A stretch of 64,000 bases of DNA from Balanoglossus misakiensis (GCA_040954595.2 JBECUI020000033.1:134659-198658), one strand, 5' to 3'; shown: positions 1 to 64,000, counted from the first letter of the stretch. A program made the numbers and translations. The notes: generated by a model not told the origin, from the sequence alone.

Positions 1-220
1 CTGTAAGGTCGTGGTGGATCCTGTCTCCCAGGTTCTCCTAGGAGTCACCCTGGTGGGAGGGACGGCTTCAGAGCTAATCTACGGCGCCGCGACCTTTATG
101 GAAACAGAGCTGCGTGTTGCCGATATTCGGGAAATCATCTTTCCCCATCCCACCGTATCGGAAGTCCTTCGGGACGTTTTCTTTGAAATTCCTATCACTA
201 CAGAGGGAAACCATGTCTAA
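1..220 (+). CDS. lpdA: Dihydrolipoamide dehydrogenase (E3), C-terminal fragment (5' truncated by window edge)
   Basis: C-terminal dimerisation-domain motifs ASELI and IFPHPTVSE; overlaps the start of the E1 gene. Confidence 0.85.
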
Positions 221-2669
221 AACACAATTAATCGATCCTCGGGAAGTACGGAAAACCGGTAAGATTAAATTTGCCGATATTCCGTTGAACACCTATAAAC
301 CGAACTTTGCCGAAGAAAAAAGGCTATGGGGGGCTAAGCGTCTTAAATTGGTCTACCTGCACATGCTTTTAATTCGCGAATTTGAAACTCTGATGGACAG
401 CATCAAAAAAACCGGTGCTTATCAGGGTATTTCCTACAATCATCCCGGTCCAGCCCATCTTTCCATTGGCCAGGAATCAGCTGTGGTAGGTCAAAGCCTG
501 GCACTTCAGCGGGAAGATTTTCTTTTTGGTTCCCACAGGAGCCACGGAGAAATCCTGGCTAAGTCTTTCTCGGCCATTGAAACGGCGGACGAAGGGACTT
601 TGAGGGAGATTATGGAAGGATATCAGGGAGGCAATATTCTGGCTGTGGTGGAAAAGGGGCACAAAGGTGAGCTTGAGGATCTGGCCATAGACTTTGTCCT
701 CTATGGAACCATGGCGGAGATTTTTGCCAGAAAAACCGGATTCAACCAAGGAATGGGAGGATCCATGCATGCCTTTTTCCCTCCCTTTGGAAGCATGCCT
801 AACAATGCCATAGTCGGAGGGAGTGCAGACATCAGTGTCGGGGCGGCGCTATACAAGCGCATCAACCGAAGTCCCGGCATTGTTATTGCCAACATAGGCG
901 ATGCATCTTTGGGCTGCGGTCCGGTTTGGGAAGGCCTGATGATGGCTTCCATGGACCAGTACCATTCTCTTTGGGATAAGGAACTAGGTGGAGCCCCTCC
1001 AGTCTTGTTCAACATCTTTAACAACTTCTATGGCATGGGTGGTCAGCCTATGGGTGAAACTATGGGCTTTGGGGTGCTGGCTCGGGTAGGTGCTGGAGTA
1101 AATCCTGACAACATGCATGCCGAAAGAGTAGACGGCTGTAACCCTCTGGCCGTGGCCGATGCTACCTTGAGGAAAAAAAAGATTCTGGAAGAGGGCAAGG
1201 GACCAGTGCTTCTGGATGTTATCACCTATCGTATCAGCGGGCATAGTCCTTCAGATTCTTCCAGCTATCGAACCAAAGAAGAAGTGGAGCTTTGGCAGGA
1301 GAACGACGGTGTCAGCAGCTACAAAAACTACCTTATGGACAACGACCTGCTTAGTGCCTCCGAAGCAGAAAGCCTGCAAGCCAATGTCACAAATAAAATG
1401 GTGGAGATCTTCACAAAGGCCATTTCCCTGGAAATTTCCCCCCGTCATACTGGACAGTTTATCGAGACGGTCATGTTCTCTGGAGAAAAAGCAGAGAAGT
1501 TGGCTGATAGGAAACCGGAATTTCTTCAATCCATCGAAGACAATCCCCGGGTAAAGAGTCTTGCTCGAAAAATCCGCAGCACTGTAGATAAAGCTGGCAA
1601 GGCCGTTTCTCCTGCCAAGTTATTTGTTTTTCGGGATGCCCTGTTTGAGGCCATGGTCCACCGTTTCCAGGAAGATCCCTCCATGGTGGCTTGGGGAGAG
1701 GAAAATCGGGACTGGGGCGGTGCCTTTGCTGTCTATCGAGGGCTTACCGAGGCCTTCCCTTACCATCGGCTTTTCAACGCTCCCATTTCAGAAGGAGCCA
1801 TCGTAGGGGCTGGGGTTGGTTATGCCCTCTGTGGCGGTCGGGCAGTAGTGGAGCTGATGTATTGCGACTTTCTGGGTCGTGCCGGGGACGAGGTATTCAA
1901 TCAAATGGCCAAATGGCAGGGAATGAGTTCCGGAATTCTGAAAATGCCTCTGGTGCTTCGGGTATCTGTCGGGGCCAAGTACGGGGCGCAGCATTCTCAG
2001 GATTGGACTGCTTTAGTGGCTCATATTCCCGGACTTAAGGTCATGTTTCCAGCCACACCCACCGATGCCAAGGGCATGCTGAACCTGGCTCTCCGAGGCA
2101 CCGATCCGGTAGTTTTTCTGGAAAGCCAGAAACTCTATGGCATAGGGGAGCAATTTGAGCCCGGCGGTGTTCCCCAAGGGTATTACGAAACACCCGAGGG
2201 ACTCCCGGCAATTCGTCGCAGCGGTAAGGATCTGACTTTGATAACCCTGGGCTCCACTCTCTACACCGCCTTGAAGGCGGCAGAGGTCTTGAAAGAAAAG
2301 TATAATCTTGAGGCGGAGGTGGTGGATCTGCGCTTCGTCAATCCTCTGGACTATGCTCTCCTGGTCGAATCTGTAAAAAAGACCGGACGTGTGCTTCTGG
2401 CCTCGGATGCGGTGGAACGGGGAAGTTTTCTCCATAACGTCGCCAACAATCTTAGCCAGTTGGTCTTTGATTACCTGGATGCCCCCCCCGTGGTACTTGG
2501 ATCCCGCAACTGGATCAGTCCCGCTGCTGAACTAGAAGAAGAATTCTTCCCTCAGATCGGGGATATCCTGGATCTGGTGCATGAACGAATCCTACCTCTG
2601 CCGGGGCACAGCCCCAGCACTATCAACACCCTGGGGGAACTTATACGACGCTATCGGAAGGGTGTATGA
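213..2669 (+). CDS. Fused E1 alpha/beta subunit of a ThDP-dependent 2-oxoacid/acetoin dehydrogenase-type complex
   Basis: Alpha motifs HLSIGQE, HRSHG, GGSMH, GDAS..N and YRISGHS; beta motifs [26 protein letters not shown] at 213 after a GAGGG RBS preferred over the ORF-track start at 114. Confidence 0.9.
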
Positions 2670-3994
2670 GCAATTGCTCCTGGGAGATTGAATCTTCAAA
2701 GCGACTTTCCCTCTTAAAAGAGATCTTGGAGAAAGACCGTAAGAAGGGTTTTAGCCCTTCTTTCACGGAAGAAGTCAACAATCACATACACACCATCTAT
2801 TCCTTTAGTCCCTATAGTCCCACCGAAGCAGCTTACAAGGCCTGGCGCTCGGGTCTTAAGGCGGCAGGAATTGTGGATCATGACTCTGTCTCTGGTTGCC
2901 AGGAAATGCTGGATGCTGGGCGCTGCATAGGTTTGGCCGTAACCATCGGCTGTGAGATTCGGGTGGATGGAACTGGAACGGTTTTTGAGGGACGTAAAAG
3001 CAATAACCCCGATTCCGAAGGACTACCCTACATAGTCATCCATGGCATTCCGCACTCTCAAATAGCCACGATGGAGACCTGGCTGAGACCCATTCGGCTT
3101 GCGCGAGAGTTGCGGAGTCGGGAAGAGGTTGGGATTCTTAATGGAATCTTGAAGAAAGCTGAACTTCCTATGTTGGACTTTGACAGTCAGATACTTCCCC
3201 TCTCGAGGGCAACCGAAGGAGGCAGCATCACCGAAAGGCATATCTTGTATGCCTTGAGCATTCGCATGACAGATTGCTATGGTCGAGGTCCCACTTTGTT
3301 GAAGCTCCTGAAGGAGCGCTTGAATATCACCCCTCCTCCAAGCTTGACTGAAGTTCTGAGCAATCCTGACAACCCCCATTATCTCTATGATCTTCTAGGA
3401 GTATTTAAAAGCGACCTGGTACCACAATTCTATCTGCGCCCCCAACCTGAGGAATGTCCTCCCCTCCAGGAGGCTGTCGATCTAGCCAATACGATAGGGG
3501 GCATACCCTCCTATCCTTATTTGGGGGATATTACAGATTCTCCAACGGGAGATAAAAAGGGCGGGTTTTTTGAAGATTCCTGGCTGGAAGAGCTTCTTGA
3601 GGCTCTGCTCATCCTGGGGTTCCGCGCCCTTACCTATATGCCTCCCAGGAATACAAAGGAACAGCTCCTGCGGGTCCGAAATTTCTGCCGAGAGGCAGGA
3701 CTCATGGAAATTAGCGGTGTAGACATCAATTCCTCGCGTCAAGAATTCCGCTGTCCAGAGGTGATGCTTCCTCCCTTCCGACATCTGGCAGACCGAACCT
3801 GGGCTCTTATTGCCCATGAGCATCTTTCTTCCTTGAGGGAAGAAGGAGGTCTTTTCCATCCGAAGAATCCTCTGGCTAAACTTTCCCTGGAAGATAGGCT
3901 GGATATCTATGCTCGTCTCGGTCGGGGGATGGACCCCCACCGTCCTGAAACCATAATTCTCAATGCCCTCAAGGAGGGAATATGGAACGCTTGA
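2666..3994 (+). CDS. PHP-domain protein (putative metal-dependent phosphoesterase)
   Basis: [11 protein letters not shown] (HxH), [10 protein letters not shown] and GCE motifs of the PHP fold; ATGA overlap with the E1 gene. Confidence 0.8.
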
Positions 3995-5121
3995 AACTTT
4001 CCCCCCTCATACGGGGGGCCTACATTGCCCTTGGGGCAGCAGCCCCAGTTATTCGTTACGGCACCGAAGAAAACGCTGCCCTACCGGTTTTACGAGGCCT
4101 CTCGGAGGACGTCGAAGCCGCTGGAGAAGAACTGCGAAACTTCCTGGAATCCCATCGGACTAGCTCCGGTGACCTGCCTTCGGGACTCTGTCTTCCCAAT
4201 GTTGGGAACTTCTATGCCGGGGTTGACTTTGATGCCGCCGAAGCGGCAAGGCGCCGAGAAGTCAATTCCTACCGTTCCGTTGCACATACTGGGCGAGAGG
4301 ACGTTGTTCGGGGACGGGTAGTTCTTGTCACCGGGGGTGCCCAGGGATTTGGGGCTGAGTTTGTTTGCTCCCTGGCCGAGGCTGGAGCCTTTGTTTATGT
4401 GGCGGATATTAACCTTGCTGGAGCAAAAGCCCTAGCGACAGAACTTAATTCCGGGGGTCAAACCAAGGCTGCTGCTGTCGCTGTGGATGTCTCTGATGAA
4501 GACTCGGTTCGGGACATGGCCGCCACTGTTGCCGAAACCACCGGAGGTTTGGATCTATTTGTCAGCAATGCCGGGGTTTTGCGGGTAGGTAGTGTCTTGT
4601 CTATGGAAAGAACGGATTTTGATTTTATTACGAGAATTAACTACACCGCCTTTTTTTTAGGAGTCAAACATATAGCTCCGATTCTTATTCTCCAGCACCA
4701 CGCTGCACCTGAATGGAGTACCGATATAATTCAGATTAATTCTAAAAGCGGTCTGATAGGGTCAAACAAGAATGGGGCCTATGCAGGCAGCAAATTTGGC
4801 AGCGTAGGCCTGGTGCAGAGTTTTGCCCTGGAACTTATGTCCTACGGGATTAAGGTGAACGCCCTTTGCCCAGGGAACTTCTTTGATGGACCGTTGTGGT
4901 CGAATCCCGAAAACGGACTCTTTGTCCAATACTTACGGGCTGGAAAGGTTCCCGGTGCTCAGACTGTAGAGGATGTAAGACGGTTCTATGAAGAAAAGGT
5001 CCCCATGAAAAGAGGCTGCAAGGGAATCGACATTGCTCGGGCCCTTTTTTACTGTGTGGAACAGGTTTATGAAACTGGTCAAGTTCTGCCTGTAACGGGT
5101 GGACAAATTATGCTGCATTAA
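3982..5121 (+). CDS. srlD: SDR oxidoreductase, sorbitol-6-phosphate 2-dehydrogenase-like, with ~105-aa N-terminal extension
   Basis: TGGAQGFG, NAG, IIQINSKSG, YAGSKFG, VQSFALEL and VPMKRGC motifs typical of the SrlD/SorD subfamily. Confidence 0.75.
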   Translation: MERLKLSPLIRGAYIALGAAAPVIRYGTEENAALPVLRGLSEDVEAAGEELRNFLESHRTSSGDLPSGLCLPNVGNFYAGVDFDAAEAARRREVNSYRSVAHTGREDVVRGRVVLVTGGAQGFGAEFVCSLAEAGAFVYVADINLAGAKALATELNSGGQTKAAAVAVDVSDEDSVRDMAATVAETTGGLDLFVSNAGVLRVGSVLSMERTDFDFITRINYTAFFLGVKHIAPILILQHHAAPEWSTDIIQINSKSGLIGSNKNGAYAGSKFGSVGLVQSFALELMSYGIKVNALCPGNFFDGPLWSNPENGLFVQYLRAGKVPGAQTVEDVRRFYEEKVPMKRGCKGIDIARALFYCVEQVYETGQVLPVTGGQIMLH

Positions 5122-5139
5122 GGCAGCTAGGAGAAGAAT

Positions 5140-6405
5140 ATGAGAACAACCGCTGTGCGAATGTATGGAAAAAGCGATCTACGACTTGAGGAATTCGAAC
5201 TTCCTCCTCTGAAGTCAGACGAAATTTTGGCCGAAGTTGTTTCTGATAGCATCTGCATGAGTTCCTATAAGGCAGCCAAGCAGGGCAGTGATCACAAGCG
5301 AGTGCCTGAGGACATTGCCAGGAATCCCGTGATCCTTGGACATGAATTCTGTGGTACGATTCTTAGAGTCGGCAGCAAATGGCAGGATAAATATCAACCT
5401 GGCAATCGATTCACCATCCAGCCTGCCTTGAACTACCGGGGAAGTCTTGATGCCCCAGGCTACTCCTACCGCTGGATAGGAGGCAGTGCCACCCACATTG
5501 TCATTCCCAACGAAGTCATGGAAATGGGCTGTCTGCTCAACTATGAGCAGGATGCCTTCTATTTTGGAAGTTTATCCGAACCTATGAGCTGCATTGTCGG
5601 TGCTTTCCGGGCGGCCTTTCACATTCCTCAAGGGACCTACAATCACCAAATGGGCATCAGAAAAGGAGGAAAGCTAGCCATTATGGCTGGTGCAGGTCCC
5701 ATGGGCCTGGGGGCCATTGATCTTGCCCTCCATGGAGATACACGTCCTCGGCTTCTTGTCGTCACCGACGTTGATGCCTCGCGTCTAGCCCGAGCCGAAG
5801 AGCTCTTTCCTGTGGAAAAGGCAGCAAAAGACGGCATTAAACTTGATTACGTCAATACAGCCTCCATAGCAGATTCAACCGAATTTCTGAAGGCAATGGC
5901 TGGTGAGGGTTATGATGATATTATTGTCATGGCACCAGTCGAGGTTTTGGTGGAACAAGCAGGCAGGCTTTTGGCCAAGGATGGTTGCTTGAATTTCTTT
6001 GCTGGTCCCACTGACCCTGATTTTTCGGCAAAAATCAATTTCTATGACATTCATTATGCCTTCCATCACATAGTGGGTACTAGTGGTGGCAACACTGAAG
6101 ATATGAATATCTCTCTGGAACTCATGAAGGAAGGCCGTGTCGATCCATCGGTAATGATCACCCATATAGGGGGCATCGATGCCGTGGTGGATACTGTCTT
6201 GAACTTACCAAAGTTTTCCGGGGGAAAGAAACTTATTTACACCCACACCACCATGCCCCTGACTGCCCTCACTGACTTTGCTGAAAAGGGAAAAAAAGAT
6301 CCTTTCTTTGCCACATTAGCGGAAATTATCGCAGCCAATAAGGGCATATGGAATTTTGAGGCCGAGAAATATCTGCTGAACAATGTCCAGAGCATCGTAA
6401 AATAG
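5140..6405 (+). CDS. sorE: Zn-binding MDR dehydrogenase, L-sorbose-1-phosphate reductase-like
   Basis: DSICMSSYKA, ILGHEFCG, SLSEPMSC, AGAGPMGLG, GTSGGNT and GGKKLIY motifs of the SorE/YggP family. Confidence 0.8.
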   Translation: MRTTAVRMYGKSDLRLEEFELPPLKSDEILAEVVSDSICMSSYKAAKQGSDHKRVPEDIARNPVILGHEFCGTILRVGSKWQDKYQPGNRFTIQPALNYRGSLDAPGYSYRWIGGSATHIVIPNEVMEMGCLLNYEQDAFYFGSLSEPMSCIVGAFRAAFHIPQGTYNHQMGIRKGGKLAIMAGAGPMGLGAIDLALHGDTRPRLLVVTDVDASRLARAEELFPVEKAAKDGIKLDYVNTASIADSTEFLKAMAGEGYDDIIVMAPVEVLVEQAGRLLAKDGCLNFFAGPTDPDFSAKINFYDIHYAFHHIVGTSGGNTEDMNISLELMKEGRVDPSVMITHIGGIDAVVDTVLNLPKFSGGKKLIYTHTTMPLTALTDFAEKGKKDPFFATLAEIIAANKGIWNFEAEKYLLNNVQSIVK

Positions 6406-6461
6406 AGGAAAAACTGAAGAAAGGCCCAGGTACTAGACCCCCCCATTAGTGTTGATTGATG

Positions 6462-6680
6462 AAAAGGAGATTCTTCTGTTCATGTCATTGAAACACCGCT
6501 AAGGCCTCAGAATTTCCAGGCTGCGCAGTCATTCCCGAATGAATGGTTATACTTGAAAATTTTGCCCTATTCCGGTTTATCTTTGTCTCGGGCAGCCCTC
6601 ACGAGAAGGTTATCTCCTGACAAAGCCGATATTCATACCTAACTGATGTGGATGGGTAAAAAGGAGATTCTTCTGTTCAT
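6462..6680 (-). repeat. Two copies (6462-6483, 6659-6680) of the dispersed 22-bp motif ATGAACAGAAGAATCTCCTTTT
   Basis: aaaaggagattcttctgttcat read twice on the + strand; same motif at 22797, 31730 and in the 46.6-47.6 kb array. Confidence 0.85.
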
Positions 6681-6896
6681 GCCATTAACAAGCTCCCCAA
6701 AGCACTGGTCTCCAGCAGGGAAGGCCCTCTGAGAAGCTGAAGTCAGACCATGATAAACGCAACTAAATTGGCTCTAAAAAATTCCTAAGGTTGTCAAAGT
6801 CCTGGTGCAGCTGTTATTCTTTTAAGCAGTAAAGCTCTTTTGCCCATGATGTAGGTAGACCATTAAAGAGTTAAGCAATCAAAAAGAGGAGAAAAA

Positions 6897-7919
6897 ATGC
6901 TCTATCTTAACTTCCCCACTTGGCTGAAGCCGGAAATTATTCCCGGACTTCCTCTTCGCTGGTATGGTCTCATGTATCTTGTGGCCTTCATGATAGCCTT
7001 TTTCCTATTTCGTTACCAAGTCAAAGAAGTCAAAGCCCCCATTAATGATGACGATATTTCTTCTTATTTTTTCTGGTGTGTTGTAGGAGTTCTAGTCGGT
7101 GCGCGCTTGGTCTCTACTCTCCTTTACGACACCTCAGGATATTATTGGCGCCAACCCTGGTTGATTTTCTGGCCTTTCCAGAACGGTAGATTTGTTGGTT
7201 TCTCAGGAATGAGCTACCATGGAGGACTTGCCGGAGCCATAATAGCCTGTGTTGCCCACTCATTAATAAAAAAGCACAAAGTTGGTGAATGGGGAGACTG
7301 GGCTTTGGCTTCACTTCCCCTAGGCTATACCTTTGGTCGGCTGGGCAACTTTATTAATGGGGAACTTTGGGGACGGGTTACCACTCGTCCATGGGGGATG
7401 ATTTTTCCCCACGCCCCTGCTCTACCTCTAGCGGATCCTCGAGTGGCTGAAGCTGCAGAAAAAATCGGTATGGATGTAATGGGAATGGAATTCATTAACC
7501 TTCCCCGGCATCCTTCGCAGCTATATGAGGCATTTTTAGAGGGGGTGCTCCTCTGGTTATTCCTTTGGTTCATTATCCGGAAGATCAAGGAAAAAAAGGG
7601 TTACTTCCACGGTTTTGTGTCCATTTGGTACCTTATAGGCTATGCCATTGCCCGTATTTTCGTAGAATACTTTCGGGAACCTGCATTAGAGCATGTTCAT
7701 TCCTTTTCCAGAGAAACTGAAACCATTGCCACCTATTTTTTTGAGGGTTTTCGCTATTACACCACGGGGCAGGCATTATCCTTCCTCATGCTGGTTGCTG
7801 CGTTTATAATAGGCTTAGTTTTTTCCAAGCTAGAGAAGAAAAAGAAGCTGGAAGAATTGGACACCACACATGGCCCCAAGGCAAAAGATTGGCGTAAAAT
7901 CCGAAAAAAAGTCAAGTAA
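6897..7919 (+). CDS. lgt: Prolipoprotein diacylglyceryl transferase
   Basis: RWYGLMY, GMSYHGG, GRLGNFINGELWGR, RHPSQLYE and EYFREP motifs; AGGAGA RBS. Confidence 0.97.
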   Translation: MLYLNFPTWLKPEIIPGLPLRWYGLMYLVAFMIAFFLFRYQVKEVKAPINDDDISSYFFWCVVGVLVGARLVSTLLYDTSGYYWRQPWLIFWPFQNGRFVGFSGMSYHGGLAGAIIACVAHSLIKKHKVGEWGDWALASLPLGYTFGRLGNFINGELWGRVTTRPWGMIFPHAPALPLADPRVAEAAEKIGMDVMGMEFINLPRHPSQLYEAFLEGVLLWLFLWFIIRKIKEKKGYFHGFVSIWYLIGYAIARIFVEYFREPALEHVHSFSRETETIATYFFEGFRYYTTGQALSFLMLVAAFIIGLVFSKLEKKKKLEELDTTHGPKAKDWRKIRKKVK

Positions 7920-8016
7920 TAACCTGGGGAGGACAGGTCATTCCCAGTAAGGGCAGGCCTGACAAAACCTTCTGATATAGGTTGTCTTCTCTAAAAATAG
8001 GTTTAGAACTGGGATA

Positions 8017-8844
8017 TTAAAGCCATCGATAAATTCTATTCACCTGTTCGGAAAAAACCAGGGTCCCGATACACATAATAACCGCTCCCAAAATTAAAAG
8101 AGGAGATGAAATAAACATGGCCATATCCGTTCCTGCTGCAATGCAGAGTAGGGAAATAGAGAGCACGAAGTTTTCTCGGAGATTGCGCGAAATGGAGCTA
8201 CCAGCCATGGCAACAGCAGCTAGAAAACCAAGGGCAATGGCTAGAATAGCCAGAGTGGTCCCTCCTCCATGGTGAAAATTCAAATTGCCCAGAGGCTGGG
8301 TTATATCCAAGGGTATCAGGACCGTCAATGTCAATGAGGCAAGAATCCCCACCCCCAAAATAGTCCCTGAATGACGGAAAGTCAGACTTCTTCCAAAGAG
8401 TCCCGTATTAATAAGAGATGCAAGGCCGACGAATCGCATGAAAAGAGCTACCCGGATAAGAGGTAGGCTCCAGGCTGTATTCATGACCTCCCCCACAGTA
8501 AGAATAAGACTCAAACGGATAACCTGCCAAGGTAAAGTAAGCAGAAAAAGCCGTAGGAAAAAAATCTCAGGAGACGGGCTTCGGCGGAATCGGCGTGCAT
8601 TTAATAAGTCAGCTAACAAAGGGAAAACAGTCAACCAGGTCAATCCTACCAGAGCCCAAAAAGTATCTGAAGTTCTAGCGGATCTGAAGATTCTCCACCA
8701 AATTTGGGTTTGAGAAATCTCCGGTCTCCACGGCGGAAGAAGGTTACGAAACCATAGGTACCAGACGAACCCTAAAAGTATTACCGCCGCCAATACAGGA
8801 ATACGAAGAATGACAAGAAATTTTTGTCTGGCGGTAAAAGTCAT
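8017..8844 (-). CDS. Hypothetical multi-pass membrane protein
   Basis: Long ORF with about 7-8 hydrophobic segments; start uncertain (8844 or 8892). Confidence 0.7.
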   Translation of the reverse strand: MTFTARQKFLVILRIPVLAAVILLGFVWYLWFRNLLPPWRPEISQTQIWWRIFRSARTSDTFWALVGLTWLTVFPLLADLLNARRFRRSPSPEIFFLRLFLLTLPWQVIRLSLILTVGEVMNTAWSLPLIRVALFMRFVGLASLINTGLFGRSLTFRHSGTILGVGILASLTLTVLIPLDITQPLGNLNFHHGGGTTLAILAIALGFLAAVAMAGSSISRNLRENFVLSISLLCIAAGTDMAMFISSPLLILGAVIMCIGTLVFSEQVNRIYRWL

Positions 8845-9038
8845 AGCTGCAGAATGACATAAAAAACAATAAAAACCAAGGAGAAATTCCATAAACGAAG
8901 AGACAGGGGGCCAAGCCTCCTATGGGTTTAGAAAGAAAGGAGAGTACTCTGTTGAAAGGGGTAAGGGGTACAAAAGGGGTTCGACTGTCAAAAAACATGT
9001 TTTAATAAAAAATTCTTGTTAAGGAGGTGAATAGGGAA

Positions 9039-9782
9039 TCAGTCCCTCGCGGATTTTGCTAGACGGGCAAAGAGTATCAGCAGGAAGAACCACAAGTATC
9101 TTAGCAGCCTTAGGAAGCGCCAGGGTCTTAAAAGGGTACCGAAGAAGCCCTTTAGCAAATCGTAGACAATTCCTGTGCGCGGTTTTCTCTTCCTCCGACC
9201 GGAGAACACCTCGTAGCAGCTTTTTTCCATCAACGAAAGCCCCGGGGCAAAGTTCTGGAGATTCCTTGAAAGCCAAAGCTGTCGTTTCCTCAGGCCACTA
9301 CCAGCAAGAAGGAGGGTAGGAGCAGATTTTCTGATGGCCATAATAACATCCTTTTCCCGGTGAGTTGGGAAATGCGTCGTGTAGCGTCCTACTACACGAA
9401 GTCCAGGGAATGAGGAAAGGACGATGGCCTCGGTCCGTTTTATTCCTTCAGGGCTAGAGCCAAGAAGGTAGACTGTTGATTGGAGTTTTTCAAGAGTACC
9501 CAGCAAGCGAATCACAAAAGGGTAGGGGTACCATCGTGTAAGGGAAGGTTCTCTAAGATATCTGGCAGCCCAACAAAGCAATCGTGAAGTGGGTACCACC
9601 AGAGCAGCATTCCGAACAGAATTCCCAAACTCCTTATGATATCTGGTCTTCATAAAATCATGGAGATTCAGAAGAATGATTTGACGATTTGAATCGCCTT
9701 TTAAATGGTTCCCTATGACTTCTTCCAGATTGTCTTCTGTTATGACGTCCAAAGGTATTGAGAGAACTGTACTCCGTTTCAT
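9039..9782 (-). CDS. WecB/TagA/CpsF family glycosyltransferase
   Basis: Family layout: IPLDV, A.LVVP, VYLLGSS, FPGLRVVG, I.KSAPTLLLAG.G...QLW. Confidence 0.8.
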   Translation of the reverse strand: MKRSTVLSIPLDVITEDNLEEVIGNHLKGDSNRQIILLNLHDFMKTRYHKEFGNSVRNAALVVPTSRLLCWAARYLREPSLTRWYPYPFVIRLLGTLEKLQSTVYLLGSSPEGIKRTEAIVLSSFPGLRVVGRYTTHFPTHREKDVIMAIRKSAPTLLLAGSGLRKRQLWLSRNLQNFAPGLSLMEKSCYEVFSGRRKRKPRTGIVYDLLKGFFGTLLRPWRFLRLLRYLWFFLLILFARLAKSARD

Positions 9783-10105
9783 TAGGAATTCCCCACACTG
9801 CTTTCTTAGAAATATTCAATCAGTTTTCGAAAGTTACTTAAGGAGATTGTGACCTAGGAACCCCTGTCTAAACTACCATAGCCTGTTTTTTTCTTCTGCA
9901 TCTGGTGAAAGCTTCCGAGAAGGCATTGTAAACTTTCTCAACAAAGGTGGCAAGTAAAAAAAAGACTATCGGGGGATTGGAAAATATTTTTTGAACTGCT
10001 GGAGGGGCATAAAGAAGGCAGAATAAGGCAGGGGAAAGTCTCTTGTAGAATTTTTATCTTATAAAAGAAAATGGCAGGAATTTTTTGATATCATCAGGAC
10101 TATTA

Positions 10106-11509
10106 TCACAAATTGGCGCCAAGATGTTCCAGGGCCTTTAGGAGCACACGATCAAATTCCAGATCTACCACAGGAGGAGTATTCAGACGTCTTTCGCTTT
10201 CTCTTTTGACCAGAACCCGAAGATTTCTTTCTCCTATATCAATACCTTCACTTTTCAAGTCCAGGATGAATTGATTTACCTGAGGTTTTGTGGGCAGATT
10301 GTATTTATTGACAAAGTTTCCCACCCTGTTTTCCTGAAGAATCTTTGTGTAAGCTTCCATCTGATCATCTGTGAGTTCATCATTGATGATCACAATATCA
10401 GGATCGATGCCCTTGGTATCAATGTCACTCCCGTTGGGAGTGTAGTAACGTCCCATGGTCAATTTGATGGCCGCATCCCCCAGAGGAACCATCTGTTGGA
10501 TTGAACCTTTTCCGTACGAAGTCTCTCCAATAATGGTGGCCCTTTTCCTATCTTTAAGAGCTCCAGTGAGAATCTCCGAGGCCGAGGCCGACCCCTTGTC
10601 AATAAGAACAGCTATGGGGATTTCCTGAGGAACAAATTGGGAGGGATTTGCCCGATGAACCTCATTGTTTTTTTGGTTGCGATAACGTGTGGAGACAATC
10701 ACGCCTCCTGAGAAGAAAAGATCAGCAACATTGACTACCGAGGAAAGCAGCCCCCCAGGATTACCCCGGACATCAAGAATGAGTGAATCTATTCCTTTGT
10801 CAAAAAATTCTTTGAGAATTTCTTCTATTCGGATGGCTGTGTAAGGAGTAAATTCGATTATACGAATATACCCCACATTGTTTGCAATAAGGGTTTCTTT
10901 TGTGGTGGGAATTTCTATTTCCTCGCGTTTAAGGGTAATATCAAAAGTAATTCCCTTACCCCGCAGTAGGGTTACCGTGACCTCCGTTCCCGGCGGACCA
11001 CGCAGGCGATCTGAAACTTGCTGGGTAGAAAAGTTCTCTGCTGATTCTTTTTCGATGGCGTAGATGTAATCTCCAGCATTGATACCGACTCTCCATGAGG
11101 GGGTGTTTTCTATGGGGGTTACCACCTTCACATAGGGCAGTCGACCAAAAGGGTTTTCTGGATCGTAACGATCTTTGCTGATGTAAAGGCCTACACCGCC
11201 ATATTTTCCTTGGGTTGTGTCGTTTATCTGTTCCAGATAATGGCCATCAAGATATTGAGAGTAGGGATCGTTGAGACTTTCAAGAAGCCCATCCATAGCA
11301 CCCCTAAAGAGTAGTTCAGGATCTTGTTCATCAACATAATTAGCTTGAATAATGTTGAATGCCGCTTCCAGTTCCCGAATAAATCTATTAGAGCTCTTCT
11401 GAAAAGAGGATTGGGCAAATACAGTGGGGGCCAGAAGAATAACAACAAGTACCAAAAGAAGCGTTGCTACAATACTGACCCAAAGCCCTCTTTCTAGTTT
11501 TCTTTTCAC
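10106..11509 (-). CDS. ctpA: Carboxyl-terminal processing protease (S41, PDZ)
   Basis: LNDPYSQYL, GGVGL (PDZ), LDVRGNPGG, SASASEI and GETSYGKGSIQ motifs. Confidence 0.95.
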   Translation of the reverse strand: MKRKLERGLWVSIVATLLLVLVVILLAPTVFAQSSFQKSSNRFIRELEAAFNIIQANYVDEQDPELLFRGAMDGLLESLNDPYSQYLDGHYLEQINDTTQGKYGGVGLYISKDRYDPENPFGRLPYVKVVTPIENTPSWRVGINAGDYIYAIEKESAENFSTQQVSDRLRGPPGTEVTVTLLRGKGITFDITLKREEIEIPTTKETLIANNVGYIRIIEFTPYTAIRIEEILKEFFDKGIDSLILDVRGNPGGLLSSVVNVADLFFSGGVIVSTRYRNQKNNEVHRANPSQFVPQEIPIAVLIDKGSASASEILTGALKDRKRATIIGETSYGKGSIQQMVPLGDAAIKLTMGRYYTPNGSDIDTKGIDPDIVIINDELTDDQMEAYTKILQENRVGNFVNKYNLPTKPQVNQFILDLKSEGIDIGERNLRVLVKRESERRLNTPPVVDLEFDRVLLKALEHLGANL

Positions 11510-11694
11510 TTGTACAAACCCTCAACCCTATAATACCCTCATTCCTTTTATTGTTGTCAATCCCCCCCTGACTTGAACCTCCCCATGGACTAAACCGACA
11601 GGACCTAAGAGGACTAAATTTTTCAAGCGGCTTGTGCCCTCTACCTAGAAGCCAGGCTCAACCTGGAGGAAAAGGGTAGGGATTTTGTATTTAG

Positions 11695-12135
11695 TTAGGA
11701 GCACTCTGATAACCACTTGGACCCTTGGTTAGTATAATATTCTTTTTTCCATATGGGTACTCGGGATTTTATTTCGTCGATTATGTAATCCATGGCCTGC
11801 AGGGCCTGCTTTCTGTGGGGCGCAGCCACAAACACCAATAAGGCCAGGTCTCCCGGTATGAGCTTCCCTATACGATGTTGACAGAGGGCATTGCTGATAA
11901 GAAACTTATCCTGGGCCTCGCGGAGTATACGTCGTCCCTCTTCACAAGAAAAATTTTCATGACATTCATATTCCAATCGTTCCACTTCTTTTTCTTGGTT
12001 GAAACGACGCACCCGACCCTCAAAAATGAGAAAAGCACCATTTTGGTGTTCTGACTTTTCCTTAAGGTTGTTCAGTTCATAAAGATTAGAGACCTCCAAC
12101 CTGCCTTTTTGAACATAGAAATCAAAGGTCGACAT
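11695..12135 (-). CDS. moaE: Molybdopterin synthase catalytic subunit
   Basis: GAFLIFEGRVR, LEYE, HRIG.L..GD, HRKQA, K.RVPIWKKE. Confidence 0.95.
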   Translation of the reverse strand: MSTFDFYVQKGRLEVSNLYELNNLKEKSEHQNGAFLIFEGRVRRFNQEKEVERLEYECHENFSCEEGRRILREAQDKFLISNALCQHRIGKLIPGDLALLVFVAAPHRKQALQAMDYIIDEIKSRVPIWKKEYYTNQGSKWLSECS

Positions 12136-12374
12136 TAACCACCACCCACTGGAGGTATAAGGGCAATGGTAAGACCTTCTTCTACTTGGGTTTCTGGGGA
12201 TACAAAACTATTTTTAACAGCAAAGCGGACCAGTTGAGATGTCAGGGTAAAATGGTATTTTCGGCTCAGCTCTTCATAAAGTTCTTCTAGGGTTGAAGCT
12301 TCGGTTTCTATTGTTGTTTTTGCCATGCCGACCTGTTCTCGTAGTTCGGCAAAATATTCTAAAGTAACTCTCAT
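12135..12374 (-). CDS. moaD: Molybdopterin synthase sulfur carrier subunit
   Basis: YFAELRE, FAV.N, C-terminal IPPVGGG; TAATG overlap with moaE. Confidence 0.92.
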   Translation of the reverse strand: MRVTLEYFAELREQVGMAKTTIETEASTLEELYEELSRKYHFTLTSQLVRFAVKNSFVSPETQVEEGLTIALIPPVGGG

Positions 12375-12384
12375 GTCCCTTCCT

Positions 12385-12876
12385 TCATTCTGAGGCAACT
12401 TCATTGTAGTTTTTGGGGCCTTTCCTTTTTTCTATTAACAGGACGTTTTCTATGCGAATAGCGTGAGAAAGTGCCTTACACATATCGTACACGGTCAGAG
12501 CAGCAATGCTGGCACCGGTCAGGGCTTCCATTTCTACACCAGTCTTGTAGTAGGCATGTACCCGGCAGAAGATGTGCAGACGATTATTTCCGGCATCTTT
12601 TATTTCGATGTCAACATTTTCTATGGGAATGGTATGACACAGAGGGATAAGGTTTGAAGTCAGCTTTACAGCATTGATTCCAGCCAAAACTGCTGTTTGG
12701 AATACGGCTCCCTTTTTTAAAACCAGTTCCCCCTCGTTTAGTAGGGAATAGATTTCTTCAGGCAAATAGACCTGAGCCTTAGCCTCTGCCTCACGGTGGG
12801 TGTAAGGCTTTTCTCCTATATCAACCATTCGAACTCTGTTATCTTCAGTCAGATGACTAAGACTTCTTTTTTGCAA
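12385..12876 (-). CDS. moaC: Cyclic pyranopterin monophosphate synthase
   Basis: LSHL..RMVDIG.K, LIPLCH, KTGVEMEAL, YDMCKA; TTG start at 12876 after GGAGGA, just past the moaA stop. Confidence 0.93.
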   Translation of the reverse strand: MQKRSLSHLTEDNRVRMVDIGEKPYTHREAEAKAQVYLPEEIYSLLNEGELVLKKGAVFQTAVLAGINAVKLTSNLIPLCHTIPIENVDIEIKDAGNNRLHIFCRVHAYYKTGVEMEALTGASIAALTVYDMCKALSHAIRIENVLLIEKRKGPKNYNEVASE

Positions 12877-12877
12877 G

Positions 12878-13882
12878 TCATCCTCCCATCCGGTACATTG
12901 GAACCATTTCGTTGGAAGTATTTTTTCTGGATTCAGAACGTTGTTCTGAATAGCGATCACTTCGGTTTTTCCAAAAACTGCACAGAACTGCGGTAATTTC
13001 TTGATCATCTGCCCCTCCTCGTAGAAGAGGCTTCAATGCCAAGCCAGATTTAGCAAACAAGCAGGAATACAGTATCCCTGAGGCCGATAAGCGCACCCGA
13101 ACGCAATCTTGGCAAAAGGGATGACTTATGGATGAAATAAAACCGATTTCTCCCTGACCATCTTTGTAGCGGAAGCGTCTGGCTACTTCTCCCTTATAGG
13201 AAGATTCGAGAGGTTCAAGAGGATAAACCTGATGAATTTTTTTATAGAGGGAATCAGAAAAAATCACATGTTCCTCAGACCAGTTTTCTGTGCCGCCCAC
13301 ATCCATGTATTCAATGAAGCGCAGGATGAAGTGTGGTTTCCTGAAATATTCCACAAGCTTCATGAACTGGTCCTCATTTCTTTTCCGTTGGAGTACAGTG
13401 TTTATCTTTATAGGAGAGAATCCTACTTCCAGAGCTCTCTCTATCCCGGCTAGAACAGTGCTAATGGAAGCACGGCCTCCGGTCATTTTCCTGTAGACTA
13501 AAGGGTCAATGGCATCAATGCTTAGAGTTATGCGGTTAAGCCCTGCATCGTAGAGTCTTTTAGCCTGTTTCTGTAGCAGGGTACCGTTGGTAATAAGCGC
13601 TATGTCTCTTATTTCTGGTATGGCCTTCAAGCGAGCTACCAGGGAGGGCAGCCAAGGACGGAGCATGGGCTCTCCACCTGTTATTTTCACCTTTTCTACC
13701 CCCAGAGGAACCATAAGAGTAACCAACCGTTTTATTTCTTCGAAACTAAGAAGTTGGTTTTCTGACAAAAAACTGTAGCCTTTATTGGTTTGAGGCATGC
13801 AATAGGGACAACGGAAATTGCAGGAATCGGTTACCGATAGGCGGAGATCTTTCATGGGGCGGGAATAACGATCGCTTAACAT
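12878..13882 (-). CDS. moaA: GTP 3',8-cyclase (radical SAM)
   Basis: LRLSVTDSCNFRCPYCMP, TGGEP, C-terminal FCQDC.R.R...CLF cluster and MYRMGG end. Confidence 0.97.
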   Translation of the reverse strand: MLSDRYSRPMKDLRLSVTDSCNFRCPYCMPQTNKGYSFLSENQLLSFEEIKRLVTLMVPLGVEKVKITGGEPMLRPWLPSLVARLKAIPEIRDIALITNGTLLQKQAKRLYDAGLNRITLSIDAIDPLVYRKMTGGRASISTVLAGIERALEVGFSPIKINTVLQRKRNEDQFMKLVEYFRKPHFILRFIEYMDVGGTENWSEEHVIFSDSLYKKIHQVYPLEPLESSYKGEVARRFRYKDGQGEIGFISSISHPFCQDCVRVRLSASGILYSCLFAKSGLALKPLLRGGADDQEITAVLCSFWKNRSDRYSEQRSESRKNTSNEMVPMYRMGG

Positions 13883-14343
13883 AGTTTCTGGCTGATACTA
13901 CCATGCATCAAATCTTGGAGTCCAGTCTGAAAAGCAGGATTCCCGGAACTCCCATGTAGAATTCAGACCAAACTGTTTGTGATGCGAAGGCACAATTTGA
14001 GCGATTAAAACTAGTTTGGAGTCTCTTTGAATATATTGGGTTTATCTAAAATTCCTTGTTTCGATCTGATCCGGACTTCTTTCCATCCTTTAATCATATT
14101 CAACCACGATAAAATACAGACCTGTAGGAATTCAGGAACAAGGGATTAGCCATAAATACCCTAAGGCACCATTATTGACGCCTTGCCCCTTGGCTTGTTA
14201 GATCTCATAAAGGTTGGATTAGGGGGGTATTATCAAGGCTTTCCATGAAGCACAAGGGATCCTAGGAAAGTAAAGCCGCACCAAAAAATTGTAATAAAAT
14301 CTACCTAAGAAGGGGCTAAGATAAAGGTATGAAGGGCTGAGTC

Positions 14344-14373
14344 AAGAGGAGGGGGGGTCCCCCCCCCTCTTTT
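14344..14373 (-). terminator. Probable intrinsic terminator downstream of the FN3-like lipoprotein gene
   Basis: G/C-rich inverted repeat aagaggagggggggtccccccccctctttt. Confidence 0.6.
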
Positions 14374-14446
14374 CGGCCCTTCTTCCTTTTTTACACATTG
14401 ACAAAATATCTCTGTGGAAAGGTGACTCGTTAGACGATCTTTCCTC

Positions 14447-15805
14447 TTATGGGGCCACTGCTGTAAACCTGGCGCTGAGCACATTACCTGCATTATTAGA
14501 GGCCACAGCGTAAAAGCTATAAGTCGTAGAGGAAGTAAGACCAGATACCGAAGTTTCGGTGGTCATTATCCAACCGCTGTTGTCGGCAATAATAGCATCA
14601 TAATCAGCAGCATCCTCATCGACTGCCTTATAGGAATAAGCAACCGTCGCTGCTGGATCAGCACCTGTTACAGTCCCCGGAGTGATCGTGATCTCTCCAA
14701 CATTTGCAGACGCAGCCGCAGACGGTGCGGTCCCCCAAGTACCTGCAGCAGCAGCTTCAATCGTGGCATCGACCTTGGCAGAGAGAACTGAATCTACAAC
14801 GTTAATTAACAGACCGTAGATGGCATAACTCCCGCCAGCTCCATCCACTAGCATATAGGTATTGGCATCCTCTCCCGGCATGAGCACCGCCCAGCCTTTG
14901 TTACGTCAACAAGGTCAGCAGGATCCGTAACGTCCTCACCACCTTTCTTATAGTAGAAAGTAGCGTCGCTTCTGGATCACCCGCTAGGAATGTGGTACCC
15001 GGCGTAACGGTGATCGTTTAACTGACCTTTTACAGTAGTATCTGTTGCCGGAAAGTTCAAGCCATCCCACTGTGCTGCGGTACCTGCCCCAACCGCTGAA
15101 GTTAACTTATCGCTAAGAACCTTAGCTCCATCATTTGTGGCCACAGCATAAATAGTGTAATCATCCCCCATCGCCTGCCGCGAGAGTTACTGTAAGGTCG
15201 GTGAAGTGAGTCCAGCCTTTGGTTACGTCAACAAGGTCAGCAGGATCCGTAACGTCCTCACCATCTTTCTTATAATAGTAAGTAATTACCGGGGGCCGGG
15301 GTGCCATCAGCTGCTCCAGCTGTTACCGTGAACTCTAAAATATCACCAGTCGAGACTGTAGGCTGCGTGGTCCAACTTGGGTTAACACCTAGGGGCATTA
15401 CTTCAGCAGTAACCGCAGCACTGAGCACGTTACCAAGAGAATTCGAAGCCACACCGTAAATAGTATACATTCCAGGATCGAGATCTGTTACTGTCACGGT
15501 GAAGGCTGAACCTGTGTCATCCGCTACGCCAACAACTTCTGTCCATCCGTTATCAACAAAAGCATAATCTCCTGTATTAGGAGTGTCTGTTGGGGCTATT
15601 TGTAATAAAATTTTACAGACAGCGAAGTTCCCGCCAAATTGTTTACACTTATAACTAACTCACCAGCGGCGCTGGAAGTCGCCCCCAGCACATCTGTACC
15701 CTCTGGTGGGCCAGGCTGCACCAATAGTGGTTGTAGTCGTCACTACACAGGAGAGAGCTAACATACCTGCCAGCAAGCAACAACTAAAATTTGTACTGTT
15801 TTCAT
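14447..15805 (-). pseudogene. Surface lipoprotein with four FN3-like modules, split by several frameshifts (pseudogene or assembly indels)
   Basis: ATG 15805 after GGAGG; lipobox-like LALSC after an indel; fragments 15270-15497, 14977-15171 and 14447-14887 end in recurring Y.IY.VA.N..G.VLS modules; internal ~55-bp nucleotide repeat at 14892 and 15212. Confidence 0.7.
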
Positions 15806-15933
15806 ATAAAACCTCCATTCATATAAATAACCCCTTAATTCTGTTTTGTCAATACTTTTTTGCAACTTGACAACTTCTCAACACAAAGCACTCAAGATAT
15901 ACTGTCAACAGCATATCTTCCCGACTCGAGACC

Positions 15934-15967
15934 AATTATCATAATAGTGTAATTATCATAATAGTGT
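15934..15967. promoter_or_regulatory. Perfect 17-bp tandem direct repeat (aattatcataatagtgt x2) upstream of the lipoprotein gene; candidate regulator site
   Basis: Read directly; ~130 bp upstream of ATG 15805. Confidence 0.45.
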
Positions 15968-16882
15968 AAATTTTTTTTCCGTGTCAACTTCCATTCCACA
16001 ACTACGCTACTAGATGTGTTCCAGGTTGGAACAGCTTCTTCACAGGGCAAGTAGCACAATAACAATCAGAGTAGCAGCCACTACGAATTATGAAGCTTTT
16101 CTATAGAAGCTTCATCTCTATGGATAATACTTTATTTCTAAATTTACCAATACTTTCTTTATGATTTTTTGAAGTTATGTAAAATAAGCGGAGTTTGACA
16201 AACAATTCTCCACAATCTCAGCAAGGGAGTTAAAGTCTTATATTAAAAGTATTATATAAAAGGAGAAGAGTGCCTGAATACCTGAGGAACAATAGGGAGA
16301 ATTAGCCTTTCCCTTATTCCCAGTATTCTACTGAGGTTGAGCATTTTACTTCGTTAGTTTGTTTGCTTAAGGTTAGCTTGGAGACGGTAGAGTCTCGTCA
16401 AATAGTGTAATTCTACTGTTTCCGAATGCCCTTAAATACCTCACTCCATTTTTTTCTGCCGTCAACAAGTGTGTGTCCCTCTCTGTTTGAGTTGCCCCCT
16501 TGTGGCATTTCGACTCATATGCTAACAGTTGGTACTTGCCGCTCTTTTTGATAGCTTGGCCCATAAGAGCGCCGACTAATTGACTTGATTGCTGAAGTGT
16601 TCGGGCCAGTCTAAGGTCAGATGGGTTTCGCAATACTTGATTTCCTTGTTCAATCGTTAAAGAGGATTCCTATTCGAGGTTGACCATTACGGATCAGGGG
16701 CAACTCAACCTGACGATAGCGCTCCACTGTCCGATTGTTAAAAAGCACCAAACCCTAAGAGCCTGCCTAACAAGAGAATCCTGCTTTAGCTTCAGTTCAG
16801 TTGAAATGAGGTGTATCGCAATCCCCAAGCTGATTGAGTTCATCAGTCTGCTCTGGGATTGATTCAGGAATCAGCGCTTTGA

Positions 16883-17195
16883 TCATTTCCTTTTTTTGAA
16901 GAGCTTCGTGATTGTTTCCTTCATATTGATGACGCACTTGAAGATGATGACGTTGCGTGAGATGATGACGCACGTGAAGATTCCATTGGGCAGAATGAAC
17001 CAGGTAGAGTAACCACTCGATTGCGGATTGCCAAGTATATTATCTACCCCACCGTTCCAGCGTATTCCTAGGGATTTCTTCCCGCCCATTCCATTGCTGC
17101 CAGTGCCCAACTGCTTCCCTACCTCTACGAATGACTTTAAGGTCTTTTATTTTGTCCTTGGGGGAGCAGACTTCCTCAGGTTTTGTATAACACAT
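16883..17195 (-). pseudogene. Small conserved-hypothetical protein (SPKD..WALA.MEW..KKSLGIRWNG..GNPQS.G..TWFILP), frameshifted
   Basis: ATG 17195 after AAGGAG gives MCYTKPEEVCSPKDKIKDLKVI; indels near 17080-17120 connect it to the GIRWNG/GNPQS/TWFILP frame. Confidence 0.55.
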
Positions 17196-17841
17196 TGCAA
17201 TACTCCTTTGCGTTTAACAGTACGTGAATTGTTCACAGTATTAATAAGTGTACCATGTATATGTGCAGTCAAGGGATTAATGAAGATCTTTTCTGATTCG
17301 ACACATCCTCAGCGCTTTCTGTAATCTGGTAGAAAAAACAGGAGATTACCCTGAGCACAATACGAACCGTTACAGAAACACTGATCAGACAGGCCAAGGC
17401 CGACATCCATCCTGATCCCATGCTGTCCTTACTGATGATGATGTTGAAGTTCAGCGCACGCTCAGTGTCATTCAGTAGAGCCGAGAATCAGCAAAAACAA
17501 GTTTCGCCGCAGCCAAAGCCGTCTGATTGAAAAGGGCGAGGTCATTATGTCATTCGAGGAGTGTGCTTTTTTTGCGTCTCTATCATCTCGACTTTGAGTT
17601 GATCGTGCCTGTGGATCGTGAGATCGAGCTCCTCGAATTTCAAGAGTCGGTCTCCCGCTTTATCCAACACAACTCTGTTTTGACCATAAGTTAAGAATTG
17701 TTTTAATCGATTTCCTTGTAGAGAACGGTATCTGGAGGATTAACTTTCTGAAAGTTAATCTGTCTTTTCCTTTCGCTGCCCTTGGCTGCTTTTACAGGAG
17801 GGCTGTTTGTATAGATGGTTTTGGGTCGGGGGGGAGTGGTG

Positions 17842-18495
17842 TCACTCCCATTGGTATTGTGGGTGATAGGAGTCACCTCTACCAAGCATGTAAGACCATT
17901 TACAACAGATCAGTCTTAACTGGTAAAAAAGATTCTTCTGTTCGTTTGTCTCCCAAGAAAGAAACACTCGGGCTATGGGGAATTTTTTCCTGAGAGCTTT
18001 AAGAACGGTCAGAATTTCCATTAACTGAAGAATCAGATCTCGAAGGATGCGATAAGGCCCCACTCTTTGTTTAATCATTTTATGAACTTTCAAAACCAAT
18101 CCAACTGCTGCTGCACAATGCCTTTTGGCTAGTTCTTCCAACAGTACCCAGCCAATCTTGCAAAGTCGCAGTTTGAGAGTTCCTGGATTGGTTCCTAATT
18201 TCTGAGCCCATGTAGACAGGCTGATGTCCTTCTGGGCATAGGACAGGATGGAATCGTAGGGAATTTCTACCTTTTCATAATAGGAAACTAGAAAAGAGCT
18301 TGTAGAAAAAGATTTTTCACAAGAACAGCATAAGTAGTTCCAAACTATCCCATGTCTGTTGTTCTTTTTAGTTCCCCGGAATCTGAACCAATGGGGCCTC
18401 TGGGGACGAGCATGATTTACGCATTCCGAATAAGGACAGAATTCCGGCTCTGGTATTGCTTGTCTGCAATTTTTTTTTGCCTTGATACAAAACAT
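17842..18495 (-). CDS. IS1/IS1595-like transposase N-terminal region (Zn finger plus HTH) without a recognisable DDE domain
   Basis: CPYSECVNH...YLCCSCEKSFS Zn finger followed by HTH-like SLSTWAQKLGTNPGTLKLRL. Confidence 0.55.
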   Translation of the reverse strand: MFCIKAKKNCRQAIPEPEFCPYSECVNHARPQRPHWFRFRGTKKNNRHGIVWNYLCCSCEKSFSTSSFLVSYYEKVEIPYDSILSYAQKDISLSTWAQKLGTNPGTLKLRLCKIGWVLLEELAKRHCAAAVGLVLKVHKMIKQRVGPYRILRDLILQLMEILTVLKALRKKFPIARVFLSWETNEQKNLFYQLRLICCKWSYMLGRGDSYHPQYQWE

Positions 18496-19950
18496 AATAA
18501 GCTCCTAATTTTTAAATTTTATACAGAGGTACCTAGGGAAATAATTCAAATTCTGGCCAGGTTTCCGACTGGAGTTTGTTTAATTTGTATTTCCATAATG
18601 CTTAATGTGATGTCTTTGCTTGGGTTAAGGATTTATGGTCGATGCACCGAGGTTTGTTAGTTTACGGGAATGATCTGACTGCTGTCTTTTTCTAGTCTGA
18701 AGTGATTCTTATAAGAATACCTACAATAATACTTCAGAAAATATGCCTTAGTCCCGATAAGTAAAGGAAGGTAATTGCTGATAGGCAGTTCCTAGCTAAA
18801 CTTTGCCCGCAGGAAAAACGACGTCCCCAGTCCCCCCCCCCCGGGTATTTTTTTGTATCTAAAACTTCATGGACGGCTAGAACGAACAGCAGGGTATACA
18901 CTGTTTCAAGCTAGACACTCATTTCAGAAGCAGTCGGATAGTGCTTCTGAAATGAATCCAGAGAACTGTACAGGAAATAAATGGACTTTCATTCCAGTAC
19001 TACCACATTACTCAACATCTCCAGAAAATAAAGACCTTTAAGAGTCAATCTCGTGCTACGTACAATTTTGATTGCATCATGTAGGTGTTCACAACAATGT
19101 CTAGATGAGGGGATTAAATTTACAACAATTACACAAATCCAATCCTCTCTATTGAAATCTAACATTACCAAGATAGACTATTAGCTGAAAACATGGTCGG
19201 AGACTCTTTTCTTAGCTTTCCACCCGATGTATGGCCCCTCCTGGTACTTGCTTGCTGAGTTTAACCAGATTATCAGTGAACAGCTTGGAGTCACAGTAAT
19301 CAAAAACTTACCAAACTGCGAATTCCCAGAGGAGTATTTCCCCCAGGTTCCTGTCAGATTAAGGGAAAACGCAGTTAAAATAATCTACAATGAGCGAATT
19401 GCAACCGTTTATGCTGATAACGAGAGGTTATTTCAGCAGAACAGGAATAAAAAAACCAGACAATCACACTAGGGCCTAATCGCCTATGCCATCCTGCATA
19501 ACATTATTCACTCCTGGTCTACAGAACAATCCCTGAAATGGATGGAGAATATTGGAGAAGAGGTTAACTCCTTATTCCCTCTGACAAGTTAGCCTCATAG
19601 ATAACAGACATACAGATCCTGCGAGGGGGGCTTTCTGTCTCCCGTAAAGAAATACAAATCAGAAGATTTGTATTAGGACTGCAGGCGAGTTCTGAATTAT
19701 GGCCGTATCAGTTTCAGTGAGATAAAACTCTACCCTGAAGAAAAATACTTACAGGATACCTCGGAGAACTGCATGGAGAGTAATTGTGTTCTATAGACTG
19801 ACTTTATAGCGGAGATCTGCACATAGATTGTGAGGGTTCCCATTTTTTAAGCTTCTGCTTGTGTTTCCCCAGAATCTCTATCTGAATGCATTGGGATATA
19901 CAAACGAAGTAGAGAATTTTTTCAAGTAGGAGTCTTTATGTTCCATTCCT

Positions 19951-22479
19951 CTAGCAAGTAGGTAGGCTAAGTTTTATGAAAGAGGGTAGGGGAGAAGTTT
20001 CATGCCTGGTTGTGTCTTTTCTTTTCCACAATTCCCAGAGTAGTCCCAATCCCCAGCAGGCTCCCATTAAAAGGGGGAACCAATCTCCCCATCTTTGATA
20101 AAGAGTAGGGGGGGCTTCCGGGTCGGGAAGATGTACTTCTCCACTTATCCAGCCAGGTTCGTAGGGTGGGGGTGAGCCTGTTGGATGCGCCCTCCAGCAT
20201 CGGCGATAAGAGTCCATCCTGAACTGGTCGCCCTGACAAGGGGACGGCGGTTCTCGACGGTGCGGAACAGGGCATGAACAGCGTGCTGGTAGCCTTCCTG
20301 AGGAGTAACAGCCCAATAGTCGTTACTCAGATTGACAATCACTTGGGCTCCAGCAGTAACAAATCGGCGTACGTGGTTAGGGAAGACGTCCTCAAAACAG
20401 ATGGGGGTGGAAAAGCGAAATCCCGGCCCCTGGTAGACGGTATGTTCTGTTCCAGGAGTCCACTGGGTGGAGGCAAAGTTTTGCAAGAGAGCATCAATTT
20501 TGGGTAGAGTTTTTTTATAGGGGAAATTTTCGGTAAAGGGGACTAAAAGAATTTTGTAGTAGTAGAATCGGTCTTCTGGGCCTTCACGGCCTGGCATTAG
20601 AAGCATGGAGGCATTTTGTATCCTTTTTATATCTTCTTGATTTTCATCCTTTTCAAAAAAATGGTCCTGGGTACCAGTGACCAAAGCCACCTGCCAGGAT
20701 TCCTGCCAGGAAAAAAGTTTATTGACCAGTTTCCTTCGGTTCCTTTCTTCCATGGAGGGTTGAAGCCAGAATCTGATATCCGGAGGGAAGCCTCCCTCGG
20801 GCCAGGCGATTAGATCTTGGGGCCCCGATGCTAGGGCTTGGTCTGAGAGTCTGATAAGTTCATCAAGACTTTGCTGGTAATCGTGTTTCCTAGGATCAGT
20901 GTTTTGCTGAATAGCGGCGATACGTACCGTCGGGGAGTTTTGTTGATAGCGGTCCAACTTCTTCAGGGCCAGGCTCCCCTGAACCGAGATAAGGACCACA
21001 AGTCCTGCTGTTACGGTCGCAGGAATCCAGTTTCTGAGAGACTTTTGGGTTTTGGGGGTTCTTTTGAAGTATTTTTCTATCCCTACGGTCAATGCTCCTC
21101 CAGACAAGTGGCACATGAAGGTAACTCCCCAGACACCCGAGAAGGAGGCTAGTTGTATGAAAGGGGTAAAAGCATACTGGCTTACTCCCAAGGCTCCCCA
21201 GGGATAGGCAAGAAAACCTAGAGTTCGGGTCCATTCAAAAAAAGTCCACAAGGCTGCTGCCAGAATCCACCATCCAGACCCTCCCCGTGAAGGCTGATTA
21301 GCAGAAGAATAAGAAATGGGGCAAAAATAATCAGGTTTAAAATGGTGGTAAAAGGTAGGGACACGTAGTTAAAGGTTCCCTGCCAGTAGTTGATCAGAAG
21401 AATCTGCAATCCAGTAAAGGTAAAGGCATAGAAAATTCCTTTTCCCGGGTAACTGCGCGTAGGGCCAGATAGAGGGGGACCGTGGCGAACCAGGCTAGAG
21501 GGGCTAGGCCTTGGGACCGCAGAAAACTTGGGGGGGCCAGGGCATACAGTAATGCTGCCAGAGCAATCCAGCCCAGAGCGGGGGCTTCCAGGAGAATCTT
21601 CCTTTTCCCAACGAACCATTCTTTTTTAATCCGGTGGAAAACAGACCTTCCCCACCCATAGAGAGAGAGAAGCTGCAAAGGAAGAAAGCGCAGCATAGCG
21701 ATCTTCCTTTCGGTGCTGGTATCAGCAAGATCTAGCCCCCCGTTGGTCGCTACAAAAAGCTGGACGTAGGGTAAATCACCATTAATGGCATAAATAAAGG
21801 CAAAAAGGTGGAGTAGGGTTCCCACAGAGATAAGGACTTCCAATAAGAAGGATGGGAACTTTCCTTTCAACAGAAAGAGGGCCAGAAGAAGCTCTCCCCC
21901 CAGCCAAAGAAGGTAAAGGTAGTTAGCCAAGGTCATTCCCGCCGAGGATGCAGAAAGAATTTCGGGATAATCAAGAGCTTCTCCAAGTTTGTTTCTGCCT
22001 GCTAGGAAGTTCTCTAGGGTTCCCGTATCATCGCTCCAGCGGCTGCTAATCTCCCCCGATGCCAGGTCGAGAATGTTTAAGGAAACCCTGAATGTACCTT
22101 CCCAATTGCTGATTCTCCCGCGGATAATACTTTCCTGTCCTAATTCTCTACCCAATTCTAGGACTTCATCGGTGGAGAGAATAACGTTATTGAAGATATC
22201 TAGTCGGCTTTGGGTATCTATGTACCAGTTTTCTATGAATGAACGGGGGGAGAGTTTAAAAGCACGGCTGGAACTTATTTCCTGTTCAATTTTCTTTTCC
22301 AGGGCCCTTTTTTGGATTTCATCTAAGGAAGGGGCATAGATGGGCATTAAAACAATCGAAGGCTTGCGAATAAAAGTCCATGGTCCCCAAAAGCTGAGAA
22401 AAATCTCGACCACAACAAGTAGAACTACGAGACCTCCACCAATGTGATAAGTTCGGTGAAGTCTCTGCAAGCTTATCAT
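19951..22479 (-). CDS. lnt: Apolipoprotein N-acyltransferase with large N-terminal extension; three apparent frameshifts (~21420, ~21260, ~20165)
   Basis: Catalytic E-K-C motifs WPEG, YYKILLVPFTE, PICFEDVF, NLSND.W, RTVENRRPLVRA and TLYQRWGDWF; fragments 21394-22479, 21218-21619, 20145-21251 and 19951-20316 are collinear. Confidence 0.85.
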
Positions 22480-22796
22480 GCATGTAAGTATACCTTAGGC
22501 CAGAAGGATGCTCTAGAAAAAAATCTATTCTGGTAATAAGGAAGTAGGTGAGGATTCCTTTGGTAGACAGAATTTCCTTTTAAGTACAGTTCTCTCATAT
22601 AATCCTTAACGAAGAGTGGGAATGAAGATGTGTTAAATTAAGGAATCAAAAATAAAATTTCTGCCGAAACCCAGCGAAAGAATCATGCTCCCATTTATTC
22701 AGGTTCTTTTCGCAGGTTCTCTAGGAAGTTTTGATTGGATTTTTTTAGCTTTTCAAATAATCGGGGTGATAATTCTTTTAACGGTAAATAATTCAA

Positions 22797-22818
22797 ATGA
22801 ACAGAAGAATCTCCTTTT
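22797..22818 (+). repeat. Dispersed motif ATGAACAGAAGAATCTCCTTTT
   Basis: Exact copy in the lnt-tRNA intergenic region. Confidence 0.8.
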
Positions 22819-23084
22819 CTTTTTTCCTCCCCATTTTCCAACCACGGTTCCCTCTATTCTCTAGTCCCACAAACTCATTGAACTATACCCCCCCCTCCTG
22901 GAAATGCAAAAAATACACCAGTTGCTAGACCTCATGTCTTGAAACGGTAACAAAGTTGCTGGCAAACTTTCTATCTAGGGTAAACTCCCGACGGACACTA
23001 AGGTTAACAACAAAAGGATGGGGGGGGGACTACTTTGTCTTATAAATTTAAGAGTAGTCAAGTCTGTTCAGGCATGCTAGTTTT

Positions 23085-23158
23085 TACCCCGAAGCCGATT
23101 CGAACGGCTGACCTACTGCTTAGGAGGCAATTGCTCTATCCATCTGAGCTACCGGGGC
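23085..23158 (-). tRNA. tRNA-Arg(CCT)
   Basis: Reverse complement GCCCCGGTAGCTCAGATGGATAGAGCAATTGCCT-CCT-AAGCAGTAGGTCAGCCGTTCGAATCGGCTTCGGGGTA folds as a cloverleaf with a GTTCGAAT T-loop; CCA not encoded. Confidence 0.95.
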
Positions 23159-23250
23159 ATGCTTTATAGTATTGTTATCTATTTATTTAGGTCAAGGAGG
23201 AAGTAGACAGAAGGAGAAGTTTTGGTCGATGTTGTCCTCTGTCTGTTTTT

Positions 23251-23700
23251 ATGAATTTAAAAAAGATACTGAGTTTAAATACCGTGAAAGTTGGCTTGCC
23301 TGGTAGCAATAAAACAGAAGTCATCCATAATCTAGTGGATATAATTGTTGCTGCAGGTAAGGGGCTGAACCGGGAAATCCTGTTAAAGGCAGTTTTTGAA
23401 CGTGAGGCCCAAATGTCTACGGGAATGAAAAATGCTGTAGCCATTCCCCATGGTAAAACGGATGCCGTGAATACTCTTCATGCAGCTTTTGCGGTTTCTT
23501 CCGAGCCAATAGACTTTCAATCTTTGGATATGAAACCAGCAAGAATTTTCGTGATGACACTCTCTCCCTTATCCAACACGGGGCCACATCTTCAGTTTCT
23601 TGCTGAATTAAGTAGGCTTTTATCGAGTGAAACCTTGCGCGAAAGTGTTCTGGCCGTTCGAAACGAGGCAGAACTGCTTCAAATTCTCTTGAAGCGGTAA
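23251..23700 (+). CDS. PTS EIIA (fructose/Ntr-type) domain protein
   Basis: EREAQMSTGM..AVAIPHG phospho-His motif, DFQSLD..P, HLQFLAELSR. Confidence 0.92.
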   Translation: MNLKKILSLNTVKVGLPGSNKTEVIHNLVDIIVAAGKGLNREILLKAVFEREAQMSTGMKNAVAIPHGKTDAVNTLHAAFAVSSEPIDFQSLDMKPARIFVMTLSPLSNTGPHLQFLAELSRLLSSETLRESVLAVRNEAELLQILLKR

Positions 23701-23709
23701 GAAATCACA

Positions 23710-25354
23710 ATGCATGAAACTATGGATCTTACTCACCTAGTAACTCGCCTGGTGATGCAATTAGCAGTCATTGTCTTGGTGGCTAAAACTTTGGGTTATG
23801 TCTGCTCCCGTTATTTCCGACAACCTTCAGTTCTTGGAGAACTGCTAGCAGGAATGATTATTGGTCCCTACGCACTGGGAGGGATTCCACTGCCCCTGTT
23901 GGGAGGCGAACCGCTATTTCTCATTTCCCAGGGAATGACCTTACCGGTGACTCCAGAGCTCTATGGTTTGCTGCGGTAGCCTCAATCGTGCTCCTTTTTT
24001 TTCTGGATTGGAAACAGACTTGAATGTTTTACTCCGCTTTGCTGGAGTGGGTTTCCTTGTTGGTCTGGGAGGAGTATGTTCCGCTTTTTTTGCAGGAGCC
24101 TTGGTTGCAGTAATTTTTATTCCCGACGTAACAAGCCTTATGGACATACGGGCTATTTTCTTAGGTATTGTGGCCACAGCAACGAGTGTGGGAATAACAG
24201 CAAGAATACTTTCGGAGCGCCGAAAGCTCTCCAGTCCCGAAGGCGTAACTATTCTTTCGGCGGCAGTTTTAGATGATGTGGTGGGGATTATTCTTCTGGC
24301 GCTGCTTACTGGTATCAGCAAGGCTGGTGTTCAGGCTGAAAATGTGGACTGGGGAGGTATAGGGAGAATCGCCATGAAGGCTGTTCTCTTCTGGCTGCTT
24401 ACCACCATTGTGGGAATCTTTATTGCTCCCAAACTTACTCGAGGACTTAAAACTTTTCGTGATTTGGAAACTCTAGTGATGATCACTTTTGGTCTGGCCC
24501 TGTTCATGGCGAGTCTTTCGGAACTGGCTGGACTAGCCATGATCATTGGTGCCTATGTAACAGGATTAGCCCTTTCACGTACCGATGTGGCGGAGGATAT
24601 TCGGAAACGTCTTGATGGTTTGTACTCCTTTATTGTTCCAGTGTTTTTCTGTATTATGGGAATGATGGTCGATTTTACGGCCATCCCGGGGGTTTTGGTT
24701 TTTGGTTTATTCTATGCTGTAGTAGGAATTCTCAGCAAGTTGGTAGGCTGCGGTCTTCCTGCCCTGGCTTTGGGGTTTAACCTTAAGGGAGCTTTAAGGA
24801 TAGGAGCAGGGATGCTTCCGCGGGGAGAGGTGACCTTAATTATGGCAGGGCTTGGGCTTTCCGAGGGTATTATCGGTCCTGGGCTCTTTGGTGTTATTGT
24901 AATGACACTTCTGATATCCAGTATTGTGGCTCCCCCCATGTTGGCAAAAAGTTTTAAGGGGGGAGAGTCGGGATACCGGCGGAGTTTAGAGAAAAAAATT
25001 GATTCAACATTGATTTCTGTTGTTCTTGAGTTTCCATCGGATCGTCTTGCAGCTTTTGTATTAGAAAGATTTATTCTTACCTTTAGAAAAGAGGAATTTT
25101 TCCCTCGAAGGGTTACTCCTGACCCTCCAGTCTATGCTTTGCTGAAGGACCGTATTCAAATAACAATGGCCCGAGAAAAACGTAAAGTCATCATTACCTG
25201 TCCTCCAGATCAGGAAAACTTCATCCGGCTCTTAGTTGCCGAGGAGCTTTTAGCTCTTAAGGAATTGTTCCGTAATGTGGAAGAATTCTCCCGCTCCGGT
25301 GATACAGAGCGCGATATGCTGGGGAAGCTTTTTGGAACGGAAACAACAACATGA
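23710..25354 (+). CDS. Cation:proton antiporter (CPA2/NapA-like) with extra soluble C-terminal domain; one frameshift near 23970-24000
   Basis: QPSVLGELLAGMIIGP, GLETD, ATSVGITARIL, AAVLDDV and MLPRGEV; fragments 23710-23979 and 23963-25354. Confidence 0.88.
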
Positions 25355-25364
25355 GAACAATAAT

Positions 25365-26627
25365 ATGAAAAAACTGAATATTACTGATGAGACATTAAAG
25401 CAGGAACTTCTTCAACGGTTTGTTCGTTATGCTAAAATAAATACAACTTCCAATAGCGTTGAAGCTGCCCACAAAACTCCCTCTACAGAGGGGCAGTGGG
25501 TTCTTTTACGAATGCTGGAAAGGGAATTAAGGGAGCTGGGGGTGGTCGATGTGGAGCTAGACAAGCACGGCTACCTCATTGCCCGCTTGCCTGGGAATCT
25601 ACCTCCAGGAAAGGATGTACCCGTTATTGGTTTTATGGCCCATGTGGATACCAACGAAGATGCTCCGGGAAACAATGTCAAACCTCTGGTTCACAGGAAT
25701 TATAACGGAAAGGCTCTAGTCTTGGGGGAAGGTATCATTCTTGACCCCATGGACTTCCCCGAGCTGAAGCAATATGTGGGAGAAACCATTGTTACCTCCG
25801 ATGGCAGCACTCTTCTGGGAGCCGATGACAAGGCTGGTGTCGCTGAAATCATGACGGCGGTAAAACTTCTTTTGGCAGATCCTGCCCATCCCCGAGGAGA
25901 TGTGGAAGTTATTTTTACTCCTGATGAGGAGACAGGCTATGCGATGAAAAATTTCCCCATCAAAAAACTACGTTCCCGTTACGCTTATACCATGGATGGT
26001 TCCAAGGAAGGCGAGATTGAGATGGAATGCTATTATGCAGCCAAAACCGAAGTAATTTTTCAAGGTTTTTCCATCCATCCAGGTGATGCCAGGGGAAAAC
26101 TGGTCAATGCATCCACCATGGCAGCATTTTTTGTTTCGCTGCTGCCTCGAAGCGAGAGCCCCGAAGCTACCGATGGACGCTATGGCAATTACTGGTGTCA
26201 TTCCATCCAGGGGAAGATAGAATCTGCCGAAGCTCTTATATATACCCGCAGCTTTGACCAGGACGATTTGGAACGTCGATCCCAAACCCTGGAATCCATA
26301 GCTCGATTTGTGGAGGCAGCTTTTCCGGGAGGGAAGGTGTCGTTGAAGCGGGAAATTCAGTATCGGAATATGCGGGAGAAGTTGGAGGTGCAGCCTATTG
26401 TGGTGGAAAAACTACGGGAAGCGGTCCGGCGAACAGGTATAGAGCCCGTGGAAACCCTCATCCGCGGAGGTACCGATGGTTCCCAACTTACGGCCATGGG
26501 TATTCCCACTCCCAATATATTTGCTGGAGGAATGAACTTTCATTGTCGTACCGAGTGGGTTCCTCTACCAGCTATGCTCCGTTCTGTAAAAGTAATTGTT
26601 AATCTTTCGGGAATTTGGGCTGAATGA
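25365..26627 (+). CDS. pepT: Peptidase T (M20)
   Basis: RFVRYAKINT.S, FMAHVDT, LLGADDKAG, FTPDEE, IRGGTDG, NFH; ATG at 25365 chosen. Confidence 0.95.
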   Translation: MKKLNITDETLKQELLQRFVRYAKINTTSNSVEAAHKTPSTEGQWVLLRMLERELRELGVVDVELDKHGYLIARLPGNLPPGKDVPVIGFMAHVDTNEDAPGNNVKPLVHRNYNGKALVLGEGIILDPMDFPELKQYVGETIVTSDGSTLLGADDKAGVAEIMTAVKLLLADPAHPRGDVEVIFTPDEETGYAMKNFPIKKLRSRYAYTMDGSKEGEIEMECYYAAKTEVIFQGFSIHPGDARGKLVNASTMAAFFVSLLPRSESPEATDGRYGNYWCHSIQGKIESAEALIYTRSFDQDDLERRSQTLESIARFVEAAFPGGKVSLKREIQYRNMREKLEVQPIVVEKLREAVRRTGIEPVETLIRGGTDGSQLTAMGIPTPNIFAGGMNFHCRTEWVPLPAMLRSVKVIVNLSGIWAE

Positions 26628-26718
26628 AGTTAGATTTATGTGAGAAAAAACATAATGAGGGATATGATATTAGAAAGATGTAATCTAGGAAGATGTAATC
26701 AATGAAAGTTTTACTCCG

Positions 26719-28644
26719 ATGAAAGATCTGGTGAGTTTTCCGGTTATGCTGATGGTGTTATTTTTTCTTTTCTTCTTTTTTGGGTGTGGTGAGTCTTTTC
26801 CCTCTTTCCCAGGCAATAGGGAAGAAAACCTGGTGACCCTTCCCTCTTCTGGAAGTATTGTTCTTCCAGGAAGCTCTTTGGAAGTAAGCTTGTTTCTTTC
26901 GGAGTGGGAAGTGGAGCGTTTGGTTTTTCGTATGGTGGATCTTAATGAAGGGGTAGTCACTTTAAATGAGCCTAAAGGCATTGTTCCCAACAATTTACTG
27001 TTCCGCAAGCTTGGGAATATTGTAGAAAAAGATTCTGGAGAAGTGGTGATTCTGGTTATACCCGAAGGGCTAAAGGAAGGCATCTGGTTCCTGGAAGCGG
27101 AAGTCTGGGGGGAAGAATACCTTCTGAGTCGGGAACGTTCTCTTCTCTATGTTACGCCTAATTTTTTCAAGATTGATGAAATTGCCTTTTATCCTCCGAA
27201 GGTCCTGCCTCAGGGATTGATCATTTTGGAGTCTCAGACACGCTTTCCTTCAAATGCCGATCCCTACTATCGGTGGTTTATCAACGATAAGCTTATGGCA
27301 GAGGGCAATCATTCCCTTGGGGTCCGGCAGATAGTGGCTGTAGCTCCAGATGTGCCTGGTGTTTATCCTCTAGTATTGGAAATGCGGCCATTTGCTGGGG
27401 GAGAAGCGGAACCAGCCCCACTGGTTTACCGTACAGAAATTTTTGTTACTGAAAAAATTGGCGATATCCCTGGAGAATTAGGCCCTCCGGAATCTTATAG
27501 TTCTCTTTTGCATTTTCGGGGAGATTTTTACAACCATGGAGCTGCCCCCGGGGCTGCCGAAGATCCGAGCATTGAGGGAAACCTTTTACCTGTACTCCAT
27601 TCTGGACTGTTAGGATACCGTTTTGATGGGGCATCCCGACTACAAAATTCTTCATGGGCCCTTCCCTTTGATAAGCAGGGCTGGGAACCTTTTACCATTA
27701 TGGCCCGCGTTCTTCCCGATCCTGACACCTTTGGGAATCTTATGGTAACAGAGGATGGTTCAGGAGCCCGTTTTAATTTAGGCTTCCTTAGGGATGGGGG
27801 GATGGAGGCTTATTTTGAAAACCAGGGAAAAATTTATACTAGTCAGGCTTTCCCTGACGCACTGCTCTCCAGTCCTTACTGGCTTTCCCTTACAGTTCAA
27901 CCTATTTCTTCTGGACTTTCTTTGATCTGGAGAGTCAATGGGGAAAGAATTGGTGAAGATGTTTGGACTTCTCCTCTTCCTCCCCTACCTGTGCTCAGGG
28001 AATCAGCTGTAACCTATCTGGGAGGAAGTCCAGGCGATGTGGGATTTCAAGGATTCTTGGAGGAGTGGGGAATTTTTGTCGTCGACAGTACCGGGCAACC
28101 CTCCTCGTACAAACATATTTACAATTTTGTTCAGCAGACTCAGTGGGGACATCGACTCATCGTTGCCGAGGGCTTTGAAGATGAGCGTGTTAACGAGGAA
28201 GTTATGCTAAGTGGAAATATCCTTGTTGAGGATGACATGCTCTTAATTCCTCCAGGAAACCGCTTGGCCCTTTTCTCTTCTCAGGGAGTAAAAGAGGCCC
28301 ACCGGGTTCTCTTATCACTAAAGGCCGATATTCAAGATGACAGAGGAACTCTTGTTGTCAGGAGTTCCGCTGACGGGGAAGATCTCTCTACTTTTGATAC
28401 TCGGGGCTATGCTACCAGCAAAGCCTACCCTGGCAAATCATGGCCAGTGAATTTTAATGAAAAAGTCATTTTGACTGTTCATAAAGAGGAAGACTATGTT
28501 CTAACCTGGGCAGGAGAAAACAATAGTATAGAACAAACTATAACCATGCCGAATGAGGAAGAAGCAATTTTCTATGAATTCAGGGCTTCCCCTGCTAACA
28601 AGTCCGTATTTCGGATTGATAGTATACTTGTTACCAGGAATTAG
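26719..28644 (+). CDS. Large putative lipoprotein with Ig-like and LamG/ConA-like regions
   Basis: Hydrophobic leader ending FFFGC; YRWFINDK Ig/PKD-like segment; GYRFDG, FTIMARV, YLGG..GFQGFLEE LamG-like pattern. Confidence 0.65.
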   Translation: MKDLVSFPVMLMVLFFLFFFFGCGESFPSFPGNREENLVTLPSSGSIVLPGSSLEVSLFLSEWEVERLVFRMVDLNEGVVTLNEPKGIVPNNLLFRKLGNIVEKDSGEVVILVIPEGLKEGIWFLEAEVWGEEYLLSRERSLLYVTPNFFKIDEIAFYPPKVLPQGLIILESQTRFPSNADPYYRWFINDKLMAEGNHSLGVRQIVAVAPDVPGVYPLVLEMRPFAGGEAEPAPLVYRTEIFVTEKIGDIPGELGPPESYSSLLHFRGDFYNHGAAPGAAEDPSIEGNLLPVLHSGLLGYRFDGASRLQNSSWALPFDKQGWEPFTIMARVLPDPDTFGNLMVTEDGSGARFNLGFLRDGGMEAYFENQGKIYTSQAFPDALLSSPYWLSLTVQPISSGLSLIWRVNGERIGEDVWTSPLPPLPVLRESAVTYLGGSPGDVGFQGFLEEWGIFVVDSTGQPSSYKHIYNFVQQTQWGHRLIVAEGFEDERVNEEVMLSGNILVEDDMLLIPPGNRLALFSSQGVKEAHRVLLSLKADIQDDRGTLVVRSSADGEDLSTFDTRGYATSKAYPGKSWPVNFNEKVILTVHKEEDYVLTWAGENNSIEQTITMPNEEEAIFYEFRASPANKSVFRIDSILVTRN

Positions 28645-28689
28645 ATTTTGTTTCTTAGATAAGGATGATTGGGCAGGACTGAGATAGGG

Positions 28690-30141
28690 ATGAAGGGAAC
28701 AACAAAAATATTCTTGTTATCATTGATGCTTCTAGCTTCCTGTGCTGGTATGCCTAAGTTTTCCGAGGCTCCGCCTGCATGGTGGAACTTCTCATCGGAA
28801 ATTCCAGAGGGCTACAGGAATTTTCGGGGATACGGGAAGGGAGAGAGCTACTATGCTGCGCAGAATACAGCCATCGTAGACCTACTAGATAACATTATCG
28901 ATAGTATGGAACTGGGGGACAAAGAGAACTGGATCCCCTTGGGGGAAAATACAGTACAGGTTTTTCGGGATGCACTGACCCAGGTCTTACTTAGCACGAA
29001 GTTACTCCCTGTAGAATTGGCTGAAGGACTTACCTTGCTCAGAAAGGATAGCTGGTCCAGTGGCAAAAAGGATTATGGAGAGGTCTTGGAAGTAACTTGG
29101 GAGGAGTCGGACTTTCAGAAGCAGCGTTTGTTCTTCTTAAATGAGGTAAATTGGGAATTTCGTAATCTTCAGATTCAAGAATCAAGGGCTTTGGCGGCAC
29201 AGGATGCAGGGGATTATTATGAATCGGCTCTGCTTTGGGCCCAGGCCGCTGGGGTGGCCGGAGAAGTTGGTGATGCTAGCAGAAAGGAGCAGAATCTTGC
29301 TGAGGTAATCAAAGCTCTTGAATCCCTGGAATACGTGGTCGAGGAAGCTCCTGATTCGGTAACGATAGGGTCCTTTTCTGTCGGGACGGTTGTCTTTCGG
29401 GTGCTTTCTGATGGAAAGGGAGTGGGAAATGCCGCCTTTGTGATGGGGTTTCCCAGGCTTAATCGAGACAACTCGGAGGTTCAGGGGGAAGCTCTTGTTT
29501 CCTCTGATAGCGAAGGTTTCGTGGTGTTTACCCTACCCATAGCAGATAGAGTGGGAAGAAAAACCCTTAGCATTGCTCCCAGTGTCCGTCCTTTCCTGGA
29601 TCTTGCTACCATTACCGATGCTGAAGATTTGGAGCAATTTACTGCAGCGATACAAAAAAACCAGGGGACAGTTTTTTATGAGGTTCTTATCCGTAGTCGG
29701 GAGATTAGTACGGGGATCCTTGTTGTGGAAACCGATCTGGCTGGTTACGCTCTGGACTCCCATGCCACCGCCAGGGGAATCCTCGAAGCCCTAACAGAAG
29801 AAGGTTTTGATGTTTCCCTTATGCCTCTTGATCCTGTAGAAATGGCATCACGGAACGACAGGGAGTTTTTGCGTGATTTAAAGGCTGATCAGCAATTCAG
29901 CGAGTTCCGAAGGGTTATTTTTGGTACAGTTGCTTTAGAAGGTTTTGAAGAAGGTAGTGAAGGTTATTCCGTTCAGGCTTCGGGAACTCTTAAACTTGGA
30001 GATATTTCCCGGCAAGTGATTCTTATAGAAAGGGAATTGACAAAGAACAGTCGGGCCACCGATGGCCCCCAGGCAATCATTACTGCCTTCAGACAACTGG
30101 GGCGAGAATTTGCCCAGTTGATCATGGACGAAGTCCCTTGA
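28690..30141 (+). CDS. Putative lipoprotein (LPP20-like N-terminus)
   Basis: Lipobox LLASC, PPAWW, GYGKGESYYAAQNTA. Confidence 0.65.
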   Translation: MKGTTKIFLLSLMLLASCAGMPKFSEAPPAWWNFSSEIPEGYRNFRGYGKGESYYAAQNTAIVDLLDNIIDSMELGDKENWIPLGENTVQVFRDALTQVLLSTKLLPVELAEGLTLLRKDSWSSGKKDYGEVLEVTWEESDFQKQRLFFLNEVNWEFRNLQIQESRALAAQDAGDYYESALLWAQAAGVAGEVGDASRKEQNLAEVIKALESLEYVVEEAPDSVTIGSFSVGTVVFRVLSDGKGVGNAAFVMGFPRLNRDNSEVQGEALVSSDSEGFVVFTLPIADRVGRKTLSIAPSVRPFLDLATITDAEDLEQFTAAIQKNQGTVFYEVLIRSREISTGILVVETDLAGYALDSHATARGILEALTEEGFDVSLMPLDPVEMASRNDREFLRDLKADQQFSEFRRVIFGTVALEGFEEGSEGYSVQASGTLKLGDISRQVILIERELTKNSRATDGPQAIITAFRQLGREFAQLIMDEVP

Positions 30142-30150
30142 GGGTAGCCT

Positions 30151-31524
30151 CTGAACATCTCTTCCTACGATCCCGATCATCTTATTTATGCTCTAGCCAC
30201 ACCTTGGGGTGAGGGGGCCCTGGCGATAACCAGGGTTTCTGGCCCCGGCTCTCTTGCAGCCCTGGCTCGGGGATTCTCTTACCCAGAAAAAATTACTCAG
30301 GCTCGTGGTTTTACCCTTGTGTACGGTTGGCTGCTGAATCCCGATGATGGTTCAAGAATTGATGAGGTTCTTATTGCGGTGTTTCGAGCCCCCAAGAGCT
30401 ATACAGGGCAGGAAGCTGCAGAAATCAGCAGCCACGGAGGCCTCAGCACAACGCGGGCCGTGGCGGCGGCATTAAAACGAATGGGTTTTCGGGATGCCGC
30501 TCCAGGAGAATTCACTTTTCGTGCCTATCTGAATGGTAGAATGGACCTTACTCGGGCCGAGGCCGTTCAGGAAATTGTTAGCTCCCATACGGATCGTGCC
30601 CGATCGCAGGCCATATCCCGGCTTGGAGGGAGTCTTTGGAGAGCTGTGGATAACATCAAGGCCAAGATAGCCCATTTGGCAACGGTGACGGCCCTGGCCT
30701 TGGATTATCCCGAAGAAGAAACCGAACCAGTAGCCCTGGATAGGAATCTGTGGGAAGAAATCTTGCGCTCTCTGCGGGAGCTATTGGCTACCTGGCGCAC
30801 AAGTCAAGTTTATAAGGATGGTCTCAGGATAGCCCTTATAGGTCCCCCCAATGCCGGGAAATCTTCCCTTTTTAACCTATTTCTTCGGGAAGAACGTTCC
30901 ATTGTCACTCCAATTCCGGGGACAACTCGGGACTACCTGGAGGCTTTGATTGACCTTGCAGGAATTCCCTTAAGGCTTTTTGACACAGCCGGGCTACGGG
31001 AAATTCCTGTAGACACGGTGGAGGCCGAAGGTATTCGCCGGACAAAGACCTTACTGGATACTGTTAACATTATTCTTTTTGTGGCAGACGGCAAAAAAGG
31101 TTTGGGAGAGGAAGAATACCGTTTTTTGTCTGCTCACAGTAGCAAGGAGAGGCCCTTAATCAAACTCTGGAACAAAGCTGATGCGGCTCCTGAGGCACCT
31201 TCAGGATTCCTTTCTATAAGCGCAAAGACTGGAGAGGGGTTTATTGCCCTGGAAAAAGAGCTTGAGTGCTGTGCCTTGGGAAGCAATCAGAAACTTGAGG
31301 GTGAAGTTCCAATGATAGGGTCCCTCCGACAGAAAGAACTTCTGAATCTGGCCCTGACAGCAATGGAGAGGTTCTCAGCAGGGTTGGAAGTACCTAACTT
31401 TCCTCTGGATATGCTGGCAGAAGATCTTCGGGAGGCCCTGAATGCACTTGGAGAAATTACCGGAGAAGTTACCTCCAGAGATATCCTTGAAAAACTTTTT
31501 TCCAGTTTCTGTGTGGGCAAATGA
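30151..31524 (+). CDS. mnmE: tRNA modification GTPase MnmE
   Basis: IYALATPWGEGAL, SYTGQE, GEFTFRAYLNGRMDL, GPPNAGKSS, GTTRD, DTAG, NKAD and FCVGK end; frame open from CTG 30151. Confidence 0.95.
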   Translation: MNISSYDPDHLIYALATPWGEGALAITRVSGPGSLAALARGFSYPEKITQARGFTLVYGWLLNPDDGSRIDEVLIAVFRAPKSYTGQEAAEISSHGGLSTTRAVAAALKRMGFRDAAPGEFTFRAYLNGRMDLTRAEAVQEIVSSHTDRARSQAISRLGGSLWRAVDNIKAKIAHLATVTALALDYPEEETEPVALDRNLWEEILRSLRELLATWRTSQVYKDGLRIALIGPPNAGKSSLFNLFLREERSIVTPIPGTTRDYLEALIDLAGIPLRLFDTAGLREIPVDTVEAEGIRRTKTLLDTVNIILFVADGKKGLGEEEYRFLSAHSSKERPLIKLWNKADAAPEAPSGFLSISAKTGEGFIALEKELECCALGSNQKLEGEVPMIGSLRQKELLNLALTAMERFSAGLEVPNFPLDMLAEDLREALNALGEITGEVTSRDILEKLFSSFCVGK

Positions 31525-31729
31525 GGTAAAAGGTTTGAATGTTTCACCTTATAGCATAACCCCCACCTTTTAATTCAGATATACCCTGAACTCCATGATT
31601 GTTGCGTTAGAGCAGCGGCGAAGGGCATTGGTAGAATAGGCACTTGGAACTTTTATAGGTTTTTGAAGCATTATGGAGAGTATAATTCGATGGGTATAGG
31701 AATAAATGTTTTTATGATAAGTAATTAAA

Positions 31730-31751
31730 ATGAACAGAAGAATCTACTTTT
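31730..31751 (+). repeat. Dispersed motif variant ATGAACAGAAGAATCTACTTTT
   Basis: One mismatch to the 22-bp motif. Confidence 0.7.
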
Positions 31752-31925
31752 CATTTTCCCCCCACTAAATTAGAAATAGATAAGCTAATCCAATAACGTG
31801 CAACACCTACCACCTTATCGAGTTAACGTGATTAGAAGGACAAATCCTTATACCAAACACTGATTTTGGGAAGACGATTGAGGTTCTGCACACAGTTTAT
31901 ACAAGAGGGCGATCCAAAGTTATCA

Positions 31926-33148
31926 GGTAGTGTTTAAAAAATTGCGCAGATTCTAAAAAGGCATTGAAAAAAAATGTCCTCCAATGTTGAAATGGAATCG
32001 AATGCAAAACCATTCACACGGAGGACAAAATGAGGTCAGAGACCCCACGGGAAAGATCATACAGATAGATGAAGGTCTCCTACAGAGCAGCCAAATGGTT
32101 AAAGAAACCGTATGAGGAAACTTTGAATGCCATGCTCAATGCGGAGGCAGATCCTTTACTTCAGGCTGAAAAATACGAACCTACGGATGCACGAAAAGAT
32201 ACTCGTGCCGGACATTACACCAGGAAGTTGGATATCACTGCTTTCAAGAGTAGGGACAGGTCGCGACCTGTCCCTACTTCGGCTTCCATTTGAAACAGCA
32301 ATTATTGAGCGTTATAAACGCCGGGAAACATCCGTTGGCCTTAGTTGAAATGTATTTAGCTGGTGTTTCAGTGCGCCTAGTTAAAGATATTACCGAGGCG
32401 CCCTTTGGGGAAGCAAGGTAAAGCCCTGGGACAATGAGCAATTTGAACCAGGATCTCTTAGTAGAGAATCAATAAGCGCTCATGGGCTGGAGAAGTTGAG
32501 AAATGTGAGCATTTCTGGTAGCGATAGGCGTCTCAGAAAGCGGATATCGTAGTGTTTGCTGTTGAAGGTGAAAAGGAAGATAAAGCTGGATGGAGCAACT
32601 TTCTTGCACACTTGACAACCTAAGGGCTTAAGGATACTAAAGCTCTTCATAAGCGACAAATGCATCGGGTTGGCCTGAATCCATCGAAGAGTTTTTCCCT
32701 AAAGCACGATGGCAACGATGCGTTGTTCACTATTACCGGAATGTATTCTCAGTAGTTCCCCGTGAGAAGGTCCGTGAAGTTGCAGCAATGCTGAAGGCAA
32801 TTCATGCGCAAGAAGATCGTGATGCTGCTCTTGAGAAGGCTCAACTGATTGAAGCGAAACTCCGCAATATGAAACTTCCCCAGGCTTCTGACATGGTGAG
32901 AAACTATATCCACGTTCGCAGAACCCTGGTTCGAAGAACCCTGGTTCGCAGAACCAACTTGCAGAACATTCCCTCGATGGGAATTCGGCCCTTATGCTAT
33001 CAGCTGCCAGGCTCAGGCAGATCATGGGAACAAAATGGAGTACAGAAAAGTATTTGAATATGGACTTACTTAAAGCGATAAGGCAAGATGTACGTTAGGC
33101 TCTTTCAACATTGGAGATTTGAAAGAGCGCAACATTCTTGACACTACC
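31926..33148 (+). mobile_element. IS256-family element, degenerate (copy 1)
   Basis: Imperfect TIRs ggtagtgtttaaaaaattgcgc / gcgcaacattcttgacactacc; broken transposase peptides ETLNAML.AEAD, GHYTRKL, FETAIIERYKRRE, MLKAIHAQEDR, DGNSALML. Confidence 0.9.
32249..32278. repeat. Perfect 30-bp palindrome AGTAGGGACAGGTCGCGACCTGTCCCTACT (GTAG-type REP-like) inside the IS256 relic
   Basis: Self-complementary; carries the GTAG...CTAC ends typical of REP elements. Confidence 0.85.
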
Positions 33149-33488
33149 TGGCATTGTCCCTATTCCTAAGGAATTTAAGGCTGGTTCAATTTTATCTGTC
33201 TATCACCCAACCAAAGAAAAGTTTCTGTGCTGCGTTTTCCAAAGGCCTTCAAACAAATTTTACTAAGTATTAAATTTTTTAAAGACTATGTATCGGAAGC
33301 AGTTCCAAACTTCCTATCTTCAGTAGTATTGGTAATTTACCCTCCCTTTCATATAGGGTTTCATTTAGAGAAAATAGCCTTTAATCCGCTAGATATAGCT
33401 ATTAATCCATCATAGTTTTAACAATTCTCGTCTTGACGTTCCTCTCCTTTGCTGGCAGTATTATCCTCTCGGAATAGGGGGGAAAAGG

Positions 33489-36452
33489 ATGGATATAAAG
33501 CATGTCATAAAAAGGAACGGACAATGGGAGCCCTTCGACCAAACCCGTTTGGACCGAGCTTTGAAGCGGGCTTTTGAGGCGGCGGGGAAACGTCCTGACA
33601 AGTCTGTTTTATCTGGTATGGCCGATGATATAACCTTAGAGGCTTCCAGGATTTTAGCCGGGAGGACCCCTCAAGTAGAGTTTCTCCAGGATTTGGTAGA
33701 ACGGAAGCTGATGAAGGACGGTCATTACTCGGTAGTCAAGGGTTATATCCTTTATCGAGAGGAACGGCGTCGGGCTCGGGAAGAACGGCACCGAATGATT
33801 CTCCAGCGGGCTAATGTTGGCGACCTTATGGTAACCAAGAGGAAAGGTTCACGGGAGGCCTTGGATTTGGAGAAGATCCAAGGCAATCTGGAACGGGTTT
33901 CAGGGGACATTGATGTCCCCATTGATATTGATGGACTGTTAGAGCAGATTCTCAGGGAGGTTTACAGCGGTATAGATTCAAGAAAGCTTGAGAAGGCAAT
34001 GATTATGGCTGCTGTTGGTTACATTGAGAGGGACCCTGCTTACGATAAGATTGCTGTACGGTTGTTTTTGCAACACCTTTATAAAGAGGTTTTAGGCGAT
34101 TCTTTTAATGCTATGGAGTTGGACCGGGCCTATAGGGAAGCCTTCCTTCGAGGTATACAAAGGGGATTAGAGCAGGGGATCTATGATCCCCGGCTTGGGG
34201 AGTTTGACCTTGAGAAGCTGTCTAAGGCTCTGGCCCCCGATAGGGATGAGCTGTTCCGCTATTTGGGCCTTCAAACTCTCTATGAACGTTACTTTATCCG
34301 GATTGGCGATTCGGTCACGGAAACACCTCAGGCTTTCTGGATGCGTACCGCTATGGGGCTGGCCTTGGAAGAAGAAGATAGGGAGGTCAGGGCCATTGAA
34401 TTTTACCAGCTCTATTCCACTTTAAGGTTCATCTCCTCCACTCCAACGCTCTTTCATGGGGGGCTTAAACATCCCCAGCTCTCTAGCTGCTATGTGAGCA
34501 AATTAGAGGATGATCTTAATCATATTTTCAAGGTATTTTCCGATAACGCTCAGCTTTCCAAGTGGTCCGGGGGTATAGGGAATGATTGGACGGCTGTAAG
34601 GGGGACTGGAGCGCTTATTCAATCTACTCGGGTGGAAAGCCAGGGGGTTATTCCTTTTTTGAAGATTGCTAACGATACCACTGTTGCCATTAACCGTTCG
34701 GGAAAGAGGCGGGGGGCTACGGCGGCTTATCTGGAGACCTGGCATTTTGACATTGAGGATTTTCTTGACCTTCGCCGGAACACCGGGGACGAGAGACGCC
34801 GGACTCACGACATGAATACGGCTTGCTGGATTCCCGACCTTTTTATGAAACGAGTTTCTGAAAATGCCACGTGGACACTCTTCAGCCCCGATGAGGTGCC
34901 CGAACTTCACGAGATTTATGGGCGTGCCTTTGAAGAGCGTTATGTTCATTACGAAAAAGAGGCTGCAGAGGGGCGCATCCGGCTTTTCAGAGAGATTGAG
35001 GCTGTCAAGCTCTGGAGAAAGATGCTTACCCGTCTTTTTGAGACGGGGCATCCCTGGCTCACCTTTAAGGATTCCTGCAATATTCGCAGTCCTCAGGATC
35101 ATGTTGGGGTTGTTCATAATTCCAATCTATGCACGGAAATCGTTCTGAATAACAGCAGAGAAGAGACCGCCGTTTGTAATCTGGGGTCCATCAACCTAAG
35201 CCAGCACATGGGGCCAGAAGGTCTAAACGAGGCAAAGCTTGCCGAAACCATAAGCACAGCTCTACGGATGTTGGACAACGTGATTGATCTTAATTTCTAT
35301 CCTACCGAGGAGGCTCGGAGAAGCAATTTGCGGCATAGGCCGGTGGCTCTTGGGGTCATGGGACTTCAGGATGCTCTTTTTATTCAGCGTCTGCCTTTTG
35401 CCTCTGCTGAGGCGGGGGAATTGATTGATAGGATCATGGAAACCATTAGTTACCACGCTATTCTGGCTTCCAGCCGTCTTGCCGAAGAACGAGGCATCTA
35501 TGAGACCTATCCGGGCAGCAAGTGGGACAGGGGCATATTTCCTCTGGATACCCTGGATCTTCTGGAGATGGAGAGGGGAATACCCTTGGAAGTGGACCGG
35601 GAGAGTCGTTTGGATTGGGCCCCAGTAAGGGAGCATGTCCGCCGGCATGGTATGCGGAACTGCACTACCATGGCCATTGCTCCCACCGCTACTATCAGCA
35701 ACATTGCTGGTTGCTTTCCCTGCATTGAACCTCTCTATAAGAACCTTTATGTCAAAGCCAACCTGAGTGGAGAGTTCACCATTGTTAATAGCTATCTAAT
35801 ACGAGATCTTAAAGAGAGGGGCCTCTGGAGTCCCTCCATGCTGGACCAGATTAAATACCATGATGGAGATATTTCTGGAATCCCCGGGATTCCTGAAGAG
35901 ATTAAAGAACTCTATGTTGAAGCCTTTGACATTGACCCTCTCTGGCTTCTGGAACTCACTGCCCGGCGGGGAAAGTGGATTGACCAAAGCCAAAGCCATA
36001 ATGTCTTTATGAAGGGGGTTAGCGGCCAGATGCTCGAAGTTATCTACACCACCGCCTGGCGTAAAGGGCTTAAGTCCACCTACTATCTGCGAAGCCTGGC
36101 TGCTAGCCAGATTGAAAAATCAACCCTGGATGCCAAAGTTTTTGGATACACTCAGAAGCGGGTTGAAGCTTCTCTTCCTCCATCCATGGTTGAGAAAACT
36201 CCTATACCGGAGAAGCCCGAAGAACCCACTACTCCCCCAGGTTCCCATTCTGTGGCCTCGTCCCTTATGCAACCTGTTGTTGACAAGGCCCCTCTGACTC
36301 TGGAAGCCATGCCTGATGACCTGGCCAGTCTTATATCTGATGATGCCTCGGGTGGGGATGATTACTTGGAACTCAGTAATAAAACTGTTTCTGCAACTCA
36401 AGAAAAAAGTATCTGCAGTCTTTTGGATGCTGAATGCGAAGCCTGTCAATAA
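33489..36452 (+). CDS. nrdA: Ribonucleotide reductase class I alpha subunit with two ATP-cone-like domains
   Basis: VIKRNG and VTKRKG cone starts, STPTLFH, QLSSCY, NSNLCTEI, VCNLGS, IAPTATIS, KSTYYLR and C-terminal CEACQ. Confidence 0.96.
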   Translation: MDIKHVIKRNGQWEPFDQTRLDRALKRAFEAAGKRPDKSVLSGMADDITLEASRILAGRTPQVEFLQDLVERKLMKDGHYSVVKGYILYREERRRAREERHRMILQRANVGDLMVTKRKGSREALDLEKIQGNLERVSGDIDVPIDIDGLLEQILREVYSGIDSRKLEKAMIMAAVGYIERDPAYDKIAVRLFLQHLYKEVLGDSFNAMELDRAYREAFLRGIQRGLEQGIYDPRLGEFDLEKLSKALAPDRDELFRYLGLQTLYERYFIRIGDSVTETPQAFWMRTAMGLALEEEDREVRAIEFYQLYSTLRFISSTPTLFHGGLKHPQLSSCYVSKLEDDLNHIFKVFSDNAQLSKWSGGIGNDWTAVRGTGALIQSTRVESQGVIPFLKIANDTTVAINRSGKRRGATAAYLETWHFDIEDFLDLRRNTGDERRRTHDMNTACWIPDLFMKRVSENATWTLFSPDEVPELHEIYGRAFEERYVHYEKEAAEGRIRLFREIEAVKLWRKMLTRLFETGHPWLTFKDSCNIRSPQDHVGVVHNSNLCTEIVLNNSREETAVCNLGSINLSQHMGPEGLNEAKLAETISTALRMLDNVIDLNFYPTEEARRSNLRHRPVALGVMGLQDALFIQRLPFASAEAGELIDRIMETISYHAILASSRLAEERGIYETYPGSKWDRGIFPLDTLDLLEMERGIPLEVDRESRLDWAPVREHVRRHGMRNCTTMAIAPTATISNIAGCFPCIEPLYKNLYVKANLSGEFTIVNSYLIRDLKERGLWSPSMLDQIKYHDGDISGIPGIPEEIKELYVEAFDIDPLWLLELTARRGKWIDQSQSHNVFMKGVSGQMLEVIYTTAWRKGLKSTYYLRSLAASQIEKSTLDAKVFGYTQKRVEASLPPSMVEKTPIPEKPEEPTTPPGSHSVASSLMQPVVDKAPLTLEAMPDDLASLISDDASGGDDYLELSNKTVSATQEKSICSLLDAECEACQ

Positions 36453-36493
36453 TTAGCTGGAATCTTAGTATGGTTTAGCTGGTTTTAGGAGAA

Positions 36494-37492
36494 ATGACGA
36501 TGCCAATTATTAACGATACCAAAACGGATCCGAATAAAATTCTACCCATGACTTACCTCTGGGCTAGAGAGCACTATAAGGAAGGTGTGGCCAATAACTG
36601 GACGGCAGAGGAAATTCCCATGCAAGACGATATTGAGCAGTGGAAGCGTACGGATTTCCTTTCTAAGGAGGAGCGGAGGCTCATCCTTTGGAATCTAGGA
36701 TTTTTTTCCACAGCCGAGAGTCTAACTGCCAACAACATAGTTTTGGCCCTGTACAACCACATTACTGCACCGGAGTGTCGGCAGTATCTTCTGCGTCAGG
36801 CCTATGAAGAGGCCATCCATACCGATACGTTTATTTACTGTTGCGACTCTCTGGGACTTGAACCTGATGTAATCTACGGGATGTACGAAACCATTCCTTC
36901 CATTAAGGAGAAGGATGCCTTTGTGGTGGAGCTTACCAAGAACGTTTTTGATCCTTCCTTCCGTCCCGTGGGAAGAGAAAACATCCAGCGTTTCATCTAT
37001 GATCTTATTGGCTACTATGTGATCATGGAGGGCATTTTTTTCTATGCTGGGTTTGCCATGATGCTGGCTTTGAAACGTCAGAAGAAGATGGTGGGTATAG
37101 GCGAGCAGTTCGAATACATCATGCGGGATGAAAGTTTACATCTTGCCTTTGGTATGGATCTTATCAATACCATTAAGGCCGAGAACCCCGGTGTATGGAC
37201 TGCCGCATTCCAGGCCGAGATTGTTGGTTTGATCGAGAAGTCGGTAGAGCTTGAGAAAAACTTTGCTCGTGACGCCTGTCCCTCGGGAATTCTGGGAATC
37301 AATGCCGCGCAGTTCATTCAGTACGTGGAATATATTACCGATCGTCGTTTAGAGCGTTTGGGACTTATACCTTCTTATGGAGTACCCAATCCTTTTCCCT
37401 GGATGAGTCAAGCCACCGACCTGGCCAAGGAAAAGAACTTCTTTGAAACCCGGGTAACGGAATATAAAACTGGTGGCAATTTAAACTGGTAG
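36494..37492 (+). CDS. nrdB: Ribonucleotide reductase beta subunit, class Ic (R2c, Mn/Fe-type) signature
   Basis: GFFSTAESL, EEAIHTDTF (Phe at the radical-Tyr position), MEGIFFY, RDESLH, NFFETRVTEY. Confidence 0.93.
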   Translation: MTMPIINDTKTDPNKILPMTYLWAREHYKEGVANNWTAEEIPMQDDIEQWKRTDFLSKEERRLILWNLGFFSTAESLTANNIVLALYNHITAPECRQYLLRQAYEEAIHTDTFIYCCDSLGLEPDVIYGMYETIPSIKEKDAFVVELTKNVFDPSFRPVGRENIQRFIYDLIGYYVIMEGIFFYAGFAMMLALKRQKKMVGIGEQFEYIMRDESLHLAFGMDLINTIKAENPGVWTAAFQAEIVGLIEKSVELEKNFARDACPSGILGINAAQFIQYVEYITDRRLERLGLIPSYGVPNPFPWMSQATDLAKEKNFFETRVTEYKTGGNLNW

Positions 37493-37778
37493 GCATTCAT
37501 AAGAGGAATTTCTGTTCCTGTTGATTCAGGGGTGGGGGTGGTTCTCTATATCCTTGTGGAGTGCCGAATCGGTATTGTCTTACTGTGCCAGGGCTCGAAG
37601 GAGCTGCCTTTCGGGTAGTTTAAGTTAGGATTGAATCGGATCAGGAACCCAGTGACTATAGTAAACTGTCATAGCTACTGGAAGGCCTGGATAATTTATG
37701 ATAATTTATCCTATCTTCCAATTCAGTCTATCAGTCAATATAACAGGATTGATGAAAAACTAAAGGAGTTTTTTTTTG

Positions 37779-38825
37779 ATGAAACAGTTTTATTTATGGA
37801 TACTATTCCTGTCTTGTCTTGTCGGCTTGAATGCAGGTGGGCAAGGTGAAACATCAGCGGAAGTTGCACAGGGAGCAAATGAACTGCTCTTTTATGGTAC
37901 GCCTTCTGAAGAGGCCTGCTTGATGATTGCCAAGCGTTTTGGAGAGGTCTCGGGAATTAAAACTTCGTTTGTACGTCTTAGCAGTGGTGAGGCCTTGGCG
38001 CGTATTCAAGCAGAGCAGGGAAATATGTCTGCTTCAGTTTGGTGGGGCGGCCCTGTGGATGGCTTCATAGCGGCTAAGCAGGAGGGAGTTCTTCTGCCGT
38101 ATCAATCACCTAATGTCAAGGAGCTTTCCGGTGAGAAATTTTATGATCCAGAAGCTTATTGGGCAGGAATTTATTCTGGCTACATCGGTTTTGTGGGTAA
38201 TAAAACCCTTCTTGAAGAAAAAGGTGCTTCCATGCCCCAGTCTTGGGATGACTTATTGAAGCCAGAGTATAAAAACGACATTGTCATGGCCCATCCTGGC
38301 TCTTCAGGAACTGCTTATACAGTCCTTGCCACAACCATTCAAAGACTTGGAGAAACTTTGGGCATGGAATATATGAACAAACTTAACAGTCAGATACGTC
38401 AGTACACCAAATCGGGTTCGGCTCCGGCAAGAATGACTGGAATGGGAGAAACCATGCTCTCCATAACCTTCCTGCATGACGCCATTCGCTTTAACCTTGA
38501 GGGATATAAGGACATTATCATTTACGCTCCTTCCGAAGGGACTGGTTATGAAATTGGCGGGGTAGCACTTCTTAAGGGTGGTCCGAACCTAGAAGAAGGG
38601 AAGAAGTTTATTGATTTTGCTCTTTCCGTTCAGGGACAGAACCTTCTGAAAGAAGCAGGCGGCTATCAATTCCTTACCAATGTCAATGCCACACAGCCAG
38701 AACAGGCCGAGCCTATTAAAGAAACTAAGCTGATTGATTACGACTTTGTTTGGGCCGGTGTGAATAAAAAAAGATTGGTGGAAAAGTTTAGTCAGTTAAC
38801 CAGTACAACCACACCGACTGACTAG
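37779..38825 (+). CDS. ABC transporter substrate-binding protein (AfuA/FbpA family)
   Basis: Signal peptide with AGGQGE; RLSSGE, PQSWDDLL.P, PGSSGTAY, FLHD, EGTGYEIG. Confidence 0.88.
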   Translation: MKQFYLWILFLSCLVGLNAGGQGETSAEVAQGANELLFYGTPSEEACLMIAKRFGEVSGIKTSFVRLSSGEALARIQAEQGNMSASVWWGGPVDGFIAAKQEGVLLPYQSPNVKELSGEKFYDPEAYWAGIYSGYIGFVGNKTLLEEKGASMPQSWDDLLKPEYKNDIVMAHPGSSGTAYTVLATTIQRLGETLGMEYMNKLNSQIRQYTKSGSAPARMTGMGETMLSITFLHDAIRFNLEGYKDIIIYAPSEGTGYEIGGVALLKGGPNLEEGKKFIDFALSVQGQNLLKEAGGYQFLTNVNATQPEQAEPIKETKLIDYDFVWAGVNKKRLVEKFSQLTSTTTPTD

Positions 38826-38933
38826 ACATCCTTCGGGAATCTCGTTTTGAAATTAACCTGTATGTGAGAAAGACTTCCCGGTGTGCCGTGTGGGGACCGG
38901 GGAGTGGACCCGTTTGGGAACTGGAAGAGGGTA

Positions 38934-40622
38934 ATGGATAAAAGGCTTCGCCTCATTCGCAGGGATGTTAATCACAAACGTCTTCTCAGGCAATTTAACG
39001 ATCCGTTTCTTAGTTTTGCCATTTTGCTGACCCTTGCCGTGGTCATGTTATTCATTGTCATTCCTTTGGGAAATATCCTTAAAACAAGTCTTTATTACGA
39101 CAAGTCCTTTTCTTTGTTGAACTATTTGAACATCTTTACTTCCGTTAATGGTACAATCATTCTTAACACACTTCTTCTCGGTATCTGCTCCGGGGGCCTT
39201 TCTACCATTGTGGGGTTTCTCTTTGCCTACGCATTGAGTCATTTGAGCATTCCTTTACGGAAATTCTTTAAAATTCTTGCCATACTCCCCATTATTTCTC
39301 CGCCCTTTGTTCTAGCCCTCTCAGTCATTCTGGTTTTTGGAAGATCGGGCATTGTGACACGCCACATCCTTGGCATGACCGATACCAACATTTATGGTTT
39401 TCATGGCCTGCTGCTTGTTCAGGTAATGTCATATTTCCCCATAGCCTATTTGCTGATGAGCGGTCTCTTCCAGGGGATTGATCCTTCTCTGGAAGAGGCA
39501 GCTCGGGATATAGGGGCTTCTCGGGGAAGGGTCTTCCGTACCGTTACTCTACCTCTGATGATCCCCGGACTCGTCAATTCCTTTCTGCTTATCTTTACCC
39601 AATCCATTGCCGATTTTGGCAATCCTTTAGTCATTGGGGGAGATTTTACCACCGTAGCCGTACAGATCTACCTGCAGGGCATTGGGAACTACGACATGGG
39701 CTCGGCTACGGCCTTGGCTGTGCTTCTCTTATCTATTTCCATTTCTGTTTTTGCCTTACAGAAGTACTATATCGGCAAGAAATCCTACATTACCATTACG
39801 GGAAAAACTGCCAGGCCAAGGCTGCTGATCCAGGAAAAAAGAATCGTCCGTCCTGTTTTTTTTGTCATGCTGTTTATTACGATTTTTGTTCTTTTTCATT
39901 ACCTTCTTATCCCGTTTGGTTCTTTTATTCAGTTATGGGGCTATGACTTTACTCCCACATTGAAGCACTATGCCTATGTGGGAAGTTTGGGCCTGGAAGT
40001 TTTTACCGATACCACCTCACTGGCCTTAATCTCTGCCCCGATGACAGGCATGCTGGCTATGGTCATTGGCTTTCTTCTGGTGCGCAGAAATTTCATTGGC
40101 AAAAACTTCCTGGAGTTTTCTTCTCTAATGGGTATGGCCATACCGGGAACCATTATTGGTCTAGGCTATGTCTTGGCCTACAACACAGCCCCTCTGGTTC
40201 TAACGAATACGGCTTTAATTCTTATCATAGCCTTTATGATGCGTAGCATACCCATGGGGATACGCTCTGCTGCTGCAGCTCTTCAGCAGATTGATCCGGC
40301 CATAGAAGAGGCTGCCTCGGTATCTGGTGCTTCTGTCTTCAAAACTTTTACCTCGGTAACCCTCCCCCTTATAGGGCCAGCATTTTTTGGGGGGTTGGTC
40401 TATGCTTTTGTGCGAAGCATGACCTTGGTCAGTACGGTAATTTTTCTTGTTTCGGCCAATTACAGCCTGCTTGCAGTTTCAGTTATGAACCAGATTGAGC
40501 AAGGACGCATTGGCGTTGCTTCGGCTTACTGCAGCATTCTTATTGCCATTGTCACCATAGTGGTCCTTGTTATGAAACTTGTGCTGGACCGAATGGGAAT
40601 CAAAAATATCATGGAGGTCTAG
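38934..40622 (+). CDS. ABC transporter permease (AfuB/FbpB family, two EAA motifs)
   Basis: IDPSLEEAARDIGA and IDPAIEEAASVSGA; about 12 TM segments. Confidence 0.92.
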   Translation: MDKRLRLIRRDVNHKRLLRQFNDPFLSFAILLTLAVVMLFIVIPLGNILKTSLYYDKSFSLLNYLNIFTSVNGTIILNTLLLGICSGGLSTIVGFLFAYALSHLSIPLRKFFKILAILPIISPPFVLALSVILVFGRSGIVTRHILGMTDTNIYGFHGLLLVQVMSYFPIAYLLMSGLFQGIDPSLEEAARDIGASRGRVFRTVTLPLMIPGLVNSFLLIFTQSIADFGNPLVIGGDFTTVAVQIYLQGIGNYDMGSATALAVLLLSISISVFALQKYYIGKKSYITITGKTARPRLLIQEKRIVRPVFFVMLFITIFVLFHYLLIPFGSFIQLWGYDFTPTLKHYAYVGSLGLEVFTDTTSLALISAPMTGMLAMVIGFLLVRRNFIGKNFLEFSSLMGMAIPGTIIGLGYVLAYNTAPLVLTNTALILIIAFMMRSIPMGIRSAAAALQQIDPAIEEAASVSGASVFKTFTSVTLPLIGPAFFGGLVYAFVRSMTLVSTVIFLVSANYSLLAVSVMNQIEQGRIGVASAYCSILIAIVTIVVLVMKLVLDRMGIKNIMEV

Positions 40623-40626
40623 TCTT

Positions 40627-41691
40627 GTGGCTCAAGGGGTAAAGTTAAGAAACTTAAGCAAAACTTTTCTTACCGACAAGGGAGAAGTCTGTGCCGTGGA
40701 TAAGGTTAACCTGGATATTGCCCCGGGGGAATTTATTTGCCTTCTTGGACCTTCAGGTTGTGGTAAAACGACCATCCTGCGGATGCTTGCGGGCTTTGAG
40801 ATCCCTACTACGGGTTCCATTCTGATCGGTGACAGAGATGTGGCCCGGCTTAGCCCGGATAAGCGGGATACGGCCATGGTCTTCCAAAGTTATGCCTTGT
40901 TTCCCCACTTGAATGTTTTCGATAATATTGCCTATGGTCTGAAAATTCTAAAGATGAATAAGGCTTCCATCGCGAAGAAGGTTCACCATGTGCTGGAAAT
41001 GATGGGGATGAAAGATTTTGCCGAACGTAGTCCTTCCCAACTCTCTGGTGGGCAGCAGCAGAGGGTTGCCGTGGCAAGAGCTCTGGTATTGGAACCCGGA
41101 GTGCTCCTTTTTGATGAACCCCTTTCTAATCTGGATGCCAAGTTGCGTCTGGACATGCGTGTCGAGATACGCCGGATTCAGAGTAGGGCAGGGATCACGT
41201 CTATCTATGTCACCCATGATCAGAGTGAAGCCATGGCCATTGCCGACCGCATTGTCATTATGAACGAAGGCCGTATTCAGCAGGTGAACACCCCTCAGAT
41301 AATCTACCAGAAATCGATTAATCCCTTTGTGGCCAACTTTATTGGCCGTACCAATTTCTTGAAGGGAGAGGTGGAAAGTGTCGGTGAAACGGAGGTTCGG
41401 GTAACAATTCACAATAAGTCCGTCCCTCTGCCTCTGCCAGAGGGACGGACTTATTCGTCGGGTCAGAAAGTTCTTATTATGGCCCGTCCCGAAACCATCA
41501 ACATGGGCGGGGAATTCATGGCCACCGTTTCCCGTTCGGTCTTTATGGGAGAAAACCATGAGTATTCCCTTGACTTTGCTGGAGATGCGGTAGAAATGGT
41601 GGTAAACAATCCTGTGGGACGACGCGTCTACAAGGTGGGGGAGTCTATGGAGTTTTCCTTTGACCTGAAGGGCCTTTACCTTCTTAATTGA
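40627..41691 (+). CDS. ABC transporter ATP-binding protein (AfuC/FbpC/PotA family)
   Basis: GPSGCGKT, LSGGQQQR, LLFDEPLSNLD, YVTHDQ; C-terminal TOBE-like region. Confidence 0.95.
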   Translation: MAQGVKLRNLSKTFLTDKGEVCAVDKVNLDIAPGEFICLLGPSGCGKTTILRMLAGFEIPTTGSILIGDRDVARLSPDKRDTAMVFQSYALFPHLNVFDNIAYGLKILKMNKASIAKKVHHVLEMMGMKDFAERSPSQLSGGQQQRVAVARALVLEPGVLLFDEPLSNLDAKLRLDMRVEIRRIQSRAGITSIYVTHDQSEAMAIADRIVIMNEGRIQQVNTPQIIYQKSINPFVANFIGRTNFLKGEVESVGETEVRVTIHNKSVPLPLPEGRTYSSGQKVLIMARPETINMGGEFMATVSRSVFMGENHEYSLDFAGDAVEMVVNNPVGRRVYKVGESMEFSFDLKGLYLLN

Positions 41692-41733
41692 AGCAGTCTC
41701 CCTTGTTTTTCTCCAAAGACGGGGGGAAGCTGC

Positions 41734-42102
41734 CTAGTCCAGAAAGATCTCACGGGCCGTCTGGGCCTGGGCGGCGGAGGTGTAAATGTCGATATCTTCG
41801 TCTCTGACCCAGCCATTAAGGTTGTTGATTTTTATCTCAAGCCAGTAGCGGCCCGGTTCTTCTGCCGACTGCGTAGAAAGCACTTCCACAATATCTCCCC
41901 GGCGTAGCACCCAGACAACGGGACTCTCTGAACTTCTGATGGTCTTTAGAACGCGTTGGTAAGATTTGTTAGCCACGCCCCACTGGGTACGCGCTGTCAG
42001 AAGGGGAGTAGGGGGGAGTTCCCGCTTGGGAAGAGGGGGGGCTTGCTGGCAGCTTGTTGTCATAAGGAGGGTAAAAATGTAGATGGCAAGCAAAATTTTC
42101 AT
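41734..42102 (-). CDS. Small lipoprotein with bacterial SH3-like domain
   Basis: Lipobox MTTSC; L.RGDIVEVL...W.EI....GWV SH3b pattern; overlaps the uvrB stop. Confidence 0.75.
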   Translation of the reverse strand: MKILLAIYIFTLLMTTSCQQAPPLPKRELPPTPLLTARTQWGVANKSYQRVLKTIRSSESPVVWVLRRGDIVEVLSTQSAEEPGRYWLEIKINNLNGWVRDEDIDIYTSAAQAQTAREIFLD

Positions 42103-44093
42103 TAGCCTTCTCCTTGCAATTTGGAAATTTCATCTCGGAGAACGGCTGCTTCTTCAAACTCCAGATTCTTAGCTCGTTCCAACATTTCTTTTTTCAGTGC
42201 TTGGATAAGATGTTTCTTCTGTTTTGGATCAAACAGGTTCGCTGAATTCTTCATCATCTCTACAGTTAATTTTTCGGCATTTTGACGCTCTTCTTGCTTG
42301 CGAATAAGAATATCTTTTATTTCTTTTTTTATTGATTGAGGAGTTATCCCGTGGGTTTTGTTATAGCTTTCCTGGATCTTCCGGCGACGTTGAGTTTCGG
42401 CAATAGCTTTTTCCATGGCCGTCGAAGTCTTATCGGCGTACATGATGACCCGCCCCTCCACATTCCGGGCTGTGCGTCCTATGGTTTGAACCAAGCTGGT
42501 CTCAGAGCGGAGAAAGCCAATCTTGTCGGCATCCATGATGATGGTCAGAGAAACCTCGGGGATGTCTAAGCCTTCCCGGAGCAGATTAATGCCCACCAAA
42601 ACATCAAAAACCCCCTTGCGGAGATCGCGTATCAGCTCCACTCGTTCTATTGTTTCCACCTCGCTATGCAAATAACGGGCCTTGATACCCAAACTCCCCA
42701 GATAGTTGGTAAGCTCTTCCGCCATCTTCTTTGTCAGGGTGGTAATCAGCACCCTCATGTTCCGTTCTATACGGCGCTGAATTTCTTCGTAAAGGTCTTC
42801 AATCTGTCCCTCGGTGGGGCGCACTTCAATTTCAGGATCCAGAAGCCCGGTAGGACGGAGAATCTGCTCCACAAGCATCGTCGACTTTCTTAGCTCCTCA
42901 TGGCCTGGGGTTGCCGATACATAAATCACTTTTTTTAAGCAGCTTTCAAATTCATCATAAACCAGGGGACGATTATCCAGAGCCGAGGGGAGGCGAAAAC
43001 CATAATTAATCAGGTTGGTCTTCCGGGAGCGGTCTCCTTCGTACATGGCCCGAACCTGGGACAAGGTAACGTGGGATTCGTCCACAAAGACCAGAAAATC
43101 TTTGGGGAAATAGTCCAGGAGAACTTCGGGCCTTTCTCCGGCTTCTCTTCCGGTCAACTGACGACTGTAGTTTTCTATCCCCGAGCAACGTCCCATTTCC
43201 CTAAGCATTTCCACATCGTATTCGGTTCGTGCCTTTATGCGTTGGGCCTCGGCAACCTTGCCCTGATTTTCCAGAGTTTGCAGCCACTCCTCCAGCTCTT
43301 CTTCAATGGCCATGATGGACTGCTTAAGCCTTTCTTCAGGCATAACAAAATGCTTAACGGCATAAATTGTGCAGGTATCGATATCTTCAAGGGCCACTCC
43401 GGTAAGGGGATGGATGCGGTGAATACTTGCTATGGTGTCAAAATCCAGACTGATCCGGTAGGCCACATCTCTCAAGTAGCCGGGATAAATTTCCAAAGTA
43501 TCACCCCGCTGCCGGAACTTTCCCCGCTCCAAGAAGTTGTCACTCCTTTGATACTGTAAATTAATAAGTTCCCGCCGGAACTTCGAAATATCCAGCACAT
43601 CTCCCCGGTGGAGCTGCAATCGCATATCCCGATAGGTAGAAGCATTCCCCAGGCCATAAATGCATGAAACCGTGGCTACGATTACTACATCGGAACGCTC
43701 CATCAGACTCATGGTGGCCGACAAGCGCAACCGATCAATCTCATCACTAATGCTGGCATCTTTTTCTATAAAAAGATCTCGGCTGGGGACATAAGCCTCC
43801 GGTTGGTAGTAATCATAGTAGGAGACGAAGTATTCCACGGCATTCTGGGGGAAAAATTCCTTAAATTCCCGGTACAATTGTGCCGCCAAAGTCTTGTTGT
43901 GGCTGATTATCAGGGTAGGAATCTGGACTTGTTCAATAACTTTAGCCATGGTAAAAGTCTTGCCTGATCCTGTTACACCCAGCAGGGTTTGATAACGATG
44001 ATTGGCCTCTATTCCTTTTACCAACTTTTCCACAGCCTGGGGCTGATCTCCTGCGAGACTGAAGGGAGCTACCACTTCAAAGCAATTTTTCAT
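42102..44093 (-). CDS. uvrB: Excinuclease ABC subunit B
   Basis: GDQPQA, GVTGSGKT, YFVSYYDYYQPEAY, DESH, GINLLREGLD, UVR domain. Confidence 0.98.
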   Translation of the reverse strand: MKNCFEVVAPFSLAGDQPQAVEKLVKGIEANHRYQTLLGVTGSGKTFTMAKVIEQVQIPTLIISHNKTLAAQLYREFKEFFPQNAVEYFVSYYDYYQPEAYVPSRDLFIEKDASISDEIDRLRLSATMSLMERSDVVIVATVSCIYGLGNASTYRDMRLQLHRGDVLDISKFRRELINLQYQRSDNFLERGKFRQRGDTLEIYPGYLRDVAYRISLDFDTIASIHRIHPLTGVALEDIDTCTIYAVKHFVMPEERLKQSIMAIEEELEEWLQTLENQGKVAEAQRIKARTEYDVEMLREMGRCSGIENYSRQLTGREAGERPEVLLDYFPKDFLVFVDESHVTLSQVRAMYEGDRSRKTNLINYGFRLPSALDNRPLVYDEFESCLKKVIYVSATPGHEELRKSTMLVEQILRPTGLLDPEIEVRPTEGQIEDLYEEIQRRIERNMRVLITTLTKKMAEELTNYLGSLGIKARYLHSEVETIERVELIRDLRKGVFDVLVGINLLREGLDIPEVSLTIIMDADKIGFLRSETSLVQTIGRTARNVEGRVIMYADKTSTAMEKAIAETQRRRKIQESYNKTHGITPQSIKKEIKDILIRKQEERQNAEKLTVEMMKNSANLFDPKQKKHLIQALKKEMLERAKNLEFEEAAVLRDEISKLQGEG

Positions 44094-45325
44094 GGATTAG
44101 AATCGGGTCTTTCTGAAAGAATAATATCTAGGGTAATTTCTCTGTTGCCCCGTAGAAGTTTAATATTGATACTATCCCCGGGGCGGGTACGTTCTAAGGC
44201 CGCATAAAGCTCCCCTAGAGTAAAGACCTTTTCTCCTCCGATGGCAGTAATAATATCTCCCCCAAGATAGATGACGCTGTTTCCTGACCGTACCGCCCTA
44301 TCCTTGGTCCCGCCCCGAATGCCCGCCCTGGCGGCATTGCCCTCTGGCGTTACCTGCGAAACCAAGATTCCTTGTGAGACAGAAATCCCAGCATAGCGCA
44401 CCAGGGAAGGGAACAATTGGACAGGCTCAATGTCAATCCAGCCACGAACCACATGACCATAAGCAATCAAATCAGGTACCACCCGTTTAGCAGTATCCGC
44501 CGGAACAGCAAAACCAATACCTATAGAGCCGCCCGAAGGGGAATAGATTAAGGTATTAACGCCAATCATCTCGCCTCTTGTATTAATCAGGGGCCCCCCG
44601 GAATTTCCGGGATTAATAGAAGCATCGGTTTGGATAAGGTCCTGGAAAATCAACCCCTTAGTGTTTTTAAGTGGACGTCCCAGCCCGGAAATAATGCCTG
44701 TGGTCAGAGTTCTCTCAAAGGCAAAGGGATTCCCTATGGCTAGAACCTTCTGACCCACCTTCAGGTCCATAGGGCTTCCCAGGGGAATGGTCACTAACTC
44801 CTTGCCCTGAGGATCAAACTTTATGACCGTCAGATCCGTTTCGGGATCTACCCCGATAACCTCACCTTCGTACTGATCCCCATCAGCCAGGGTAATGCTG
44901 ACTTTATAAGCATTCTCCACCACATGGTGATTGGTGAGAATATAGCCCCTACTATCAATAATCGATCCTGATCCCGAGGTGCCCTCCCGGGGGACAGGCT
45001 CTAAAAACCACGTGTAACTGACTACCTCGGTGGTTATGTTGACCACTCCCTCATTGAGTTTGTCGTAGAGTTCGATGTTGAGCTTTTCCGCCTCAAACAT
45101 CCCCCCCTCTGGATTGACCGCTGCCAGAGAAGTATTAGCAGGATTAATCATCGGCTGCCAGGACGGCAGTTCTCCTTCTTCCTGAATCGATGAGATTTCT
45201 CGAACACCCTTCTCTCCAATTCCCTTAAAAGTGGGAATAAGCCCAAACCCCATAAGCAGAAGAAGTGCTGCCAGGACACTGAAAACACTATAAAAAATAA
45301 CATGACGGCGACGATACAGTTTCAT
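44090..45325 (-). CDS. htrA: HtrA/DegP-family serine protease with one PDZ domain
   Basis: SGSG, LTNHHV, D...DL, IQTDASINPGNSGGPL, IGFAVP; ATG 45325 chosen. Confidence 0.93.
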   Translation of the reverse strand: MKLYRRRHVIFYSVFSVLAALLLLMGFGLIPTFKGIGEKGVREISSIQEEGELPSWQPMINPANTSLAAVNPEGGMFEAEKLNIELYDKLNEGVVNITTEVVSYTWFLEPVPREGTSGSGSIIDSRGYILTNHHVVENAYKVSITLADGDQYEGEVIGVDPETDLTVIKFDPQGKELVTIPLGSPMDLKVGQKVLAIGNPFAFERTLTTGIISGLGRPLKNTKGLIFQDLIQTDASINPGNSGGPLINTRGEMIGVNTLIYSPSGGSIGIGFAVPADTAKRVVPDLIAYGHVVRGWIDIEPVQLFPSLVRYAGISVSQGILVSQVTPEGNAARAGIRGGTKDRAVRSGNSVIYLGGDIITAIGGEKVFTLGELYAALERTRPGDSINIKLLRGNREITLDIILSERPDSNP

Positions 45326-45399
45326 ATAATAAAGTATATAAGGATTGCGTGGAGCTGCCCACCCTAGGTACACTTCACAATAGCCTTTTTCCGAAATAG

Positions 45400-45592
45400 A
45401 TTATTCCGAAAATCCACCCAGGAAATGTCTGTAAACCTTCATAATGCCGACGTTGTCAAGCTTCCAGCAGATCAACTCCAACCATGCTCGTGTGGTCATT
45501 CAGCCCCGCTCGGACATAGCCACCCTCACAACACGATGACAGGCCTTGGAAGTAATACCAAGACTACGCCGTTGTGAAAAAAGAGTCTCCTT
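45400..45592 (-). pseudogene. Degenerate duplicate of the comM 3' end
   Basis: Collinear nucleotide similarity to 48578-48772, e.g. ttccgaaaatcca, aagcttccagca.atca, catagccaccct, gacaggcc.tggaag, accaagactacg, aaaaagagtctc. Confidence 0.8.
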
Positions 45593-46146
45593 GAGATAGG
45601 GAGAATAGTCGCTGTAGGTTGGGGAGAAGTCTATCTTGCTGATACTGAAGATGAGGACTTTGATGTTATTGAAGGAATTTGAAAAACCGGGGTGATTTGT
45701 CAACATTTGTTAAGGATTGCGAGAGCCGCAGAAACTGCCTCACATCGAGCAGCATCGGAAACTTCAAGGGTTCCCCACCGTGAAGTTCCAAAAGCGGTGA
45801 GTCTTTCCTTCTGAATTTTCTATGATCCAGAGATATTCTTTCAGGCAACAAAGAAACTTCAGGACGAATGGCTCATAAGAATCAAGAACTTCGATCCAAT
45901 ACACGCCTAGCATATAATCCAATGCAGAGATTGGAATAATATCCACGAAATGGCTTCAGGAGAAACTCCTATTATAAAACTTTCTCCTTTTGATACCAAT
46001 TCCCGCTTTTCTCCTAAGGTCTTACACAACTCCGATAAGTGCATCACTTAAGACAACCCCAAGCAAATTTCCTTGATTTTTAGAACAATTTTCAGTATTT
46101 AGTATAAGTCATGGTAGAAATTCAGCCCACTTAAGGAAGAGCCTTT

Positions 46147-46647
46147 ATGCAAAATAAACTATTACCTAAGCAGGCGGACAATAACTACAGCTTTCACAAG
46201 GCCATTCTGTATATATTCGGGGCGATGACATTGCTTACCATAGGCAGAAGCTTGGCCCACATTTTTCTACCTGACGGTGGTGCCAACTCCATAGCCACCA
46301 TCATCAACTTCGACGGGAATCCTGACCCCGATACTGTCATCTATAATATTTTTGCCCTCTGGGGCCTGGCCCAGCTGGCTATGGGGGTAGTGTATGCGAT
46401 TGTACTTTTTCGCTATAAAAATCTGATTCCCCTGATGTGGGTTTTCATTCTGGTGGAGTACCTCCTGAGGGTATTCATAGGAAAGGCTCTTAAACCTATG
46501 GGCGAGGCCTATCTTCTCGGAACGGCTCCAGGTGAAGTGGGAAATTATATTTTTGTTCCTCTGGCTTTGATCATGATTATTTGGTCACGTGCAGGAAAAC
46601 CCAGGGTACCCCGATCCCCCCCGAGCCCCCATGCGTCAAACTCTTAG
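46147..46647 (+). CDS. Hypothetical 4-TM membrane protein
   Basis: AAGGAAG RBS; RSLAHIFLPDGGA.SIA, WGLAQL, YKNLIP, TAPG; C-terminus runs into the repeat array. Confidence 0.8.
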   Translation: MQNKLLPKQADNNYSFHKAILYIFGAMTLLTIGRSLAHIFLPDGGANSIATIINFDGNPDPDTVIYNIFALWGLAQLAMGVVYAIVLFRYKNLIPLMWVFILVEYLLRVFIGKALKPMGEAYLLGTAPGEVGNYIFVPLALIMIIWSRAGKPRVPRSPPSPHASNS

Positions 46648-47655
46648 ATGAACAGAAGAATCTCCTTTTTCAAGGGGATATCACAGGCATAGGTAGAATA
46701 GCCGCCCAGGGCACCCCGAGCCCCTATGCGTCAAACCCTTAGATGAACAGAAGAATCTCCTTTTTCAAGTAAATATCACAGGCAAAGGTAGCATCCCCCC
46801 CGAGCCCCCCCCAGGCCCCCATGCGTCAAACCCTTAAATGAACAGAAGAATCTCCATATTCAAGTAAATATCACAGGCAAAGATAGCATCCCCCCCGACC
46901 CCCCCCCCAGGCCCCCACGCGTCAAACCCTTAAATGAACAGAAGAATCTCCATATTCAAGTAAATATCACAGGCAAAGGTAGCATCCCCCCCAAGCCCCC
47001 CCCGACCCCCCACGCGTCAAACCCTTAAATGAACAGAAGAATCTCCATATTCAAGTAAATATCACAGGCAAAGGTAGCATCCCCCCCAAGCCCCCCCCGA
47101 GCCCCCATGCGTCAAACCCTTAAATGAACAGAAGAATCTCCATATTCAAGTAAATATCACAGGTAAAGGTAGCATCCCCCCCGGCCCCCCCCAGGCCCCC
47201 ATGCGTCAAACCCTTAGATGAACAGAAGAATCTCCATATTCAAGTAAATATCACAGGCAAAGATAGAATCCCCCCCGAGCCCCCCCCCGATCCCCCACGC
47301 GTCAAACCCTTAAATGAACAGAAGAATCTCCATATTCAAGTAAATATCACAGGCAAAGATAGAATCCCCCCCGAGCCCCCCCCCGATCCCCCACGCGTCA
47401 AACCCTTAAATGAACAGAAGAATCTCCATATTCAAGTAAATATCACAGGCAAAGGTAGCATCCCCCCCGCCCCCCCAGGCCCCCATGCGTCAAACCCTTA
47501 AATGAACAGAAGAATCTCCATATTCAAGTAAATATCACAGGCAAAGGTAGCATCCCCCCCGAGCCCCCCCCAGGCCCCCATGCGTCAAACCCTTAAATGA
47601 ACAGAAGAATCTCCTTTTTCAAGTAAATATCACAGGCAAAGATATCCCCCCCCCC
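46605..47655. repeat. Tandem array of 11 units of ~95 bp (conserved ~65-bp core plus three poly-C tracts)
   Basis: Unit starts (a[t/c]gcgtcaaac) at 46631, 46726, 46821, 46917, 47012, 47107, 47201, 47297, 47393, 47485 and 47580. Confidence 0.97.
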
Positions 47656-47867
47656 ATCATACCCAACGAACCAGACTTCTTTACTAACGAATATGTCCAT
47701 GTTAAAAAAATTGAAGAACTGTAATATTGACAAGAGACCCAATACTGATAACGATATTGTATTAAATTCTGTAGAAAAATTATCGGAAATCGAAATAGTT
47801 GACTATGGGCGCAAATTCATCATGGTTCTGCCTTGGACCCTGATGAGTACTTTGATAAAGGGGACTG

Positions 47868-48200
47868 ATGAAATCAAAAATCTTGGGGATTGTAATCGGT
47901 TTAATTCAAATCTTCGACATTGCCATTCACGTTGCAGGCGGCCAGGCAGAAAGTCTCCGTATTAGCTCAAATATCATTATTCTAACCGGGCAGGCATTGT
48001 TGGTAATTCTCAAAACAAAAACCGTGTTATTCACTGCCAGCATGATAAGCTTATACCTCATCTTAAACACAGTTTTCCTAATCCTGGAGGGTCCGATCAA
48101 CGCCCATACAGGTGGACCGAGAACTATACTGTTTCTTTTGGTAGCAGCAACCACGGTAATCTCCTCAATACAGCTTTTCAAGATAAGGGTAAGTTCATAA
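47868..48200 (+). CDS. Hypothetical small 4-TM membrane protein
   Basis: AAGGGG RBS, four hydrophobic segments, DIAIHVA and GGPR motifs. Confidence 0.7.
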   Translation: MKSKILGIVIGLIQIFDIAIHVAGGQAESLRISSNIIILTGQALLVILKTKTVLFTASMISLYLILNTVFLILEGPINAHTGGPRTILFLLVAATTVISSIQLFKIRVSS

Positions 48201-48577
48201 CTGCCCAATACAGGCATGCCTCAACACAGCAATCTGGAGACAAGAATATGAAGAATGTCCAGACAAGGAATGTGCTAGCAGGGTCAAATTGACAAAAAAG
48301 GAGCCCCAGCACTCCCCCCTACCTAAGGCTCACAAAGAAGACCTGGATGTCCTTGCCTCAATAATCCCAAGAAGTCTTCGGGGACTGGCCCTTCATCTTT
48401 GTTAAATCCGGCCTCGACCATAAGCCACAACCCTGCCCCCTATCAACACCCCAAACCGACCCTCCGCCTTCCTCCTGGGCTTTGGCGGCAAATCTTCCCC
48501 AACTTTGTCAGGGGCATCCCAAGCCACACCCCTCCAGAGCCCTGGCCCCGAAGCTATTATCAAGAGGAAGCAAACAG

Positions 48578-50128
48578 CTAATTCCGAAAATCCAACCAGA
48601 AAATATCCTTATCCCCATAACGTCGATGTTGCAAAGCTTCCAGCACATCATCCCGGACAATGCCCTCACGCTCATCCAGGTCCGCTATAGTCATAGCCAC
48701 CCTTAAAACGCTATGACAGGCCCTGGAAGAAAGACCAAGACTACGAGCCGCTTCAACAAAAAGAGTCTCTGTTTCCCCTGACATCACCAAAAAGCGGGAA
48801 AGTTCCCGGGGGGTCGTATGGGCATTGTCCCGTGCTGGACTATCGGCATAGCGCCTCCTCTGCCTTTCGACCGCCCCTTTGACCCTCTCTCTCACCACGG
48901 CACTCGACTCCCCCGGCTCTGCCAGAAGCCCCAGAGGATCCAGCGGCCTCACTGGTATACGAACATCCATACGATCCAGAAGAGCCCCCCCCATTTTTTT
49001 CCAGTAGCGATAGATCTCCGGCCTGGTACAAACGCAGTGCGACTCCTCCCGGCCGAGATTCCCGCAAGGGCAGGGATTAGAAGCCAGAACCAACTGGAAA
49101 TCGGCAGGATACCACCAGCTTCTCTCTGCCCTAGCCACATCCACTCTTCTGGACTCCAGAGGCTCTCTCAGGGCCTGGAGAATACGGGGACTGAACTCCG
49201 GAGACTCATCAAGAAAAAGAATACCCCGATGAGCCAACGAAGCCTCCCCAGGCCGTGCCGAAGTTCCCCCGCCAATAAGCCCCTCCATCGAAGCCGAATG
49301 GTGAGGTTCTCTTAGAGGAGGCCGTCGTATCAAGCCCCTCTCTGGAACCTCCAGACCCACCTGAGAATAAATCCTTGTTACCTCCAGAGCCCCCTTTTCA
49401 TCCAACTCCGGCAACAAGGAAGGCAAAATGCGGGCGGCCATCGTCTTACCGCTACCCGGAGGACCAAAAAGAAGAAGATGATGCCCCCCCGCCGCAACAA
49501 TCTCCAGAATCCTTCGGAGAATGGGTTGTCCCTTCAGTTCCTTTAAATCCGGCCCTGACCCATAATCCACAGCCTTAATCCTCGGCACTGGAGGCAACTG
49601 TACCTCCGGTTTTTCCCCTCGGGCCCAGCGTCGGCAAAGCTCCCCCATTTCCGTCAGATGCCCAATCCCATAAACCTCTCCCCCCTCCAGAGCCCTGGCC
49701 TCGTAGATATTATCATGAGGAACCAAACAACGAAGAATCCCCGCACTGCGGGCTGCCGCCGTCGCCGAGAGCACCCCCTTTACCGGCCGTACCTCCCCCG
49801 TAAGAAGAAGCTCCCCGACGCACAGAAGCGACTCATCCCCCCCCGTTTCCACCTGTCGGGAAGCCAGAAGAACCCCCAGAGCAATAGGCAAATCATAAGA
49901 GGCCCCCTCCTTTCGGACATCCGCCGGAGCCAAATTAACCAGCAATCTTTCTTGTGGAATAGCAAAACCACTTCGTCTCAACGCTATCCTGACCCGTTCT
50001 CTGGCCTCTCGCACTGCCCCATCAGGCAAGCCCACAATATCCATTCCGGGAATCCCCCGCCGAATATCAACCTCCACAGAAACAATGCACCCCGAGTACC
50101 CTCTTCCGGCATAAGCAACAACCTTCAT
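48578..50128 (-). CDS. comM: YifB/ComM Mg-chelatase-like AAA+ ATPase
   Basis: VEVD, VGLPD.AVREARERV, NLAPAD.RKEG..YDLPIA, GPPGSGKTM, PHHSAS, AHRGILFLDE, NPCPCG, LLDRMD, LSSRA. Confidence 0.95.
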   Translation of the reverse strand: MKVVAYAGRGYSGCIVSVEVDIRRGIPGMDIVGLPDGAVREARERVRIALRRSGFAIPQERLLVNLAPADVRKEGASYDLPIALGVLLASRQVETGGDESLLCVGELLLTGEVRPVKGVLSATAAARSAGILRCLVPHDNIYEARALEGGEVYGIGHLTEMGELCRRWARGEKPEVQLPPVPRIKAVDYGSGPDLKELKGQPILRRILEIVAAGGHHLLLFGPPGSGKTMAARILPSLLPELDEKGALEVTRIYSQVGLEVPERGLIRRPPLREPHHSASMEGLIGGGTSARPGEASLAHRGILFLDESPEFSPRILQALREPLESRRVDVARAERSWWYPADFQLVLASNPCPCGNLGREESHCVCTRPEIYRYWKKMGGALLDRMDVRIPVRPLDPLGLLAEPGESSAVVRERVKGAVERQRRRYADSPARDNAHTTPRELSRFLVMSGETETLFVEAARSLGLSSRACHSVLRVAMTIADLDEREGIVRDDVLEALQHRRYGDKDIFWLDFRN

Positions 50129-50716
50129 AAAGCCTCCACTCATAATAACTTTCCCAGGCACCCCCAGGCTTCAAGGCAGAACCTTATCAATAAAATATTC
50201 TGGCGCCCGGGCGGGCTTTCCGGGGCTTTGGTCCTTACGGACCGCCTCCGGCGCCCCTCCAATCCCTGGCGCTAGGTCCCCGCCCCCTCTATACTCAAAC
50301 CGACCCCTCAACCTATCAGGTCCCATCGGTCTCCAATGTCCTCAAAACCGGACTGGCGGAATACCTCTCGTTCCGTCCCCCACCTTAAGCCCTCAGAAGC
50401 GGGGAGGATTGTGGGCGGTACTCAAGACATATGGAGGACCTTCGAGAACCCAAACGCTCCTGGCAGCAAGCCTGACAGCCGGAGACGTTTTTCCCCTCAG
50501 AGCCTCGGAATTACATTTCCCAGACCTTCCTTTTTACTCTTATGGATGTCATGGAAAACTCAGCTGAAATGCAGAAATTTCTAACAATTAGAAGGGAGTT
50601 GTGATCATGCCATAGGTTTTCTGGTGATTGAATACAATATGCATTAAAATAGTACTGTAAAAAAAATACATTGAAGAAATTAAATTAAACATTAATTTCA
50701 AAGAGTAGAAGTTTCG

Positions 50717-53416
50717 ATGAATAGAGTGAATGTGATTGTATTAGCTGTTTTGTTACTTATCACTTTTGGATGCTCAAGCCCCTCCCCACAGCTTTCTGTT
50801 GATTATGGAGATATTACCTATCGTGATGAAGGAACAAACATTACCATAACTGGCCTTACGGTTCAGGGAAGCAGCAAAACCACCTTAGAAATTCCCTCTA
50901 GGATAGAGGATAAACCAGTAACGGCCATAGGGAAAATGGCGTTTAAAAACGCCAGCATGACTAGCGTAACCATTCCTGACAGTGTGAATACCATTGAGGC
51001 GGAGGCCTTTAATTCCGCTCAATCCCTGACCGATGTGCGCATTGGGAAAGAACTAACCTCCATAGGCAATCAGGCCTTTGCGGATACGGCCCTGAACAGC
51101 CTAAGCATCCTAGCCCTCCAGGCCCCCAGCATCTCCTCGGATTTCCAAGAAAGCTTTCCCAGTCTGGAAGCCACTTTGCACTACCCTATAGAGGGAAGGG
51201 GTTATGAACTTTCTCCCTGGAAAGATTTTCGGCATACAAAGCCTATTGTCGACCCTAACATCATAGAAAAAACGGAGCTAGGATATAGGAGTCTCCACCT
51301 TACTCTCAGGGCTCCCGTTGGCATTACCATTACCGTAGAAGCCCACAGCACGGAGAATTTCCAAGATAATCCTGCCATAGCCAAGGCAGCCTCCAACCCG
51401 GAGATTGTAGGTTCTCAGGAGCTAAGCCTTACTGATCTGAGCAACGGAGTCCCCTATTACCTTCACTTTCAGGCAGAAAACTCTAGAGATAAGAGCGAAT
51501 GGATAGAGATTGCTAACAATCCCTACACTCCCTCTCTGCAGCATGCCTTTCAGGTAGAAGGAGTCCAAATCGGCCTTGGGACACTTACCCTCAGTTTCAA
51601 GGCTTTCTCTGGAGTTGACATTACTATTGCCACTCATACTCAACAAGACTTCTCTGATACAGGAATAAGCTCAACCATAACAGCTTTAGGAGGCTTTGAA
51701 GAAAGCAACATAAGCAACCTGATAGGAGGCATGGAATACTACCTCCGTGTCCAGGTGGAGACTCTTCAGGGAGAAAAAAGCGAGTGGATAGAGCTTGACT
51801 TCAATCCCTATATTCCCCACGTGCTGTATATTATTGATGTCATACCCCGCTCAGGTCGGGTAAGCAGCATAGTGGGAGTGCGTGAGGGTGTCGAGGCAAA
51901 AATCCAGATTTCCGAAGATGAGAATTTCAGCCCCATCTTCAAAGAAGCTTCCTTAATAGGCACCAGCAGCCCTCAGACGGTGGAGATTAACGGACTCAGC
52001 GATGGGACCTCTTACTACCTTCGCCTCCAGCTGGAGGACGACAGTGCTGCAGACCGTTATTCTACTCCCTTTATACCCACCGCTGACGGTATGCAGCATA
52101 TTCACCGCCTGAGCGAGTTGGCCAAAATCGGAAAAGATGAGAACTATCCTGCCCAATGGCACTACGAATTGATGTCGGACCTTGACTTTGCCGATGCCGA
52201 CAATAACGGAAATCCGAACGATCTCTACGACAGTGACAACAATAGGGAAAACGGGAATTGGAATCCTCTGACCATAGGGAACTACGACTCCAACGACACC
52301 TACCTCGATGGTGGTTTCAGCGGTAGTTTTAACGGAGGAGCTCACAGCATTACTGGCATGACCATTCTGAGTCCTGGGAGCGGTGGAGTCGCTTTTTTCG
52401 GAACTTTGGCGGATGGGGGAGAAATCAAGGACCTCGGTTTAGAAGAAGTGTCTGTCACGGGTGGGCTGTATGTAGGCAGCTTGGTTGGACACAATTACAA
52501 GGGTACGATAAGTCGCAGCCATGCTGTTGGAACTATCATAGGGCAGAACAGGGTAGGTGGACTGGTTGGCAGGAATGACGGTAGCCTAGAGGGCAGTCAT
52601 GCCAACGTGACCCTCTCGGGGAATGGAGACATGATAGGCGGTTTAGTCGGAACGGATTCCGGTGACATAAGCAATAGTTATGCCACGGGAAATGTCACAA
52701 GTAATAATTCCTATATAGGTGGTTTGGTAGGATACAGTGATGCCACCATAAGCAATAGTTATGCCACCGGAGATGTCTTTGGGGAAGGCAATAACGTAGG
52801 TGGTCTGGCTGGGTATTTGAGAAGAGGCATAATCAGCAGCAGCTATGCCACTGGTGCTGTTCTTGGCTTGAATGAGTCTACAGGTGGCCTGATTGGAGAA
52901 ATTAGTGCAGGAGGTATTGTAGAGTACTGCTACGCAACTGGTGGCATCAGAGGACGGCTGTATACAGGTGGCTTAATTGGGTACAACAGCGGTGATATAA
53001 TCAACAGCTATGCCATAGGAGAAGTTACGGGGGATCAGCACACAGGCGGCTTGGTTGGAGGGAATTACAAAGTTATAACGAACAGCTTCGCTTCTGGAAA
53101 TATCATAGGAATGAGCAACCTAGGCGGCTTGGTCGGAACGGTATCGGGAAACCCTGCTGTTATCAGGAATAGCTACCGTTACACAAACCAGATTATCAAC
53201 TTTTCTGAAGTCGAAGGCATCCTTCCCAATACCTTTGGAAGTACGGTCACCCTTTCCGAGTTAAAAACTCTGCGTTGGTATACGAACAACCTGAGTTGGG
53301 GTCACAATTGGCGCATTGACGGTTTGGTAAATGGCTCCCTCCCCTTCTATCCCCACATAATCCTGCCAGTAAATGGCCAAGAAGTACCCAATCAACCCCA
53401 AAATCCCATTCCTTAA
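50717..53416 (+). CDS. Surface lipoprotein paralog 1: BspA-type LRR, FN3-like modules, GLUG-repeat domain (intact)
   Basis: Lipobox ITFGC; IP....VTAIG..AF and VTIPDSV..I...AF (LRR_5); L..G..YY.R modules; repeated SYATG.V.G...VGGLVG. Confidence 0.9.
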   Translation: MNRVNVIVLAVLLLITFGCSSPSPQLSVDYGDITYRDEGTNITITGLTVQGSSKTTLEIPSRIEDKPVTAIGKMAFKNASMTSVTIPDSVNTIEAEAFNSAQSLTDVRIGKELTSIGNQAFADTALNSLSILALQAPSISSDFQESFPSLEATLHYPIEGRGYELSPWKDFRHTKPIVDPNIIEKTELGYRSLHLTLRAPVGITITVEAHSTENFQDNPAIAKAASNPEIVGSQELSLTDLSNGVPYYLHFQAENSRDKSEWIEIANNPYTPSLQHAFQVEGVQIGLGTLTLSFKAFSGVDITIATHTQQDFSDTGISSTITALGGFEESNISNLIGGMEYYLRVQVETLQGEKSEWIELDFNPYIPHVLYIIDVIPRSGRVSSIVGVREGVEAKIQISEDENFSPIFKEASLIGTSSPQTVEINGLSDGTSYYLRLQLEDDSAADRYSTPFIPTADGMQHIHRLSELAKIGKDENYPAQWHYELMSDLDFADADNNGNPNDLYDSDNNRENGNWNPLTIGNYDSNDTYLDGGFSGSFNGGAHSITGMTILSPGSGGVAFFGTLADGGEIKDLGLEEVSVTGGLYVGSLVGHNYKGTISRSHAVGTIIGQNRVGGLVGRNDGSLEGSHANVTLSGNGDMIGGLVGTDSGDISNSYATGNVTSNNSYIGGLVGYSDATISNSYATGDVFGEGNNVGGLAGYLRRGIISSSYATGAVLGLNESTGGLIGEISAGGIVEYCYATGGIRGRLYTGGLIGYNSGDIINSYAIGEVTGDQHTGGLVGGNYKVITNSFASGNIIGMSNLGGLVGTVSGNPAVIRNSYRYTNQIINFSEVEGILPNTFGSTVTLSELKTLRWYTNNLSWGHNWRIDGLVNGSLPFYPHIILPVNGQEVPNQPQNPIP

Positions 53417-54050
53417 AGGCAGATTTCTCATTGCCCCTTGGGAAAGCAGATCCACACCAGCATTCGAAGGGTGTTTTCGGCATACATTGCCTAGTTGGAC
53501 CAAGAGAAATTTCCTTATAGAAAGAATACTTAGCTTACCGGGGATAATTCTGACCTGGTGGTAGGTTTCCATAAAATGCGGTAAAAGTCGGTGGAAATAA
53601 ACATGCCACCAAGTGTCTTCGGTAGGTGTACCATACCCTGCAAGAAGACAGCACGGTGGCAAGGAACAGCATGACACTGATTGAGCTCGCTTAGAAGCAT
53701 GGGAAAACTTCATGAGTAAATGGGTGGGCATCTTCAACAACTCATGGAACCCGAAGTCAAGCAGCAGGTCGGCGCAGAACACCACGAGTGCGACCAAGGC
53801 GGAGAACAACACAGCGAAACGGATACTGAGAGCGGGCTCTGGAAACCAGAGCCAGGACTGTGAACCAGAGGATTCCCAATCTCCGACCAGGAATTTTCTT
53901 ATAGTCAGAAGAAATTTCTTAAACTAACGCAACATTTTTAACGTAAAAAGTAAAACAACTAATTAAAATAATCTTTTTTATCTGTTATCGTAATGAAATT
54001 AATTATTCTAGGTAGTATAGTATAATAATAAATAAATGGAGGATTTTCTA

Positions 54051-57000
54051 ATGTCACGTATTCACACAGTAGTTATTGTTGCGGCTGCACTATTCTTCTT
54101 AGCTGGATGTCCCAATCCATCGACTCCATTTGTACATGAGTCAGGAGACATCGCGTACAAAATTGACGGTTCCTCGATAACCATAGTCGGACTTGCCAAT
54201 CAAGACAGCACAGAAATAGTAATTCCCCCTATGATTCAGGATAAAACCGTAACAATCATTGGTAGAGCAGCATTTAAGGCGTCTAATCTGGTCAAAGTGA
54301 CCATTCCAAACAGTGTAACAACCATTGAAGATGAGGCCTTTCACCTTGCCGCTTCTCTGAAAGAAGTGCGTATAGGAACAGGCATTACTTCCATAGGCAA
54401 TCAAGCTTTTGCCGGTACGGCACTGAATCGGTTGGCCATTCTGGCAACCCAGCCCCCTGAACTTTCGGGAAGCAACCCTGCTGCTGTATTCCCCAGCTCC
54501 CTCATAGAAACCACTTTGGAGTACCCTATCGCAGGAACAAACTTCGGCAGCGCTCCCTGGAGTGATTTTGGCAGCAAAATCACCATCTTGGATTCTGATG
54601 CTATAGAAACCGTTCGAGCAGGGGATGGAAGCATCGCCATCACTCTCAAGGGCATAGCCGGAGTTATCTACACCGCTTCGGCCCATGAGCAGGCGGACTT
54701 CTCCGATACAGGAATAGAAGCCACATCAGAGGCGGCCACGGAAGCTTCCTTGATTTTGATCGTTGGGAATCTGGATAATACAAAACCCTACCATATTCGG
54801 GTACAAGGGAAAAACGTCGACGGAGATAGCAGCAATTGGATAGCAGCTGCCGAGAACCCCTACACTCTTAGCTCCGAGGCCACCCCCGCCATAACAGGAG
54901 TTCAAACCGGTCCGGATTCTCTTACGGTCACGGTCAATGCCTTGGCAGGTATAGACATTACCGTAGAGGCCCATAGCAATGCGGACTTCACTGACCCCAT
55001 ATCAACCATAACTGAAACAGCCACGGGGAGCGACCAGGAACTCACCCTCACCGGCCTGACCGGCGGCACCGATTACTACATTCGGGCCCGAGGAGTGAAC
55101 ACCCAAGGGAACCCAAGCGAATGGGTTGCTGCCAGTGCCAACCCCTACACTCCCAACGTGAATCCTGCCCTTACCCTTGGCGATGATGTCCAGGCTGGCG
55201 GGGGAACGCTCACCGTTACGGCCAATGCCTTGGCAGGTATAGTCATTACCCTAGAGGCCCATAGCAATGTGGACTTCACTGACCTCATAACAACGGTAAC
55301 CCAAGCAGCCACGGGGATTGACCAAGAACTCACCCTCACCGGCCTGACCGGCGGCACCGATTACTACATTCGGGCCCAGGGGGCTAACACCCAAGGGAAC
55401 CTAAGCGAATGGGTTGCTGCCAGTGCCAACCCCTACACTCCCAATGCGGATCCCACTGTTAGCGATTTGAGGGTTGAGAGCTTTTTGGAGACTATTGTCG
55501 CTAAGTTCCGTGCCGTGAGCGGTATTACGGTTACAGTTTATCTCCACACCAGTGCTGACTTCTCTGATCCTGGAACACAGAAGGAGTCCACAGCCACTGG
55601 TGGTATTGACGAAGTAAGTTTTGACAGCTTGTCATCCGGCACTTCCTACTATATTCGGGCCCAGGGAGCCAATGACCAGATGGACCAAAGTGATTGGTTG
55701 GAGGCCAGCGCTAACCCCTATATCCCCTCCACCCTCTACCTCCGTGACGCCATACCTGGGAATGGTATGATAACAGCTAAAGTTGAGTCATCTCTTAGTG
55801 CAGCAGGGAAAGTAGAAGTCTCCACCACATTGGATTTCACCGACATTGCCAAAGTCGTTGCCTTTACAGGAACCGGAAGCGTGCAGGATGTCGTAGTTGA
55901 TACCCTGACTAATGGAACCTCCTATTATCTGCGTGCCAGTCTGGATAGCAGCACTGTGAAACAAGACTACACCACGCCCCTTATTCCCACTGATGGTACC
56001 ACACGCTACATACATCGTTTGAGAGAAATGATCCTTTCGACACCGACGATACTGGAGTTAATGCAACTGGGCTCCCTTACCCCTGGGAGCTTCGCAGGTG
56101 GTTCTGGGAATATCACAGACGGCGTTTTCAGGGCAGCTTCAGTGGAACTTCCGACAGTGGCCCTACACCATTACGGGCATGATTATAAATCTTCCCGAAG
56201 TTTCTCGAGTCGGTTTCTTCTCAGCTCTGAATAATGGAAATATCAGTGATATCGGATTAGTTGAAGCAATAGTCACAGGGAATCTAGTATGTAGGTGCTT
56301 TGATTGGAGACAGTCAAGGCAGCATAAGTGGCAGCTATGCCACGGGGTCTGTGACTGGTCATGGTGGTGAAGTCGGTGGACTAGTCGGAAAACACATGGG
56401 CGGTGATATAGTGGATAGCTATGCCACGGGGTCTGTTACTGGTCGTAGTAGTAGTAGTGAAGTCGGTGGACTAGTCGGAAGTCATCGCGGCGCGAGCAGT
56501 AGTATAAAGAATAGTTATGCCACGGGGTCTGTTACTGGTTATAGTGAAGTTGGTGGACTAGTCGGAGAGTTCAGTGCTTACGAGATAGTGAACAGCTACG
56601 CTACCGGTGATGTTTCGGCTTTGGCTCGCGTGAAGTCGTATGCAGGTGTTTGGTTGGATACTTTTGGATACGGATAAATTCAAACTCACAGAAGATTCAC
56701 CATAGCTATGCTACCGGGGCTGTTACGGGTATAGATATAGTTGGTGGTTTGATTGGTTGTTCGGAATTGGAGAGCAGCGGGGTGATTGCTCAAGATCTAA
56801 ACGTAGTCAATTGTTATGCCACCGGTAACGTCAATGCTGAAAGCTCTGTAGGGGGTTTGATAGGGAACAACGATACAACCTAAATGATAGTTATGCTACC
56901 GGGAGAGTCGTAGGCAGTTCTAAGGTCGGTGGTTAGTTGGAGAGAATTCTGGTATCATAAAGAATAGTTTTGCTGTAGGGGCAGTTAGTGTAGTAAAGAA

Positions 57001-57338
57001 GTTGGTGGTCTGATCGGGTCGTCTTTTCAGCGTACTATTCCATTCGTGATCACGAATAGTTACCGTTACGCTGACCAGGTAGTTGACATTACCGATCTTA
57101 CTGGCACAGGGGAAACTCCCAATATGGAAGGTATTGAGGTCAGCCTATCCAGTTAAAAGCTCAAGCTGGTACACGGGAACTGCTCCCGACGGCTTAGGCT
57201 GGTCCATCGATGGTAGCGGAGGGGGACTACCGTTACATTGGAACATTGCACTCTGATAAATGAAACTACTATCCCCATGTATTCCAAAGCGGAACTACGG
57301 ACGAAGTTCCGAACCAGCCCAACATAACCCTTCCCTAA
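54051..57338 (+). pseudogene. Surface lipoprotein paralog 2 (LRR, FN3-like, GLUG); intact to ~56020, then a ~100-bp deletion and frameshifts
   Basis: GGAGGA RBS, lipobox FLAGC; GLUG fragments 56300-56677 and 56650-56883; ends EVPNQPNITLP-stop at 57338, like the paralog 1 end EVPNQPQNPIP. Confidence 0.85.
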
Positions 57339-57340
57339 TT

Positions 57341-57372
57341 CTTTGTATCCCTGCAAAAGCGGGGATACAAAG
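57341..57372 (+). terminator. Hairpin directly after the paralog 2 stop (second hairpin ~57394-57420)
   Basis: ctttgtatccctgc-aaaa-gcggggatacaaag inverted repeat. Confidence 0.65.
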
Positions 57373-57556
57373 TAGCCATTTCATTATCCAAGAAACCGGG
57401 AAGACTTAGGTCTCCCGGTTGGGTTTTGAGGGTGTGAGCAGGACCGTCCAGCTTGCTTTCCTGAGATAGATTTAAATAAAAGGTTTCGACTTCACTCTTC
57501 TCCTGTGAACAGAAGAAGTTTCTTATCTGCCAGGCTTTTTCCTATACCCGGAAGTC

Positions 57557-58985
57557 GGTAGTGTTTAAAAAAATTGCGCAGATTCTAAAAAGGCAAAAAA
57601 TGTCCTCCAAAGTTGAAATGGAATCGAATGTAAAACCATGCACACGGAGGCCAGAATGAGGTCAGAAAAAGACCCAACGGGAAAGATCATACAGATCGAT
57701 GAAGGTCTCCTACAGAGCAGCCAAATGCTTAAAGAAACCGTATGAAGAAACCTTGAATGCCATGCTCAATGCGAGGCAGATCCTTTACTTCAGGCTGAAA
57801 AATACGAAGCTACGGATGCACAAAAAGATACTCGTGCCGGACATTACACCAGGAAGTTGGATATCACTGCTTTCAAGAGTAGGGACAGGTCGCGACCTGT
57901 CCCTACGTCGGCTTCCATTTGAAACAGCAATTATTGAGCGTTATAAACGCCGGGAAACATCCGTAGAAAGCCTTAGTTGAAATGTATTTAGCCGGTGTTT
58001 CAGTGCGCCGAGTTAAAGATATTACCGAGGCGCCCTTTGGGAAGCAAGGTAAAGCCCTGGGACAATGAGCAATGTGAACCAAGATCTCTTAGTAGGGACA
58101 GGTCGCGACCTGTCCCTACGTCGGCTTCCATTTGAAACAGCAATTATTGAGCGTTATAAACGCCGGGAAACATCCGTTGAAGAAGCCTTAGTTGAAATGT
58201 ATTTAGCTGGTGTTTCAGTGCGCCGAGTTAAAGATATTACCGAGGCGCCCTTTGGGGAAGCAAGGTAAAACCCTGGGACAATGAGCAATGTGAACCAGGA
58301 TCTCTTAGTAGGGACAGGTCGCGACCTGTCCCTACTTCGGCTTCCATTTGAAACAGCAATTATTGAGCGTTATAAACGCCGGGAAACATCCGTTGAAGAA
58401 GCCTTAGTTGAAATGTATTTAGCTGGTGTTTCAGTGCGCCGAGTTAAAGATATTACCGAGGCGCCCTTTGGGGAAGCAAGTAAAGCCCTGGGACAATGAG
58501 CAATTTGAACCAGGATCTCTTAGTAGGGACAGGTCGCGACCTGTCCTACTTCGGCTTCCATTCGAAACAGCAATTATTGAGCGTTATAAACGCCGGGAAA
58601 CATCCGTTGAAGAAGCCTTAGTTGAAATGTATTTAGCCGGTGTTCAGTGCGCCGAGTTAAAGATATTACCGAGGCACCCTTTGGGGAAGCAAGGTAAAGC
58701 CCTGGGACAATGAGCAATTTGAACCAGGACTCTTAGTAGGGACAGGTCGCGACCTGTCCCTACTTCGGCTTCCATTTGAAACAGCAATTATTGAGCGTTA
58801 TAAACGCCGGGAAACATCCGTTGAAGAAGCCTTAGTTGAAATGTATTTAGCTGGTGTTTCAGTGCGCCGAGTTAAAGATATTACCGAGGCGCCCTTTGGG
58901 GAAGCAAGGATAAAGCCTGGACAATGAGGCAATTTGAACCAGGATCTCTTAGTAGGGACAGGTCGCGACCTGTCCCTACTTCGGC
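57557..58985 (+). mobile_element. IS256-family relic (copy 2): left end plus transposase 5' part, with internal tandem amplification
   Basis: Left TIR ggtagtgtttaaaaaaattgcgc; near identity to 31926-32465; no right end of its own. Confidence 0.9.
57878..58980. repeat. Five tandem ~215-bp units delimited by six copies of the GTAG palindrome
   Basis: Palindrome starts at 57878, 58091, 58307, 58522, 58735 and 58951 (28-bp core perfect in five, one C missing at 58522); intervening sequence is the same IS256 transposase fragment. Confidence 0.96.
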
Positions 58986-59067
58986 AGCGACATAGTTGGA
59001 TACGGAAATGCTGTAATTCGTTTTCTACAATTTCCTTATTGTATACTAGTTTGCGAAGTGTTTAATT

Positions 59068-59635
59068 GGTAGTGTTTAAAAAATTGCGCAGATTCTAAAA
59101 AGGCAAGGATACTAAAGCTCTTCATAAGCGACAAATGCATCGGGTTGGCTTGAATCCATCGAAGAGTTTTTCCCCAAAGCACGATGGCAACGATGCGTTG
59201 TTCACTATTACAGGAATGTATTCTCAGGTGGTTCCCCGTGAGAAGGTCCGTGAAGTTGCAGCAATGCTGAGAAGGCAATTCATGGCCAAGAAGATCGTGA
59301 TGCTGCTCTTGAGAAGGCTCAACTGATTGAAGCGAAACTCCGCAATATGAAACTTCCCAAGGCTGCTGACATGGTGAGAAACTATATCCACGTTCGAAGA
59401 ACCCTGGTTCGCAGAACCCTGGTTCGAAGAACCCTGGTTCGAAGAACCATAATAGCAGAACATTTCCCCGGTGGGGGATTCGGCCCTTATGCTATCAGCT
59501 GCCGGCACATCATGGGAACAAAATGGATTACAGAAAAGCATTTGAATATGGACTTACTTAAAGCGGTGGGCAAGATGTACGTTAGGCACTTTCAACATTG
59601 GAGATTTGAAAGTGCGCAAAATTCTTGACACTACC
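59068..59635 (+). mobile_element. Internally deleted IS256 derivative (copy 3, MITE-like) with both TIRs
   Basis: Left TIR at 59068 joined after ~37 bp to sequence matching 32630 onward; right TIR gcgcaaaattcttgacactacc ends at 59635. Confidence 0.88.
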
Positions 59636-62600
59636 AGAATTTTCTTATAGTCAGAAGAAATTTCTTAAACTAACGCAACAATTTTAACGTAAAAAGTAAA
59701 ACAACTAATTAAAATAATCTTTTTTATCTGTTATCGTAATGAAATTAATTATTCTAGGTAGTATAGTAATAAATAAATGGAGGATTTTCTAATGTCACGT
59801 ATTCACACAGTAGTTATTGTTGCGGCTGCACTATTCTTCTTAGCTGGATGTCCCAATCCATCGACTCCATTTGTACATGAGTCAGGGAGACATCGCGTAC
59901 AAAATTGACGGTTCCTCGATAACCATAGTCGGACTTGCCAATCAAGACAGCACAGAAATAGTAATTCCCCCTATGATTCAGGATAAAACCGTAACAATCA
60001 TTGGTAGAGCAGCATTTAAGGCGTCTAATCTGGTCAAAGTGACATTTCCAACAGTGTAACACCATTGAAGATGAGGCCTTTCACCTTGCCGCTTCTCTGA
60101 AAGAAGTGCGTATAGGAACAGCATTACTTCCAATAGCAATCAAGCTTTTGCCGGTACGGCACTGAATCGGTTGGCCATTCTGGCAACCCAGCCCCTGAAC
60201 TTTCGGGAAGCAACCCTGCTGCTGTATTCCCCAGCTCCCTCATAGAACCACTTTGGAGTACCCTATCGCAGGAACAAACTTCGGCCAGCGCTCCCTGGAG
60301 TGATTTTGGCAGCAAAATCACCATCTTGGATTCTGATGATATAGAAACCGTTCGAGCAGGGATGGAAGCAATCGCCATCACTCTCAAGGCATAGCCGGAG
60401 TTATCTACACCGCTCGGCATGAGCAGCGACTTCTCCGTACAGAATAGAAGCCACATCAGAGGCGGACAGGAAGCTTCCTTGATTTTGATCGTTGGGAATC
60501 TGGATAATGCAAAATCCTACCATATTCGGGTACAAGGGAAAAACGTCGACGGAGATAGCAGCAATTGGATAGCAGCTGCCGAGAACCCCACACTCTTAGC
60601 TCCGAGGCCACCCCCGCCATAACAGGAGTTCAAACCGGTCCGGATTCTCTTACGGTCACGGTCAATGCCTTGGCAGGTATAGACATTACCGTAGAGGCCC
60701 ATAGCAATGCGGACTTCACTGACCCCATATCAACCATAACCGAAACAGCCACGGGGAGCGACCAGGAACTCACCCTCACCGGCCTGACCGGCGGCACCGA
60801 TTACTACATTCGGGCCCGAGAGTGAACACCCAAGGGAACCCAAGCGAATGGGTTGCTGCTAGTGCCAACCCCTACACTCCCAACGTGAATCCTGCCCTTA
60901 CCCTTGGCGATGATGTCCAGGCTGGCGGGGAACGCTCACCGTTACGGCCAATGCCTTGGCAGGTATAGTTCATTACCCTAGAGGCCCATAGCAATGTGGA
61001 CTTCACTGACCTCATAACAACGGTAACCCAAGCAGCCACGGGGAGTGACCAGGAACTCACCCTCACCGCCTGACCGGCGGCACCGATTACTACATTCGGG
61101 CCCAGGGGGCTAACACCCAAGGGAACCTAAGCGAATGGGTTGCTGCCAGTGCCAACCCCTACACTCCCAACGTGAATCCTGCCCTTACCCTTGCGGCGTC
61201 CAGGCTGGCCGTGGGAACGCTCACGGTTACGTCAATGCCTTGGCAGATATAGACATTACCGTAGAGGCCCATAGCAATGCGGACTTCACTGACCCCATAA
61301 CAACGGTAACCGAAACAGCCACGGGGAGTGACCAGGAACTCACCCTCACCGGCCTGACCGCGGCACCGATTACTACATTCGGGCCCAGGGGGCCAACACC
61401 CAAGGGAACCAAAGCGAATGGGTTGCTGCTAGCGCCAATCCCTACATGACCAACAAGGATCCTGCCCTTACCCTGGGCGGCGTCCAGGCTGGCGTGGGAA
61501 CGCTCACGGTTACGGTCAATGCCTTGGCAGATATAGACATTACCGTAGAGGCCCATAGCAATGTGGACTTCACTGACCCCATATCAACCATAACCGAAAC
61601 AGCCACGGGAGTGACAGGAACTCACCCTCACCGGCCTGACCGGCGGCACCGATTACTACATTCGGGCCCAGGGGGCTAACACCCAAGGGAACCTAAGCGA
61701 ATGGGTTGCTGCCAGTGCCAACCCCTACACTCCCAACGTGAATCCTGCCCTTACCCTTGGCGGCGTCCAGGCTGGCGTGGGAACGCTCACGGTTACGGTC
61801 AATGCCTTGGCAGATATAGACATTACCGTAGAGGCCCATAGCAATGCGGACTTCACTGACCTCATATCAACCGTAACCGAAACAGCCACGGGGAGTGACC
61901 AGGAACTTACCCTCACCGGTCTGACCAGCGGCACCGCATATCACATTCGGGCCCAAGGAGTGAACACCCAAGGGAACCAAGCAGAATGGGTTGCTGCTAG
62001 CGCCAATCCCTACATGACCAACAAGGATCCTAGCCTTACCCTTGGCGGCGTCCAGGCTGGCGGGGGAACGCTCACGGTTACGGTCAATGCCTTGGCAGAT
62101 ATAGACATTACCCTAGAGGCCCATAGCAATGTGGACTTCACTGACCTCATAACAACGGTAACCCAAGCAGCCACGGGGAGTGACCAGGAACTCACCCTTA
62201 CCGGCCTGACCGGCGGCACCGATTACTACATTCGGGCCCAGGGGCTAACACCCAAGGGAACCTAAGCGAATGGGTTGCTGCCAGTGCCAACCCCTACACT
62301 CCCAATGCGGATCCCACTGTTATCGATTTGAGGGCTGAGAGCTTTTTGGAGACTATTGTCGCTAAGTTCCGTGCCGTGAGCGGTATTACGGTTACAGTTT
62401 ATCTCCACACCAGTGCTGACTTCTCTGATACTGGAACACAGAAGGAGTTCACAGCCACTGGTGATATTGACGAAGTAAGTTTTGACAGCTTGACATCCGG
62501 CACTTCCTACTATATTCGGGCCCAGGGAGCCAATGACCAGATGGACCAAAGTGATTGGTTGGAGGCCAGCGCTAACCCCTATATCCCCTCCACCCTCTAC

Positions 62601-64000
62601 CTCCGTGACGCCATACCTGGGAATGGTATGATAACAGCTAAAGTTGAGTCATCTCTTAGTGCAGCAGGGAAAGTAGAAGTCTCCACCACATTGGATTTCA
62701 CCGACATTGCCAAAGCCGTTGCCTTTACAGGAACCGGAAGCGTGCAGGATGTCGTAGTTGATACCCTGACTAATGGAACCTCCTATTATCTGCGTGCCAG
62801 TCTGGATAGCAGCACTGTGGAAAAGTCTACACCACGCCCCTTATTCCCACTGATGGTACCACACGCTACCTACATCGTTTGAGCGAGCTGGCCAAATTGG
62901 TGTGGATGAGATTAACTATCCTGCTGACGGGACTTATGCACTCAAAGCCAACCTGGACTTTTCCGATGCCAACAACGACGGTACAGCAAATGATCCTTTC
63001 GACACCGACGATACTGAAGTTAATGGCAACTGGGCTCCCCTTACCCCTGGGAACTTCGATGCGGCTGGGAATCTCCTAGACGGCGGTTTTCAGGGCAGCT
63101 TCAGTGGAACTTCCGACAGTGGGCCCCTACACCATTGCGGGCATGATTATAAATCTTCCCGAAACGACTCGAGTCGGTTTATTTGCATTACTGCATAATG
63201 GATCTATCAGTGATATCGGATTACTTGAAGTAATGGTCACGGGGTATCAGTCTGTAGGTGCTTTGCTTGGAGAAAGTCAAGCAACATAAGTGGCAGCTAT
63301 GCCACGGGGTCTGTTACTGGTCATGGTGATGAAGTCGGTGGACTAGTCGGAAATCACACGGGCGGTAATATAATGGATAGCTATGCCACGGGGTCTGTTA
63401 CTGGTCATGGTGAAGTCGGTGGACTAGTCGGAAGGAATCGCAGCACGAGCAGTAGTATAAAGGATAGTTATGCCACGGGAACTGTTGCTGGTTATAGTGA
63501 AGTTGGTGGACTAGTCGGAAAGTTCAGTGCTAACGAGATAGTGAACAGCTACGCTACCGGTGATATTTCGGCTTTGGCTTCCGTGAAGTCGTATGTAGGT
63601 GGTTTGGTTGGATACTTTCAGATACATACAAACTCACAGAAGATTCACCATAGCTATGCTACCGGGGCTGTTACGGGTATAGATATAGTTGGTGGTTTGA
63701 TTGGTGGTTCGGAGTTGGGGCGCACGATGAGTGCTCAAGATGGAGTAAGCGTAGTCAATTGTTATGCCACCGGTAACGTCAATGGTCAAAGCTATGTAGG
63801 GGGTTTGATGGGGAGCAACGAATACAGCCTAATTGGTAGTTATGCTACCGGGAGAGTCGTAGGCAGTTCTAATGTCGGTGGTTTAGTTGGAGAGAATTCT
63901 GGTATCATAAGGAATAGTTTTGCTGTAGGGGCAGTTAGTGGTAATGAAGATGTTGGTGGTCTGATCGGGTCGTCTCTTCAGTATCTTATTCCATTAGAGA
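59636..64000 (+). repeat. Segmental duplicate of 53890-57050 (upstream region plus paralog 2)
   Basis: gaattttcttatagtcagaagaaatttc... identical from 53891 and 59637; near identity through the LRR and FN3 regions. Confidence 0.93.
59792..64000 (+). pseudogene. Surface lipoprotein paralog 3 (LRR, expanded FN3-like stalk, GLUG); many 1-bp indels; 3' truncated by window edge
   Basis: Same start MSRIHTVVIVAAALFFLAGC as paralog 2; module marker gaggcccatagcaatg at 60694, 60981, 61264, 61548, 61831 and 62116; GLUG repeats from ~63290. Confidence 0.85.

What the first reader, a model, noticed from the sequence alone, without database searches (positions are those of the whole stretch)
56180..64000. 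Almost purely non-synonymous, adenine-skewed divergence confined to the GLUG domain of the duplicated pair
Seen (manual alignment of 56340-56645 with 63300-63600): about 17 amino-acid-changing codons against 2 synonymous, plus an indel (RSSSS vs HG). Changes cluster after the GGLVG motifs (KHMGGDIV vs NHTGGNIM; SHRGAS vs RNRSTS; EFSAY vs KFSAN), while the upstream ~2 kb is nearly substitution-free. About 14 of 20 substituted sites have A in one copy (11 in paralog 3), mostly at codon position 1. Inference: strong diversifying selection on the exposed face of the solenoid, or a targeted mutagenesis/conversion mechanism. The A skew recalls DGRs, but the region is long and no reverse transcriptase is in the window.
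Basis: partly seen in the sequence, partly recalled or inferred. Interest (0 to 1): 0.7.

Follow-up and report, generated by a model that had tools for sequence, protein, structure and literature searches.

The report
Fast-diverging tip of duplicated spirochaete lipoprotein
A spirochaete carries two recently duplicated genes for a predicted surface lipoprotein whose stalks are about 99% identical but whose predicted beta-helix tips differ at 67 amino acids against 5 silent changes, likely because natural selection, not an adenine-targeting mutator, is reshaping what the tip binds or how it is recognised.

Summary
The core observation holds and is stronger than reported. Over 319 aligned codons of the C-terminal head, the copies differ at 67 non-synonymous and 5 synonymous codons: dN/dS 2.5-6.1 by four methods, ML 5.4, p 4.5e-6. 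Independent sequencing contigs carry both versions. Changes spare the repeat scaffold (2 of 86 codons) and hit the other positions (45 of 146) of a confidently predicted beta-helix.

The DGR hint is not supported. Adenines are split evenly (27 vs 26), and their share is close to that of GLUG paralogs in other genomes (46/60 vs 370/562, p 0.058). A pure adenine-template model predicts 2.5 non-adenine differences; 25 are seen. No reverse-transcriptase motif or template repeat lies in the window, but the genome could not be searched.

Best reading: diversifying selection on a duplicated adhesin-like lipoprotein of a likely animal-associated spirochaete, a known kind (vls cassettes, PFam54). The ligand is unknown.

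The parts
50717..53416 (+). Copy 1, a distant paralog: intact 899-aa predicted lipoprotein (lipobox-like signal, BspA-type LRR, fn3-like stalk, GLUG beta-helix head); 41% identical to copy 3 in the aligned head
54036..57338 (+). Copy 2: same architecture, about 2.7 stalk repeats. Broken in the window by single-base indels and a gap of about 100 nt at 56024. Two of the breaks are absent from contigs that otherwise match copy 2 exactly, so the gene is likely intact
56170..57050 (+). Hypervariable beta-helix head of copy 2 (62 non-synonymous vs 5 synonymous of 279 codons; in-frame indels of 9, 6, 3 and 3 nt)
57650..59630 (+). Degenerate IS256/Mutator-family transposase remnant between the copies, with a 216-nt unit repeated 5.2 times (57878-58985)
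59777..64000 (+). Copy 3: near-identical 5' part, about 5.8 stalk repeats of 283 nt (60652-62305), cut by the window end
63130..64000 (+). Hypervariable beta-helix head of copy 3; 63283-63999 modelled at pLDDT 94
53886..57553 (+). Extent of the duplicated block in copy 2, non-coding flanks included. The 3' limit is inferred from a 30-kb contig that matches 57048-57553 and then departs

Best explanation
A spirochaete gene for a predicted surface lipoprotein was recently duplicated in tandem, and diversifying selection has since likely fixed many single-base amino-acid changes in its predicted beta-helix tip, which would alter what the tip binds or how it is recognised. Shown: the duplication, the near-identical stalks and flanks, the excess of replacement over silent changes, and the sparing of the SYATG and VGGLVG scaffold. 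Predicted: a right-handed beta-helix like the N-terminal domain of M26 IgA1 proteases. Inferred: surface display on an fn3-like stalk, a role in adhesion or recognition, a host ligand, host receptor or phage as the selecting partner, and a part for the IS256 remnant in the duplication. The adenine richness is likely a by-product of swaps among polar residues (N, S, D, K, E, T) whose codons are A/G-rich at positions 1-2.
For: 67 vs 5 codons; NG86 3.8, LWL85 2.5, YN00 6.1, ML 5.2-5.4, LRT p 4.5e-6; a two-class fit puts 37% of codons at dN/dS about 17. Neutral simulation expects 20-24 silent changes among 81. dN rises from 0.013 to 0.11 (p 4e-21) while dS barely moves (0.010 to 0.029, p 0.06-0.07). 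Only 2 of 58 codons changed at positions 1-2 also changed at position 3, so the variable codons are young. Scaffold 2 of 86 vs other 45 of 146. Variable sites are family-variable columns (2.9 vs 1.9 bits, p 2e-6). 34 of 36 listed contig differences on copy 2 equal the copy-3 letter, and three contigs match copy 2 with no other letter. Depth is 13.6-15 on shared parts vs 5.7-7.2 on unique flanks. Of 28 repeat pairs listed in related loci, 27 have dN/dS 0.14-0.70; this gene's own stalk repeats pool to 0.56. Model pLDDT 94; Z 23.4 (rmsd 2.1, 207 aligned) to 7uvk and 21.8 (rmsd 2.8, 199 aligned) to 3n6z.
Against: Only two sequences are compared, so sites cannot be polarised or tested one by one. 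No ligand, expression or localisation data. A small adenine excess remains (46/60 vs 66% baseline, p 0.058; silent adenines varied at 2 of 27 vs 1 of 111 other four-fold sites). The last stalk unit shows 10 non-synonymous vs 0 synonymous changes (p 0.06), half unsupported by contigs. Control pairs are mostly older, from other taxa and not independent. The run differs from the window at about 1% of shared positions, so it is a close strain or the window has errors.
Confidence: 0.75

Rival explanations
1. One head was imported by homologous recombination from another strain's allele, or the flanks were homogenised by gene conversion. The differences then built up between strains under selection, not between the two copies in place.
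For: dS in the head (0.029) is somewhat above upstream (0.010). Sharp onset of divergence near 56170.
Against: The dS difference is not significant (p 0.06-0.07). Third positions of variable codons are conserved (2 of 58). This rival still needs positive selection.
Confidence: 0.13
2. A vls/tprK-like system: the head is rewritten by segmental gene conversion from silent cassettes elsewhere in the genome.
For: Same signature as vls cassettes: dN above dS in loops and in-frame triplet-repeat indels (PMC3828179; the AGT run at 56444). An unchecked note reports another variable lipoprotein bank on a spirochaete piece of this assembly.
Against: No third copy in the window. Among 22 contigs laid at 80% likeness, the 83 listed changes match the copy-2 to copy-3 spectrum kind by kind, leaving no clear room for a third allele class. 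Only 4 of 72 differing codons have a 13-nt match elsewhere in the window: three in scaffold repeats and one a truncated match at the window end.
Confidence: 0.05
3. Both heads are targets of a remote diversity-generating retroelement that mutates adenines of a template repeat.
For: A in one copy at 56 of 81 substitutions; 65 of 81 at codon positions 1-2; 17 of 30 AAY codons vary. Remote targets exist for the Treponema DGR (PMC5758913).
Against: 25 differences lack A, against 2.5 expected (p 5e-17); the published maximum of non-A differences per target is 11. 209 of 265 adenine sites and 25 of 27 silent ones are unchanged. Only 36 of 72 variable codons fit an AAY template, below the 65% background of pyrimidine-ending codons. 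The zone is about 1 kb vs about 45-50 codons in the Bordetella VR. No YxDD motif in six frames of the window.
Confidence: 0.03
4. Artefact or neutral decay: long-read errors, strain alleles mis-joined in tandem, or a pseudogene drifting.
For: The window has many single-base indels in both copies and a repeat-rich IS remnant between them. No contig spans both copies.
Against: Contigs of run X1 carry both letter sets; shared parts have about twice the depth of flanks. Errors or drift would give about 22 silent changes, not 5-7, and would not spare the scaffold.
Confidence: 0.04

Closest known systems
Borrelia burgdorferi vls cassettes / VlsE (Graves et al. 2013, PMC3828179; passages read)
   Same: Spirochaete surface lipoprotein; intragenomic copies with dN well above dS at variable positions, conserved scaffold, in-frame triplet indels; explained there by selection on random mutation.
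   Different: Here two apparently full genes with their own upstream regions, no silent cassette array or expression site found, and a beta-helix fold instead of helices and loops.
Borrelia PFam54 tandem paralog array (PMC11109050; abstract only)
   Same: Tandem paralogs in a spirochaete with signatures of diversifying selection tied to host or vector.
   Different: Unrelated fold; selection there is measured between clades, here between two copies about 1-3% apart at silent sites.
Diversity-generating retroelements (Wu et al. 2018, PMC5758913; passages read)
   Same: Replacement-rich changes at codon positions 1-2 in a C-terminal domain of a surface protein.
   Different: No RT or TR in the window, too many non-adenine differences, most adenines untouched, zone several times longer than the model VR, fold not among the CLec/Ig targets in the passages read.
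GLUG beta-helix: N-terminal domain of M26 IgA1 proteases (7uvk, 7jgj; PMC7695701, passages read) and Bacteroides BACOVA_03286 (3n6z)
   Same: Same fold: Z 19.8-23.4, rmsd 2.1-2.8 over 199-207 residues; Pfam PF07581.
   Different: No protease domain here by Pfam. In IgA1 protease the helix gates the active site; here it is the terminal domain on a stalk. GLUG function is given as unknown, possibly adhesion, in PMC9723798 (one passage read).

Membership tests
DGR target | Differences confined to template adenines | tested here: not met
   25 non-A differences vs 2.5 expected for two descendants of one template; 25 of 27 silent adenines unchanged
DGR target | Template repeat about 90% identical to the variable region | tested here: inconclusive
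   None in the window on either strand; genome not held
DGR target | DGR reverse transcriptase (and Avd) in the genome | tested here: inconclusive
   No YxDD motif in six frames of the window; no RT among 28 frames scanned; rest of genome unavailable
DGR target | Short variable region ending at an IMH | tested here: not met
   Variation is spread evenly over about 1 kb, 6-13 replacements per 40 codons; IMH itself cannot be tested without a TR
vls-type cassette conversion system | dN above dS at variable positions with conserved scaffold | tested here: met
vls-type cassette conversion system | Array of silent partial cassettes plus an expression site | tested here: inconclusive
   Not in the window; no third allele class among 22 contigs of run X1; contigs drop rare variants and some records are filtered out
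GLUG-repeat beta-helix protein (PF07581) | GLUG motif repeats above the Pfam cut-off | tested here: met
   E 5e-19 to 3e-34 in all three copies
GLUG-repeat beta-helix protein (PF07581) | Parallel beta-helix fold | tested here: met
   Predicted, pLDDT 94; Z 23.4, rmsd 2.1, 207 aligned to 7uvk
M26 IgA1 protease | Zinc metalloprotease middle and C-terminal domains | tested here: not met
   No such Pfam family in intact copy 1; copies 1 and 2 end about 90-100 codons after the helix
Surface adhesin | Surface exposure and binding to a ligand | not testable with these tools
   Lipobox-like signal read from the sequence (motif recalled); no assay

The most novel reading that the evidence does not exclude
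A remote templated hypermutator, DGR-like but with a template of about 1 kb and relaxed adenine specificity, or a cassette bank, rewrites GLUG beta-helix tips. It would give an invertebrate-associated spirochaete programmed surface variation on a fold never reported as such a target.
Probability: 0.07. Interest if true: 0.85.

Novelty: new member of a known kind. Interest (0 to 1): 0.45.

Why it matters
GLUG repeats are widespread in surface proteins and their function is unknown. A natural pair that differs almost only at non-scaffold positions marks the candidate binding surface and gives two ready variants for a ligand test. A domain-wide dN/dS of 3-6 between copies only 1-3% apart at silent sites points to a strong recent arms race. 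If the host is an invertebrate, as unchecked notes on this assembly suggest, antibodies cannot be the driver, which leaves innate receptors, host glycans or phage.

Tried and rejected
The whole genome is not held, so the RT and TR search was limited to the window.

No RNA holder was listed. Run X3 laid nothing.

No close relatives or further alleles were found. Both metagenome scans were empty; the stalk search among longer proteins was empty; the full-length search returned mostly LRR-only hits; the cap search gave 28-49% identity; the genome scan gave 27-50%.

An RT was found in 1 of 5 genomes behind related loci; these are unrelated or distant organisms, so this is uninformative.

Foldseek gave no match at E 0.001. 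The ESM Atlas returned only GLUG clusters. The cap and C-terminal tail of copy 1 modelled poorly, pLDDT below 50.

A suspected IS remnant at 53700-53860 was not confirmed by tblastx or Pfam.

Paper searches with no hit: GLUG + positive selection + adhesin (25), GLUG + DGR (27), GLUG + BspA (38), PF07581 (44). 'GLUG motif' gave 2 papers (28). Searches listed nothing on this topic. Subscription journals and bioRxiv supplements were not searched.

Scan notes near the place, by words and by sequence were empty.

Rejected: old divergence with scaffold-only conversion, because third positions of variable codons are conserved.

Full report
Setting. The window is bacterial. Its Lgt is about 52% identical to those of named Spirochaetales, with an unnamed best hit at 61%. 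No whole genome is held. Three paralogous genes lie in tandem at the right end: copy 1 (50717-53416, intact, 899 aa), copy 2 (54036-57338) and copy 3 (59777 to beyond 64000). Each has a lipobox-like signal (read from the sequence; motif recalled). Pfam finds a BspA-type LRR in copies 1 and 2 (copy 3's matching DNA is near-identical), and fn3-like stalk units and GLUG repeats in all three. Copies 2 and 3 are separated by a degenerate IS256/Mutator remnant. The sequence has many single-base indels, as in a noisy long-read assembly.

Observation. I aligned the copies and kept only gap-free codons. The whole head (56026-57050 vs 62990-64000) has 67 and 5 in 319 codons (p 7e-5) plus in-frame indels of 9, 6, 3 and 3 nt. 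dN/dS is 3.8 (NG86), 2.5 (LWL85), 6.1 (YN00) and 5.2-5.4 (ML; LRT against 1, p 4.5e-6). A two-class fit gives 37% of codons at about 17. Random placement of 81 changes gives 20-24 silent ones. Upstream there are 18 and 3 in 641 codons (dN 0.013, dS 0.010), so it is about 99% identical but not free of changes. Replacement density jumps near 56170 and stays at 6-13 per 40 codons to the window end.

Are the differences real? One run (X1) holds 78% of the sampled words; it may be the source sample or a close strain. Laid on copy 2, 34 of the 36 listed differences within the aligned range equal the copy-3 letter, and the other two lie beside indels (40 of 83 rows were shown). Three contigs match copy 2 with no other letter, and two of them lack a window frameshift. 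The tally of all 83 changes by kind nearly equals the spectrum between the copies. Shared parts have depth 13.6-15 and unique flanks 5.7-7.2, which fits two copies per genome. Against: no contig spans both copies. The only contig over 56025-56114 carries the copy-3 form, so copy 2's gap at 56024 and its letters up to about 56160 are unconfirmed; leaving that part out gives 62 vs 5 and dN/dS 2.3-5.7. The run also differs from both window copies at about 1% of shared positions.

Where the changes fall. The copy-3 head models as a beta-helix (pLDDT 94). It matches the N-terminal helix of M26 IgA1 proteases and Bacteroides 3n6z (Z 19.8-23.4). A model of copy 1 extends the helix about 100 residues upstream of the canonical repeats, where the variable zone starts. 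Scaffold motifs differ at 2 of 86 codons, the rest at 45 of 146. The residue after GGLVG differs in 5 of 8 repeats; other clusters are the following loop, the flanks of the xIx strand and the loop before VGG. These columns are also variable across the family (p 2e-6).

The adenine skew. A is in one copy at 56 of 81 substitutions. Within non-synonymous codons the split is even, 27 vs 26. Against mutation-only nulls a modest excess remains (53 of 76; p 0.01-0.06 on variable codons). Against ten GLUG paralog pairs chosen it is 46 of 60 vs 370 of 562 (p 0.058); this gene's stalk repeats give 24 of 52. A template model with two descendants predicts 2.5 differences without A; 25 are seen. Silent adenines vary at 2 of 27 sites, other four-fold sites at 1 of 111, and adenines at positions 1-2 at 45 of 202. 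Half of the variable codons fit an AAY template, fewer than background. There is no YxDD motif and no third copy in the window. Wu et al. (PMC5758913, passages) report remote targets for the Treponema DGR, so the window alone cannot exclude one. They give at most 11 non-A differences per target and about 45-50 codons for the model VR.

Mechanism. Most likely a block of about 3.7 kb was duplicated recently; the stalk then changed length by repeat gain or loss, and selection fixed single-base replacements and short loop indels in the tip. dS is only slightly raised in the head (p 0.06-0.07), and only 2 of 58 codons changed at positions 1-2 also changed at position 3. This argues against old divergence masked by conversion, though import of one head from another strain remains possible. 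This is not how GLUG paralogs usually behave: 27 of 28 repeat pairs listed in related loci (450 nt or more, 78% identity or more; mostly older and not independent) have dN/dS 0.14-0.70, and one has 1.41, not significant. The selecting partner is unknown. Unchecked notes say this assembly holds animal DNA and another spirochaete piece with a lipoprotein bank. I treat host association as a lead only.

Comparison and verdict. The signature matches vls cassettes (PMC3828179, passages) and PFam54 paralogs (PMC11109050, abstract), without a cassette system shown. The fold is that of GLUG proteins, whose function is described as unknown and possibly adhesive (PMC9723798, one passage). Searches found no report of diversifying selection or DGR targeting in a GLUG domain. 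It is a real, unusually strong case of a known process on a domain where I found none described: new member of a known kind, interest 0.45.

Noticed in passing
window 57878-58985: A 216-nt unit repeated 5.2 times inside the IS256 remnant. Each unit joins a transposase fragment to a perfect palindrome beginning GTAG, which looks REP-like (recalled). A single-unit version lies at about 32050-33050. Depth in run X1 is 140-410 vs about 7 for unique DNA, so the element is high-copy.
   Followed up: partly
window 46609-47655: Eleven tandem 95-nt units with a constant AT-rich part and a variable poly-C part. No Rfam match; related short copies form an inverted pair at 6461 and 22778.
   Followed up: no
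window 60652-62305 vs 54858-55720: Stalk length differs between the copies: about 5.8 vs 2.7 fn3-like units of 283-288 nt.
   Followed up: partly
window 56024: Copy 2 lacks about 100 nt present in copy 3. The only contig there carries the long form, so this is an assembly error or a strain difference.
   Followed up: partly
window 13900-20100: About 6 kb with one ORF of 150 aa or more and no Pfam hit among the 11 frames scanned there.
   Followed up: partly
L001, L003, L021, L028, L032, L038: Other genomes (Ca. Porisulfidus and others) carry 4-7 GLUG helix modules within about 20 kb, diverging under purifying selection; L033 has one pair at dN/dS 1.41, not significant.
   Followed up: partly
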